Below, piece after piece: positions 1 to 64,000 of a DNA stretch of 64,000 nt (position 1 is its first letter; the number at the start of each line of letters is the position of its first letter). The position numbers were made by a program, and so were the translations under genes. Source of the stretch: Moniliella sp. 'wahieum'. Lineage: Eukaryota. The stretch spans positions 124,001-188,000 of the forward strand of contig RSEE01000022.1 of the NCBI GenBank assembly GCA_003971905.1. The letters are read 5' to 3'. A model generated the notes under the pieces. That model did not search any database and was not told the origin of the DNA. It worked only from the letters and a program-made list of their open reading frames with translations.

Positions 1-80
1 CACGCGGTTTGTATACAAGGTCGGTAAGCAGAATCGCCACCTACTCGGCCCAGCGACAGTGCTATCAGAAGTGTCAGCCG

Positions 81-560
81 CTAGCACTCCTTAGTGAGCA
101 CAGGTGCGCACTCGACTGCCTCCTGCCCCGGGAGAGGCCAAGTAGTCACAACGCTCACGCTGTTGAACGTGCCGCCGAACAGCACAAGATCGCGGTTGCA
201 AAAAACAGAATCCCACAGTGTAGAACGAGCATGTAGAGCTGAAGCAATTATACCACAAATTCCACAAATCTTCAACGCTACTTCCCTGTGCATGGCATTC
301 CCCAGCCACCTGCTAACAGCGGCGGAAAGGTCTATGATCCGGCCAGGAGGCGGTGTGGTTCGCAAGTGCATGCACTGGACCAAAGCAGGCAATTGATAGC
401 TTGCCCTGTCCTCTTTCATAGCGAGCATAAGAGGCATCCGACCGAGCAGGACTGAGTCCGGCTCGTGGAAGAGCATCATGTCCCGTGTTAGCGGGGCAAG
501 ATGGAGAGTTTTGGGGAGGGGGGTGGACGCTGCCACTCGCAGCACATCCAAAAGGTTCAA
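81..560 (-). CDS. Hypothetical protein (159-codon ORF just downstream of RPL18, same strand)
   Basis: Stop-free 159 aa ORF with ordinary globular composition; no motif recognised. Confidence 0.25.
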   Translation of the reverse strand: MNLLDVLRVAASTPLPKTLHLAPLTRDMMLFHEPDSVLLGRMPLMLAMKEDRASYQLPALVQCMHLRTTPPPGRIIDLSAAVSRWLGNAMHREVALKICGICGIIASALHARSTLWDSVFCNRDLVLFGGTFNSVSVVTTWPLPGQEAVECAPVLTKEC

Positions 561-619
561 GACAAAATCAACACTAGTTTGCTCACACAGCCATCAACGA
601 AAACTGATCCCTCGGCAGT

Positions 620-1265
620 TTACACCTTGAAGCCACGCGACTTGCGGCGGCCACGGGCCATCTCACGCTTGCGAGACTTGCCGTTACCACGAACATAGGG
701 CTTCGCGTTCGAGTGAGGGCCCATGCCAAAGTGCTTCACAGCCTCGCGGGCGTTCTTAGGGCCGCGGATGAGCACCACGTTCTTGCCCGTGGGGGCACGG
801 AGAGCGAGCTGGTCGAAAGTCAGGGCTCACCGCCAGCAGCCAAGATACGGGCGCGGGCAGTCTTCGTGAAGCGCAGGGCGCAACCGAGACGGGGAACCTC
901 GAGAAGGCGGTTGTCATCGGTAATGGTGCCCACCACAGCGACAGTCTTGGCATCAGCGCCAGTCGTGCCGCGTTGCGCGTCAGGTAAATCAGACGCGAGA
1001 GCGAGACGGGAGGGCGGTTGACTTGCTCATATACAGGCGCTTGAGGATGGCCTTGTTGAACTTGCTGCCAGCGGCGGGCAAGATAGCGGTAGAGCTTGAC
1101 CAAGAGGAGGAGGTAAGGGTCCTCCGACTTGGGGGCAGTGCGGTTGCCCTTCTTGACGTGCTTCTTGGCGATGTCCACACCCTAGTAGGAAACCATGTCA
1201 GTCCAAATCTTTCCTGTCTGCGGGGATGCGATGCCTGGTGCTGACGCTGCAGCACGACTTACCAT
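620..1265 (-). CDS. RPL18: 60S ribosomal protein L18 (eL18)
   Basis: ATG (1265-1263) then intron GTAAGT..GACTGAC..TAG (1262-1182), giving [54 protein letters not shown]-terminus [15 protein letters not shown] with TAA at 622-620. Several indel frameshifts. Confidence 0.97.
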
Positions 1266-1554
1266 CTTGACGGCTTGGTGGTGCTGCAATGGTAACCGCT
1301 GGTTCCCTCACGGACTGATCGGGCGAGGACGGAAATGAATAGGGTTACGGTAGCGCTGCGGCATGCAGTGCCGCCATGCCTACTTTATGAAGAGTTTAAT
1401 GTGAACTAGCGGTGAAATGACGGTTAGGGTTTGGTTATGTCACAATTGCACCGGGCTGAGGAGCAGGTGTGATGTCACAGTGACATGTGAGCGCGTGAGG
1501 CTGAGGCCTGAGCCTGAGGGTCGCAGCACTCATCATGTCACAAGGAATCATATA

Positions 1555-2647
1555 CCTGCCTCTCCGGATGGGAGGATGTGGCAGCCCGCTTTACTCGTAT
1601 ATTGCGCCCCACGCCCGTGCCGCGGCCAACGAGGTCAACGACTTCCTTATTCCCACCTATGTTGACCGGTCGGGACCGCAAACGACTACGGCCAACGCAT
1701 TTACGAAACAACGCCAGCGTTGCCGGGCGATGTGGGAGCAGAGTCGACAGGAGCTGCTCCAGAAGCTCGACGCTGCCGATGGACGCCATGTGGTTGAGAG
1801 CGCAGCAACCCGCTGAGCCACAATTGGCTCTCCGTCATTCCGTCCACCCCGTGCCTCAAGCTCTCTGACCAGCAGGTTCAGGTTGGTCTCCAGCTCCGCA
1901 CACTGTGCCGCTCCACGCGCAGCACGTGCAAGTGCGGCGTTATGCCTCGCTGGAGCACATCATGGCTTGCACCAGCTCCCAGGCCAAGTTTAGTGCGTTG
2001 CATGAGGCAGTCGGGAGCCCACTCCAGCTCGTGCGCTCCATCTCCGACACCCACGTCCGCAACAACCTACTGTGGAAGAAGGGGATGGACGAAGCGCGGA
2101 CGGAGGGCACAGCGCACTGACTGCCGCGTGATGGGCCCGGAGCACTCGGAGGATCTGGAATGGAGTAGACCACATGCTGCGCGACACGGGAACGCTGGAG
2201 GCGCAGAGCGTGTACCGGAGAGTGGTACATAAGCACTGCGACGCCTTTGGAACGCCGGGAGAAGGAGCTGCTTCGGCTGCTGGAACAAGCAGAATGCGAC
2301 AAGGACGCCAAGTGCCAGGGACGCACTCTCAAGATCCGCTTTTCCCCCTAGTTTTGGACGCGAGGATACTACGGCATCAAGACAGCGGGCAATATGTTTG
2401 CGCATGGAAGGATTTGGCTACTCAGCCTCAATGGAATGGTTCCTCGCTAAACCACCTTCATCCGTGTCCACACGCGCTACCTAGGTACGGGACCGGATAG
2501 CGAGAACCAGAGGGTTCTGATATCTGGCGATCCCCCTGGTTCCTTAACCTTGGTGGCGCTTCCAAGTAACCTCCTCAAGATGAACGGTTCGGTTTACACG
2601 TAGCGTTCCCCCTGTCCCAGCTTTAAGCTCTGTCAATGATATGGACG
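1555..2647 (+). mobile_element. 5'-truncated non-LTR retrotransposon, CRE/R2-like with restriction-like endonuclease (copy 1)
   Basis: LPLRMGGCG (post-RT motif), CKCG..LEHIMAC zinc knuckle, LHEAV, RTD..., 3' UTR; collinear with 23629-24830 and 53834-54561. Confidence 0.8.
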
Positions 2648-3651
2648 CAGAGTAGAGATTAGAGGCTGGGCCTTTTAGAGCCACGAGGTGACTGGTACGT
2701 TTGGCCAAAAATGCCTTCGGTCACTATCATACGGTCCCAGATCTCACAGCAAAGCGTTCATTGCGGCAGAGGATGTATGTTGGAGGCATATGAGTGGGAG
2801 GATGTGTCTCAAAAATGGGACTGGCTGTCCCAACAGGTCAACTGGTACAAAAATGAGAGACAAATCGCATGCATCACACCTACTGATATTTCAATGGGGC
2901 CCCGCCTATCGATCGCCTATCATCCATACATCATGCATCATCATCAACAATCCGCGCACGCACTGCCCCCCTGCCGCCACCCCACCAGCCCAACTGGCCG
3001 CACAGCGTCACTGTGTGCGCCTAAAGTACGCCTCGCATGCCAGGCACTGGCGCTGTGCCCGGCGGGCCCAGCAGTACTCCGAGGACCTGAGCGCCTGAGC
3101 CTCGACCACGCCCGCTCCCTGCCACATAAAAGGCCTGCACGCCGCCATCTGGCCATCTTCTTTCCCCACCACCGCCTGCCTTCATCCTGCGACGCCGGCA
3201 AACGACACAGCATCTGCAATGACCCCGCTCAAGTCGTCTGCCTTCTCCCGCCGCCCGCGCGTCGGCCAGCTTGGCCCGCGCCTCAAGCAGGCCTCCCGCA
3301 CAAGGGGCACAAAGCCAGCACCCTCCTCCGTCCTTGCCTTATCCCTTCCCTCCCACGCCCGGCGGCCGCGACGCCGTTGCTCCCCACTCTCTCCCTGCGC
3401 CGTCCGCTTCCGATGCCCCGGCCGATTTGCAGTCTGCCACGCCGGCGCCATGCCACCGGCGCTGTTCCTCTCGGACGCCTGGTGGCGCAGCAGCACCACC
3501 TGCCGCCATTGCCACCCCTTCCAGGTTGTACCCGCCACTACGACCCCCCTCCCGTGCTGCGAAGCGCACGAATGAGAACGTCTTTGCCACTTTTGGTACA
3601 CCGCACCCAAACGGCACCAAGTGAAGCATGCTCGCATCTCTGAAAACCACA

Positions 3652-4949
3652 ATGCCACACATTATTTCTCACCCTATCCCACAGTGAAAATCTAAGCGTA
3701 CTCCTCTCTCCCCTACATGCACCCACAATTTGGAAGCTAACTCTGATATCCACGTGCAGCCTGCTGTTGCCGACCAGGTGCAAGCCGATCCAGTGGAACT
3801 GGACAATCTCGCCAGCATTGGTGGCACCCAATCATTGGCCCCGTCCTGCGTTTTTCTCGGAGCGACAGTTGCGCCTATCTTCTGGCGCAGCGATACATCA
3901 TTACCGGGGACCGTGGCAAGACCCCCCTATGGACACGCAATGCTGGCCCATGACAGGTCATCAACCAAGAGGTGGTGATCAATGTCAGCCACACCGCTAC
4001 GGACATGCGTGCCGATAGCATGCGCCAGGCACGGATCCTGCATGCAGTGGAGCCATGAAGCCGGACGTCATTGGCTGGTGCACGTGCGCGAAGTGTTTCT
4101 CTACAACAACGACCGTCTTTGCATCGTGTTTGACAGCAAGGCTTGCACGCTGGACCGCTTTATCAAGCATGACCTCCGCACGCCGTGGGCTCCCACTGGA
4201 GCACATCCAGGCCATCATGAACAACTCATCCTCTTTCTCGCCTCCCTTCATGACCAGGGCTTCGTCATGGCAATCTGACCGCAGAACGACAGCACCGCCG
4301 CTCTCATCCCCAATCCCTCCAAGAACGGCGAGGTGGTTCCGTTCCTCTCTCTCGCCAATGGTCCACATGACTGGAGCGGGTAACATCCGCATTCGTCCCA
4401 GCATCAAACCGAGTGCGCTTCCCAAGGCTACCTTCCACCCGAGGCGCTGCTTGGCACCCACGCCTGGTCGGCTCCTCTTATGTGGGCAGCTGGGTGTGTG
4501 TATGCTGAGCTGATGACGGGCAAGCTGCCATTTGGACCCCATCAGCGCGATGTCTGGCCGACAGGAGGCGTACAACCAGTACAAAGCAGATATGCACGCC
4601 TTTGAGTCCAGCGACACACCACCCCTCTTGGCGCAGATGCAGAGCGCGCTGGTGTGATGCCCAACAGCCTCTGGCCCACCTCCCGACTGACAAGCGTCAG
4701 CAGCTCTTCTTCCCCGATGGAACTGTGCGCACCACCAAGCCGATCCCATCCACCCCACTTCTCGGTACCAGTACCACCAGAACAAAAAAGCAAAGTACAT
4801 GACCTACGACTTTGCTTCCGGGATCTTGTCGGTCACTTCTCGAGCCCGACCCCAACCTGCGCATCTCGGCCCAGGAGGCTTTGAAGCACCGCTTCTTTGA
4901 CCTACAACGCGGCACGGACTACCCACGCAACATTCACCTGCCGCAGTAA
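3652..4949 (+). CDS. Divergent CMGC (CDK/CLK-like) kinase-fold protein, probable pseudokinase; 5' end uncertain (may extend into 2900-3650)
   Basis: Across frameshifts: RYIITGTVARPPYGHAMLAHD, HVREVFLYNNDRLCIVFD, LASLHDQGFVHGNL, YLPPEALLG, WAAGCVYAELMTGKLPF, EPDPNLRISAQEALKHRFF; likely intron 3698-3759 with GCTAAC branch site. Confidence 0.75.
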
Positions 4950-6251
4950 CTGCTACCTCGGCTTACTTTTTACTTGAACTTTTGTATTGGATCAGCGCCC
5001 AGGCCTGGTTCGTTCTCGGCCCAGCGCCCCAACGCCACAGATACAGCATTCATCGGGCACGTTGAGTGTATGGAAGGCAAAGATGTCCACAACACTCCTA
5101 TTGTGTATCCCCCGCCAACAAATGGGTTGGCAACATGTGGGGAGTGGGCCCCTCTCCCAGTGATGAGCCATGAGATCTGAGAAGACAGATTTAACGAGGT
5201 CGAGCACATCGCTCCCTCGGCCCTGCCTTAGGGTTTATCGACCTATACTCTCGTGCGCCATTATTGGAGCATACACCGACCAAATCATTTGGTTCATCCG
5301 GTCAAAACTGCCGGAGACGCAATTTCTCGAACCGTCGGTTCCTTTTCGTTCGGTTCTCCTCAGTTCCCCCTTTCTCCACCGTGGCGTTCTCGGATTGAAT
5401 TGAATCGTCCTCTCTCCGGATGAATTCAGCAAATCATTTCTTTTGTAGTGGCTTGATGTGTATAGTTTATTAGCAGAAAGCTACTATAATGTTGTTCTAT
5501 AATTACCGGCGGTTATACCTCTCTATCTGCTTTGGGGTAGTCACACAGTCGTCATTTTCATATCCGATCAGACCAAAACAATACACGCAGGCTACGGGGG
5601 GGGATCTTCAAGGGTGAAACCGTCTGTCGCCGTACTGCCAACAAGGGACAAACCACACCATGGAGGTGAAGAGCTCACCTCAACTCGAACGATCTGATAG
5701 TGGGCACGGTCCTGCAATATATGCCTCATCGGCATATCGAGTGATCTACGAGATCGCACGATGATATTCGCTCAATCATTCTCATCATCTCGTAACGTCC
5801 GCGCTCCCGAAAGTGATTCGGCGAATGTTGAGATGCGCAATTTGGCACGGGAGAGAATGGGCAAAATGCAAGTGAGGCACAAGCGAGATTCATCTAGCAT
5901 TTGTTTGGCATATCAGAACGTGAATGATCCACCGTCAATCACCAGTCGATGACGCAGGCACAGCTTTAGTTGAGGTGGCACTACAAACTGGCTAGCAACT
6001 ATGCACAGAAAAGATATTTAAGCAGTTTCGTGGTAACAAGTAGTACATACAGTGTAGTAAGGGGAAAGCTAGTAAAGGGACTGAAAGACATGTGTCCCGA
6101 GCCGAAAGATCGTCAGCGGGTAGGACCATCATGCGCGTCATTCCTTAACACGCCACCGCGGTGGCAACCCAAGCACGGCAAAATCGAGGCCGGCGCATAA
6201 ATGAGGGTACAAGTAGGAAGGGAGGACAAGGCGAAGGCGCAAGTGCTCCGC

Positions 6252-8327
6252 TCACTTCTCCGATACGGGCGTAGCCTCCACGGCCGGAGCATCGTGTGTG
6301 GCTCGATGTGCTCTTTGACACGCTCCGCCTCGCGGTCGAGGTTGTTGAGGTTCTCCTCTTGGCGGTCCAGCTTGTAGAATACTAAGCAAGCAAAAAGAAC
6401 AAAAGTCAGTTTTCAGTGTCAACAGACCAGGCAGATCGGAGACAGACAACGTACGCAACCAGAACACAATACCACCACCGCAGCACAAGCCACTGACAAT
6501 CGCGTAGTTCTCCACCAGCTTGGGTCTTGGCTGATGGGGTTGAAGGCCTCACCCAACGCCGAGCTGACGGCCGACATGAACAGTTGGACAGCCATGACAA
6601 ATGACTTCATGTTCTTGGGGCCTTGTTGAACGCATACTCGTACGACGGCACATTCACCAACAGCTCCGACGTAGCGATCAGAATGTAGGCGCCAGCCTGC
6701 TGCCATAATTGATCGGCGCCTTGGTGTCGCACTCGCCGGCATAGTACCCGCAAGCCGACTTCTTGTAGATAAAGTGTTGCGTCACCGCAGCGTAGACCAT
6801 GGCCAGCGAAGCGACCTGGAACCCAACGCAATGCGTTGCAGGGCCGAGATACGCAAGCCCATGCGACGGAGCATAGGGTACAGGCCGTAATCGAGGATCG
6901 GAACCAGAATCAAGATAGCGAGACTGTCCAAGTTCTGGACAATCGAGTTGGGCACACCGTGCAGCTGCATGGTGGCCGCCTGGGAGGGAGGTTGGAGGTC
7001 ATTTGGTTGTACGCAAGCTGGTAGATGGGCAAGAGACAGAACACTTGGCACGCCTTGTACGCACGCCGCACCTCCATAACCCACACGTCATCAAAGGTCA
7101 TCCAGTGAGGGCGCGTCTCAGGGGTGAAGCGGCTGGGAAGCGCATAGTCCCAGAAGTCATCTGCCTTCATGTTCTTGTAGATCCGGACCGGATTCCAAGT
7201 GAGGCACGGCTTGGTGCAGAACCAAAGGATGCGTACCGCCGAGGGCATAAGGGAGCCGGCAGGCGGGTACGCACGTACTTGTTGCGCCACAGCAACAGAA
7301 TGGGGAAGCAGGAAAGGAACACAATGGTGGGCAAGGTGTACTCGAGCCAGAAACCGACATATTTCTCCGATAGGCCATGCCAATCTGACACCAGAGCACC
7401 AATGTTGATGAACAAGTAGAAACATGAACAGGCGACCGAGTGTCAGGTTGGGGTCAATGATGACCCGCTCGCCGGTCTTGGGCAGCGTGGTGACCTGCAT
7501 CTTGGTCGCAGTAACCTGCTCGGCGATCAGAGGACTGACCGAAGATTTGAACCAACCGGTACCGACACCAAACAACAATGGCAATAATCAGGCACGCATA
7601 GGCACCGTTGGGGTTGTCCATGACGGGAGGCAAGGCACTAACTAAAAAGAGGAGGGAAGTTAGCCAACAATTCGTCGTCAAGCAGCAGAGGTAAACCGCA
7701 CGTACCAATCAGGATAATGTGGCCGACGGTGGCAATGCAAAGAGCGATGAGAATCGTGTTAAACCGACCCCAATATGAGTCGGCGAGGTAAGCACCGAGA
7801 AGAGGCATGCAGTACACCCAGAACGAGTTGAAGGTGGTGATACCAAACGCAGCTCGCTGTCCCTTGTTCAGGGCACCCGTTACACCATCCGACGTGCGGT
7901 TGGCACCGGTGCGACCACCAACGCTGAAGTCTGGCCGGCTGCTGGATAAGTTGGTGAAGGCGTTGGACACACCGTAGTACGAGAATCGCTCGGCCAACTC
8001 GCACATGGCAACACCATATGCCCGCCAAGGCACGGGGGCGGGGAGGCGACGAAGGGAATCAATCTCCTCCTGGGTGGCATGTGGGCCGCCTCGTCGTCTG
8101 AGGTGTGTATTCGATGGCAGACGCCTCTTGGTCGAGGGGAAGTCCCTTTTTCTCATCGGCAGACACATCGTCGTGGACATCAGCAGGCACGACGGAGTCG
8201 GACGCCGGAACGGTGGGCGCCACGTGGGCGTACGCCAGCTGGTCGTCGGCAGCCACTGGATGGGGGGGAGGGAGTCAGCAAAAGACGAGGGGCAAGGGAC
8301 CCAGCACGTACGGTCAGCGTTAGGCAT
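6252..8327 (-). CDS. PTR2: POT/PTR family di/tripeptide transporter
   Basis: ELAERFSYYG signature, LGAYLADSYWGRF, GTGWFKSSVSPLIAEQ, NIGAL, KAPKNMKSFVMA; several short introns. Confidence 0.92.
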
Positions 8328-10337
8328 GGCGATAAGAAGACAGACGTCGGCGATGCTGCTGCTGGCTTTTGTACTCGGCACAGCCAGCTGTGTGAAGAGG
8401 GTTTTGGGCTGCCTCCACCCGGGGCAGCTGGACGCAGGAGGAGGCCACATGCAGACGCAGAGCCAGGGCTTGGGCTTTGGCCAGCCCGTCTTCCCAGCGT
8501 CGGCACCTCCCGCACGGCGCCACTCTCCAGGCTGCACCTCGCCGAGCATGTGGTTTTTCCCGCGAAGAGATAGCCGCGTGTCTGGCCCGGAGCCCCGCAC
8601 GGCGCCTGTGTTGCCCGCGTCCATCCGCTGCTGCAGCTGGGTCGAGATCTCGAGAGAGCGTGCTGGTGCGGGTCACACGTGACGCACAGGGCCTGCCGGC
8701 CTGAGGGTGACATGGTGACAGTGCATGTGACGCAGGAACGAGCGATACGAACCACACTGCGCTGGTGCCCCGCGCGGGTATCAGTGCTCCCCACCACGGT
8801 TCGCTGGTGTGCATCGCCAGTTGCCCTCTGCGGGGGGACATGCAGCCGCCGCAGCAACCAGCGTGCAGCTCCACAGTGCCCTGGTTCCTGCCGTGTGGTC
8901 TTCGCATGCGATCGCGTGCCACGATGGATGATACATAGTCGACATGGTCGAATATTCCCCCTGTGCGCACGTCACGCGTCCCGCGTCACGCGTCATGCTC
9001 TTCAAGCGAAGGACAGGCAGTGCTAGTGGGATCCGCCATGTCACTGACACATGCCACGCTGACGCGTGACGCGTGACGTGTTATCTGCATCACACATCCG
9101 TGCCTTCGCGCACCTCTGCTAGGCGGGGGCAGAACTACGGGAGAGCGAAACGCAGAAGAAGTAGCTGGTGACTCCGGTGACTAGATGACTAGAAGTGTCG
9201 GAGGGGCGTCTCTGCCCTGCCCTGCACCACACGACTCTTCCAGCGGTGGTAGCAAGGCGAACGTTCGATGAACTTGTGTGCCCTGTGATGCATGTGATCG
9301 ATGATCGATGATCGATGGGCAAGCGGGGCTAGGCCAACGCCCTGCATCATGCACTAGCGCAGTGAGTGTGATGAATGACTCGGTACTGCTCCGGGGCGTT
9401 TCCTGGGTGCAACACACGACTATCCGGAGGTGGCGGCGAATCAGGCGAGCGCGGCCAAATGGTGGCCAGAATCCCCCGCTGCGACCCTGTGCTGCCAAGA
9501 CCAAGAGCCTCGGCCGCAAGAGGCTTCCTTGGTCCTGTGGCCCTGAGGCGCTGAGGTTTCCTCAGGCACTGGAGAACAGCCTATGCGTTCAGGATGCATG
9601 ATGCGCACTGTTGGAAGGGCGTGCTTTGCTGGTTAGCACTTGCGCACCTTCGGCTTTCCAGTCGGGGTTACGCCGTTTTTTCTTCCGCTGGCTGGTGTTT
9701 ACAAGTTGACGGTCGTGCCTGGAAAAGTTTCGAGCTGGTTTCGGCGCATTCAGCGAAGCCCTAACTAGTAACTAGAATTCAGGACGGCCTCAACTTGGGT
9801 TTGAACGCTGCGGACTGCAAAGCACGTCAGCGCGTCAGCCAACGCCCTGGCCCTCCCCCCGCAAAAAGATCGAAGCGTCGGGACCGCGGGATGGGTCGTC
9901 GTGACGCGTGAGCCGTGAGCTCAGCCTGAGCACTGTACACACCGCACACTACCACTACCCCAGACCTGAGCCTCAGGTCTCAGGCTCAGGCTCAGGCGCT
10001 CAGGCCCTAAAAAAGATCGGGTCGAAGGCCGTGACGCGTGACGCGTGACACATGATGCATGATGGCAAGTTGCTGGTTACCACTGACCGGTGACCTGTGG
10101 TTAGTGATGCATGATACTCTAAGCTTGCTCAATTTCAAACCTGGACCGCGGAGCTCAGGCGCTCAGATCTCAGAGGAACGGGGGCTGAGAATGATCAAAT
10201 TCCGCGCTCTTAAACCAAACCACGTGAGTATCACGCGTCACGTCCAGCTGTCCGATGCACTGTACAACACAACGGCATACCGTACAACCGATTTGTGCGG
10301 AGACGAGCACAGTCTCTTAGTTTGGCTGGTCTCGTTC

Positions 10338-10439
10338 CCATTTCCAATTTCTTCGTCCCGAGCGTCTCGCTCCTTGTCTTTCTTCGCTTCGCCCATGTCC
10401 TCTGCTCTTGCTTCTTCCCCACGACAATTGCTACATCCC
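10338..10439 (+). repeat. Dispersed non-coding repeat A (inverted copy at ~55461-55567)
   Basis: Shared core TCCCGAGCGTCTCGCTCCTT..GCTTCGC..TGTCCTCT..TCTTGCTTC.TCCCCACGA..TGCTACATCC. Confidence 0.8.
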
Positions 10440-10744
10440 TAGGCCTAATCCCGCTCTGGTCTCCTCTCATCGCTTTTTAGTCCCGGCTGTGAGACACGGG
10501 TGCTGCGCTGTGTTCCGGGTGTTGCTGGTTCGGTGTGGTTGCCTTTTTCTTCTCTTCAAGCTTCAAGAGCTTCAAGCTTGAAGCTTGATCGGTCACCGGT
10601 CACCCCATCTGTTTTCACCTTCTGTCCGCGTCTGCATCCGAACACGATTACCTCGTCGTCCCCTACACTCCTCAGACTGCTGGGGCAAACGGCTGCTGAG
10701 AGCTCGCTCACTTCCCACTCTGTTGAACGTTTGAGACCCGGAAT

Positions 10745-10990
10745 CCTGTGACATGTGATGGCCCTCGACGGTGATGCAATCGCATTCGTGTGGTGGCCAA
10801 CAAAGCCAAGCAACAAAACACCTACAGAGGTACAGCAAGCAGCCAGCAGTCGCTGTCCGGAAGCTATAATAGGCAATTAGCAGGCTTGGCGCTGAGCGGA
10901 ACAAGGAAGCAGAGGTGAGAAAACAACGGAATTCCTACGCCTGAGGCCTGAGAGGGAATGAAGTAACACACGACGAAAGCCACCCAGTGG
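10745..10990 (+). repeat. Dispersed non-coding repeat B (inverted copy at ~26640-26850)
   Basis: Shared blocks GCCCTCGA.GGTGATGCAATCGCA, CCTACAGAGG.ACA.CAAGCAGC, GAAAACA.CGGAA.TCCT, CCTGAGG, AGCCACCCAG. Confidence 0.8.
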
Positions 10991-11804
10991 CTCAGCACAC
11001 TCATCCAGTTCCATCACCATCCAGTAATTAGCAGCTCAGCCTGAGCGCTCATCGATCTTATCGGTCTCTTATCGCTTATCATACGTCACACGTCACATGC
11101 ATCATGCGGAGTGCACCATATGTTGCACCGGTGCTGAAATGCAAACTCCCATCATGCATTGGTAGCCTCGGCCCCTGACCCGCTCCTCTGACCGTCTGTC
11201 TGAGATCTGACCACCGCCAGTGGCGCAGTCTAACCTACTCTCTTGATAGATGAGTGTATCCTCTGGCAGAGAGGGTTACGTTTTCATATTAGCTGCGTCA
11301 ACTGCGAGAAGGGCTTCGGCCGCACGAGAAGACTTTTTGTTTGCACGTTCGGTGAGCGTATTACACCAGCTGTCCCGCGCGGCCCGATGAGAGGGGTGAC
11401 TATGAGGTCGGAGATGAGGGAAACAGAAACTCATTGGATGAGGAGTGGTGCCAGCGTGGGCACGTAAAGCAGACCACATGGCTACATGATCAGATCACGT
11501 ACCCACCCTCTTTTTCTCTCTCCGTCTTCTCTCCCCTCCTATGTCTACCAGTCTGCGTCTTCGGACTTCTCTGAATGAACACACCTCTCTCACTTCCCCT
11601 TAACAGGTTGAGCCCACAACTTCTGCTGGCAGACTTGCTCGCCACTCGCTGCCAGGCCCATGCGTACACTGTGCACACGTGAGTTGACCAAGGCTAGGGT
11701 AATACGTGATCGTAGGGGGAAACACACAGATACTGATGAGGGGACCAAATGGGGGTGGGCGAGAGCGTCAGAATTCGGAGTGAGAGTGCCCCACAGCTAC
11801 CTAG

Positions 11805-12636
11805 TTAAATCAGCGGCGGGGGACCTTTTGCCGGAGGGTGGCGGGGACGACGGGGGCATTTGGCAACAAAGTGACCGCGAGTGCCGCAGTAGAAGCAGGC
11901 CCCTATATCTCGGCGCTCGACGCGCCGGGCTGCTGCTCGTTGGCATCGGTAGCCCTTCTGAGTTGCACAGGCTCGGGAGATGAGAGCCGAGGAGACGAAT
12001 GCAAACCGGTCGACGCCGGGGGGAACGCGGTGCCATATGCGCCCAGCGAGTGGGATTGGTCGATGTCGATGGCTACCGTGCATAAGTCCTCGAAAGAAAT
12101 CTGGTCCAAATGGGTCGATGTGCCGCGGGCAGCAATGGCTTCGCGCACCCGCGGCTTCAAACCGTACATGAAGTACCAGTACCGGCACTCGGCCGTCGCT
12201 GAGGGGTTCCATCGACCCAACAGGGCCATGAACATAGCACAGAGTCGGCTGCGGATCCCGTCTGCCTGAGCTGGAGGAACTGCTCAAACGCCTCCTGCGC
12301 TGAGTGTTGCTTATCCCGTTGCTCTACCATGGCCGCATGGCACGTAGTATGGGACTGGAGGAAGGATGCGGTGCGCGCCTCCTTCGATGGCGCGGCCTCC
12401 GAGCCAAAGTGATCGACCCAGGTGAGGGCCTTGTTGCCAGTCTGCGCCTTCCGCGCGGACGCGGCCAGACGGACCTCCTCAGCATCGAGCGCCGTGTCAA
12501 AGACGTGGCGCTGGTCTTCCTCTACAGGAAGGCAGACCTGGTTCTGATGAGGCTCCCTCGCCAAGTACTGGTGCATCGGGCGGGGCTCTTCGATGCGCCG
12601 CTCGGCGGCATGCGCTGGTAAAGCAGACTGAGACAT
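11805..12636 (-). mobile_element. Ty3/gypsy-like gag (capsid plus zinc knuckle), no pol seen
   Basis: KALTW, FLQLRQTGSAAD, FMYGLKPRVREAI, PEPVQL and CFYCGTRGHFVAKC (CX2CX4HX4C), joined across two frameshifts, ending in a stop at 11805. Confidence 0.8.
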
Positions 12637-14231
12637 CTCACGGGGTGCGCAGCCCGGAGTTAGGCGCGCGCAACAACAGGCATCTCTGGTCCAGCTCTCG
12701 TCTGTTGACGGTAAGATTCCACAACAGCGATAATGCCGCCATTCCGCTGAAGGCGAGGAAATCCACAGCGGAGCGACAGTGGGATTGAAGCAACCGCGCG
12801 TGCGTAAGATGCAAGAAAAAGAAAATTATGGGAGCGAGAGCTGATTCAGCACAGTCTCACTATCATATGGTTTTTTTATGGCCAAAAGTACTAGGGCCTA
12901 ACCGCGGCCTATGAGGAGATGGTGATGGTAGGGAAATGTTGGAGAGCATAATCAAGTAGAAAGGAGGCGAGCTGGGAGATGAAGCTTGAAGGGGTAATGA
13001 TTGCGTCACATAGAGAAAGAAGAGAGCATAGACAAAAAGGGGGGGAAACAGACTCTATAAAGAGATCAGGGTTCAGTCAGCCGACCTGGGGGCCGTATGT
13101 GGGACCACGTGGGTCTAGTCCCGGTAAGCAGACTGCGACAATAACGCCAAGTGTTGACATCCGTCCTAGGACCGCGCGGACCCTGAGTCACGTGAGTCAG
13201 TTTTCATTCCTTCCGAGCTCGCACCAGCCTTCTGGACGAGTCAGTCGCAGAAACTTCTTAGTGGAATACGACGTTCAGTGCTCACATTCTGTGGTAGTAG
13301 CGAGGCCGACACCAAGTGCCATGGATGCTGTTGGCATATAGGACCGGATAAACAGAAGGAGGAGAAGGTGATTGGATTGGAGCCAGAGAGTTGGGTCCGG
13401 ATGCGGAGAGGCCCTACTAGGCACAGGACCAGTGGGGCATGCAGGAAAAACTGCAAGGCCCACAAGGCCAGTGCCACGGTGGGACAATACCCGCAGCGTG
13501 GAAACCTGTGGAACCGAGGCGAACTTGGTATACCGACTGTGAGAGCCGGAGAAACACGGCAGCCCAAGAGGTACACTCAAGAGCCTTTCTTCCCTTTTTG
13601 GTTATGAGGCAATGACGACGCGAAGATATCATCCCATTTTGTTAGAGATGGTTCATCAGTCACTGCTCACATGGCTCTTCAAGCTTCACATGCCTACCGC
13701 ACGCTCTCCCGTACGCACTAGAAAGTGCCCGCTGAAGGCGCTAAAGGGCCCTGATATGCCTGACACCTTACAGCCTGCTGGAGACTCCGCTTGTTTCCTA
13801 ATTGGGCTTTGGCGCCCACAAGCAGCACGCCCCGGGTGACCAGTGAGGGGGTGATGAGCAGCGCCGTTTAGGCGCAGCGTGCTTTTTGTTCCAGTACTAA
13901 CAAGCTCTGTTGTAGAATACGGCGATACAACGTTGGCTATACAACTAATCATTGGGCGCTCTCCTGCGATATACCCAACACAGGGGCTCTGCCTGGCACG
14001 CCTATACTCAAGTGTACAATAATATGGTTTTCGATGTGAGGTCAATGAAGGCAATGTCCACACAAAAAAGAGCATATATATAGTGTGCGCGCGCTGCGCC
14101 CCTTCCATCTATCTCCATCTTGCCCACCACCTCCTCTGCCTCCATCTCCTACCATCACCTCTCTGCCTCCATCTTGCCATCAGCCCTCCATCTTGCCCTC
14201 CATCAGCATCCACAACGACCTCATACTCACC

Positions 14232-15832
14232 ATGCCCGCCCAGAGCCTGAACGGACAGGTATCCCATCACATCGTCGACGACGCTGAGAGCTGGTCTTCA
14301 CCAACGCTGAGCGCTGAACAGGTCAAGGCTAGCGACCTGTACATCAAAACGCTTTACCGGTATGTCATTCCTTCTGCCTCTCTCTCTGACATTGGCCCTC
14401 ATTAATCATTCCTATATACACTAATCGGATTCACCTCCTCTCTGTGTACAGCATGGCAAAGCATCACACCACACAACTCCTCACGTACTTCCAGAGTGTC
14501 GCCAAACTTGAGAGGGACACTGCCCGTCAGCTCAACGATGCGGGAAGCGTGATCCAAGTTCCAGTTCCAGAAGGAACCCAGCTCCTCTTCAATAACGATG
14601 AAAGGGGATTCCAAAACGCACTTGCTGCCATTCGTGACCAGACACGCTCGATTAGCGAAGCGCATGACAGCATCGCTCAGACAGTGGAGCGATTGATCGT
14701 TCGGAAACTTCACGACCGTTGCAAGGACATCAACACCCACATCTCCAACATTCGGGAGGAAACGGCACAGCTGGCTATCTGCGCGGACAGGGAGCGCAAG
14801 GCCACCGCCAAGGCAGTGGCTGAACTGTCCAAGGCCATTTCACGTTGCAAGCATCAGGACCCCACGAACATCTCGGGGCGCGATGATCCGTGGGTGCGAA
14901 ACATGGCCGTGACGCTCCAGATGGAACAACAAATCAAGCATGAGAATGAGTTGCAAAAGTCAACGATTAACATGCAGAGGAACTCCGAACAGCTTGAAGG
15001 TCAAATTGTCCGAACCATCAAAGAAGTGTGGCATTCCTTTGACCAGGAGTCGGACCGCATGGCAACCGATGTGCAGCAACGATGGGCTTCGCGTGGTGAA
15101 AGATGGAAGTTATCTCCCACAGCAGAGTGGATTCGTTTGTCTCGGATCACTCAGGCCAGTTTATCGACCTGACAGTCAGCCTTTCAATCCCGATACGGTC
15201 AAATACCCGGGCAAGGAGGATGCTTTGGTGGTTCCAACGTTCGAGGGGGCGCTGAAGCGTAAGAACCGCTTTACCAAGGCCTACCATCAATCATATTTTG
15301 TTATCACCAAGGCCGGCTTTCTCCAACAGTACCATACCTCCGACCGGGCTAAACATTCCAAGCCGATACTCTCCCTCTTACTTCGCGACTACACCTTGAG
15401 CCCTCTTCCCTACGCTCAGAGAAGGGTCACAGGTTTAACCTCACTATGGGCACACCGGACGACTGCGCTTCTATGTTCAGTTTCTGGAGTGACAAGACGT
15501 ATGTGTTTCGGGCTGACAGCGACAGCGATATGAAGCTGTGGTGCAACAGATCGAAGAACTAGCCGAAAAGAAACATACCACCGTGTACGAGGAAGGCGAC
15601 CCCACGAGCTCAGCATTGGATGTGGTTCCGTTAACCGGATATTACCGTTCCGTTTCGAATGAGAACGAAGCCATTCCGGAGCAGAGGGCTGCAACTAACG
15701 GACAGGCGGGCACAAGCACAGCGAAGGCGAAGATTGGAAGAACTGGTGGTACTTGTGCTCATTGAGGGAGACGACACGGTTAATAAGGGGGAAAACACTC
15801 TTTCAATCCGGACCGAGATGGAGGACAATTGA
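14232..15832 (+). CDS. Slm1/Slm2-like BAR plus PH domain protein
   Basis: Helical region YFQSVAKLERDTARQL..DDPWVRN followed by PH domain FEGALKRKNRFTKAYHQSYFVITKAGFLQQY; intron after ~14359; 3' end uncertain (15765 or 15832). Confidence 0.78.
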
Positions 15833-16432
15833 AGTGGAAGCTTCTTCTGCCAAATAGTGAGAGGCTGGGGAGAATCCACACACCCATGACAATGCGAATG
15901 ATGATGTGAATGAACCACGGATCTCATGTACGAAAATTATAGAAATCGGAAGTAGGGTAGGATAAAAGTCTTAATACATCAAAACCATCGTCTTCGCCAC
16001 AATCTGCGACGGTTTGTTGCTTGAGCTGGACCAAAGACGGATCCTGCCTTTCCCAATCGCACGAGTCTTCTTCGCGGCGTTCATGCTGGGTCGGGCTTGG
16101 GAAAACGCAAATGCCAGGGAAGAATAGTGCGGGCATTCTATAGTGAGGTGTGCTTTTAAGCTTCATTGGCATATCTATATTTATATCTCCTTCTATTACT
16201 TTTCTATAGCCCCCCACGCATGCGGTTTCTCACAAAGAGTATATGTTTTGGAGGTGTGTGGATCATCGGAGACTGGATCGCGCCTGAAGAGAGGTTGTTG
16301 CTTTTGTAGCCCAGCTGCTTGGGACCATTCATTGGATAGTCTTGGGTGCCGAAGAGGGCCAGTCGATAGGATGCAATTGTTGCAGCTTGCAGCTTGCACG
16401 GCCGAAGCTTGCAACTTGAAATTCCTTTCTGA

Positions 16433-16442
16433 GTCACGTGAC
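16433..16442. promoter_or_regulatory. GTCACGTGAC E-box palindrome ~100 bp upstream of REV7
   Basis: Perfect 10-bp palindrome matching the bHLH (Cbf1-type) RTCACGTG site; related GTCACGTG at 19725 (upstream of ATP2) and CACGTGAC at 39442. Confidence 0.4.
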
Positions 16443-16542
16443 ACGAGCGGGCGACGCTTCGGTGGGCGACTACTCTCAGTGACCGCGGGCAGCCGCGTAC
16501 AGGCATGCTGTCTGTCTATCTGTCCATCCATTGCCTTCCACC

Positions 16543-17605
16543 ATGCTTCGCCCAACACCGCGCACGCGGGCACACCAGCGCTCGCACCCTCCAGGATTGA
16601 CGAGGCAAGGTATGTTACCTACTCTATGTCGTGCGGCACGCTTCTTCCTAACTGTCGGTCCAGATGTGGCCCAAGAGCTGATCGAGTTTGGTACGTCTGT
16701 CCTGGCCCATGTGCTCCTCGTCCTAACTCCCACCCCTCTCACGCAGTCGGGTGGCGATCCAATGCATCCTCAAGACCCGCCAGATCTATCCTGCGGGTGT
16801 GTGCTGCCCAGTACGAGGCGTCCCGACCCCACTGACTTTTCGGCATCAGAATCCTTTGCCCAGCGGCGCAAGTACAACCTGCCCGTCTGGCAGACGCGCC
16901 ACCCCGGTGTGAGCCAGTACTTTGGGGAAGCGCTCATCACCATGCGTGCACAGCTACTCCAATCGGAGTTTGAGGGGGAGATTGGGCTAAAGATTTACAA
17001 CCGGGTATCGGATGAGGTGTACGACGCTACACTTTCGCACCATCCCGGTTGAGAGGTAGTGGAAGCCGCCCAACCGCTGACGAAGATGGCTTGCTGGTGT
17101 CCCCCACCACGTGTGCCGGGCGACCAACTGACTGCTCACGGATCCCATAGCGACCTTACGCTGTCTCGCGCGACGCTGCAGCTACACTTTCGATCCCTCC
17201 TTGTCCACCTTTTGCACCTGGATCAGTTCCCTCCACCAGGACCAGATCAAGGTACGCTTCCCCTCGCTGCGCAACTGCCGTTGTCCCCCTGACCCTCTTC
17301 TCTTGGCTGCAATAGATCGGACTGTCTCGTTGACACTCACGTTACCGGGAGACCAACACTTGGAAGATGATGATTGGCACCACGCCTCCACCAGCCCAGA
17401 GCAACGACCCAGCCTGGGACCCTGGACGGTCGAGGTCGGGGTGGTGGAGATCCAGCTCAGTGTGGCGGGTGTAATCATGGACTGGCTCAGAGCCGGAAAT
17501 CAGGCGAGCCCGGAGCTCGAACCTGTCTCCTTTTCTGGCTTTCCCTTTCAAACGGGTGGCGTACAGAGCGGGGCCGACTTTGGGGATGATGATGGAGACG
17601 GCTAA
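16543..17605 (+). CDS. REV7: HORMA-domain protein, DNA polymerase zeta accessory subunit Rev7
   Basis: Multi-exon; VAIQCILKTRQIYP, ESFAQRRKYNLPVWQTRHPGVSQY are typical Rev7 motifs. Confidence 0.8.
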
Positions 17606-17748
17606 AAACAGGCCTCATTATCATCATCAATCATCGGAGCGCTATAGAGGACGAAAGACAAGTTGGCAAGGAGGCATTGATATTTGTGGATTGTGCACCT
17701 ATATCCATCCCGGAGCAGATCCGGGAAGAACGAGAAAGGGCAGACAAA

Positions 17749-19410
<1,662 letters not shown>

Positions 19411-21394
19411 GGCAGGCTCGGCGGGCAGCAGAGGCGGTGGAAGAAAAGACAGGCGAGGCAGCCCAGAGGCGCACGAGGTGCGGCTGCTGCGTGCCGCCTG
19501 TGTCGCGCTGTGCCGCCCGGGTGCTGGCGTGCGCTCCGGCCACCGCGCCACGGCGCCAGCCTCGCCCACCCGGGCCTTTCCGCACACTGGCGCTGCGCTG
19601 TGCCCAGCCAGCGCAGTCCACTGCGCGGCACCTCGCCAGTCTTACTAATTGGCCCCAGCAGTGGCACCTGCGCGACGATGCCTGAGCTGAACTTTGAAAC
19701 CGAAGGGGCTGTGCAATTGAAACGGTCACGTGGTGGATGAGCTCAGCGGCGCCCTGGGCACCTGGTCCGATCTCAGATCCCAGGATCCCTCAGGGCCTCC
19801 GTATACTCAGTAGCCCAGACCTCAGCCTCAGGTCGCCCCCATCGTCTGGAGAGGCGCACCCCCTCCCCCTCCCCCCCGGCACCAACCTCCGCCGTCGCCG
19901 TGCCCGCTACAGATTACGGCTTGGTCCAACTTGCACCCGCACCCGCTTGTGCTCGGCCGAGCTCTTGCCCCCGACACAGACTGCAACCAGTAATTAGGTC
20001 GCCACTCTAGGCGTACTGCCCTAAAATACCAATACATGGCATGTGTGCATTCTAGAGCTTGAGATGACTGTGCGGTTGTGCCAGCGCTCCTGTGGATCCC
20101 GTCCAGCGCCACCAGCGACCATTATGGCCTGCTCTTCCTGCTTTCAATCAACTCAATACTGGCTTCAGGCCTCAGGCGCCTCGGTGCTCTTCTGGAAAAC
20201 ATGTACTACCGCAGCTCCGGAGGGTCGCCTCCACACCTCAACCGGCAGCACAATGTGCAAGAGTAATAACTAACTACCTTTGTCACCCTGTGCCACCCAG
20301 CAAAAGTGCTTCGCCCTCATAATCTGACTACTACTGTTTTCTCCCCACAGCAGCCCGCACCTCTCTTTTCTTCCACACTGTGTCGCATAGTGGCCCCAGC
20401 AACCAACAAAGCGGACAACCAACAACGCGGACAACCCGGACAATCAAAGCTGGTACTGTGCTTCTTCTTTGCGCTGTCCCAGGCTGCCCCCCTCTGCCCT
20501 CCTAGAGGAAATAGGGTCTTCTGATAGCGGAAACAGTTTCATGACAGCAGGCGGTCTCTGTTATAGTTATTCAATGATTAACTTGGCAGTCCAACAAATG
20601 ACTGGACAAAAAGACTTGGCTGCATCTCTGATCGATCTGGTCATTGAACTCAAAACTGACCCCACGCCCCCACACTCGAGACGGCAGACGAAATGAGCGT
20701 CATGCATTTCTTGATGACTGTCGCACGCACTCTCTCGAGATGAGGTCTCACTGTGGCAGAGGCAAAAACATGCAGCGATATAACGCGTAACGATCTGAGC
20801 GTTCAGTCGACGAGTAAGTAGCCCCAAAAGAGCTGTTTTCTTGGGATTATCATGATAGGATCAGAGAAGGGTGTTTTAAGAAGTAGGGGGGCTGTGTGCA
20901 ACTGGGAGTACACACGCTTTGTGGTTGGTCAATTCTCATCAATAAGGTGCTCCATCTGGTCATCACAGTCGTCTCCTAAGGCCTGGCTCAGATATATCAG
21001 GCCTCAGGGCCTCAGGCCACATCGACCTCATCGGGGCGAATGTAGGGATGGATCCGCAGACCAATCAACCTCTGTGTCTGTTGCTGCTGCCATCTTAGCT
21101 GGACGCTGGCGCTGAGCGCTCAGTGAGAGTCCGCCGTGAACCTGAATAGCCTGAGTGGGATTCGCAAGTGCGGGGTTTAATATTAACAAACTGGGCAGGC
21201 ACTGCGCCCCTTATCAGCCCTTACCTCATCAACGTTCAATGTTTAACAGGCTCTCATCGATCATCGATCATCGCATCGCCAGCCCCACACTCGTATTTAA
21301 AGCACAGCCTGCTGGGGAAAGGCGCTTAGCATCCCCTCTTCATCCCCACCATCTCGCCCCCAATGGAGCACCTCCCGCCTCCCCAGACCCCACC

Positions 21395-22052
21395 ATGGTG
21401 TTTCGTGTGCCAGCACACAGCAGTTGTCCAAGTCTATTTCTACTTACGAGGCACGGTCGGCGTCCTATGCCGATGCTGCTCGGCCAACCTATTGACTGGC
21501 CCCCCTCATGTGACTACGCTCGCCGAGCCTTATGGGCTTTACGAGGCCAGCCTATTCATTTCGGACCTGCTTGAAGAAGCCGAAGAAGAAGAAGAAGTTG
21601 GGCTTGGGGAGCATTACTATTCGTGGGCCCAACGCGCTCTCAACCGCTGGGCAGCGGGCAAGCTGTTGGAGAAACGAGAACGGCGCCGGTTTCAACGGGA
21701 GCCCATTGTCGCCTGAAAACGAATGTGGACCTTCGCTTCCCATTATTCCAACCTAGTGGAACCAAAAACACGGGATCATGTTCGATCTGCTTGGAGGATT
21801 GGCCACGGTTACCGACGTTCTGGCCAACCCTGTAATAAGCCCATCCAAGCAGCCATCCAACACACTTTCATTTCCGCAACAGCCAAGGACCGATTACCAG
21901 GGGATGTGCAAATGCTTGAAGCCGATGAATGGGAGCAATTGCAGACCAATATGAAGCCTCGCTTCCTCCTACCCCTCAACCGTCCGCTTTCAACACCATT
22001 CTTAACACGGCAACCCTGCTTCTCCAACACGGCCCCCCTCTTCGGAAGTTGA
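21395..22052 (+). CDS. Possible small degenerate RING-H2-like protein or relic
   Basis: TATA-like TATTTAAA ~21294, broken ORFs with CSICLEDW..PC..HTF; the remaining ligands are not clear. Confidence 0.3.
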
Positions 22053-23302
22053 TACTAAAGGCACAGTTTTGCCCTGCGGGCATATATTTCACCATGACTC
22101 ATCATGCCATGGCTGGCGAAGAACTGTTCCTGTCCCATGTGCCGCACCGAGCTGTAGCACATTCGGGTGCACCATTTTGGATGGCGTTCGGCTGTTTCGT
22201 ATTACTTAAAACAAACGCACACATTACCCGGCTTGTTTTCTCGTGAATTAAACAGAGCCCCCTTTTGACTCCCGCATAACCTTTACCCTCTGCTCTCATA
22301 GGAGCATAGACTCTCGCACAACTCGTAAACACACGAGTTGATTACAATGTGCATGTGTACTACAACAAACGCCACAACCGGACCTGACGCCACAATCAAT
22401 AGAGCGCATTCACCCTGTTACCGGGGAAATAGAGCCGCGGCTAATACAGTATGTCTCCTGATTGTAACGGGGTTGCCGACTTCCCAGGCGGAGACATTCC
22501 CTGTCCATCGGAGATAAGACTCACCTTCCCTGCTCAAAGGAGATAAGACTCACGAGGACTGAAAGTTTCATATCCAAGTTAAGGAACACTGGCGTGAACG
22601 TAGGAGGGTCGCGAATAGTGTGTTGTCGTTCATCGGGCAGAGCCACGCAGCGTCTGCAAAGGAGGTTGCACGTTAGGGGTCGGGAGGGAAAGCGGGGAGC
22701 TCCCAGGGGCCAGTAGGGCAAGCGAGCTGATCGAAAAGGTGGTTATTCTAGAGTGGAGTTCGCATAGAAAAGGGTGAGCGGAAAAGAATGGTGCAATTGA
22801 ACCTAAGAACAGGCAGGTTTGAAAGAAGAGAAGGGGAACAAAGGAAAAACCAACAGGTTTACAGCGAAACTGGGAAACGAGTACGGGGAGAAAAGTGGGA
22901 CCAAGCACGAGAGGCACGAGGCGAGAGACGAAGCGTGGGTCAATGGAAATACGGCCGATACGAGAAACGAGGCGAGAAACGGAGGTGAAACCATGTGTAG
23001 TGTTTTGGAATTAAGACAAGCGCGAGTGAAGAAGAGACAGAGTAGTGATAAGGAGAGAAGCCGAGAAGCGAGAGCGACGATAAAAGGAAGTGAAGGTGGA
23101 TTTGCAAGGGGACTTACGTCGCCCAGTGACGATGAAGAGCTCCGCAACTCATCTCATGGTTCTCTCTCGTTGAAATACATGCCAGGGTCCCACTTAGTAG
23201 TCGGGACGCTCGAAGGAAGGAGGGGCATGCGGGCGAGAGCCCTTTTCAATGGCATGCCCAAACACCGAAGAAAGGAGGGGGGTACCAAGCGTCCAGTCCC
23301 TG

Positions 23303-23505
23303 TGTCAGACTCACGCCGTGCTAGGGGGTTCTTGGCCCATTAGGCCTGTATGGGAATCACATATGGCATGATTCTCATCAGTTGGAGAACCTGTGTCCAC
23401 TCTGGACTGTGCCCTCGTCCTTCTGATATCATATACCCCTAGTCCTCCCTCTATATATGTATCAGATCCATCTCCTCCCTTTCCTCCATCTCACATTTCC
23501 TGACA
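23303..23505 (+). mobile_element. Solo-LTR-like segment
   Basis: Bounded by TGTCAG...CTGACA, internal TATA-like CTATATAT and CT-rich tract; first 18 bp recur exactly at 25565. Flanks CCCTG/TCCAG are not a clean TSD. Confidence 0.45.
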
Positions 23506-23628
23506 TCCAGCTCTAACCTTGGCCTGCGCTGGCAGAAGCTTAACGTCGATAGTATGCCCAATGACCAAAAGCCTGGCTGAACCTATTACTCGCGCTCCCT
23601 TTTTTTGCCCGTGACGCCTAGTACACGT

Positions 23629-24830
23629 CGTCCATTTCATTGGCAGACTTAAGAAGGCTGGGACAGGGGAACGCTACGTCTAAACCTAACCGTTCATCTT
23701 GCGGGGGTTACTTAGGGCGCCACCAGGGTCAAGGAACCAGGGGGATCGCCAGGATATCAGGACCCTCCGGCTCACGCCATCCGGCCCGTACCCTAGGAGC
23801 GCGTATGGACACGGAGGAACGTGGTTAACATCCGAGCGAGGAACCATTTCCACTGAGACTTAGTAGCCAACTCCTTCCAATGCGCAAACAACTTGCTCGC
23901 CGTCTTGGTGCCGTAGTATCCTCGCGTCGTCAAAACCAGGGGGAAAACGTCTCTTGAGTGCGTCCCTGGTACTTGGCGTTCTTCTGCATTCTGCTTGTTC
24001 AAGCATCCGAAGCAGCTCCTTCTCTCCCGGCGTTCCAAGGGGGTTGCGGTGCTCGCATGCACCACCCTCCGGAACGCGCTCTGCGCTGCCAGTGATCCCG
24101 TGTCGCGCAGCGTGTGGTCGACCTCCATTCCGAGCCTCCGAGTGCTCCGGGTCCCATCATGCGGTAGTCAGTGCGCTGTGTCCTCTGTCTCCGGCCATCC
24201 TCGTCCTCCACCATTGGTTCGTTGTGGACATGGTGTCGGGAATGGAGCGTAGGAGCTGGAGAATGGGCTCCCGCACTGCGTCATGCAACGCTCCAAACTT
24301 GGCCTGGGAGCGAGTGCAATACATGATGTGCTCCAGCGAGGACATGACACCGCACTTGCACATGCTGCGCGTGGTGCGGCACAGCGTGCGGAGCTGGAGA
24401 CCAACCTGGACCTGCTGGTCGGAGAGCCTGAGGTACGGGACGGACGGAATGGCGGAAGCCAGTTGTGGCTCAGCGGTTGCTGTGCTCAACCACGTGACGA
24501 CCATCGGCAGCTCCAGCTTCTGGAGCAGCTCCTGTCGACTTTCTCCCACATCTCGCGCAGCGCTGGCTGTTTTGCTTCGTAAATGCGTTGGCCTCTGCTG
24601 TTTTGCGGTCCCGAACGGTCAACATAAGTGGTAATAAGATAGTCGTTGACCTCGTTGGCCGCGGCACGGGCGTGGGGCGCGATATACGAGTAGAGCGGGC
24701 TGCCGAATCCTCCTAGCCGGAGAGGCAGGCTCATGAGCATGTCGAAGTGGTCGTCCTTGGCACCTTGGGGATCCTCGTCGCCCCGGATCCGTCGGAACTC
24801 CGTACAGATGAAGGCATCGATCTCGGCCAT
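23629..24830 (-). mobile_element. 5'-truncated CRE/R2-like non-LTR retrotransposon (copy 2, longest)
   Basis: LPLRLGGFG, CKCGVMSSLEHIMYC, LHDAVR, RTDYR, MEVDHT, PLVLTTRG; short A-tract beyond the 3' end (T-run 23600-23606). Confidence 0.85.
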
Positions 24831-26639
24831 ATATCTAGAGCTTTCATCTCACAACCCACACAGTCTCAGCTCCATCAATCCATAACCCGCCCCAGTTCCG
24901 GTCTCAGACCAGCTTTGTCTCCCCCTCTGTATCTCTCTGACGAAGAATACTACCTACCGCACCATGTCATGCGCAAGAAGAGAAGTGGAAGAGGGTATGG
25001 CTTACGGTGAGGGAGTTGGGGGGATCAGTGGATTCTACTGTTGATACAGCGGATGCATACGCCTCTTTGGCTCAATGGTAAGGCGTCGCACTCGTAATGC
25101 GAAGATTAGTCGTTCGATTCGGCTAGGAGGCATTTTTTCCCCCTTTTTTTTTGGGGGGGGGGGTCGGCCTTGGATGAGGAAACCCAATAAAGAGTCGTGT
25201 CAAACCCAGGAAGGAGTTCGTCCAAGGCAGAATATTACGGCGATGAGAGTACCAAACAGCGTCGAATGCGTTGTATGAGTAGCAATATCGTGATGACACT
25301 GACGCATTGAACCTCCACGCGACCGACGCGTCTGTTGTTTGTGTATACTCGACTCTCTCTCCGCTCCGCTGGTCCACTGTGTCAGGAAAACGGGCAGTAA
25401 AAAGCCCAACGGAGCTTAAGCGATCACTTCGCCTTCCTGGCTTCGACCCCAAGTTGGTTGATGACCAACAGTTATGCCGTCTCGTCCTTGTTGGAGTTGA
25501 AGGTGAGAGAGCGGATTATTGTGGATCGATATGATAATGCCTGCTCAGAAAGGCGTGAGGATCGTGTCAGACTCACGCCGTGGATCGGATGCGAGCTCGC
25601 GGTGGCCAGCGCAACCACCAGTGCTATCACCTATATCACCAGGCCTATTACCTATATCCCTGTTGCGAAAATAGTCCCTTTTTGCCCTCAAGTGGATCGA
25701 TAATATAGCCACGCATGTGGCTACCGAATTGTCAGTCTCCTTGCGACGAAAGGCGCCCCGTAATCCTGTTTACCTTGACTCTCTAGGTTGCCCGTGCGGC
25801 AAACCGTTCCTCTTGTTTCCTCCTGTGTCCCCCGTTCTTCCTCTATTGCCTCGTTCCCCTATTAGTCCCTGTCTGTAAGCAATGGTTCGTGGTTTTCCCC
25901 CACGGTCCATTTTGGTGTCTCCCCCTCTACTGTGCCTGGCCAATGATTGATCAACCCACAGTGCAGGTAACTTCTCATCTAAGTCCCTCCCGGGCCCCTC
26001 GACCTTGTCCTATAGCTCCTCTATTCCTCTCTCAGCTTCTCAGCGAACCAAGCCGCGTGTGCCCTCCTCGCTCCACGTCGAAACCAAGTCCATCCGCCAC
26101 ATGGGTCCCCTTTCCAGCCGGGCCGCCTCCAGTCCCAGCCGAGCTTCAGCTCTGGTAGTGTTTGTCCTCCGCAGCCAATTCCTGTCCGTTATCTCCCGCG
26201 GATGCTTCGACACAACGCTACTACTGCGCAAAGCGGTGCTACGCAGCTTTTTGCAGACCTACAGCCTCCTCTGCTATCTATACGCCGAGAGGCCATTCCT
26301 TGCTCCTATAGCCCCGCTTGGACACACCAATCAGCTCATCAAAAGGACGTAACGATAACCATGAATTGAGAACCGAAGAACCTCCAACGGATTGTACCTA
26401 TAACCTCCCGAACGGGCCCCCTGACGGTGCCCGCCGGTGATTCACACTGTGTGGAGGAGCACTGCGGCGGATGTGGGGGGGGTTGACGGGTCTCGATCTG
26501 ATGCTCAAATCCGGAAGCTCAACTCAGATCTCACTTCTTCAGGTATTGCGTCCATAAATCCAAATTATTCAAGCTTTGAAAAGCCAAAACGAGCGGATCT
26601 CATCTCTTGGCCGTGTATAGTACTTTGGGGAGGTTCTGT

Positions 26640-26850
26640 TGAGCTGGGTGGCTCGTGCCTTTGGCCAATGCCCCTTCAGTTCTTCCTCAGGCCAAGGAGT
26701 TCCGCTGTTTTCCCTCTCCTGTTTTTTCTCATTGTCCTGCAGCTTAGCCCCTGATGGCGACTCGCTGCTTGATGTTCCTCTGTAGGCATTGCTGGTTGCC
26801 ACACCACCACCACCAGTGCGATTGCATCACCTTCGAGGGCTATCAGGACC
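26640..26850 (-). repeat. Dispersed non-coding repeat B, second copy
   Basis: Reverse complement aligns by eye with 10745-10990. Confidence 0.8.
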
Positions 26851-27389
26851 CCATACAGGTCTCATCTCACAGGTTCTATCGTCCCACACTTTGTCGCTCA
26901 AGCTTCATTTATAATGTAGGCTGGAATGCCGAACCTTCAAGAAGCTAATAGGTCACTGCTAGGACCTGCTAGGCCTCAGATTAAGCCAACAGGCTCACCC
27001 TGGTCCCCCACAGGGCGATGGCGAGCCCCGGTAGGTTGGTATACTGAGAGACTCAGATATATTTTCAGGACAATTATTACGTGATCGGTGACCTCACTGG
27101 TCAGGCCCTATACATGATTCAGATATCAGAGAGCGAGATAGCGCACGGGTTCTCGAAACTTATTACCACCGTGGCCGAGGCTGCCGGAGGGCGATAAAGC
27201 TTAAAGGGACTATTTGCTATGACTATGTGAGAGAGACGTGAATTGCGGGTAGTCTCGTGCGAACTGCGTTGGCGGCAATTTCCCGACGATGAATTTCATT
27301 GCTCGGAGCAATTAACTGTGTCACATTCTCCGCACCGCTCTTGAAACATCCATGTCCACAAACATATGTATATCCACAAAGTACGTACA

Positions 27390-28980
27390 AGTTGTACTCT
27401 CAGATCTCAGATCTCGTATCTCAACGAGATTCTTTCAAATACTAGTACCACGCACTCTTGCCTGCTCTTTCATGCATCTGTGCATCACAGTATGAGTATC
27501 CACACAGACGTTGCACAGTAGATAACGTCGGTAACGCGGGTGCGCAGAGGTTCTCTGCATTCCCCACGTAGACGCTCCCGGACGTTCGCTGCTTTCTGAT
27601 GTCTGCGTGGTATTTTTGATTACGCGTTATTACGCGATACGCTCGGGTTAGTACGCATTACTAGTTACTAGTATAGGCCTTAGGCTGGAGCCCCAAGCCT
27701 CAGGGACTTACGCGTCTAACGTGGGCTGCTGTCTGCCTGACAAGTACTCAGCGTGTACTCATCTGCATCAGTACACCGTTAGTTAGTATCCCGTAGGTAG
27801 GCGTCAAAGGACTATACAGGGATCGATTACTGATGGATGATGGATGACATGATGCATGATCGAGACAATCGATGTCACGATCACGCAAACCTTCATGCAT
27901 CTGTCGCCCAGTCACGCAAATCAACCGTCGGACGCTGGACGACTAGTTAGCCCGATTAGCGCTTAGCCGGCCTCAATTCAACATTCGTAATTCTTGACGC
28001 ATGAGGCCGAGGCTATGAGGGTGGCCCAGTGGCTACTGAAAAAGAGAAGTAAGGTTGTGCTCAAGTCCTTCAAGACTATTGGTGCTCAGGCGCTCAGGCG
28101 CTCAGGTGCGGTGTGACATGTGCATGTGAAGTGTGTTGCCCCGCGGGCATCTCTTCGTGTGGCGTTTTAATACTAGTTGCTGCACTCCACTGTAAGTACT
28201 AACGCTACTATATCTGCCCCGGCATGCCTGCGGAGCGGTGATGTTTGTTCCAAGCGGCGGGCACAACGTGCAACGAACACCGGGTACAAGGCGGCCGGAG
28301 CAAGACCGAGCGACGGCAGGCGACGGCAGCAGTCTTGGATTGTGGTGAAGAAGGGTGGAGACAACGCCTTCGTGGATTTTGCTGGAGAAGTTGACCGGGT
28401 GATGAACGCGTCCGTGACGCATGTGACGTATGAAATGCATGATGCACGACGTGTGATCATGTGATAGTGCAATAGCCACATGTGACGCGTGACGCTCGAT
28501 GCTCGATGCATGATGCTATATGATATATGACACATGGCGCATGACGCGTGACGCATGACGCGTGACGACCCACTTGCGGTGCCCCGGCAGGACGCAGGAG
28601 GGCCCACCAGCTGCACCGCACTGCGCTCGTGCCTGCTGAGCGTGCTGTCCTGTCACATTTCAAACTGTGCATCGCACCGCCGGGGTAGCACAGTCATATT
28701 TTTTTTCCCCGTTTTTTCCTCCACGCCGGCCCCCAGGCCGCTCTGATCCCGCCGGCAGCGATGACTGTACTGCACCACTCCCGACGGGCACGGCGGGGGT
28801 GGGCAGCGCTTGAGACGTGCCCCCAGTGCCCTCACCTCAGTCTTCCTCACGCGTCAAGCGCCTCACAGCCGCATCCTGCGCTCAGTGCTTTTGTTCGGTT
28901 GGTTCCACCTGGCCGCCGAGCGGGAGCCTTGCAGCTTGAGCGCCAGAGCGTTCACGTTCAACGTCGAACGTTGAACAGCG
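27390..28980. repeat. Cluster of TNA/palindrome heptamer arrays upstream of the MFS gene
   Basis: TCTCAGA x2 at 27398-27411; TTA-CGCG-TTA-TTA-CGCG ~27620; TTA-CTAG-TTA-CTAG ~27658; seven in-register heptamers 28519-28567. Confidence 0.85.
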
Positions 28981-29250
28981 CACGCGGCAGCCATGCACAA
29001 GCCACTATTGGGCACCATCTGTAGACACTCGGCAGGTGCTGGAATCTGTGCTCTGGACCCCTCACCCCTCTCGCTTTTCCTTGGTCGCCGCCACACACCC
29101 GTCTACTAGCTATCTGTGCGCCTACATGCACCCCCCCCCCTCGTCGGGGATTGAAAAGGACCGACGGCTCGTGGTCAAATCCAATTTTTTCTTCCCCCCT
29201 CCCATCCGTTCCCACCACCAGTACTCGATAATTGCTGTCAACAACGGGCA

Positions 29251-31999
29251 ATGTCGTTCTCCACTCCACCCAGCCCCGTGGCAAAGGACATGATGCTTCC
29301 TCGCCCGCCAAGTCGCGCGCTGGCCTATTCCTCTTCTGGCCGCAACACCCCGGTCTCCAACGACCCGTTGGGTGCTTCTTCGCGTCCGCCCACACCCCGG
29401 AAGGGGCTGACCTTTACTCTACTCAGCTCATGAGCCGTGGAAGTAGCTTGGGTACTAGCACTGGCGCTGGCCGCCGGGTCATCACGTTTGATCCCTCCTC
29501 CAACCCACCATCCCCACGGCCGTCGTACGATATGAGGCGCCCAGTCATGAGCCGCGCTACGTCGGAGACGACCCTCTTTCTGCCCGAAGACCGTTCCCGC
29601 GCCTTGAACACCCCTTCGTCCAGTATGGTCAAGTTGGATCTACCCCGCCGCCCCCCACTCAGTCGGGCCAACACGGGTCGCACTGTGGTGGGCGAGCTCG
29701 AGGTCGAGAAGGAAAAGTCGACGCCCAGCTCCCGCGCCTCGTCATTTGACGGATACTCTGGTGCTCGCCCTCCCTTCAGTCGGGGAGTGAGTGAGCGTAC
29801 CCTGGCCTTTGTTGAGCCAGTTATCCCGCCCAAGGACACCAGGCCCAACATGATTCGGGGTCTGTCCAACTCGTCCAAACTCTCCTCGAGCAACCTCGAA
29901 TCAGCGTTCGAAGACGATGCCGACGAGTTGGAAGACTATGTGCCAGACCACATTGAGCTCCACGAGCACCACCCACGCTCTGGTGCTCCTGGTGCCGATG
30001 CGTGGGCTGCGGATTTCCAGGTCCAATCTTCCATGCGACGGCGTTCGTCCAAGCATGACGTTCCCATCTCTGTCAATTCGTGGGCACACGAGGGACACAA
30101 CAGCGCCGACCTGTCCCGTGCTGGCTACTACCCATCCAAGCGGAGTTGGTTCAGGCGTCTCGTCGAGTTTTCCGAACCGGTAACATTCCATCCTGAGGAG
30201 TTTCAGTCGGCAGAGAACTTGATTCGCTCCAAGTCCGAGCTTACTGGTCCGTCTCTGTCCGTCGATGTGTTGGAGGCTGAGACCTCCACCGCTCAAACAT
30301 CGGCGGTTGATGTGCTGAGCAAATCGGAAGGAGAATTGGACTCGAAGCGTTCATCGCAAGCCCAAGGTCGTCCCATCTTGTTGCCTTCGCTTACGGCTGA
30401 AATTTTGTTTGTAATGGTTTGCTCGAGCGGCCAGTTCCTGTTCCAATCTTTGTTGGGATCCATCACCATCTTCAACGCGAACTGGTCGAGCACACGTTCA
30501 ACATGTCCCCCTCTCAAGCACCTTGGGTATGTTTTCCCATCATCCCTTGACGATCATGATGTACTGACCACTTTTCATCTCTTGGGCAGCTTACCGGCTC
30601 TTACCTTTTGGCCAACGGCTTGAGCGTCACAATCTCGGGCGCTTTGGCTGACATCTTTGGACCTCGGAGTGTGATTACATCTTCCCTTGCATTCCTCACT
30701 TTGGTCAATGTCGTTGGTGCAGCGTTGGGCAAGCACACCCAAGGCACTATCGCCTTTCTTTTCATCCGTGCATTCCAAGGTCTCGCCACCGGTGGCCTCA
30801 CCAGCAGCTCGATCAGCTATCTCGGCCGGATTTACCGTTCGGGCCAGCGCAAGAATCGTATTTTCTCCTCTTATGGGCGCCCAAGCTCCCATTGGTTACT
30901 TTATCGGGGCGATTCAGGGCGGTGCCTTGGCCAAGCGGATCGATTGGTGGTTCGGGTCGAACGCGATCTTCTGTTTCTTGGTCTTTGCATTGGCGTGGAA
31001 GTACTCCCCTACGGACACAACGCTGCGCCAGTACGAGGCCATTACCCAGGGCCACACATCGCTTCGTACGTCGAGAAGGAGAAGAACGAACCAAAGCGCA
31101 AGTTCGATTACCTCGGATCGGCGATCGCCATTGCTGGGTCAGCATTGGTTATCTTTGGCTTGACGCAAGGCAGCAGTTCCAACTGGGCTCCAGACACCTA
31201 TGGAACCCTGATCGGCGGCATTGCCCTCTTGGCCCTTTTCCCTTGGGTTGAGAGCAAGGTCGAGCAGCCGCTTGTACCAAATGACCTTTGGAAGGTGAAA
31301 GGCTTTGGCTACGTCATCTTGACCTACGGCCTCAGCTTCGGTAGCTTTACTGCTTACCAGTTCTACGCATGTCAGTTTTGGCTTTGGATCCAAGGCCGCT
31401 CCGCCTTGATTGTCGCTCTTTACTTCATTCCGGCTTCTACCGTGGGGGTGGTAGCAACTTTCTTTGTCGCTCGCCTGTTCCATATGGTGCCTGGGCATTG
31501 GATGATGGGAGCCGGCTGTTTGGCATCTGCAATTGCCCCAGGCATGTTTATCGCCAACAAGCCATGGACAACCTACTGGGCGCTCGGCATGCCTGCTGTG
31601 GCCATTGGGACCCTCTCCCCCGACTTGAGCTTTGCTTCGGCTTCCATCTTCATCACCAGCGCCGTGTCCCGCAAGTACCAAGGCGTTGCTGGGTCGATGT
31701 TGCTGACGGTGCAGAGCTTGGCGGGAAGTGCAGGCACTGCCTTTACCGAAACGGTGGCGGACCAAATCAAGGAGAGGAACATGACTATGCTCTCTCTCAC
31801 GCCCGACATCCGCAATGTCGGAGCAGTGGGCTCAACTTGGATGGGTCCAGGCCACCACCAACTGCATGGCACAGGAACGATGCTTTCTTCACTTCATGGC
31901 GCTTGGTGGTTTGACCTGGCTGCCTCTCTGCTTGCCTTCTTCCTCGCCATTCTTCTGCTTCGGATCCCCAAGGCCGATGAGCAGGATCACCAAGAGTAA
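29251..31999 (+). CDS. MFS drug:H+ antiporter (DHA2, Atr1-like) with long N-terminal extension
   Basis: SGALADIFGPR motif A, FIRAFQGLATG, FDYLGS, EQPLVP, SRKYQGVAG, multiple TM segments; intron ~30527-30589. Confidence 0.9.
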
Positions 32000-32641
32000 T
32001 CATGTACACCCATCATCACTCATTCACCCCATTCCCTGTCTTTTCGCAATGTTTCCCCCCAACTGGTTCAGTCCCTCGTTGCCTCTCTCTGTGCTACTGT
32101 GTGCTATTGTGCTGCATTAGCTGTTTTCCATTTACTCTGGTTGCGTTTCCTGCTGTGCTATTCCTTGTCACCCTTCCCTTCAACCCGGTATCGTGCATCC
32201 CTCTTTAATGGACACTAAAACCCTGCAGTGCCCTTGGCATTACTTTATTGCAGACTTCCATACGAATGTAGTTTGTTGCCCCCCTGCGGAAGAGTGTGTG
32301 AAGCTTGAAGAATACAATCTCATGGAAGGTTCTTTTGACACGTGTCGACTCGCAGTATTCAAGACGCGGTGATCCGGGTACCCGGCACCCTTCAAGATGA
32401 GTTGGTGGCTAAGCGCGAATTGATGAGTAGTGCCCTTCTCGTTTACGTGGACGACAGAACGTCTTTGTGGTGTACAAGCCCAATCCACGATCATTAATCA
32501 TTTCTCGTTTTCATATCGGCGAGGCACTACTGGACATCAGCGATCGTCGATCGCACGGCCCTCTCCGTTATTGAATCGGCTGGTGGCGTAGTCACGCGTC
32601 ACGCGCGTGTCATGCATCCTTCATGGATCATGTGCATCATG

Positions 32642-32697
32642 CTCGCCGTTCGCTGTTCGCGATTCGCTGCTCGCTGTTCGCTATTCGCTGCTCGTTA
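32642..32697 (+). repeat. 7-bp tandem repeat (YTCGCTG)x8
   Basis: CTCGCCG TTCGCTG TTCGCGA TTCGCTG CTCGCTG TTCGCTA TTCGCTG CTCGTTA. Confidence 0.9.
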
Positions 32698-33131
32698 ACA
32701 TGAGTCACGGCTCGCTCCTGTCGTGGTCGGGAAGCGCTCACCCGTCAAGCGTGGCGTCAGCACGTCGATGCCGACCCAGGGCTCAGGCGCTCAGGCTGGT
32801 TAATTACAACCCCATTACCTCCAGCAGCGTCTCCGTTGGGTTCTGAGCCAGAGGGCTCAGGGACTAGTGAGTGCTCAGTTTTCGACTCCCCTGCGGCTCT
32901 ATCTCTCTCCGCGTGGGCCAGGCATGGAGACGGCCAAATCTTTCTCAGAATCGATTGCGATGCAACTCACCCAGGCAGGGGGCAGCAAATGCTGGGGTTT
33001 ACAGAGCACAGGGCGCGGCCATGGGCGGACAAGAGACCGGTAGAGTACAGAGCCCAGTCGGGCCAACCTTTGCTCTCATACGGACATGGAAGGTGTGGGG
33101 GGGGAGGGGGGGTGGGGGGAAGCTAACGCAG

Positions 33132-36100
33132 CTAAGCCTGGGCCGGCGCTGGGGCCGGAGAGGGGTAGGACACAGCGAGGGTGCCCTTAATGTTGTCGAG
33201 GATCCGCGCAATCTCACCCGGCACCGGGACCTGTAGCGCCGGGGCTGGGCGCGCAACAGGCGCGCCATGGTGTACAGCGTGCCCCAAGGGTGCGGGCGCA
33301 TGACCACAATCCGTTCGAGCAGGACGCGGAGGATCTGGCCTTGGACTTGGGCAGGCACGTCGGACGCCTCTGGGGTCGAGCCAGCAGGCGGGGCAGCAAA
33401 GAGACGGACGAACAGCGTCGAGGCAAACTGCATTGAGGCCGAGGGGAAGCGCAGCTGGTTGGCCAGTGCCGAAAGCAAAAGGTAGAGCGATGCGGGTCGA
33501 GCTGGGACAAGAGCAGGCTCACCACCTCCCCGGCCTTGGTTGCTGTCGCTTCCTCCTGAGCTGCCGCCACCCGTTGGCCCAGCGCTTCAACCAGGGCATT
33601 GAGGATGGGCTGAACAACCAGCAGAGCCTGTTCCTCTTCCTGCTCCTCAGTCTCGATAGGGGCAATCGTTGTGATGCTGACAAGATGGGCCACCAACGTG
33701 TCAAGCGGGGCGGGGGTAGCGTCGCTAAAGCATTTGTCGAGAAGGGCTTTGACGGTAGCCCAAACGGGGCTTGCGTTTGCCTCCAGCGTCGCTGGCGCCG
33801 AGGCGGGTTCCATCCTAGCCTCGGGCAGTAACGCCAGATCGACAGTTGGGTCGAGCGGGTCGGGGAGGCGAAGCTGGCGAGGGTAGGCACAGAGAAGCAC
33901 GTTGCGCAGCTGGACAAACTCGCGCGGGATCAGATCGCAGAGCGGGATGGCATAGAAAGCCAAGAACTCTGGGAAATCGTGCAAGAGCAGCATAAAGATC
34001 CGGATCGCGCCGAGATAAACCGACTGGATTGTCTCTGCCCGTGCGCCGACACGACGGACAAGGGCCAAGAGGCGAACTTGGGCCTGCAGCAGCGGGTAAA
34101 ACCATCCCAGCCCTGACCATCAGGGGCAGAGAGAAGATGAGGAAGGAAGGTACGGTGCGAGATGAGCGACATCCAACTGTGAGTGTACCCAACAAACAGA
34201 CTCGGCTGCAGGGCCAACAGGCTCTGTGCCACCGCCACCAGGCAGGACACGTAGCGGTTGCCCAGCCCGGGCGAGGCTTGCTGAAGCAGATGAAGAATGG
34301 AGCTGAACAGGCGGTAGAGAGCCTTGCCCGCCTCCGGCTGCGGATGCACGTCCACAAACACCAATACAATTACCAGCAGCATCTTGTGCAGCAAGCCCAC
34401 CTGGTTGCGCGAATGGAACGTGGTCAGCAGCACCACCAACTGGGCCAAGGCGTCGATCGGAGTGTAGACGGTCTGGCTCTGTTCGGCACCCAAGATAGTT
34501 TGAAGCGCATAGCCCTTGACGCACTAGGTGCAAATGCGGAGGAAGTGCGCCGTGTTGGCTTCACCCTTGAGGACCCCAGCTTCCTGCGCACGGCCAACAA
34601 ATTCGACAAAAGCCTTGTCCACGTTGACGGCCTCTTCGTAGCAAGTACCCACTGGCCAAACCAATCTGACATCACCTCACGCACTGCCGGATCGTCCAAC
34701 GTGGCCGCCTCGCCAATCTGCTGCCAGAGCCCATCGTGGATAACCGATTTAACGCTTACAAAGACACATGTTAGTCATCAATCCAACAAGAGGAAGGGAA
34801 CAACTTACGAATCACTCGCTCTTCCAGCCTCGGAGGTGGCACGAAGCATGGCAACAATGTGACGCAGCTGGGTGCGCGTCGCGACCGTCTTGGTGGCCGC
34901 CTGGACCAGGGCGGCATTCACATCCGCCTTCTCCATGCCCGATTGGGCCCACTGGGCATCCACCTCGCCGACACGGACCAGCTGATCCTCAATCAAGGCC
35001 ACCATGCAGGGCACGTGCCTCACATCCCACTGTCCATCCCCGTAGACCAACCAAGCGGCCACCTCACCTTGAGCAGCGGGTGAGAGGGCACACAAACGCT
35101 GGAGAAGAGTGACCAGCGCATTGGTCGCTAGCTTTTCCTGCGCGGGCGTCCTGTCTTCCACTGTTGTCCACAGAGAACCACGACTTTGGAGGCAAACATG
35201 AGTGCCGTCTCGTCTTTGCGGGGCTGCTGCCGGACAAGCTCCGTGACTGACAGGAGCAGCGTCGGCAGCTCATTGTCCGGCGGTAGCTGGGCCAGTGTAG
35301 TGGCTTCCTCTCCGTTGTGCGGTACGGGCAAGACGAGGAGGCGGTCAAAGTCGGATCCAAACCGGTTGAACAGCTGCAAGGCAAATGACCCGTCGGCGGC
35401 AGGGCGAGGGGCAAGAGACCGACCAAAGTCATCGTACACCCGCAGCTGCGCTGGAGTGAGACCGTCGGGCTGAAGGCGAAGCGAGTCGGCAGCGCCGAAG
35501 CATAGGCAATGTGCACACTTTGGTCTGGGTCGGCATACGGTCCCGGTCCCGCACGCGCCGCAAGATGCGGAGCAAGAATCGCATCCAAGTCGGCCACTGC
35601 CTTGTATTGCGCCGCCCGCTCAACCATCTTGCTCGCCATGTCAACGTTTTCGTTCATAATGCTCGCCAAAGCATCAACAGGCAGCGAGGTCTCATTAAAC
35701 CCGCCATTGAGGAAGATGCGCTGAGCATGCTGGACCATCGACGTGCGAGCGGATCCTTCGACGTCACGTGCGATCGACCCCACCACATCTTTGGCCATCT
35801 GGTGCGCGGCGTGGGACAACTTGGCCGGGTCCGACTCAAGGGCAAAGTCCTTCAGGACCAGTTCCTTGGCTGATAAGTTACCAATCGTGGCCGAGCGCTC
35901 CACCACGGGAGGAGTAATGTCTCGCACGGCGCGTTCGATCGCAACACACACATCCGCTTCAACGTCGCGTTGGTCGCAAACATGTTCAGCGTGGGCGGGA
36001 TGATAATCAACTCGGGCAGGGAAGCAAACATGCTTTGCAGCAGTGCCGAGTAGGACATAGCGTCCTGCTCCAGCACAGGCTCGGGATGGGTTCGACCGGT

Positions 36101-39100
36101 CCGGTCGAGGTCGGGGCAACGGCTTCTTCCTCAGCACCATTATCAAGCAGTGAGGTGGGTTCGAGCTCGGCCATGTTGATCTCGAGAGCCTTGCACATGA
36201 CCTCAATCTCAAATTTAAGATTGAGCTTGAGACCCGCATAATGGTAGAGTTCTACCAGCAGGGCCAACACTGCCGCCAACCACGGATTGGGCAGTTTGAA
36301 TACTGTGCTCGTTTTGCACTGCTCCAGCACTTGCACACGAACGGAATGGCGGCGATGAGGCGGCCCGACTTGTACCCTTGTAGCAGCAGCTCCTTGAAGG
36401 CGATGTTGCGATATTTGATGGGGATATTGCGAGCAAGGGTCAAGCTGCCCAACCACGATGCCAAGTTCTTGAGCAACGTCCGATCCGACGACGACGTCAG
36501 TGTCGTCTCATTGTTCAGCAATGCCTTGATCTTAATAATCGATTCCCGCAAGATGTACCGCATCAAGCGCGGACCGCCTTCGATCCCATCAATCAACGAA
36601 GCATAGAGTGATTATTGGGTTCGATGGAGACACGCTGGAGAACAAGGTAGTGGGCAAACCAATTGTACAGCTCGGGAGCAACCAGGGACTTGGCGTCGCC
36701 CAGCTTGGACTCCAAGTTGGACTTCGACAAGTTGTTAACCAAAAAGAGAATTTTGTCGCTTACTTCGTCCGTCGGCTCCTCCTGATCCTCCTTGTCGTCC
36801 AGCTCGTCGGCATGAATGGCGGTAAACGGTTCAGAGGTGATAGCTGGCCACCGCGCGGACCGTTCCATCCTCCTCTGGCGCGGTTGGATCGCTTGGCCCA
36901 CCACTCGGACGGCCAGGGGGGCGCTGCTGGGCTTCGTGGATCATACGAACAACGTCCGGCCGGCCCTGTGTAATAGCTGGGATTGCAAGCAGGGCTTGGG
37001 ACAACGGGGGCCACTCGAGAGGCGCCGAGCAAAGTTCTGGAGCGCCTGAATCCCGAACGTAAACAGCGGCGATGACGGCGGCTTCCGCAATGCATCCAGC
37101 ACATACCGGATCGCAATACCGAGCGGAATGTAGTCGACGAACTCCTCGTTGATGATTTGGCCAAAGACGGTGGCAGCAATACCCAGTTCGCGCGGAGGGT
37201 AATCGCGTTCAAAGCAGCGGTATTCATCAAATAGAGTATGCACCAGGCAAGCGAACAACGTTTTTGCAGAGGGTCATCGCTCTCCTTGGTTCGCTTGAGG
37301 AGCGCCATCATATCTACCTTCATCGAACCCGAATAGAGGGTGCGATAATAATCGTCCGCTTCAGCTTGGATCTCAGGAGGGAAGGAGGCGACTTGGAGCC
37401 CAGGCTCCATGTTCTCGCTACCCGGTACGAGATTCATGAGCCGTGGGTGGACTTGGAGGCAGACGTTGCGGACCGATTTGAACGAGTCAATCTCGTCCTC
37501 ACTCATCTCGTCCCCATGGGAGCGCAAAGCGTAGAGGAAGGCGGCCACCGTCGACGTGAGGTGAGCGAGGTGACCCGTGGTGGACGTGTTACCGGCCAAT
37601 TCGTCTTGGGCTTTGCGCTCAAGGAAGTCGAGTGCTGCACGGACAAAGGCGTGAGGGTGCGCTGCAATGCCACGGTCCAGCCACTGCGGGAGGTCGAACT
37701 GCTTGTTCCGATCAGCCAGGTTGGCCAACTCAAATACAAAGGCCACTTCTGCGGGGGGTGGATGGCGTGATCGCGTCGGGTCAGTGGTCTGGGACAAAAG
37801 CCCAAGCTCTTGAAGCACAGAGAAGATCCGAGGCAGGTTGCCCGGCAGCGTCGCCACGTTTGTTGCCAGCGCACGCAGGGCAAACATGGGATTGGCCTGG
37901 AACAGACACCAGAGCGCAAGCTGAACATTGGGCTGGAAGGCCGAGAGCACCACACTGACTAATTGAAGGCAAAAATTGGTGTGAATATCGGGCCAAGGGG
38001 GCGGGACTTGGCCAAAGCCAATGAGGATCAAGTCGGCGTTCTGCTTGATGGCCTTGTCGACCAGGTCGGCTACAATAGACCGCAGCACCGCATTGTCCAC
38101 GCTCAAACCAGCGGATAGCAGGTTAGCCACGTCTTGGTTGTTCCAGCGCGATCCGGCCACTTGACGGGCTTGGGCTTGCACGGTGGCAACAGCCGCTTCC
38201 GTTGCCACAGAAGCCGTCCCGTTCGCCTGGGCAGATGGCAACCGCAGTGTGCCCGGGTCGACAATGCGATGCAGGACCCACGTGGACATATCGAATGTGT
38301 GCGGGTCGAGCAGCAGGAGGCCGCGGATGAGGATGAGCTGGGCCAAGGGGTGGCGCCAAGCATGGTCCCACAATGCGTCCAACACCGTCGGATGGGCAAG
38401 CCTGCGTGCATGGCTGGCAACGACAGCAAGGCCATAGGTTTGCTCCGAGTCAGGCTGGGTGGCTGGGTGGCGATCTCATCAAAGAGTGCGACTACGTGGG
38501 GCCAGCTGATGTTGGCGTTGAGGGTGCCGATGCAGGGGCCGAGGCTGGGCCAGTGGACTGCGTACTTGCTCTCAATGGCCGACACGGAGGGCTCGACGGG
38601 TTCGCAGAGCAGCGCAAGGAGCAGCTGGGCTGGCATGGTCGTCGGGGGGGACGTGGACGTGCGTGATATGGAAGAGAGCGAGGGCAGCATGGAAGACAGG
38701 GACGGATTGAGTGGCGAGAGGCCCAATGCTGGCGAGGACGTCGGCGGCGGCGGGTAGGCATGAGGCTGTGGATAGGTGAGTACAGAGCAGGGGCAGGAGC
38801 GAGGAATGGGAAACGTACCGCAGGTGGGGAATCGCTTGGGCCAAGGCCTGGGCAGCGAGATCAGAGCCGACGCGCTCGATGGCTGCGCGCACGAGGGCGC
38901 GCTGGAAGACACGGGGCAGGCCAGGGGTGTCGGGGGCAGAGTCGGAGAGGACGCTGGTGAAGAGGGCGGAGAGTGGACGGAGCGCGAGCTGGGCCTGGTC
39001 GGGAGAGGGAGGGGTGGCGAGGGACAAGGGGGGGACCTGCTGGTGCAGTGCGGCGAGGGCGGAGGCAAACAAGCGTTCGTCAGGAGAGCCGGCCGAGTCG

Positions 39101-39144
39101 CCAGCGGCGGCGACTCGGCGGGAGAGTGCGCCGCCGTCGAGCAT
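33132..39144 (-). CDS. NOT1: CCR4-NOT scaffold subunit Not1
   Basis: LVLQRVSIEPNNH, LLKNLASWLGSLTLARNIPI, LKLNLKFEIEV, VERSATI..ELVLKDFALE, LLHDFPEFL, QLRNVLLCAYP, LLERIVVMRPHPWG; many frameshifts. Confidence 0.95.
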
Positions 39145-39246
39145 GGCCAGACGACGGCAAGGGGAGGGCGGTGGGGGTGTAGAGGGGGAGCGGCGGTGGG
39201 GGAGGAGGGGGGGCGGGTGTGGTGGGGGGAGGCAGTGGAGAGGGCG

Positions 39247-39311
39247 ATGGCAATGGCAATGGCGATGGCGATGGCGATGGCGATGGCGATGGCGATGGCG
39301 ATGGCGATGGC
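39247..39311. repeat. (ATGGCR)n hexanucleotide microsatellite, ~11 units, in NOT1 5' region
   Basis: Direct reading; lies ~100 bp upstream of the NOT1 ATG. Confidence 0.95.
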
Positions 39312-39413
39312 CACGGCGCTGCGGGCGCATGCAGCAGGGGCCACTGCCAACCCTAGCGCCCAGGAAGGATTGTGGCTGATGTAAGGCGGCGGGGGGGTGG
39401 GCTGGGCGGGAGG

Positions 39414-39449
39414 GCTGACGTCAGCGCGGGCGGGGGGCGTGCACGTGAC
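39414..39449. promoter_or_regulatory. Candidate bidirectional NOT1/ATG2 promoter elements: GCTGACGTCAGC (CRE/ATF-like) and CACGTGAC
   Basis: Palindromic motifs in the 440-bp interval between divergent start codons. Confidence 0.4.
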
Positions 39450-39584
39450 CAGGCGTCGAGTAGTCGTCTGATTAATGAGCTGCTCGTGGCTAGTGCTAGT
39501 GATTGCTGATTGGGCAGCTAGGACTCCCAGATAGGAGCTGCCATCCCCAGCGCCCCCCCCACACAGCCCCCCAGCCCTGTCGCC

Positions 39585-42500
39585 ATGCTCGGCCTGGCCA
39601 GCTGGACTGGCCCCGGCCCCGTCCAGCGGCGCGCGGCGGCCTACATGCTCCGCACCCTCCTCGGGCCCCTCGCACCCGCCCTCGACGACGCCCAGATCGA
39701 CGCCGCGCTGCTCGCCGGCCGCCTCGACGTGCGCCGCGTCCGCCTCGACCCAGCCGCACTCGCCCACCGCTGCCCCCTCCCCCACCTCGTCCCCACCCAC
39801 GCCACCCTCGCCGCCCTCCAGCTCCAGCTGCCGCCCCTCGCCCAGCTCTGGTCCGCCGACGCCCCGTCCGCATCGTCCTCGAGCAGCTTGAGCTCCACGC
39901 CACCCTCGCCCTCACCCCCGCCTCGGTCCCCACCCCGCCGATCTCGCCGCCAGCATCCATGCTGCAGCCACCGAAGCCGTCCAGTCCGCTGTTGCCGAGT
40001 CTGCTCCCGCCGCCCCGCCTGGCTTTGCCGCCGCTGGACCCAGTCGCTCCTCGCCCGCATCCAGATCGACCTCGACGCTGCCATCATCCACCTCGCCCCG
40101 CCGCCCACCGCACCCGCCGCCCCTACCCTCGTCCTCACTCTCGGCCCCCTTCGCATCGGCCCCGACCCCCGCGGCGACCCCCTTTCCCATGCATTTGCCC
40201 TTGACTCGCTCCACCTCGCCCTGGTGCCGCCCGATCCTGCTTCCGCCTCCGACTCGGACTCCGACCAGGGCGACGACAACGAGAACTACCTTGCTCTGAG
40301 CTCAGCGGTGCTCGATCTGCGCCAAAGCGTCTACCACGACGCCATGCCCGACACCCCTCTGTCCCGGCAAGAGCCCACAACCCTCCTGTCCATCACTGCC
40401 GACACGACAGGCAAAGTCGGCGTAGCTCCCGCTTGCTCTGGCACCATATCTCCCCAATCTGGCACAGCACAGATAGCGTCCATCGTGCTCCACCTCGACC
40501 CCGACACCCTCGCGACTGCTGTTGCCCCATGGCTTGATATTGTTTTGTCGTTGCTCCCTGCCTCTCCTGGGACCGCCCCTCGCCCCGCGGCATCCTCTTC
40601 GCCACCTGCGTCTGCTTCTTTCTGGTCTTTCACGCTGCAGCGTGCCATGGTTTCCTACACTCTGCCCACATATCCCCCACTCCTTTACTCTCCAGCAGCT
40701 GGGCGCCGAGCTTTCGGATTCTTGCCATGTCACACTTGGCTCCCTTTCGCTCAGCACCGACGGGACTCAAATCCTCTCCATTGGCGAGCGGGATACACCG
40801 GCACTAAGGGCGGGCCAAGATGCCCACACGGGCTGGACGATCGCCTTGGCTGCCATCACTGGTTCCCTGCCCATCCCCTACCTTGGCCAGGTAGGCAGCA
40901 GTCTCCAAACTCTACTCTCCAGTTTCTCCCGCAGTGCCCTGCCTCCCTCGGCCCCCTTGTCATCTCCATCGCCACCGCCAACTGCCGCCCCGCCAGCCAA
41001 GATCCAGCTTACCTGCCCTAGCCTCGATCTCTCCCTCCCCATCCCGCGGCATAGCCATGCACCACGCACATTGCTCCCCTCGCGCGCAGGAAAGTACCGT
41101 CTGCACCTCAATTCTATTGTGTTGGCCTCTCACCCGGACCAGCCTAAGGGAACAAAACGCAAGACCCACTTTGCGCCTGTCGCCCCCCCCGCTGACTGGA
41201 CATTGGCTGTACAGGAGATGGTCATGTACCATACTCCGCCTAGCGGAGAGGAGGAAGGGATCGTGCGTCTTCCTCAACCAGCAGTGGAGGTTGCGATTCA
41301 CCCAGAGGGGACCGACATTCACCTGGCCCAAGTGGAGGCCCGGCTTGACCCGGTGCGATGGGCCCAACTCGAGATGGCGCTGGATGATTTGACCTGCTGG
41401 CTGCCGAGGTTAGTCCTTTGGAGGAAGGACAGATGGCCTCCGAACCAAGTGAGGAAGGAGCACGGCCGGTGAAAGTGAAGATCGACCACATTTGCACCGA
41501 GCTCTATTTCCCTCGCTTGACAAGCAAGGAGAAGGTGGTGCTTCTGGCGTCGGGCGTGGACGTTGTGGGCTGGTGGCATAGATGCATCTCTGTCTCAAGT
41601 GGGTGTGACCTACTTTCCGAGCGACGATGGCGGCACCCCCCACCCGCTCCTTGTTGCTTCGCCCGTGGATCAGGCCTGTGGCACTGTTCAGGTCCGTACC
41701 TTGACCACAGACACAGGAAAGACAACTTGCCTAACGTTGGAGGTAAGGGATGCTTTGGCGCACGTGGTGCTAGACGCGCCTTATATTGCTCAGCTGGCTC
41801 AGCTCGCCCACACGCCTGAAGATACGTTTGTCCATGTCACACCTTCGGACCGGACCGAGGTACGGGTGCGGATGGCCAATGTTCAAGGGGGTTGACACCG
41901 GGTGTAGACCAAGCTGTGATGGGGGTGCTAGCGTCTTCGGTCGAAGCGGCAGTGGACCTGACCCCACTAGGAGTCCAAGCAGCTACAGCGAACTTATGTG
42001 CCCGGCTCCTCGTGTTGGACAAGGGCGGACCAGACCTGCTCCACACCTTGCTGGCTCATACTGGTACACCGCTCAGTCTGTGGACCCAAACTGGCTTTGC
42101 CCCCCTGGCTCAAATTGTGCTGAAGGGCGCGTTTTCTCCGGCGTACATTACCCTCTCCCATGCCCGTGTCCGGTTGACGCTAGCGGCCGACACCTTGGCC
42201 GTGGTGACGCAGTTTGCGGCAGGTCTTAGCTCGGCGAACAGTTCTGACGAATCCAGCTCCTCCACAACCTCCTCTCCTCGCACCTTTAGGGCACAATCGG
42301 CTTCGCCGGCCCTCTCTCGTCTCCAAGGCATGAGCGGGACAGAAGAGGAAGAGTTCTTTGCGCCGCCTCCAAGCTCCACCCCGACACCAGGACCGGCGAT
42401 GGAAGAGGTGGAGATCGAGCCTCCCCTTCTGCTGGGACAAAGTGTCTTTTTGGATGTCCAAGAAGCTGTTGAGGGAACTGCTTCGACACGACCTGTTCGC

Positions 42501-44414
42501 TTCCGGCCTCCACGGGACGCAACAACAGAGAAGGCGATGCTCGGGGCCGGACGTCATACTCGTGCTGTTCCTCGCACCGTCCAAGCACCCCTCCCGCGCC
42601 CTACTGTGTACATGCTCCCTCCCGTGAAGGAAACGTACCAAACGGGCTCAACGACCGTCAAAGTATTCCACCTTCTTGGTCTGGGCCCAAGGTGGGGTAC
42701 TCTTCCCTGCTTCTTGCACATGCCGACAAAGAAGATGCTCAGGAATGGTGCGTATGCGTGCGATGAATTTGTGGGCATGCACTAACGTTTGGCTGCAATA
42801 ACCTCCGTGTCGATGTGGAGGATGTAAATGTGACCATTGAACTGTTTGGCGGATACGATTGGGTGTCAAGTCGGGAGTATGTGCGGTCCAAGGCCTCACG
42901 AGTGCGTCGCCGCCTGCTCAAGATCAAGCAGCTGCTGGCCCAAGGCTATACGCCGCCCGAAGCGGTGCCCGACGCGGCCGAGGACCTAATGCGCTCCATC
43001 CACCTCCCACTCCCTGCCGATTTGAGTGGTATGCAAGCCGATGGATTTTTGCACATTGTCCATGAGAACGTGGGATGGGACGAGGAAGGTGCACACCCTT
43101 CGCCGCAGGCCCAGGCCCAGGGCAAGACCAAAGCCAACCGCCAAAGTGTTCGGTCCAAACTCGCCGCGCGTGTTCATCCCGCTTTGCGCATCTCCATACG
43201 TGGCGCTCGGCACTTTTCGTGCGTACCGCCATCCCGATCCTCAGACTGGTCGAGGCTCGCGTGCTGAGGTGCACCTGGACCGCGTGGAGATTGTGGACGA
43301 GATGCCGACCTCGACATGGCGAACATTCATGACGGCCATGGCGCCTGAAGACCCGCGGGTGCGACAGAGGAAAAGGCCCAAGTCGTTCTTCGTCTCGATG
43401 GGTTCCCTCAAGAAGAGGGAGAAGAGTATGAGGTAACGGCCCAAGTGGCCCCAGTGCGACTTCATGTTGACCAAGACGCCCTAGATTTCCTCAAAGTATT
43501 TTTTGGTTTCTCGGCGCAGCGCGATCTAGACCAAGGCGTGCCGGTGTCTCCTCCTGGTGGTGCCTTATTCGCAAAGCCGAGATCTGGCCCATTCCCATCA
43601 AACTTGACTACAAGCCCAAGCGAGTCAACTTTGGTTTGCTCAAGCAGGGCCAAGTGGTAGAGATGATGAACTTTTTCCATTTCGACGGCGCCCGGCTGAC
43701 CTACGCCACACGACGCTGCATGGCATCCAGGGGGTGCCGCGCCTGCTCGACAGCCTCCACGACATTTGGGCCCCCGACGTGACGGCAAACCAACTAACGG
43801 ATGTGCTTTCGGGGATCGCCTTTGCGTACCGTGTCCACCCTGGGTGGCGGCTTGGCCGAGCTGGCCTTGTTGCCGATCGAGCAGTACCAGAAGGATGGTC
43901 GCCCGCTCAAGGGGTTTCAACTTGCTGCCCGTCACTTTGCCACACTGCCGCCCTCGAGGCCGTTCGTCTCGGTGCCCGTTTGGCAACCGGCACTCAAACC
44001 CTGCTGGAGGGAGCAGAGAATGTGCTGGTAGGCCCTGCGGTAGCCGTGACCACAGTTCCGTCGGGCTCGCATTATGCCACCCCACCCAGCGACATGCGTG
44101 AAGCCATGGACCAAGCGTACCGTGGCCTCTCCAAAGGCCTTACCTCGGCGGCACGATCATGTTGGCACTGCCGATGGATCTGTACGAGCGGCGGTATGTG
44201 GATGAGGCGGCCGCTTCTTCCCCTCCCGGCCCATCGACGGACGAGGGAGGCGCCAAGGCCATTCCCCTCGCCTTGTTGCGTTCTGCCGCCGGGGCAAGCG
44301 AGGCGTTGTCCGGCCTTATTAGGGCTTCAATCCACGTTGCAGCCTACGCTGGTGCGCGATACACGACTCAAGTATAAATTGGACGAACGCGGGGAGGAAG
44401 AAGAGTGGGAGTAA
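39585..44414 (+). CDS. ATG2: Autophagy lipid-transfer protein Atg2
   Basis: Chorein-N-like VQRRAAAYMLRTLLGP; LFGGYDW; PVRLHVDQDALDFLKVFF; IKLDYKPKRV; EMMNFFHFDGA; WAPDVTANQLTDVLSG. Confidence 0.93.
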
Positions 44415-45250
44415 CCCATCTTGTTGTGTCCCTTGCCCCACCCTTCCCGAGACCGTCCTGCTACATCGCTCTCTCCTACTTTCCCTCCCGAGACTCGTTT
44501 TGCCTCTCGTGGCCTTCTTATGGCCCTTCCCTCGCATATCTACCAAGTACGATTTTTTACCACACTTGAATCCCATGCGGACTGCTGATTACGACTGGTC
44601 ATTTGAATAACATGCAGACCTACAACGATCCCTTCCCACAGTTGGGCCCGACGAAGAAACGCAGGACCTTTCAACTGAGAGGCATTGGAGTAGTAACGGC
44701 ATCTTGATTAAGTTGCGGTAACATAGCGGAGAGTCATCAGTGCAGTGCGTTTTGCCATCAGGACGGACTATAAGAACAGTAGTCCGGGGCCGATGAACAC
44801 AGCTACACCGACTATAGTGAGTGAGCGCAAAGTCATGCGCTCCCAATGGAAAGATACGGACCACATCTACTAACCGCCCATGGGCAAAAGGCGTGTGATC
44901 CGAGAATAACGGAGGAGCGATGGCTTTGAAACGCGGGGTACTTTTGGGAGCTGTGCTAGTAGGGTGTCAGTCTTGTCAGTAGTATAAACAAAGCATCGTC
45001 AGTAGCCACAATATACTTAGTCACTTCACTAGCTTCGCTAGCTTCACCGGCGCCACTGGTCAGTGTGAATAGTCATAGTCAGTCACACTGGCAACATAGT
45101 TCGACGACTCACTCTTGCCTGGGTCGTCTGAGCGGACAAAACGAGTTCGGCATGTCCGGGGACAATAGTCTACTCTATTAGTATAAGTGTTTCTCCATCT
45201 CCACCACCGACCCCGGCTTGTCAACTACTACCTTTCTTTCGGATCTTAAT

Positions 45251-46294
45251 ATGGCCGAGTCCTTCACGATCAAGCTGCCCTGCACCTCCTCCAACATGGC
45301 CCTGGATTTGACGTCGTGGGTCTCTCCCTGTCCCTCTACCTTACTTTGCGTGTCAAAGTCGACCGAGCAAGATACTGCGCCGACGCTGCAGTACAGGGCA
45401 GGGTGCAGCCGACGCGCCGTTGGATCCCTACAAGAACTTGACCACCCGCAGTGCTCTCTACGTTCTGCGTGCCAACGGTGTTCCTTCGTTCCCCGGTAGG
45501 GGTGTCGATTGATGTGCACAATGAGGTGCCGTTTGGTCGTGGGCTAGGCTCATCGGTGGGCGTGGGTGCAGGTGTGGTGCTGGGCAACCGGCTGGGCAAG
45601 CTGGGGCTTGGCACGTCTCGTCTGTTGGACCATGCTCTGATGATTGAGCGTCATCCAGATAACGTGACGGCCGCGCTGGTGGGTGGCTTTGTCGGTTCCT
45701 ATCTCCTCGAGCTGTCGCCTGAAGAAACAGAGGCGAAGGATGTGCCTCTGTCTGAAGTCCTTCCCGAGTATCCACCCGATGCATCGCCCGGTGGGGCCGC
45801 AATCCGCCCTCCCGCCGCGTGGGATTGGACACTACATTCGGTTTGGCTGGGCGCCCGAGATCCAGGTGATTGCCATCATCCCGCAATTTGAAGTACCGAC
45901 TGCCAAAGCGCGTGCGGTTTTGCCCACCACCGTTTCCCGGCACGATCTCGTGTTCAACCTGCAACGGCTTGCTGTCCTCACCAGCGCACTGGCCCGTAGC
46001 CCTGTGGACGTCAACCTCGTCTTCCAGGCCATGCAGGATAAAGTCCACCAGCCCTACCGCTCTCAACACTCATCCAGGCCTCCCGCGCACCCTGGCCAGT
46101 TCACGCCTTCTTCCCACCCGGGGCTCCTGGGCATCTGTCTTTCTGGTGCCGGTCCTACCATCTTGGCTTTGGCAACGGACAACCTGTCGCACATTTCTGA
46201 CACAATCACAGGCGAGTTTGCCAAGGAGAAGATCGAGTGCGACGTGCAGTTTCTCTCTGTCACTTACGATGGGGTCCAGGTCCTGGAAGACTAG
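45251..46294 (+). CDS. THR1: Homoserine kinase
   Basis: KLPCTSSN.GPGFD, GHMP motif PFGRGLGSS, IERHPDN, MQDKVHQPYR, CLSGAGPTILALA. Confidence 0.96.
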
Positions 46295-46354
46295 GGTGTT
46301 GTGAGCCCGTATTTCGCATGCCATCGTTTGTTTTTGAATTTTCTGTGGACGAGA

Positions 46355-46484
46355 AACCAGGGTACATGCCATAGAGGAACTATCTTGCAGGGTCAAGGAG
46401 GGCGGGCAGGACATAGGTAGGAACCAGGGTACATGCCATAGAGGAAGGATCTTGCAGGGTCAGGAGGGCGGGCAGGGCGTAGGT
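46355..46484 (+). repeat. ~67-bp tandem duplication between convergent THR1 and LCB1 3' ends
   Basis: AACCAGGGTACATGCCATAGAGGAA..ATCTTGCAGGGTCA.GGAGGGCGGGCAGG at 46355 and 46422. Confidence 0.92.
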
Positions 46485-46504
46485 CAAGGGAAGGTAAGGT
46501 CTGT

Positions 46505-48271
46505 CTACTGGCCCAAAACATCAACGATCGCTTGGCGCAGAACCTGGGCTGCAACCTGCATCTCGGACTTGGTGAAAGCCGACGAGACGGCAATCCGGAT
46601 CGTGGGGTCGGAGTCGGGTTTGGTATCGAGCACGGCCGGGTTGATCGAGGGCAGACGGCGGGAACGAACGAGGAGGACACCTTGAGCCAAGGCTCGGTCG
46701 ATCGCTTGCAGCAACCGCGTCTGCTCTTCCACGCTCAGCTCCGATTCTCCAGCACGAACACGAATGTGAATGATGGGAGAGGGGCTGTGCGAGGGAATGT
46801 CTATCGTAGGAATAGTGTCCAGACGCTGCGGAGAGTACGAATGTTGTCTTGCAAGACGCGAAGCGACGAGGCGTCGGTCTGCAGCCGCTCAATCGCAGTG
46901 GAGGCGGTCACCGCATTGAGCGCAGGCAAGGCGGCTGAATAGACAAATCCAGGCGAGTTAATCCGTTGGTGGAATTCGACCACCGCCGAGCCAGCAACAA
47001 AGCCACCAGCACTGCCAAGGGTTTGGCCAAGTTACCAGTCAAATGTCAATGTCGGTAGCCGGAATTCCAAACAACTCAGTGGCTCCCTTGCCTGTCTTTC
47101 CAATTGTACCAAAAGAAAGGCCCTCATCAAGCAGAATGCGGAACTTGTGCTTCTTGGCCAAAGCGACGATGGCGCCCAAATCGCTCAGTTGACCATCGTT
47201 CTCAAAGATGCCCTCGGTAATGATGAAGCGACGAGTGAGCGGCTGTTTGCGGCGCACATCGTCGCGGGTGATCGACTCGAGCACGCGGGACAATGAAGAC
47301 ATGCTGTTGTGTTCATACCACCCCGCACTTTCGACCGACTGATCTGAATGCCCTTTTGGATGGAGTAATTCACCCCGCGGTCAGCCACGATCACGTCTCC
47401 GCGCTTTGCAAAAGGCCGGAATAACACTAGATGTGGTAGTGAAACCCTGGGCGTAGACGATGGCGCGTTCGGTGCCAAGGAAGCGCGCCAGGTTGGCCTC
47501 AAGGTCCATGTGCACGTCTAAGGGAAAAGAACACAAGTTAGCGGCAAGAAAGCACAGTGCAGATTACGGCAAACAAGGCAACGCACCAATCGTGCCGTAA
47601 AAGCCAGGAGGGCTGCAGGACCCAACACCGTACTGGCGCAGCGTCTGAATCGCACGCTCCTTCATCTCGGGCTCGGAGGAGAGGTCAGTGAAGTTGAAGC
47701 TAGCCAGGTTCAGCACCTTGGTCCGCTCGCCCACAGCTTCTGATTTGACTGTAGGGCGAGGGCCGTTGGGACCAACAATGAGAGGAACCGAAGCCAAATC
47801 CCACTTTTCAAAGTCGTTGAGCGGGGTGCAGAGGGGCTCAGGGCTAAATTCGTCCACCAACCCATCGATCTCGGCCGGGGTGAGCTCGACAAAGTTAGAG
47901 CCGGAGGCCTGGGACTTGGTGCGCTGGAGGATGGTGCGGAGGGCAAAGCCGATGAGGAGCAGCTCGAGCAACGTGCGGAACGGGTCATTTTGGTAGCTGC
48001 TCGTCACATAGCGCACAACAATGGGCGATCCGGGCAGGGCGCGAAAGAGCGGCCCAGGGTAGCGAGGTGGTGCTGCAAGCTGCGGAGGAGTGGGCGGGCC
48101 CAGGTGGCGTCGTCGAGGTCGGGGCGCCAGGAGGAGCAGAAGCGATCGTGGTGGCCGAGGCCGAGGCGAGGCCGACGGCAAGAACAAGGAGGCCAGCGAG
48201 GGGCAGGAGCGAGTGCTGGAGGGGATGTGAGCGGCGCGTGAGGACGCCGGGCGGGGTGCGGAGGTGGGCAT
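46505..48271 (-). CDS. LCB1: Serine palmitoyltransferase subunit Lcb1
   Basis: [69 protein letters not shown]; intron ~47519-47586. Confidence 0.95.
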
Positions 48272-48717
48272 GTAGGCGTGTGGGAGGGCGGCGGCGAGGG
48301 CGGGTGGGTGGATGGCGAGATTGGTGCTGGGCGTGGATCCTTGCGCGGGTGAGCGCTGACTATGACTGGGGCCGACGGCTGATCCACTCGTTGTGCAGCC
48401 CTGCGCCTCAGGCTGAGGCCTGGGCCTGGCCTCAGGACCGCCGATCTCAGTCCGACTCAGGCGAGCCCTCCGACGCCCCCCGGCGAGCCAGCCCATCCAT
48501 AGTAGGGTTGCCCTCCTCTGGGGCGCGTGCGGGCGGAAAGCGGGGGCGGAATGGATTTTTGCCTGAGGCCTTCGGGCTTTCGGTGCGGCGAGCGCTGGCC
48601 ATTTGAGAGAGACACGTGCCCCCGCGCCGCAGCCACACCCCCCAGCATTCACCATCCGCACCCGCCTCCCCACCACCACGAGCGACCCCACCACCACCCC
48701 AGCTCGCTGGCCTGGGC

Positions 48718-51700
48718 ATGGAAAGTGCTCCGACACTGCTCGACTGCTGGCGGGTAGGCGACTATCCAAGGTTCCGAGCGCTTGGTACGTGGCCCACTGG
48801 TGGCAACCTCCAGACCGCTGACTCGTGGCCTCTCCTCCCCCGCTGCTTTATCCAGCACGCACCGCCTCCTCGGCCGGCGATATCAATGCCCGCGATGCGC
48901 ATGGGCGCACCCTCCTGCACCACCTTGCCGCTCGGACGAAGCCGACGTCCACGCTTACCTGCGCCTCACTTTGGCCCATCCGCTGCTCGATGCAAACGCC
49001 CAAGACAGGGAGAGCGGTACGTTGCCATTTCCTGCCACAGTGCACCCCTTGTATTGACGTTGCTTTTTTTTCTCTAGGTTGGACGGCACTCCACCTCCGC
49101 GCACTGTACACCGGTCATGTCCGCACAGCACGCTCCCTGTTCCACTCCTCTTCCACCGATCCACGCATCCGCGATGCAGAGGGCCTGGTTCCATTCGACC
49201 TCTATTCCACTTCCATGTCCTCTGCTGCCCCTCCGGATCGGCCCGCCCAGACTGAACTTTACGTCTTTGGGTCGAACCACGCTGCCACCCTCGGTTTGCC
49301 TGATGCACCTAGCACCATATGGCCGCTCCCCATTACCCTCCCATGTGACAGCGACAGTAACCGTTCCATGGACGAGGGGGACGTGGATGAAGAGGAGATG
49401 TACCAGGAGCAGGATAATCAAGATGACGACGAGGGCGAAAGCAAAGCACAGGCACCAGACACGGCGCCTCAATATTGCCTCCGCAACCACATGCCTGGCG
49501 CTCGCTTCTGCCCGCCCTCGGTGCGCGAGGTAGCGATGGCTCGTATGCACACTCTCCTGCTCACTGACCAACCCGGACCCAACGTCTGGGTTGCAGGCAC
49601 CGGCACGCTTGGTCGGTTAGGTCGCTACCAACTGGCACGCAAGGACAAGGCTCAGATTGACCCACGCGTGCCCGTAGCCACCAATGTGGCTGGAACGCCT
49701 ACTGTTCGCTCCTTCTCCCGCCTTGCTGACTTCGATCGCCATGTTCATTCGGTGGCTGTGGGGCCAGATCATACACTACTATTGTCTCATGGCCAGGTGT
49801 GGAGCTTTGGGTCCAACAAGTTTGGTGTCTTGGGCTATACTTTGGACCGAGGACAAGGCATGGTTCTCTCTTCAGCGCCTGCTGCAACTGTCTCCCTTTC
49901 ATCCGCTGTCAAAGACGTACTGGACGTGCAAGTCACTCCAAGACAAGTATTGGGCCCACTAAAGAGAGAGCACGTCTGCGGAGTGGCTGCCAGCCGACTC
50001 CACAGCCTGGTTTGGACCGACACATCCGTCTTCACCTGGGGATCCCATGCAGGTCAACTGGGCTATGAACGGCCTGTATCGGGAACACCTTCCGCTAGTG
50101 CCGCTCCTACCTTGACCCGTCCCCCTTGGTCCGCCCAACCAACCCAGCGTTCGCAGCAGCGGTGCAAGTTCTGCCACGCAAAGTGTCGGGCATTGCTGGC
50201 CAGAGGGACAGCGGATCTCCATGCGGCTACGACAGACTTTGCCTCGTGCATCCTCATCTCGTCGGGCGAGGTCATGGTGATGCGAAACGACATGGTGAAC
50301 AAGCTTACCTGGCCATCGCCACCTGCGCCACTAGCGTCCCGGCACAAGCATGCCTTCTCGACTCCGACAGAACGAAGACTCGGATCGCACGGCTCGGTAA
50401 AGCGGCAAGCGGGTGCAGGATCTGAGCGCGAATCGACGAAGAGGTAATGTCTATCTCATTCCCCTGGACCGTGTCCCTGGCCTGGCGGATGTCCCTGTTC
50501 GCCCCAAGAGGGTATGGATCGCTCGCTCCCCCATGATGGCCGCCACGGCAGTCACGACGTTGCCCGAGGCAGGTGTGCTTCTCTGCACGGCCAGGGGGTC
50601 GGTTTATGTGCGGAGTGGGACCAAACTATCTATCCCCTTGCCCATTCCCGAAGGCGCGGACCAAGGCCGTCCATCTTCGTTCGTCTTGTTACCTACCATA
50701 TTCCGCAGTCAAGGTCTGGGCAATGCGTCCGGCGGGATGGCAGTGCTGACGGCACCGTATGCCCCCAAGGAGGTGGTCGAGCCACCACCTGGTCCCTCGA
50801 TTGCGGATCACCTGTTGGATCTTCTTCCACTGCGCCGGGCCCCACGTAAAATTCTTGGGGTTAATTCGGCCCAGCGGATGTCAAAGTAGACCAGCCGGTG
50901 GACACCCCGCAGAGGACAAGAGCGAAGATGAGGAGCCTACTGTTGACGCGGCCGAGGCGGTGCTGGATCGGTATGTGACATTGGCCGTCCAACTGAGTGA
51001 GATGGCCCGACGATGGGACCAGGTGGCCCTGGATACAGGTATGGCGATTGCTCAGGGGGAGCCCCGGGGGCTTGCCTACGGGCTGCGACGCCATGATCTG
51101 TGTCCCTTCGCCGGGCACGCCGGGGCGGTATCTCCCTGTGCATCGCTTTATCCTCTCCGCCCGCTTGCCCCAAGGCTCCTTCCGCTCTCTGCCAAGCAAT
51201 GTGGATGCTCAGCGGGTGCCCCGTGGGTGCGCTTGATTTGCCCGCCGTTGATTGGCTGACGGCAATCTGGCTTGTCTATTACCTCTACACGGATGACTTG
51301 CCTCCTATTTGGTCCGCTTCCCTCTCGTTGCGCCTGCCCCCCGAACTGGATGTGGATCCCGGACGGGTCAGAAGACAACTTCATTCCCTCGCCCAGAGTC
51401 TCCAGCTGCCGGCTTTGGTGAAGCCACCACTTCATCGGCACCCCGGGCCCCGCCCCCTGTTTACACTGATCTGGCCAGCGCTTACGATTTGTTTGTTCGG
51501 ACCGTTGATTCATCGGCACCACCATCAGGGGAGCATGATGTCCACCTTGTCCTGGCCGACCGGATCGTCGGAGCACACGCCTGATCCTGTCTCGTTCCCC
51601 GTTCTTTTCCGGCACGCTTCAGCTGCTTTCTCGGCCGCAACGATGGGATCAAGGCCTGCTTACAGATCTCTCCTGGCTGGCCTGGCGGACGGCTCGAGTT

Positions 51701-53646
51701 CTTTTAGCATTCCTCTACACCGATCCCACTCCCGGGTGGGAGGTCCTGTTCCCCTCGACCCAGCTGAGCAGCCAGGTTCGGGCCCCGCAGCCAGTGAGGC
51801 GGTCAGTGTCTTATCTCCGCCCCAGCAGGAAAAGGAAGATGATACCCACGACGCTTTCCTGGACCGGTTGGTGGATGTACTGGCAGTGGCCGATTGGTTC
51901 CTTCTTCCCGGTTAGGGCACGCCGCGAGTCTTGTCCTCCGCGAGCACGTTACCCTCTCGACTGTCTCATCGCTGTTGAGCGATGCCGTGACGTTCCATGC
52001 GCCTCTCTTGGTCTCGGCGTGCGTTGAAATGATGGCCGCACTGCTTGAGCCTCTTTTGCACACTGGGGCAATCCGAGATCTTGAGCCAGGTCTTATCATG
52101 TTGCTGGAGAAGAAGGTGCAAGAACTGCAAGACGATCGCCTGGGTCGCAAAGGACTGCAAACCTTGGTGGATGCAGCCATGGCTCGCAACTGGGAATGGG
52201 TCGAGTCACTGGACATTCCTCCCCCATCCCTCTGCACAGTGGCACGAGGAATGAAAGACCGTGCCCTGCCCAAGGGGTGGAAATTGCGTCCGCCCATGCA
52301 CATTGTTTCCCCCCCAGCGTGTTGCCCCGTCTGCACGTCCAACCCGGCGCCCCAGCCGCAACCACAACCGAAACCACAACCACAACCCCAACCTCTTTCC
52401 CCATCCCAACCTACTCCAAGCAGGAAGGATGGAGATGTGTCGATTGACGAGGTGTTTACCATGGACGAGGAACGTGCTGGCGTATGGAGTCGGCGCCCCT
52501 CACGTCCTTCCTCCCCTCCTCCCTTGTCGTCCCCAGCGTCACGGTCACGAACTGACCCTCCCAGCCGGCCGGAAGCCTACTCCCCTTCGACCCCTACCGA
52601 CTTGCGTAGCATCATGGCTGCCGAGCAAGCACGGCGCCAAGCGGCCCAAGCGGCCCAGGCTGCCCAGGCTGCCCAAACTGCCCAAGCTGGGTCGAAGCCC
52701 CTCCCCCTGTCCAAACCAACGCCTTCCTCTAACAGCACTGCACGTGCCCCCTCCATCCGACAGGCTCTGCAGGGAATCGGTCCTGGTTGGGTTCGGGTGG
52801 GTCCTCCCAAGGTGACAAGTGGGCGCGCCCATCTGGGTCAGGGAATCGGACACCGATCCTGGTCCCAGCCCCATCGACTACGATGGCACCGATCGGTTCT
52901 CCCTCGCCGTCGGGTGTATGGCCTGCGCTTTCTCCGCCGTCAGGCTCGGGCTCGGGATCGGGATCGGGGGTGGGGGTGGGCGTGGCGGGGCCGAAGCGCA
53001 AGCCGCTGTCGCTGCAGGAGATCCGAGTGGAACAAGCGCAGCAACAGCCCAAAGTCGAGAAATCCCTCTCCTTTGCCAAGATCCAGGCGGAGGAAGAGCG
53101 AGCGCGACAGGACCTGGCTCGGATCAAGGAAGCTGAGCAAGAAGAGGCGCAGCGCGTCGCATTTGAAATTTGGTTTGAACAAGAAAGTCACCGGATCCAA
53201 CAGGAGCAACAGTCCTCCTCGCATGGTCCTGCGCAGCGCAGCACGCCCAAGCGCAAGGGCAAGAACAAACCCGCCCCCAACGGGGGTAGACGATCCAATG
53301 GTCCAGCTTCAGGCGCAGGTGTTGGTGCACCTGCAGGCGCTGCGACAGGACCGGGGCCCACGTCCGGCCCCAACAAAAACGAACCGTCAAATTCCAGCAG
53401 GGGCGAGCCATCAGGATCCAGCAAAGCAAAAGCAGCCAATGGATCGACTGCGCCTGCTGGACCAAGGAGCGTACACCCAAACGGGACAAGAATCGGCCGC
53501 CGGTCAAACCTGGTGCCAAGAAGCGGGACGCAGTCGGGTCGGTTGCCTCGATCCCATCTGCGGGTGTGAGTTCCCCCCGGCTGAACCCAACAGCTGCTAC
53601 CTTTACCCCCGGCACGTCTGCTGTGCCTCGGGGGAACGGAATGTAA
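48718..53646 (+). CDS. Ankyrin + RCC1-repeat + BTB/POZ protein (Btb1/IBTK-like)
   Basis: DINARDAHGRTLLH, GWTALH.ALYTG, RCC1 repeats (VFGSN, GTGTLGRLG, WSFGSNKFGVLG, TWGSHAGQLG), BTB-like YYLYTDD and VLAVADWFLL, low-complexity tail with LRSIMAAEQ, LSLQEIRVEQ, SFAKIQAEE. Confidence 0.85.
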
Positions 53647-53833
53647 AAGCGGGCTATCTGGATACGGGCCGTCGTTGTTGGTGCAATGCAGTGGAACTTG
53701 GATTTGGGTGTTGATCGCGTAGGTTGGAAGCCGAGGTGGAAGCGGCATATTCGGCAGGTGCCGGTTCCGGAGAAACGTGGAGACGGCTCTGAGCAGACAG
53801 TTGCATCCATTTTTTTATTATAGGCCTAGGTGG

Positions 53834-54561
53834 CGTCCATATCATTGACAGAGCCTAAGGCTGGGACAAGGGGAAATGCTACGTCTATTGAAACCGAACC
53901 GTCCATCTTGCGGGGGTTAGTTGGAAGCGCCAACAAGGTTAAGGAACCAGGGGGATCGCCAGGATATCAGGACCCTCCGGTTCTCGCCATCCGGTCCCGT
54001 AGCCTAGGAAGCGCGTGTGGATACGGATGAACACGAGGTTGACATCCGAGCGAGGAACCATTTCCATTGAGACTCAGTACTAGCCAAATCCTGACAATGC
54101 GCAAATATCTTGCCCGGCGCTGTCATCTTTTGGTGCTGTAGTATCCTCTCGCGTCGTCAAAACCAGGGGGGAAAACGGCTCTTGAGTGCATCCCTGCCGT
54201 ACTTGGCGTTCTTGTCGCATTCTGCTTGTTCAAGCAGCCGAAGCAGCTCCTTATCCCGGTGTTCCAAGGGTGTCGCGGTGCTCTTCTGATGCACCACCCT
54301 CCGGTACGCGCTCTGCGCCTCCTGCGATCCCGTGTCGCGCAGCGTGTGGTTTACCTCCATTCCAGATCCGCGGAGTGCTCCGGGCCCCATCACGCGGTAG
54401 TCGGTGCGCTGTGCCCTCCGTCCGCGCCTCGTCCCATCCTCTTCCTCCACAGTAGGTTCGTTGCGGACGTGGGTGTCGGGGACGGAGCGCACGAGCTGGA
54501 GAATGGGCTCCCGCACTGCCTCATGCAACGCACCAAACTTGGCCTGGGAGCGGGTGCAATA
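53834..54561 (-). mobile_element. 5'-truncated CRE/R2-like non-LTR retrotransposon (copy 3)
   Basis: YCTRSQAKFGALHEAVREP..RTDYRVMGP..MEVNHT; 3' UTR followed by AATAAAAAAA (T-run 53810-53816). Confidence 0.85.
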
Positions 54562-55460
54562 TAAAACTGTCAAATCACATGCATCACCTCTCCTTCGGGC
54601 CTCGGCCTACCTCGGCTGCTTGCGACATCTTGCTCACTTAGTAGTAGGAGGACCCCGGGGTCGTTGCCCAGTGCCCATATAGATATCTGATCCTCAACAT
54701 GCAACGAACTGGCCTGTGTTTTCACGCCAAAGTATACCCGGGACTAGTACTATAATGCACTGCAAGGACCCACTCGATCGAGGGCAAAAAGTTGGGGAAT
54801 ACATCCATCCGTCTATCCACACAGTCTTTACTAGTGGTCGCGGTGTGCGCTGGCAGCTGTTTCTATAGTAGTACAGTTACTCCGCCAATCACCTCGTCAT
54901 CGATTTTTATCTTCAACTGGACATCCCTCTCTTGCAGTTAGCGTTGTCAGTAACCCAGAGAGGGCTTAGCCAGGCAGACCGCCGTGTATAGTAGCACCCG
55001 ATTCATCAGTCAGTATGGAAATCGATTTGCCATCTGGTATACTAACCAAACCGGGAAGGTGCATATGAAACTGCCCTCAGCATATCATAAAAAGTGTACT
55101 ATCGGTGTGCAACTGAGTTTGAGACGCATATGTGGGGGTCTTTTAGTAGCCCCAGCTTAGATGCGCCTCACTCGTCAAACTCAGGTTGGGGAAGGTCTGA
55201 CTGACTGCAGTGGTTGTTACTTACTAATCTTTGCCACCGCCCTGTCCGAACGACGAGGACACATCATGTGCGCGATTCAAATGACGCAGATGATGCAGAT
55301 CGATGTGATGCCGAGCGCAGCGAGTAGGTCTGGACAACTGCCTCGCAACCCTTCCCGTCCGATATGCCATGGAGAATATACATGTGCAGCGATAATTCGA
55401 TAGTGTGCGGACTCTGTTACTTTTGGTCCGTCGTTGTCTCACAGTCGGGGCGAAGGCGAT

Positions 55461-55567
55461 GGATGTAGCACTCGTTCGTGGGGAGGAAGCAAGAATAGAG
55501 AGGACAAGGTGCGAAGCAGAAGGACAAAAAAGGAGCGAGACGCTCGGGATGAAGTAATTTCAAATGA
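55461..55567 (-). repeat. Dispersed non-coding repeat A, second copy
   Basis: Reverse complement aligns with 10338-10439. Confidence 0.8.
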
Positions 55568-55878
55568 GAGCAGGAGATAACGATGCCAGTCAGAATCCAT
55601 TGTTCTTTTGCACTGCGTATGATACGGCCCCCACCTCCGACCCCGTGGGTTAACGAATATGACCAAGGAGAACAGCTTTTTCTGGCATGTTAAACCAATC
55701 GTAGCATCTACTGATGTTGAATAAACATATGAATAACAAAAACGTACGAGGACTGAGCCCACAGCAAATCTTAGAACCGAAACAAGAAGCATGGAGAAGC
55801 GACTGCGAAGACGGACGAGAGAAATAGACGGAACGACGAGAGGGGCCGGGTAAGGGAATCAACAATAATAACGGTCAG

Positions 55879-57135
55879 TCATGGAACCTGAGATAAGCAG
55901 AGACTGAGCTCCATTGCTTCGCATGCGTGGAGCATATCGAGGAACTGATCTTGCACGCCTTCAATGGAGGGCGCAGGGGAAGGAAAGACCGAGGGGGGCT
56001 GCACAGCAGGTTGAAGGGTAGAATCAAAGTATCCCGCTACAGATGCAGTGGGAACAAAGAGCGGTCCGGGTTCGTAATGGGGCATGGTGAAGGGGGAAAG
56101 CAAGTCGGGTGTGGGAGCAACGCATGAGGGCGAAATGATGTGACTGCTCGCGGCAGAAGAGTGCACCAATGGATGAGTTATCACGTTGTTGGAAGGGAAA
56201 ATGGACGGAGCGAAGTACCCGGGTAATCCATCGCCACCGTTCAGTAAAGACCCACACTCTGATGAAGAGATGCTCGGATCTCGGTTCCGCATTGGGCCGG
56301 GTGGAAGCAGTTCAGGGGTAGTAGTAGGGGACAAGGCATCTAATATGGCAAAGAGGGGGTCAGTTCTGGTGTTCTCATGTGGATCGTGAGGTACTCACAA
56401 GCCCTCCATGCGTCCGGGTACAAACGCTCTTCCGATCCGTTGTGGTAGCCCTCTTCCTCGGTCGAAGAAGTGATGAAAGAGGGAGAGGCTTTCTCCCGTT
56501 GCGAACGGGGGGAAGTGGAAGGTGAGCCTGCTTGCTCCGTCGTGGATATTTTCGGCGGGTATTGGTGTGGGGGAGGAGGGGGTGCGTCATCCTTGCTCTT
56601 CCGCTTGAGCAAGCGGCGATTGTATGCCGCGCACCGTTCGCACTGCCTTTGGTCCGTACAGCTCATGCATGCTAACCGAAAGGAGGGCAAGGTAAGTATG
56701 TGACGGTTCTCACTTTTATACCAGACAAGAAACAGCTTTGCAGGCGAGGGACATACCCTTGTGCTTATTGAGTGAGAGCGAAACCGTTTTCTTGTCCCTT
56801 CTTTTTTGACGTGCAGCCTGGCATGGCGTACGAGAGAGTCTTGGCGAGTAAAGGACTACAAATCAGGATTGCTGGTGAGCACAACAGATGCCGTGATGGA
56901 GGGTCAAAAGCAGAGGGGAACACACCTTGGGGCACCAAGGGCACTGAAATGGCTTTTTGTCAGAGTGGATGTACTCGTGCCGTTGGAGGTGGAGGAGACG
57001 ATGAAACTCGCGGGAGCAGACGGTGCAGGTAAAGATGCGATGCTCTCCTTCGTCGCTTGCCGGGCGGGAGGGCTGTCGGCGGCAGTTCCTACCAGAGGAG
57101 GACTGCGTGCGGAGGGACGAGCTGGACGCTGGCAT
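55879..57135 (-). CDS. Transcription factor with two C2H2 fingers and a probable Zn(II)2Cys6 cluster
   Basis: FTCTVCSREFHRLLHLQRHEYIHSDKKPFQCPWCPK/intron/SFTRQDSLVRHARLH, then LACK.CFLSGIK..CTDQRQCERCAAYNR; Pro/Ser-rich tail. Confidence 0.8.
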
Positions 57136-57359
57136 ATAGTCGCACAACACGGAGCAAGGGGCGGGAGGGGACGATGGGAGACGCGCGATGGAAGAAGAGT
57201 GGAAGAAGAGCGATGGAAGAGAAGGGCTCTGGTGAGCGAGCTCTGAGGATTAAGGGGTGGGTCGGAATGCTGCGGGGGTAGGGGGGGCGCAGAGGGAGGC
57301 CAACGGGTGGATATAGAGCGTTTGTATATGTATGGTTTCTCTGGTGCCCCCGCGTGATG

Positions 57360-60300
57360 CTCAACGCAACGAACGTTGAAGTTCAACGGTCAACCGCTCA
57401 AGCTTCAAGCTCTCAAGCTCAGGATCTGGATCAGGTCCTGTGGGCAGATGGATTGAGACACAGCATGGATGATGTCCGATGACTGATGCAGTTTGCCAAA
57501 GGCACTACTCCGCTCGGCTCGCGGACTCATTCGTAGGGCGCCCCGCCATGTGATTGGGGGGGACCGGGACATACGCGGCATCCCGACCCGGCAGCTACTG
57601 GGAGGCAGCACAACGGTTAATCTTGAGACGGCCAGAAGCTCAGGCCTGAGGCTCAGGCGCAGAGGTGCTCCGCTTCGGTGTCGGCACCTGAGCCGGGTGG
57701 GCTGGACAGGGAAGGCGATCTTGACTGCATCTTTTGACTTTCTGTACGACCCTATAGTCACATCATATGTGTCTTGTGACATGTGACTAGTGACTAGTAG
57801 GGACTGCCACATGTCACACTCATCCACGCGTTTGAGATTTGAGATCTGAATAATGAATGGCTAGTAGCATTGCATTCTCCGATCTGGCGTGCATTCTGTG
57901 AATTTGCAACAAAACGTGTACTGATGGGTGGTGGCGTCGCCCTTGGTGCTGGACGCTTTTTCAGCGCAAACTGAGCGTGACGAACGGTGCTGGGAAGGAC
58001 ATACGCCACTCCAGGAAGGATAGGGGGTTGGGCTTTCCGATGCCGGGTCCAATAAGGCAAACTTGGCAGCTCTATCGGCCGACCGAGAGCGTGCTCAGCC
58101 TGAGCGCCCATGGTGCCTCGGTCACCTCTGGGGTGGCGTGGCCAAGGCGGACCAAGACGCCCATCTCCGGCACTCAGACGGGAGCCTCAGGCCCCAGGGT
58201 ACTCGATACTCAGGTGCGTGCAAGCTAACCGCGCAGCGCATACCGCCCAACCCGCCCCAGTGCCTCTGCTGCTTGCCCCCGCTCTAGCTCATCGACACGG
58301 TGGCCAGCATGGGCGAAGCGAAGCTCCGCAGGTGGCTCACCAGCGCCCCTTGCCCTGCAACCGCACGAGGGACACCTGTGGGCGGTCCCCGCGGTGCCTG
58401 GTATAGGAGCTGCTGAATGGTTAATGGGCGTCGCTGCTATGGGCATCGCAGGGCATCGCACTGGCGCCGCTGCGGAATGGTTTAATGACTAACGCGATGG
58501 AACGATCAGGTGACCAGTGACCGATCATCGATCACCGGCACCAGCCGACCCGTGAGGGGCGCTGTTGCCGTTGGCTGCTGCTGGTGGTGGTTACGTGCCC
58601 CTACTAGGTGCCAGTTTACTTGGTATTAGCGCTTGGCCAGCGTTTGCAAATTATTAGCGCTTCGCGCTTAGTAGCGCTTATTAGCGCTTCGTGTGTCTTC
58701 GCAGCTGCCATCGATGATCGATCAGGTCTCAGATGATCGATGATGTTGATGATGCCTGTTTCGGCTGTGGTGTGTGCCTAGAACCTCTGGATATCGTGGC
58801 CGGTGAAGCTGACCGTACGTGGTGGATATGCGCCCATTGCATGCCCTGTACGCCAGTAGCCCTGGGATGGTATGGTTTTGTTCCCACCACTTGAGGCCTG
58901 GTCCTTTTGAGTGATTCCCCAGAAATACGATGGTGCGGGCAGGTGGTATCTGTGTGATCTATATCTACGAGTCCCTGCGGAGTCACTTTTTGTTGGCTTT
59001 TGTCATCATTATACCCCGGAATGATATGTCCAGCAACGGCACCTCTCCGTTAATTATTGCTGTTGTATTGTTGTGGCCTGCAGCGCGCTCTCTCGACGTT
59101 GGCCCCACAGCCACACCGGAAATACCCTGCAGAAATGCAAAGCAGGTCTGAGGATCTGGAGCGAACCCTTGCTGACAATAACAACCTTAAAATGACCGCA
59201 GAAAAGGACTCGCGATGCCCTTAAAAATGTGCTTAGTAGGGTGGAGTTGTTGACCTGACCGACCTGGGTGACCGGTGACTCGGTGACTCTTTGTGTTAGC
59301 GAGGATAGACGAGCTAGAGACAGCCCGAGGGCTAGGCCCTTATTATTAAGGAGCTGCGAATGCGAAGCAAAAAGTTGCCACCCTCTAGCGCTGCGCTCAG
59401 CCTGAGCCGTGAGCTCACGCTCAGGGTTGTGTACGTTGAGTACGTTGGCTGAGGCTCGGGCTCAGCGGCCCAACGTTAATGACCGTGGTCAGAAGCAACT
59501 AGACTCGTAATGATCGCCTTGAACTTTTTCTGAACGGGGATATATTTGTCGTTTGGCACTTACACTTGGCATTAAGCTTTAAGTTTTTGAGCATACTCAG
59601 TGGCTCAGCGCTGAGGCTCAGCGCCCAGCGCGCTCAGCGCTCAAAGTGTTAAACGTTCAACATGTTCAGTACGTTCAACTTGAACGGTGTGCGTTGTGCC
59701 TTCGTCACGCGTCATGGCGGCAAGGCCCACCCCCTTCAGGCATTGCGCTCAACCAGCGCCCACAGGGCTCTCAAAAGCTGGCCATGCATCCGATATCTAT
59801 ATCAGACGACGAATGTCACATGTCAGTGCATGTCAGATATCAGACCTCCCCAGTTTCACGAATTGAAAGCACACACACCTACGTTTTCACTCGAGTACCG
59901 CCGGGCAAATACGGTCCGGATCGGGTTCTTGCCAACAGGCCCACCGATATATTTCTTTTCCTCCGATGCCCACAACCGGCTTCTCGCCGGCTTCACCGGC
60001 TCAAGCACTCAGGTTTTCAAAGGCTAAACGTGAGTCGCTGCCCATCCTATCCACACGACCGAGCTGCCGGAGGCTTCCGGGTCCATCACAGGATATTGGG
60101 AGAATTTCATAAAGGTAAGACAGGGAAAAGCTGGGCCTAGTACTGAGCCCTTGGGCCGATTTAGGCCGACAGTAAACAGGGTTCGGGCATGCTCCGACGC
60201 GTGACGCACTTGGAACATGAAGGTGACCGGTGACCGGTGGTGGTTGATCGATGATCAGTGACTAGTGACTTCCACCGATGACCGGGTCAGGGCCAGCTCA

Positions 60301-62130
60301 AATCAACATCACCTGTGGCGATACCGGGTACATACTCGGCGACAGGTGACATGTGGCATGTGACCTGTCCCTGGTGTTGTGTGATACAGATGCATGATGG
60401 CATGTGTTACGGATGCATGGCTTGTGCAGGTGACATGTGACGCGTGGCGCGTGACATGTGACGCATGAGCATGACGCGTGACATGTGTCGCCAACCGCTT
60501 CAAATCTCGATGTACCTGAAAACGTTCTATAAACTGTGGGGCGACCGGTGATTGGTGACCGGTGAGAGCCTTGGCCAACTCAGTTTGGCCAACATGGCAT
60601 TTTGAAAGACCCTATCGCCTCGGACGCTGCCAGACAGACTCTCGAGTCCTCCACGAGTTGGCGCTCTCCTGATCTACACGGCGATGGAGGTCGCGATGGA
60701 TGCTGAAAAGAGGAGCCACAGAAGGAGGCTATTGGTGTAGTCGCTGGCTTTTTGTATCTCGGCACATGTTACAGCTGCGTGTGTGCACCACCGCCTTCGT
60801 CGGGGTCCACGGAGTCTCGGAAGCAAGTGACTGTGACTGCTGATGCATGATTCAAGTGATGTATAGTAAATAGCAACTAGTAACTAGAGGGCCAGTATGC
60901 GCTACTCTACTACGTTGAACGTTGAGGACGTTGAAGCTTGAACAGCTAGTTTGAAGCCCAACAACAGACCCCACCGGTCACCGGCCTCGCTGAGGGCTAC
61001 GGCTGTGGCCTAAGAGGCCCAGCCTTGGTGTGGTCCTAGTGCACGTTCATTGTAGGCTCAGAAATATAATGGAAGCATGTTCGCAACCCATTAATAGTAC
61101 TCGTCATGTCACATGTCATACGACAATGCAGCGTACCTCAAAACGAAGTGCACATGCCCCCTCCCCGCAAGGCCGATTTTCGCCAAGCATTTCCTTCAGG
61201 TACCGCAGACCGTGGTTAGACAAGGCTGGCCGCACCGCCACCGGCCACCTATTAGCAGGCGCAGGCCAGAAACAGCCTCGTCGGGATTGTCTTGGCACTG
61301 CAATTTGCGCATTCTTAATTGTGTTGGCGGGATGGGTTTAGAAGAGGGACTCAGATTGAATCGTGAAGAAGTATTCCGACGGGTGCACGCAACATCTTTT
61401 GCACCGTGCAAGCCCGCTGAGCGCTGATGAAGCTTGAAGCTTGAAGACTCTCAATTCCTGTACACGTCAATGATCGACGACGATGAGAAATGTTCTGGTA
61501 CCCATCATCACCAACCCCCCTGCCATCACAACAAAGGCTCTGGGCGCTCAAAACCACTTTTGTCGATGGACAAGGCGTTGCTTGAGAAAGAGGCAGACGT
61601 TCGTGTAAGAATGGGTTTTCGCTCGCATCATCATGTCAACCATGCGACTCATGAGCTGATGCTTTGTTAACCGATCGTCTCAGGTACATCCGATTTTAGA
61701 GGCCACGTTGCTTCGAAGAGGAGTCAAGCCCAAACCCGCATCATGAGGGACAGAAAAGCCATACAAAAAAGCACATCTAGATACGATCGAGAGGAAATAT
61801 GCCTTTTCCTCTATCACGCTAACACTAACACACTATAGCACACACGCTGGTTCCGATGGTATATGGACATCGAGATCGAGATCTTGGAGAGCTTTCTGTA
61901 TCATAGACACAACTTCGGCACCTGGGGAGATCTGATCGATCGACCGGGCGGACGCGTTGACGGTCGACGGGGAGAAGACTTCACACACTTCATGTGTTTT
62001 GTGTGTGCTTCCCAAAAGTTCCCCCGCACCGTCTAGCAGTGGCTTAGTGACCATGGTAGACAGAGACTGTTCGGGATGCACGTTAGTTGTGCAGTGATCA
62101 CATGTCACATGTCGCATGCCACGTGACGTG
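57360..62130. repeat. Densest cluster of TNA/palindrome heptamer arrays, upstream of the zinc-finger gene
   Basis: 57775-57795, 58509-58536, 58624-58690, 59600-59690, 60222-60270, 60429-60490, 60914-60943, 61418-61444. Confidence 0.88.
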
Positions 62131-64000
62131 TATCATTGAAAGGACTCTTGTTGTCACTTTTCCCCATAACCGTTGCATCAATCGCGCGAACCACTGCGGT
62201 CCCTACTACTACTAGCCCAAATGTATAGTGCTTTCATCGACTTGTGATGCATTCGTTAGCTCCTGCGACAACATGAATCAGCGGCGTAAACAGAAAACCG
62301 TGGAGGACATACATCCGATTTGAAGATGGCCCGCGGGAAGATCGAGTTACAGAAGGACCTGACGCTGCCTGACTGATCGACGCGGCCATAATGCATAACA
62401 GCGCCGAGCGCGAACTGCAGCAAATGCCCGACTTTAACCATAAAGTCTCGCACAGCAATCTTCCGGCCACTAGTGACTCCATTTGTTGTGACGAATGCTT
62501 TTGGGATACGCTCCTCGGTGAGTTCGGTGAGTACACCGAGAAACAAAAAGGCCACACGAGGATGTGAGAACCAGAGTGCGATTGACACACGCGAGCAACT
62601 AACTTTTTAGCATCAGGGCCCAGACCTTCAGGGCCAACCTAAGATGGGAGGCAGTTAGAGTCACTAAACGAGACGGCCTCCAGGGAACAACAGTCGAGAG
62701 CCTAGCCCCAATTTTGTCACCATTTCTCTCTTTGCTGATACTGACTACTCTTTGTCACCGTCGCATTTCGCCCTCTACACCTGCACCAAACCTCTGATCT
62801 TTCTCATTTCGAGTGTCTCGCTGCCCTTGTCGATTTCGGGATGGCCTTTGGCCGTGAACTGAATGCCATTCCTAGTGAACAATTTACTGAGTAATAACAA
62901 GAATGTGGGGCGAAGGAGTAAGAGTATATATACAAGGAGAATCCACCCGTGGAAAGCGCCAAAATCGATCCCTACAATAGTCAATACCTTGGGTGTGATC
63001 AACGTGGCGGGGGCAAACTCTTATCGGACCCGACGATGATCGATGAGATCTGAGAGGCCTCGTCTCTGTGCCTTGAGTTTGACGTAACAACTTCTCTCCG
63101 GTAATTCATTAGTTCGACCATTGTCCCGAAAAGGACGGATAGGAGGCACCCGTCGTCGCTAGCAGCTCATGCCTACAAACCAGCGGCACATGTACACCTA
63201 TATGTCAGCCCAGAACAGAAGCATCGTTAAACACTTTTTGCATTCGCAGAGGGGGACAGCAAGTGAGATCTGAGAAAACACCGTATTCTCCCCTCTCCTC
63301 CACCTCCTGTGGTACGGAGAGGAAAATCCCGTCGTAAGACTAGATGACCACCATGTCTGTATTCAACCTGATCAAGACCGGTTCATGCCTGAGGCCTGAG
63401 GACGGAGTGCCAGTAGGGCTGGCTATACCATAGGTTGTACTTTGCGCCGGTACCTCGAAACGTTTTATTGACACGACGGTTGACGCGCACAGCAATGTTA
63501 TAGACCCTCCACTCTCGTGACGTGGAGATGATAGCGTGGCTAGACAGACAGTACGCGACGCTGGCACTAGGCCACTGCTATGCCTGCGCGAGTGTGCGCC
63601 TTTTCCTATTCTCCTGTGGCATGTGAGCTCTTTCGCTCTTCTCTCCACTACCGACACCGGCTCGACTCTGTACTTGGTTCGCCTTCTCCGTGTTCGGACG
63701 GTTCGGCTCCCTAGCCCGTTCAGTCATCAGTAGGGGGAATATGAGTGCCGGCCAGTTGGTCACGGTGCTACAAACTCGAGCGGCACCCACCATTAAGAGA
63801 CTTTCCTCTCCCCTTCGTCAAGAAGACAAGCGGGCACACCACCAATGATCAACAATATACTTGAGCAGTGGACTAAAAGTCAGTCTTACACCCAAGAGTC
63901 TCGTAATACAGGTCTACCACGATTGGAAGCGAATGGCGAGAGCCAGAGGGGCGGAATCCTGACCTGCTGGCGACTCAACGATCCGCCTCCTCTTTGGTTG

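Follow-up and report, generated by a model that had tools for sequence, protein, structure and literature searches.

There is strong support that 7-bp units have been written at TNA sites across the window, the whole 64,000-nucleotide stretch of DNA analyzed here. Two of these units, which we call scars, lie in a dispersed repeat on the forward strand (10721-10997, copy 1) that has a diverged relative on the reverse strand (26871-26637, copy 2). As a repeat pair, the two copies are ordinary remnants of transposons. Our analysis adds that we read both as solo LTRs, each with a target-site duplication of its own, and that they are too diverged from each other to serve as a before/after pair. The best explanation for copy 1, to which we give somewhat better than an even chance, is that an old solo LTR was scarred by the excision of a cut-and-paste element, itself unseen, that has NNTNANN as its 7-bp target and leaves its flanks capped as hairpins.

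Heptamer units in the spacers of the window

The window is a compact, intron-bearing eukaryotic stretch with a G+C content of ~52-69%. Its housekeeping-type genes include those for ribosomal L18, a POT transporter, a BAR/PH protein, a V-ATPase subunit, an MFS transporter, Not1, ATG2, a GHMP kinase and an RCC1-repeat protein. The units follow the grammar xyTNA–y'x'–xyTNA, in which a 5-mer ending in TNA is followed by an inverted copy of its first two bases and then by the same 5-mer again. Counted in both orientations, exact 12-mers of this form occur 79 times, whereas simulated sequences contained 0.34±0.59 (Markov order 1) or 0.38±0.56 (order 3) and never more than 3 (50 simulations each). 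The recurrence of TNA 5-mers is concentrated at a spacing of 7, with 103 cases against 4.7±2.2 expected. The counts at spacings of 5, 6, 8, 9, 10 and 11 are 9, 20, 25, 32, 13 and 7, and those at 5 and 11 are near chance (at 11, 4.5 are expected). Tandem Repeats Finder also reported many short period-7 arrays. Plain 7-bp tandem duplications with a non-palindromic filler are rare, only 6 being found compared with the 79 grammar sites.

The composition of the units is equally constrained. The 4-base core between two identical TNAs is palindromic in 84 cases and non-palindromic in 63, where a ratio of ~1:15 would be expected by chance, and TNA pairs share the same N (84+63) about twice as often as they differ in it (74). 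The palindrome mirrors the flanking dinucleotide in 67 of the 84 sites, on the left in 25, on the right in 30 and on both sides in 12; the remaining 17 mirror neither flank. Among the 84 TNA-palindrome-TNA sites, 75 have G or C as N. On the forward strand the center of these 84 sites reads TGA in 49 and TCA in 26, an asymmetry that may be the effect of a few long arrays. There are in addition arrays of period 8, at 28084-28106 (GCTCAGGC, three units), 9178-9193 (TGACTAGA, two units) and 59267-59289 (GGTGACTC, three units). They look like the 7-bp unit with one extra base, and the spacing of 8 is found for 25 TNA 5-mers with 5.4 expected.

The grammar sites are clustered in spacers, at 8984-11199, 20165-21261, 27195-28556, 32299-32592 and 57398-63390, and the genes are almost free of them. 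The first of these spacers surrounds copy 1 and holds 27 of the 79 exact sites. Several scar-rich spacers are located upstream of genes (POT, V-ATPase and MFS). The clustering suggests a preference for open chromatin or promoters.

Other repeats in the window provide a comparison. A 1.1-kb dispersed repeat is present in three copies (1555-2647 on the forward strand, 23629-24729 and 53833-54559 on the reverse strand) that are ~84-85% identical. The copies share their 3' end and differ in the point of 5' truncation, which gives the repeat a LINE-like look; it consists of non-coding-like DNA and has no match in Pfam. The indels that distinguish the three copies measure 2, 3, 4, 5, 7, 8 nt and other lengths, and none is of the TNA-palindrome type. 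With a total length of ~2.9 kb and an identity of ~85%, the three copies hold 0 scars. The process is therefore regional, which the excision model outlined below does not explain by itself. A tRNA gene, the one tRNA-Thr (CGU) at 25061-25132 (forward strand), is located ~1.5 kb from copy 2 of the LTR-like repeat and ~330 bp from a copy of the 1.1-kb repeat, with mobile-element litter around it. A second short dispersed homology, pyrimidine-rich and 124 nt long, connects 10336-10453 (forward strand) with 55569-55446 (reverse strand; 78% identity, E 4e-20); its first member lies ~270 bp upstream of copy 1, and there are no scars within the homology. The segment 46352-46484 is a 67-bp tandem duplication with 91% identity.

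A repeat pair with the ends of solo LTRs

The initial annotation described 10745-10990 as homologous to the reverse complement of ~26640-26850, and this homology is well founded. We found that 10725-10997 on the forward strand aligns with 26876-26637 on the reverse strand with a Smith-Waterman score of 97, while 200 shuffled controls gave a mean of 22.4, a standard deviation of 2.35 and a maximum of 32. The strings that had been quoted from the two copies are also present where they were placed. Blastn identified a 92-nt core (75% identity, E 1e-10) and a second, colinear segment of 28 nt (86%). A global alignment of the two copies has 174 matches, 55 mismatches and 16 gaps, giving an identity of 76%. 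The extra bases are in copy 1 at gaps of 4, 4, 1, 5, 2, 3, 11, 2, 1, 4, 3, 5 and 3 nt and in copy 2 at gaps of 1, 4 and 1 nt, and none of the 16 gaps is 7 nt long. Conservation between the copies is blocky, with four well-kept blocks and variable stretches between them.

No third copy was found in the window, either by blastn or with an nhmmer profile built from the pair, for which the next match had an E value of 2.8. The flanks of the two copies (±2-3 kb) show no further colinear homology, and all that they have in common is short heptamer arrays; on this ground we rejected a wider segmental duplication. A metagenome scan with a 24-nt conserved block of the LTR returned 0 stretches. One metagenome contig (L001:601-623) was considered as a relative and rejected as a chance match, since it has a 23-nt LTR block in common and nothing else aligns.

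The boundaries of the homology suggest what the copies are. Copy 1 (277 bp) begins with TGTTG and ends with CAGCA, and its TG..CA ends are abutted by a 5-bp direct repeat, CACTC, at 10716-10720 and 10998-11002. Copy 2 (235 bp) runs from TGTGAG to CAACA on the reverse strand and is likewise bordered by a 5-bp direct repeat, GAACC, at 26876-26872 on its 5' side and at 26636-26632 on its 3' side, identical when read on the same strand. The latter repeat is 7 nt long if the first and last bases of the LTR are counted. The complete termini are TGTTGAAC…GCTCAGCA in copy 1 and TGTGAGAT…GCTCAACA in copy 2, and both copies have a short imperfect terminal inverted repeat, TGT(T)GAG…CTCA(A/G)CA. The 3' end of the homology is exactly the CA in both copies, and the 5' end agrees within 4-9 nt; the 5' end of copy 2 is uncertain by ~9 nt, because copy 1 also has a match to the GAAC that lies immediately beyond it. 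In a random control, TG..CA ends with a 5-bp repeat were found within ±20 nt at 1.28% of 5000 loci, which corresponds to ~1.6e-4 for both copies jointly. On the basis of these termini and duplications, we read the two copies as independent solo LTRs of the same or a sister family that were inserted separately, with 10745-10990 forming the body of copy 1. We rejected the possibility that they form the LTR pair of a single element, since they are 16 kb apart in opposite orientation, with housekeeping genes between them and a target-site duplication each. A full-length retroelement, or a reverse transcriptase or integrase domain, was found neither in a set of 25 ORFs nor in 107 of the 145 ORFs of at least 130 aa (all but the 38 in 33002-41409 and 48607-50455).

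At its start (26861-26870, reverse strand) copy 2 reads TG-TGAGA-TGAGA, in which five bases at a TNA site are duplicated in tandem. This duplication is a possible +5 variant of the scar, with the reservation that a spacing of 5 is found only 9 times in the window compared with 4.6 expected.

The two scars of copy 1 and their age

Copy 1 contains two exact grammar sites and copy 2 contains 0. In 277 bp, ~0.002 such sites would be expected by chance, and both sites in copy 1 are therefore products of the scar process. Whether the comparison of the copies records their insertion is a separate question, and the answer differs between the two sites.

The site at 10940-10951 (forward strand) reads CCTGA-GG-CCTGA, with the GG at 10945 mirroring CC, and copy 2 has a single CCTGAGG. 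About 7 extra bases had been claimed for copy 1 at 10939, a claim that closer alignment did not confirm in this form. The strings quoted for this site are 25 nt in copy 1 and 19 nt in copy 2, so that the net difference is 6 and not 7, and the anchors GCCTGAGG and AGCCACCCAG are separated by exactly 31 nt in both copies. Under three parameter sets, a pair-HMM gave a posterior of only 0.1-0.4 for 10945-10951 being unaligned; it favored an alignment of the second CCTGAG of copy 1 with ACTGAAG of copy 2, leaving 4-5 nt extra in copy 2. Four scoring schemes put the effect of removing GGCCTGA from copy 1 on the global score at 0 to +2, and this removal ranked 121-134 among the 271 possible 7-nt removals. 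The equal anchor spacing, the low posterior and the poor rank together indicate that the pair does not show an insertion in copy 1 at 10940. The alignment on which the claim was based is a possible one, judged by the two sequences, but not the better one.

The site at 10747-10758 (forward strand) reads TGTGA-CA-TGTGA, in which the CA at 10752 mirrors TG, and it is absent in copy 2. It is not a plain tandem repeat, as the next two bases are TG and not CA. Here copy 1 has 21 nt and copy 2 has 12 nt. Once the 7-nt unit is taken out, AATCCTGTGATGGCCC aligns with GGGTCCTGATAGCCC except for one TG, and the simplest reading of the 9 extra nucleotides is that they represent two events, of 7 nt and 2 nt. 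The posterior for the unit being unaligned is 0.4-0.7 by pair-HMM, and its removal ranks 4-53 of 271. The earlier proposal of an extra TGA-CATG unit at 10744 thus retains moderate support as to the unit being extra in copy 1, and requires correction as to length, which is 9 nt rather than 7. A third, near-fit candidate at 10722-10734 (forward strand), GTTGA-AC-GTTTGA, is located at the 5' end of the LTR. It carries one extra T and is ambiguous: its posterior for being unaligned is 0.5-0.8, yet its removal ranks only 112-167 of 271, and its GAAC is also found beside copy 2.

We consider it likely, though not proven, that copy 1 gained its scars in place after the two lineages had split. The 55 mismatches in 229 aligned pairs (24%) correspond to ~12% substitution per lineage. 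By our own arithmetic, the probability that a 12-mer dating from the split is still exact would be ~0.22, and ~0.05 for two of them. The local density of scars is in line with such a gain. The flanks of copy 1 contain 16 sites in 2 kb, which predicts ~2.2 sites in the copy, where 2 are observed; those of copy 2 contain 5 sites in 2 kb, which predicts ~0.6, where 0 are observed. This density argument is not significant, the chance of finding 0 scars in copy 2 being ~0.5.

An older origin of the units is unlikely in our judgment, but it accounts for part of the data. Both units would then be ancestral to the LTR family, and an accumulation of small deletions, insertions and substitutions would have removed or obscured them in copy 2, so that the pair records decay. 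The favored alignment at 10940 speaks for this alternative, as it pairs the second CCTGAG with ACTGAAG, places the 4-5 extra nucleotides in copy 2 and keeps the anchors 31 nt apart in both copies. Tandem 7-mers, moreover, are easily deleted between their 5-bp direct repeats. It is more difficult to reconcile with the preservation of both units as exact 12-mers in spite of the 24% difference in aligned pairs, with the lack of any trace of the TGTGACA unit in copy 2, and with scar counts that track the density of the local spacer and not the family.

The annotation had further proposed that the units were written into existing DNA at TNA sites after the copies diverged. Writing at TNA sites is borne out window-wide (79 sites where ~0.35 are expected). 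The timing is not settled by the pair: with only two copies, 76% identical and separated by 16 gaps, gain in one is indistinguishable from loss in the other. A bias toward 7-bp indels, whose absence from the family the annotation had named as a ground for refutation, did not appear in the pair (0 of the 16 gaps). As dated insertions, solo LTRs are nevertheless the right clocks and the right before/after controls for the scar process, and dating the scars calls for a family with more or younger copies than the present pair.

A model for the scars and its relation to known systems

The TNA-centered symmetry, the identical N and the derivation of the palindrome from either flank (25 left, 30 right) are consistent with duplication of a 7-bp target and subsequent excision by way of hairpins on the flanks. 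In our model, a cut-and-paste element would insert at a TNA-centered 7-bp target, xyTNAcd, and duplicate it. Upon excision both flanks would be capped as hairpins, and each hairpin would be opened 2 nt off its tip to give 4-nt self-complementary 3' overhangs, cdd'c' and y'x'xy. One overhang would be ligated to the opposite recessed 5' end and the other clipped as a flap. Either product, xyTNA-y'x'xy-TNAcd or xyTNA-cdd'c'-TNAcd, would be 7 bp longer than the original target, the added part being a TNA and a 4-bp palindrome in which one flank is mirrored. Because every scar would provide a fresh target, arrays could grow. A target that was already palindromic would let the overhangs anneal, and the 12 sites mirroring both flanks would be accounted for in this way.

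Variants of this scheme fit less well. Retention of both overhangs would add 11 bp, and a spacing of 11 is at chance (7 vs 4.5). By reasoning, a 3-bp TNA duplication with flank hairpins would give TNA|TN'A junctions and not cores that mirror the flank, and a 5-bp duplication with one-sided P nucleotides would require an asymmetric target.

Two features to be expected of excision footprints are present. Remnants of a duplicated target stand on both sides (an identical TNA, and xyTNA at +7), a pattern to which both copy 1 sites conform, and inverted copies of the flank (P nucleotides) are found at the junction in 67 of 84 palindromic cores. A matching donor element with TIRs, a transposase and the same target and target-site duplication length was not found within the window. 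A transposase domain was seen in none of the ORFs scanned for retroelement domains (the 25, and the 107 of 145 of at least 130 aa, all but the 38 in 33002-41409 and 48607-50455). With no transposase domain and no full-length retroelement in these ORFs, the donor element is hypothetical. It is possible, in our estimate with a little less than an even chance, that spacer DNA has been entered and left many times by a cut-and-paste element not yet described, or by a nuclease that derives from such an element through domestication. Every visit would write a 7-bp scar of fixed form and thereby supply the next target; arrays would grow in this way, and old solo LTRs would be overwritten. If true, mutation of this kind would propagate itself and shape promoters.

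A host process that involves no mobile element is, we think, improbable. A cellular nuclease or repair pathway would make hairpin-capped breaks at NNTNANN in open spacer DNA, and the breaks would be healed with a 7-bp scar. The strongly regional distribution of the scars would suit such a process, as would the lack of a donor element or transposase in the ORFs scanned in the window. The duplicated TNA with the same N (84+63 vs 74) argues against it, for this is most simply a target-site duplication and needs an insertion step; we also know of no host process of this kind.

Ordinary replication slippage, with the heptamers as short microsatellites and palindromic 7-mers merely prone to it, is less credible still. 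It could account for GCCTGAG-GCCTGAG in copy 1, a perfect tandem duplication of a 7-mer that is single in copy 2, and for the many short arrays of period 7 reported by Tandem Repeats Finder. It cannot make TGTGA-CA-TGTGA-TG, which duplicates no pre-existing 7-mer, because the filler CA, an inverted TG, is absent from the template. Slippage would add an exact copy of the adjacent unit, which is not what is seen at 10747 or in the 55 of 67 flank-matched palindromic sites that match one side only. It also predicts neither the TNA center nor the palindrome, and the tandem duplications with a non-palindromic filler are too few (6 vs 79).

Finally, it is very hard to believe that the copies are paralogs of a non-coding module with a function (an RNA gene or a regulatory block) and that selection keeps the heptamers as protein-binding sites: the blocky conservation in four well-kept blocks and an 8-bp end stem that RNAalifold finds conserved on the opposite strand would agree with it (covariation from two sequences being uninformative), but each copy has its own target-site duplication and TG..CA ends, the heptamer units are not common to both, Rfam returned no family at threshold for the copies and sub-threshold chance matches only, and the copies show no unusual fold (z-scores +1.34 and -0.78), which led us to reject a non-coding RNA reading.

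If the units are indeed excision footprints, the genome would preserve a dense archive of natural hairpin-opening and end-joining events, unusually uniform in their outcome, and the element responsible would belong to a class that, by its target and the length of its duplication, we cannot match to any named superfamily. To our knowledge, no superfamily combines a 7-bp target-site duplication, a TNA-centered target and flank hairpins. Our literature search, outside which much of the subscription literature falls, found no genome-wide heptamer grammar of this kind in fungi.

Comparison with known systems places the repeat and its scars in different company. The copies resemble solo LTRs of the Ty1/copia or Ty3/gypsy type in their TG…CA ends, short imperfect terminal inverted repeat and 5-bp target-site duplication, in their size (235-277 bp here) and in being dispersed in spacers in either orientation. 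They differ in that there are two copies only, 76% identical, without a full-length relative (PBS, PPT, gag-pol), so that the superfamily is not assignable. The scars share with microsatellite slippage short head-to-tail arrays of a 7-bp unit, but the first added unit has an inverted dinucleotide that is absent from the template. PIF/Harbinger elements prefer TNA/TWA targets and make a 3-bp target-site duplication. They have the TNA triplet at the center of the target in common with the scars. However, their 3-bp duplication with complementary overhangs leads to precise excision, with no flank-mirroring 4-bp palindrome and no 7-bp period, and the N of the scars is G or C in 75 of 84 sites.

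The scars also resemble hairpin-type footprints, those of Ac/Ds and other hAT elements, Transib, MULE and V(D)J coding joints with P nucleotides, in which remnants of the duplicated target surround a short flank-templated palindrome. The hairpin-type transposons (hAT, Transib, MULE) have targets of 8, 5 or 9 bp, compared with the 7-bp, TNA-centered target here. Published work describes hairpins on the flanking DNA, Artemis-type opening and end-joining footprints for hAT, Transib, RAG1 and a MULE (PMC5499845), and, for Ds in Candida, footprints in the form of short deletions or palindromic P-nucleotide insertions (PMC5873905). Unlike these footprints, the scars form arrays, without a donor element in the window, and one outcome dominates among them: a gain of 7 bp, in which one side has exactly 2 P nucleotides and the other has lost 2 nt.

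Follow-up and report, generated by a model that had tools for sequence, protein, structure and literature searches.

The intergenic DNA of the window, i.e. the whole 64-kb stretch analysed, contains many TNA triplets separated by 4-bp palindromes, and this motif is confirmed here as a real and very strong signal. We read these motifs, with a probability of roughly 60%, as scars, namely the old footprints left when a cut-and-paste DNA transposon excised, or left by an enzyme of the same chemistry, with a 7-bp target site duplication (TSD) centred on TNA and hairpin-capped flanks.

The main motif counts were compared with 100 dinucleotide shuffles, and counts of by-products with 60. TNA followed by a 4-bp palindrome and another TNA occurs 94 times versus 7.49 +/- 2.75 after shuffling, whereas non-palindromic 4-nt spacers between TNAs are at the chance level (127 versus 125.1 +/- 12.0); the preference for palindromic spacers claimed by the earlier note thus holds against a shuffled control. 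The strings that it had quoted at 60222-60270 and from 60431 onward are present as written, and the 12 palindromes that it had listed are all recovered as motif matches; the full set comprises all 16 possible 4-bp types. The middle base of the paired TNAs is identical in 84 of the 94 matches (same-N), complementary in 7 and other in 3, and the 10 matches without an identical middle base are close to chance (expected 7.5 in total and 2.25 same-N). Among all 64 triplets, the enriched ones are only TGA (49 versus 1.0), TCA (26 versus 1.07), TAA (5 versus 0.1) and TTA (4 versus 0.07); among palindromic spacer lengths, only 4 nt is enriched (84 versus 2.25), while 2 nt (9 versus 9.05) and 6 nt (1 versus 0.62) are not. 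The proposed 7-bp register is also evident, since in five rich regions (14.5 kb) TNA autocorrelation peaks at distance 7 (142 versus 40.6, z 15.9), 14 (z 5.2) and 21 (z 4.7). Exact 7-bp tandem duplications number 33 versus 3.2 expected, and on inspection of these some 27 consist of TNA and a palindrome.

The anatomy of the flanks was analysed in the 74 isolated pairs. In 57 of them lag-7 identity runs at least 2 nt past the TNA at one end only, and in just 7 it does so at both ends (one-sided extension against chance, binomial p 1e-37); in the 57 pairs the repeat continues exactly two bases on its extended side. One half of the spacer is an inverted copy of the two flank bases next to it, which is the hairpin signature of hAT elements, and the analogy with palindromic nucleotides of hairpin repair, drawn beforehand, is upheld by this tracking of the flank (57/74 pairs). 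An unbiased count of 5-nt repeats separated by the 2-nt reverse complement of the adjoining 2 nt gives 55 and 62 cases in the two orientations versus 4.3 and 4.7; among these flank-templated units, TNA lies at the outer end in 42 and 37 versus 0.33 and 0.13. The orientations are nearly balanced, with 33 right-type and 31 left-type scars in the isolated-pair analysis and 42 versus 37 in the second count. Given the shared middle base (84 of 94), the enrichment of TNA triplets and 4-nt spacers only, and the mostly one-sided extension by two bases, the scar unit is uvTNAxy-y'x'-TNAxy or its mirror image, a 12-nt signature. Separately, a 3-bp duplication with palindromic nucleotides taken from TNA itself was considered and rejected: it predicts T-N'-type spacers, and none was seen.

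A single series of events would account for this unit. The target uvTNAxy would be duplicated on insertion; on excision both flank ends would be sealed as hairpins, and nicking of these 2 nt off the tip would release 4-nt 3' overhangs that are complementary to themselves, with xyy'x' at the left end and v'u'uv at the right end. Each overhang would then be joined directly to the recessed 5' end opposite, with no loss and no synthesis, and the 4-nt mismatch would be replicated or repaired to give uvTNA-xyy'x'-TNAxy or uvTNA-v'u'uv-TNAxy, a net change of exactly +7 bp per scar. Any palindrome could serve as spacer, because the spacer would be copied from the flank. Each scar would also set a new TNA at a distance of 7 bp from the previous one, and repeated events would thereby make arrays grow in register; a target recreated by its own scar had been proposed earlier, and the new TNAs in 7-bp register at 57777 and 63037 agree with it. 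What is observed is the anatomy of the scars with its statistics; the element itself, the hairpins, the position of the nick and the ligation route are all deduced from it, and so is the word footprint, as neither an element nor a nuclease was found in the window.

The two sites just named are diagnostic triples. At 57775..57795, in tg-TGA-CATG-TGA-CTAG-TGA-ct, the left palindrome derives from flank TG and the right one from flank CT; at 63035..63055, in ga-TGA-TCGA-TGA-GATC-TGA-ga, each palindrome is likewise built from its own flank. Both correspond to a left-type plus a right-type scar on one original uvTNAxy. In the array at 60222..60270, seven 7-bp units share one register (GGTGACC twice, one decayed unit, GATGATC-type twice and AGTGACT twice), with perfect TGA-palindrome-TGA scars at 60224 (CCGG), 60245 (TCGA) and 60259 (CTAG). 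A decayed 7-bp array, TGA-CATG-TGg-CATG-TGA..., follows at 60341..60368 (TRF period 7, 80% matches), and CATG and CGCG spacers alternate at 60431..60485, which fits repeated left- and right-type scars on one site (~TG-TGA-CG) followed by the point mutations TGG, CGCA and GCA. Further on, TGA-TTGG-TGA-CCGG-TGA (60543..60565) has a perfect scar at 60556 adjoining a decayed one, 60912..60943 holds ACGT-TGA and AGCT-TGA scars at 60916 and 60932, and at 61418..61446 TGA-GCGC-TGA precedes a (TGAAG-CT)n-TGAAG array, which stops precisely at the 5-nt repeat.

Elements with terminal inverted repeats (TIRs) flanked by TNA or 7-bp duplications, and transposases, both of which the earlier note had proposed to seek, were looked for in the window, and no element was found. 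TIR pairs flanked by a TNA 3-bp duplication amount to just two chance-like 9-nt matches, 3.1 and 5.0 kb apart, no TIR element flanked by a 7-bp nnTNAnn duplication occurs in the 64 kb, no transposase domain was detected among the 68 ORFs scanned, and paralogous stretches aligned in search of an empty site gave no informative 7-bp indel. A window without an element is what would be expected if a host or selfish nuclease and its repair had acted without a transposon, through a staggered TNA break whose fill-in and hairpin or template-switch synthesis add 7 nt; the extreme uniformity of the product speaks for this too, as does the clustering of scars in few long intergenic regions, mainly upstream of genes, where breaks are common. 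However, filling in one staggered break would leave just a plain duplication, found in only 3 of about 85 events, and flank palindromes between two full copies need a second hairpin-ended break, such as an excising element provides. We know of no nuclease with a 7-nt TNA-centred stagger, and we regard this explanation as unlikely.

The length of the duplicated target is addressed by the rare by-products. Plain 7-bp duplications with a centred TNA occur three times versus 0.083 expected, namely CGTGAGC twice at 9907..9920, with a centred TGA and no palindrome, and two others at 11083-11097 and 57831-57845. Two full 7-bp copies separated by 2 nt (period 9) also occur three times versus 0.0 in 60 shuffles: GGTGACT + CC + GGTGACT at 9167..9182, with 2 palindromic nt between the full copies, CTTCAAG + AG + CTTCAAG at 10561..10576, and a case at 25625-25640 that is ambiguous, as its dinucleotide TA is self-complementary and the case lies within a 21-bp tandem repeat. 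The product that keeps both overhangs (period 11) is absent from the window, a point against the proposed series of events. The flank-copied spacer in 57/74 pairs and the full 7-bp copies among these by-products favour a duplicated target of 7 bp with TNA in its middle over one of 3 bp. The choice of 7 bp and not 5 bp has the support of no more than these six by-product cases.

If the element duplicated only 5 bp (TNAxy), a Transib/RAG-like geometry with 2 palindromic nt always at the xy end, would account for the fact that the commonest unit is exactly 5 + 2 + 5 nt. It is nevertheless distinctly improbable, as the target would have to be asymmetric and the hairpin opened on one side only, just two cases have palindromic nucleotides at the TN end, and its double-P product is seen 0 times; moreover, plain 5-bp duplications are not enriched (3 versus 2.7; 6 versus 2.6), whereas the plain 7-bp and 7+2+7 products are enriched, if in small numbers. 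An 8-bp minority class exists as well (TNA-n-pal4-TNA, 14 versus 2.4; TNA-pal4-n-TNA, 9 versus 2.43), exemplified by (TCAGGC-GC)n at 28084..28106, whose unit recurs at 9990 and 32781; it fits a transposase with a slightly variable stagger. A Hermes-like nick with 1-nt offset and an 8-bp duplication was set aside by reasoning only, because it predicts the spacer b'y' and not y'x'.

The scars are unevenly distributed: 74 of the 84 same-N matches lie within the five regions totalling 14.5 kb, at 5.1/kb versus 0.2/kb elsewhere. The richest, 57300..64000, is intergenic with few long ORFs and holds 31 same-N matches (22 TGA, 7 TCA, 1 TTA, 1 TAA). The others are 8900..11300, flanked by a PTR2-like gene on the minus strand and a BAR/PH gene on the plus strand (20 same-N), 26400..29200, upstream of an MFS transporter gene (14), 20000..21400, upstream of a V-ATPase subunit gene on the minus strand (6), and 32000..33200, a convergent 3'-3' gap between MFS and CNOT1 genes (3). 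The motif is not uniform across non-coding DNA. Outside stop-to-stop ORFs of at least 150 aa lie 68 of the 84 matches, and depletion in ORFs is what would be expected of a frameshifting 7-bp insertion. As for age, 79 perfect, 126 one-substitution and 241 two-substitution units are counted versus 0.3, 10.4 and 136 expected, a series that fits neutral ageing of roughly 300 events; decay of about 10% suggests that the scars are old.

Enrichment in long upstream regions might instead reflect selected cis-regulatory sites, that is, clustered sites for dimeric factors with TGA/TCA cores retained in promoters, and TGA-containing half-sites are indeed typical of bZIP factors. A protein, however, cannot require "any palindrome"; the unpaired middle base is identical in 84/94 matches, the spacer is copied from the two neighbouring bases, the decay series looks neutral, and the 3 same-N matches in the convergent gap at 32.0-33.2 kb mean that scars are not limited to promoters. 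We consider selection on binding sites very improbable as their origin, and some scars may have been used secondarily in this way.

It is hardly credible that the pattern arose from heptamer slippage, from 3-bp TNA duplications with transposon-end leftovers of Tc1/PIF type, or from an assembly or basecalling artefact, even with 33 exact 7-bp tandem duplications on the side of slippage and, for end leftovers, TNA being a PIF/Harbinger-type duplication (relevant part of PMC4561436) and the Tc1-type layout being TSD, end remnants and TSD: slippage does not generate palindromes, and 53/74 isolated pairs span less than two full units, only 21/74 reaching a 14-bp run (L+R >=4); a spacer that follows the flank, together with the presence of 16/16 palindromes, excludes Tc1-like end leftovers, and PIF-type elements excise precisely (same part of PMC4561436); and graded point-mutation decay and diverse scar sequences speak against an artefact. 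The motifs do look like mutational scars, and neither like one microsatellite nor like one transcription-factor site, as argued earlier.

To our knowledge, no known superfamily unites a 7-bp TSD, a TNA centre and flank hairpins, which counts against the footprint reading. hAT elements duplicate 8 bp, with the preference nTnnnnAn, while in the scars period 7 predominates (84 same-N), period 8 is a minority and T and A adjoin the centre. In hAT footprints (Ac/Ds, Tam3, Hermes) both target copies are kept and the junction bases are palindromic flank copies arising via flank hairpins, as described in the relevant part of PMC4561436; in the scars too, junction bases are inverted copies of the flank and not of an element. 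hAT footprints are heterogeneous, whereas one product dominates here.

In V(D)J coding joints, RAG produces a perfect flank hairpin, and its opening some 2 nt away from the tip yields an overhang of 4 nt that can pair with itself and adds 2 palindromic nt. The flank hairpin, 2-nt off-tip opening and 4-nt overhang that we propose would be analogous; unlike the scars, however, RAG/Transib transposition duplicates 5 bp, and the joints usually vary in how much is trimmed and added. The window has neither a RAG-like nor a Transib-like gene that could be seen. Duplications in the P superfamily, which includes Galileo/1360, span 7-8 bp, like the 7-bp major and 8-bp minor classes here, but P-type excision leaves long element-derived overhangs and not flank hairpins. 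According to the part of PMC2775673 concerned, the 7-bp TSD of Galileo has the consensus GTAGTAC, nearly palindromic about its middle base, with a centre A-N-T as opposed to T-N-A here.

For PIF/Harbinger, the relevant part of PMC4561436 gives TNA with a free middle base as the duplicated triplet and precise excision of mPing. The repeat in the scars runs 2 nt past TNA in 57/74 pairs and full 7-bp copies occur among by-products; for the TNA-targeting element invoked in the earlier note, a TNA-centred duplication of 7 bp therefore fits better than the 3-bp duplication of PIF/Harbinger. The Tc1/mariner footprint, in the same part of PMC4561436, is a duplication, a short palindrome and a duplication; its duplication is TA, as against the TNA triplet, and its spacer comes from the element ends and is constant per family, whereas here it is dictated by the flank and takes 16 values.

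The statement that this is no described repeat class is doubtful. In Ustilago maydis, numerous 10-bp repeats have been suggested as transposable element (TE) footprints (Laurie et al. 2012 Plant Cell; Schirawski et al. 2010 Science, cited in Ali et al. 2014, as described in the relevant part of PMC4081816). TNA+4+TNA is likewise 10 bp, numerous (94 in 64 kb) and intergenic (68/84 outside long ORFs), and both cases involve a TE-poor, intron-poor fungal genome and a reading as past transposon activity; the two are probably the same class, in a comparison made by the citing paper's description and not by motif sequence. A full-text literature search found the U. maydis repeats mentioned only in PMC4081816, the motif was not found in the 11 of its 15 supplementary files that were searched, and PMC4824034 and PMC9603552 do not mention the repeats. 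If they are the same scars, the new part is the mechanistic decoding and not the discovery.

If the footprint reading is true, the target length, target preference and break chemistry of an absent transposon could be recovered from excision scars alone, the chemistry being flank hairpins, 2-nt off-tip opening and loss-free ligation, and the scars would record how hairpins are repaired naturally in a fungus. A "clean", TE-poor genome would then have had intense past DNA-transposon traffic, concentrated in few long intergenic regions, and the signature uvTNAxy-y'x'-TNAxy could be used to date and map such traffic across smut-like fungi. A bolder version, speculative and rather unlikely as a whole, is that an undescribed lineage of cut-and-paste elements, or a hairpin-forming nuclease that had been domesticated, swept the genome and then vanished. 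Its stagger would have been 7 bp and centred on TNA, its hairpin opening and ligation unusually uniform, and its self-seeding scars would make up several percent of long intergenic regions and provide promoters with arrays of palindromic motifs; the chemistry of the vanished element could in that case be read from the scar grammar as from fossils.

Two smaller features of the scars count against the footprint reading. TGA exceeds TCA on the plus strand (49 versus 26, p 0.011). Right-oriented scars have A immediately before their first TNA in 23/50 cases versus a 23% background (p 6e-4), and the mirror position of left-oriented scars has no T-richness, an asymmetry that is unexplained. An Rfam scan of the window returned one tRNA only, and an atlas look-up of a dispersed repeat in the window gave no match. 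A neighbouring transporter is of the fungal MFS type by atlas look-up, with three metagenome matches only, at 35%. The closest named relatives of one transporter are from Ascosphaera (47%), Tilletiaria anomala (46%) and Sporisorium graminicola (43%), the latter two belonging to Ustilaginomycotina.

The observation of an earlier note on this DNA, that TNA triplets are chained in a 7-bp register by 4-bp palindromic spacers, is confirmed and the finding is real: the strings it quoted are present where it had placed them, and TNA pairs separated by a 4-bp palindrome (hereafter scars) occur 94 times against 7.49 +/- 2.75 expected from 100 dinucleotide-preserving shuffles, whereas pairs with a non-palindromic 4-nt spacer stand at chance (127 vs 125.1). 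At least 12 of the 16 possible palindromes had been noticed, and all 16 occur. In the five scar-rich regions the autocorrelation of TNA peaks at 7 bp (142 vs 40.6, z 15.9), with further peaks at 14 bp (z 5.2) and 21 bp (z 4.7). The window holds 33 exact 7-bp tandem duplications vs 3.2 expected, and about 27 of them, in a list judged by eye, contain TNA and a palindrome. As far as can be judged from the sequence, the scars are not an artefact.

When all 64 triplets were tested in the triplet-palindrome-triplet frame, the only enriched ones were TGA (49 vs 1.0), TCA (26 vs 1.07), TAA (5 vs 0.1) and TTA (4 vs 0.07); among palindromic spacers of 0-10 nt, that of 4 nt alone is enriched (84 vs 2.25), others remaining at expectation (2 nt, 9 vs 9.05; 6 nt, 1 vs 0.62). 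The middle base of the paired TNAs is the same in 84 of the 94 scars, complementary in 7 and otherwise different in 3; thus TNA is directly duplicated and is not part of a 10-bp palindrome. In 57 of the 74 isolated pairs with identical middle base, identity at lag 7 runs at least 2 nt past TNA on one side (p 1e-37); the extension is found on the left in 31, on the right in 33 and on both sides in only 7. The typical unit is 12 nt long, T-N-A-x-y-y'-x'-T-N-A-x-y or its mirror image, primes marking complements. This unit is confirmed by a count that presupposes no TNA, of any 5-nt repeat split by 2 nt reverse-complementary to the adjacent two nt: such 5+2+5 units number 55 and 62 vs 4.3 and 4.7 expected, with T-N-A at the outer end in 42 and 37 (expected 0.33 and 0.13). 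Arrays obey the same 12-nt rule and often terminate exactly on the 5-nt repeat.

A footprint reading, already proposed in the earlier note for a TNA-targeting element or a nuclease/repair system, fits best, as scars of excision and with the target better read as 7 bp centred on TNA. We assign a probability of about 0.6 to the scars being the many old and uniform footprints left when a now lost element excised; that element would have duplicated a 7-bp target centred on TNA and worked through hairpins. The duplicated target would be uvTNAxy; upon excision both flanks would become hairpins, each nicked 2 nt from the tip, generating 3' overhangs of 4 nt, each self-complementary (xyy'x' and v'u'uv); each overhang would then be ligated to the opposite recessed 5' end, conserving every nucleotide in a duplex with a 4-nt mismatch, which could be resolved as uvTNA-xyy'x'-TNAxy or as uvTNA-v'u'uv-TNAxy. 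Such a pathway would explain why the gain is always 7 bp, why any palindrome can serve as spacer, why the middle base is shared, why the 2-nt extension is one-sided and why left and right types are nearly equal (31:33 in isolated pairs, 37:42 in a second count). It would also derive from a single original target each of the triples tg-TGA-CATG-TGA-CTAG-TGA-ct (57777) and ga-TGA-TCGA-TGA-GATC-TGA-ga (63037), which hold one scar of each type. The suggested search for terminal-inverted-repeat elements or transposases associated with TNA or 7-bp duplications returned no transposon within the window and no transposase domain among its 68 scanned ORFs; alignment within the window for empty sites gave no informative case.

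The unit can also be described as TNAxy duplicated over 5 bp with two palindromic nucleotides added, but the symmetric 7-bp reading works better, since the 5-bp model calls for a target that is asymmetric and for palindromic nucleotides confined to one end, the other end showing them just twice. Among by-products (60 shuffles), plain 7-bp duplications centred on TNA and devoid of the palindrome occur 3 times vs 0.083, and period-9 products (full copy, two palindromic nt, full copy) 3 times vs 0.0, one of these, at 25625, being ambiguous. Plain 5-bp duplications are found 3 times vs 2.7 as TNAxyTNAxy and 6 times vs 2.6 as uvTNAuvTNA; the double-P product predicted by the 5-bp model is absent (0 vs 0.0), as is the period-11 product retaining both overhangs (0 vs 0.15, 60 shuffles). 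A 7-bp duplication is thus genuinely favoured over one of 5 bp, though by few cases. TNATNA occurs 23 times in the rich regions, vs 11.6 +/- 3.4, and an 8-bp minority class obeys the same logic as the 7-bp scars (TNA-n-pal4-TNA, 14 vs 2.4; TNA-pal4-n-TNA, 9 vs 2.43). Separately, tandem copies of one 8-bp unit, GCTCAGGC, recur at 9990-10005, 28084-28106 and 32781-32796; the repeats fit the 8-bp variant (TCAGGC + GC + TCAGGC), and an identical unit at three places is not explained by random targets.

This grammar rules out several other origins. PIF/Harbinger elements duplicate TNA, but they excise precisely (PMC4561436). Remnants of element ends in a Tc1/mariner layout should show one spacer per family, while here all 16 values are found, set by the neighbouring two bases. 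Slippage of a microsatellite needs two full units, present in only 21 of 74 pairs, and makes no palindromes; a cluster of binding sites would require of a protein that it recognize any palindrome plus an identical unpaired centre, which it cannot do, so that the rejection of slippage and of a single transcription-factor site in the earlier note is borne out.

Elements of the hAT type prefer an 8-bp target, nTnnnnAn, and the RAG/Transib duplication is 5 bp; the scars do not match the first definition and probably not the second, yet they would behave like hAT footprints and V(D)J P nucleotides as products of flank hairpins. P-type excision is not known to be hairpin-based, differently from the model proposed for the scars. 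Galileo, of the P superfamily, does share the duplication length proposed for them, with a near-palindromic 7-bp GTAGTAC (PMC2775673); Ac/Ds footprints are described as flank-derived palindromes in PMC4561436, and MULEs have 8-9 bp duplications, with precise excision where duplications are present (PMC5225508). The nearest published observation, in Ali et al. 2014 (PMC4081816), concerns numerous 10-bp repeats of U. maydis, which according to that paper had been suggested to be transposon footprints. As TNA+4+TNA also measures 10 bp, these probably belong to the same class, a judgement from length and not from computation; their motif was not found in the supplements searched, and a full-text literature search gave no further description of the repeats. 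The earlier note did not recognise a described repeat class here, and novelty at that level is doubtful: the kind of scar is known and was probably noticed earlier in a related fungus, while the exact grammar and the implied mechanism may be new.

Template-fitting 12-mers comprise 79 perfect matches (0.3 expected), 126 with one substitution (10.4) and 241 with two (136); a rough calculation from this decay series suggests some 10% divergence and about 300 events across the window, in which case several percent of the scar-rich DNA would be scar. Of the 74 isolated pairs, 17 lack the 2-nt extension, about as many as ~10% decay predicts, and many of the 17 retain a 1-nt match. Scars with identical middle base are strongly clustered, 74 of 84 lying in 14.5 kb (5.1 per kb vs 0.2 elsewhere), at 8.9-11.3, 20.0-21.4, 26.4-29.2, 32.0-33.2 and 57.3-64.0 kb; most of these regions are upstream of genes and one is a 3'-3' gap. 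On the + strand TGA exceeds TCA (49 vs 26, p 0.011) in a ratio that differs by region, TGA being dominant at 8.9-11.3 and 57.3-64 kb and TCA alone at 20-21.4 kb; local growth of arrays out of a single founder site could be the reason. In right-oriented scars A immediately precedes the first TNA in 23 of 50 (background 23%, p 6e-4), with no T enrichment at the mirror position; target preference or a bias in the surviving overhang, for instance against overhangs starting with T, could be the cause.

No 7-bp scars were found around the copies of a dispersed repeat, including non-coding 22-26 kb and 54-56 kb, and the repeat may therefore be younger than the scar-making activity. It is ~1.1 kb long, with three degenerate copies (1548-2648, - strand; 23666-24736 and 53833-54561, + strand), about 80-95% identical in blocks and with many 1-2-nt indels; it matched nothing in Pfam and belongs to no Atlas family, and a retroelement origin would be only a guess, made from a motif. 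A single tRNA gene (25061-25132, + strand; Rfam RF00005, 57 bits) adjoins one copy.

The DNA is eukaryotic, most likely from a fungus, with GC ~56%, long ORFs, few introns and genes including CNOT1, an MFS transporter, an RCC1/ankyrin protein, RPL18, PTR2, a BAR/PH protein, a V-ATPase subunit, ATG2 and a GHMP kinase. The MFS transporter is placed among fungal clusters by Atlas; its best named relatives are from Ascosphaera (47% identity), Tilletiaria anomala (46%) and Sporisorium graminicola (43%), and two nearer relatives reach 83% and 79%. No close relative turned up in metagenomes. A perfect GGCGAT hexamer array of 11.5 copies (39243-39311) lies within long overlapping ORFs where the CNOT1/ATG2 divergent region has its 5' end, adjoined in the same ORFs by G-rich 23-25-bp repeats.
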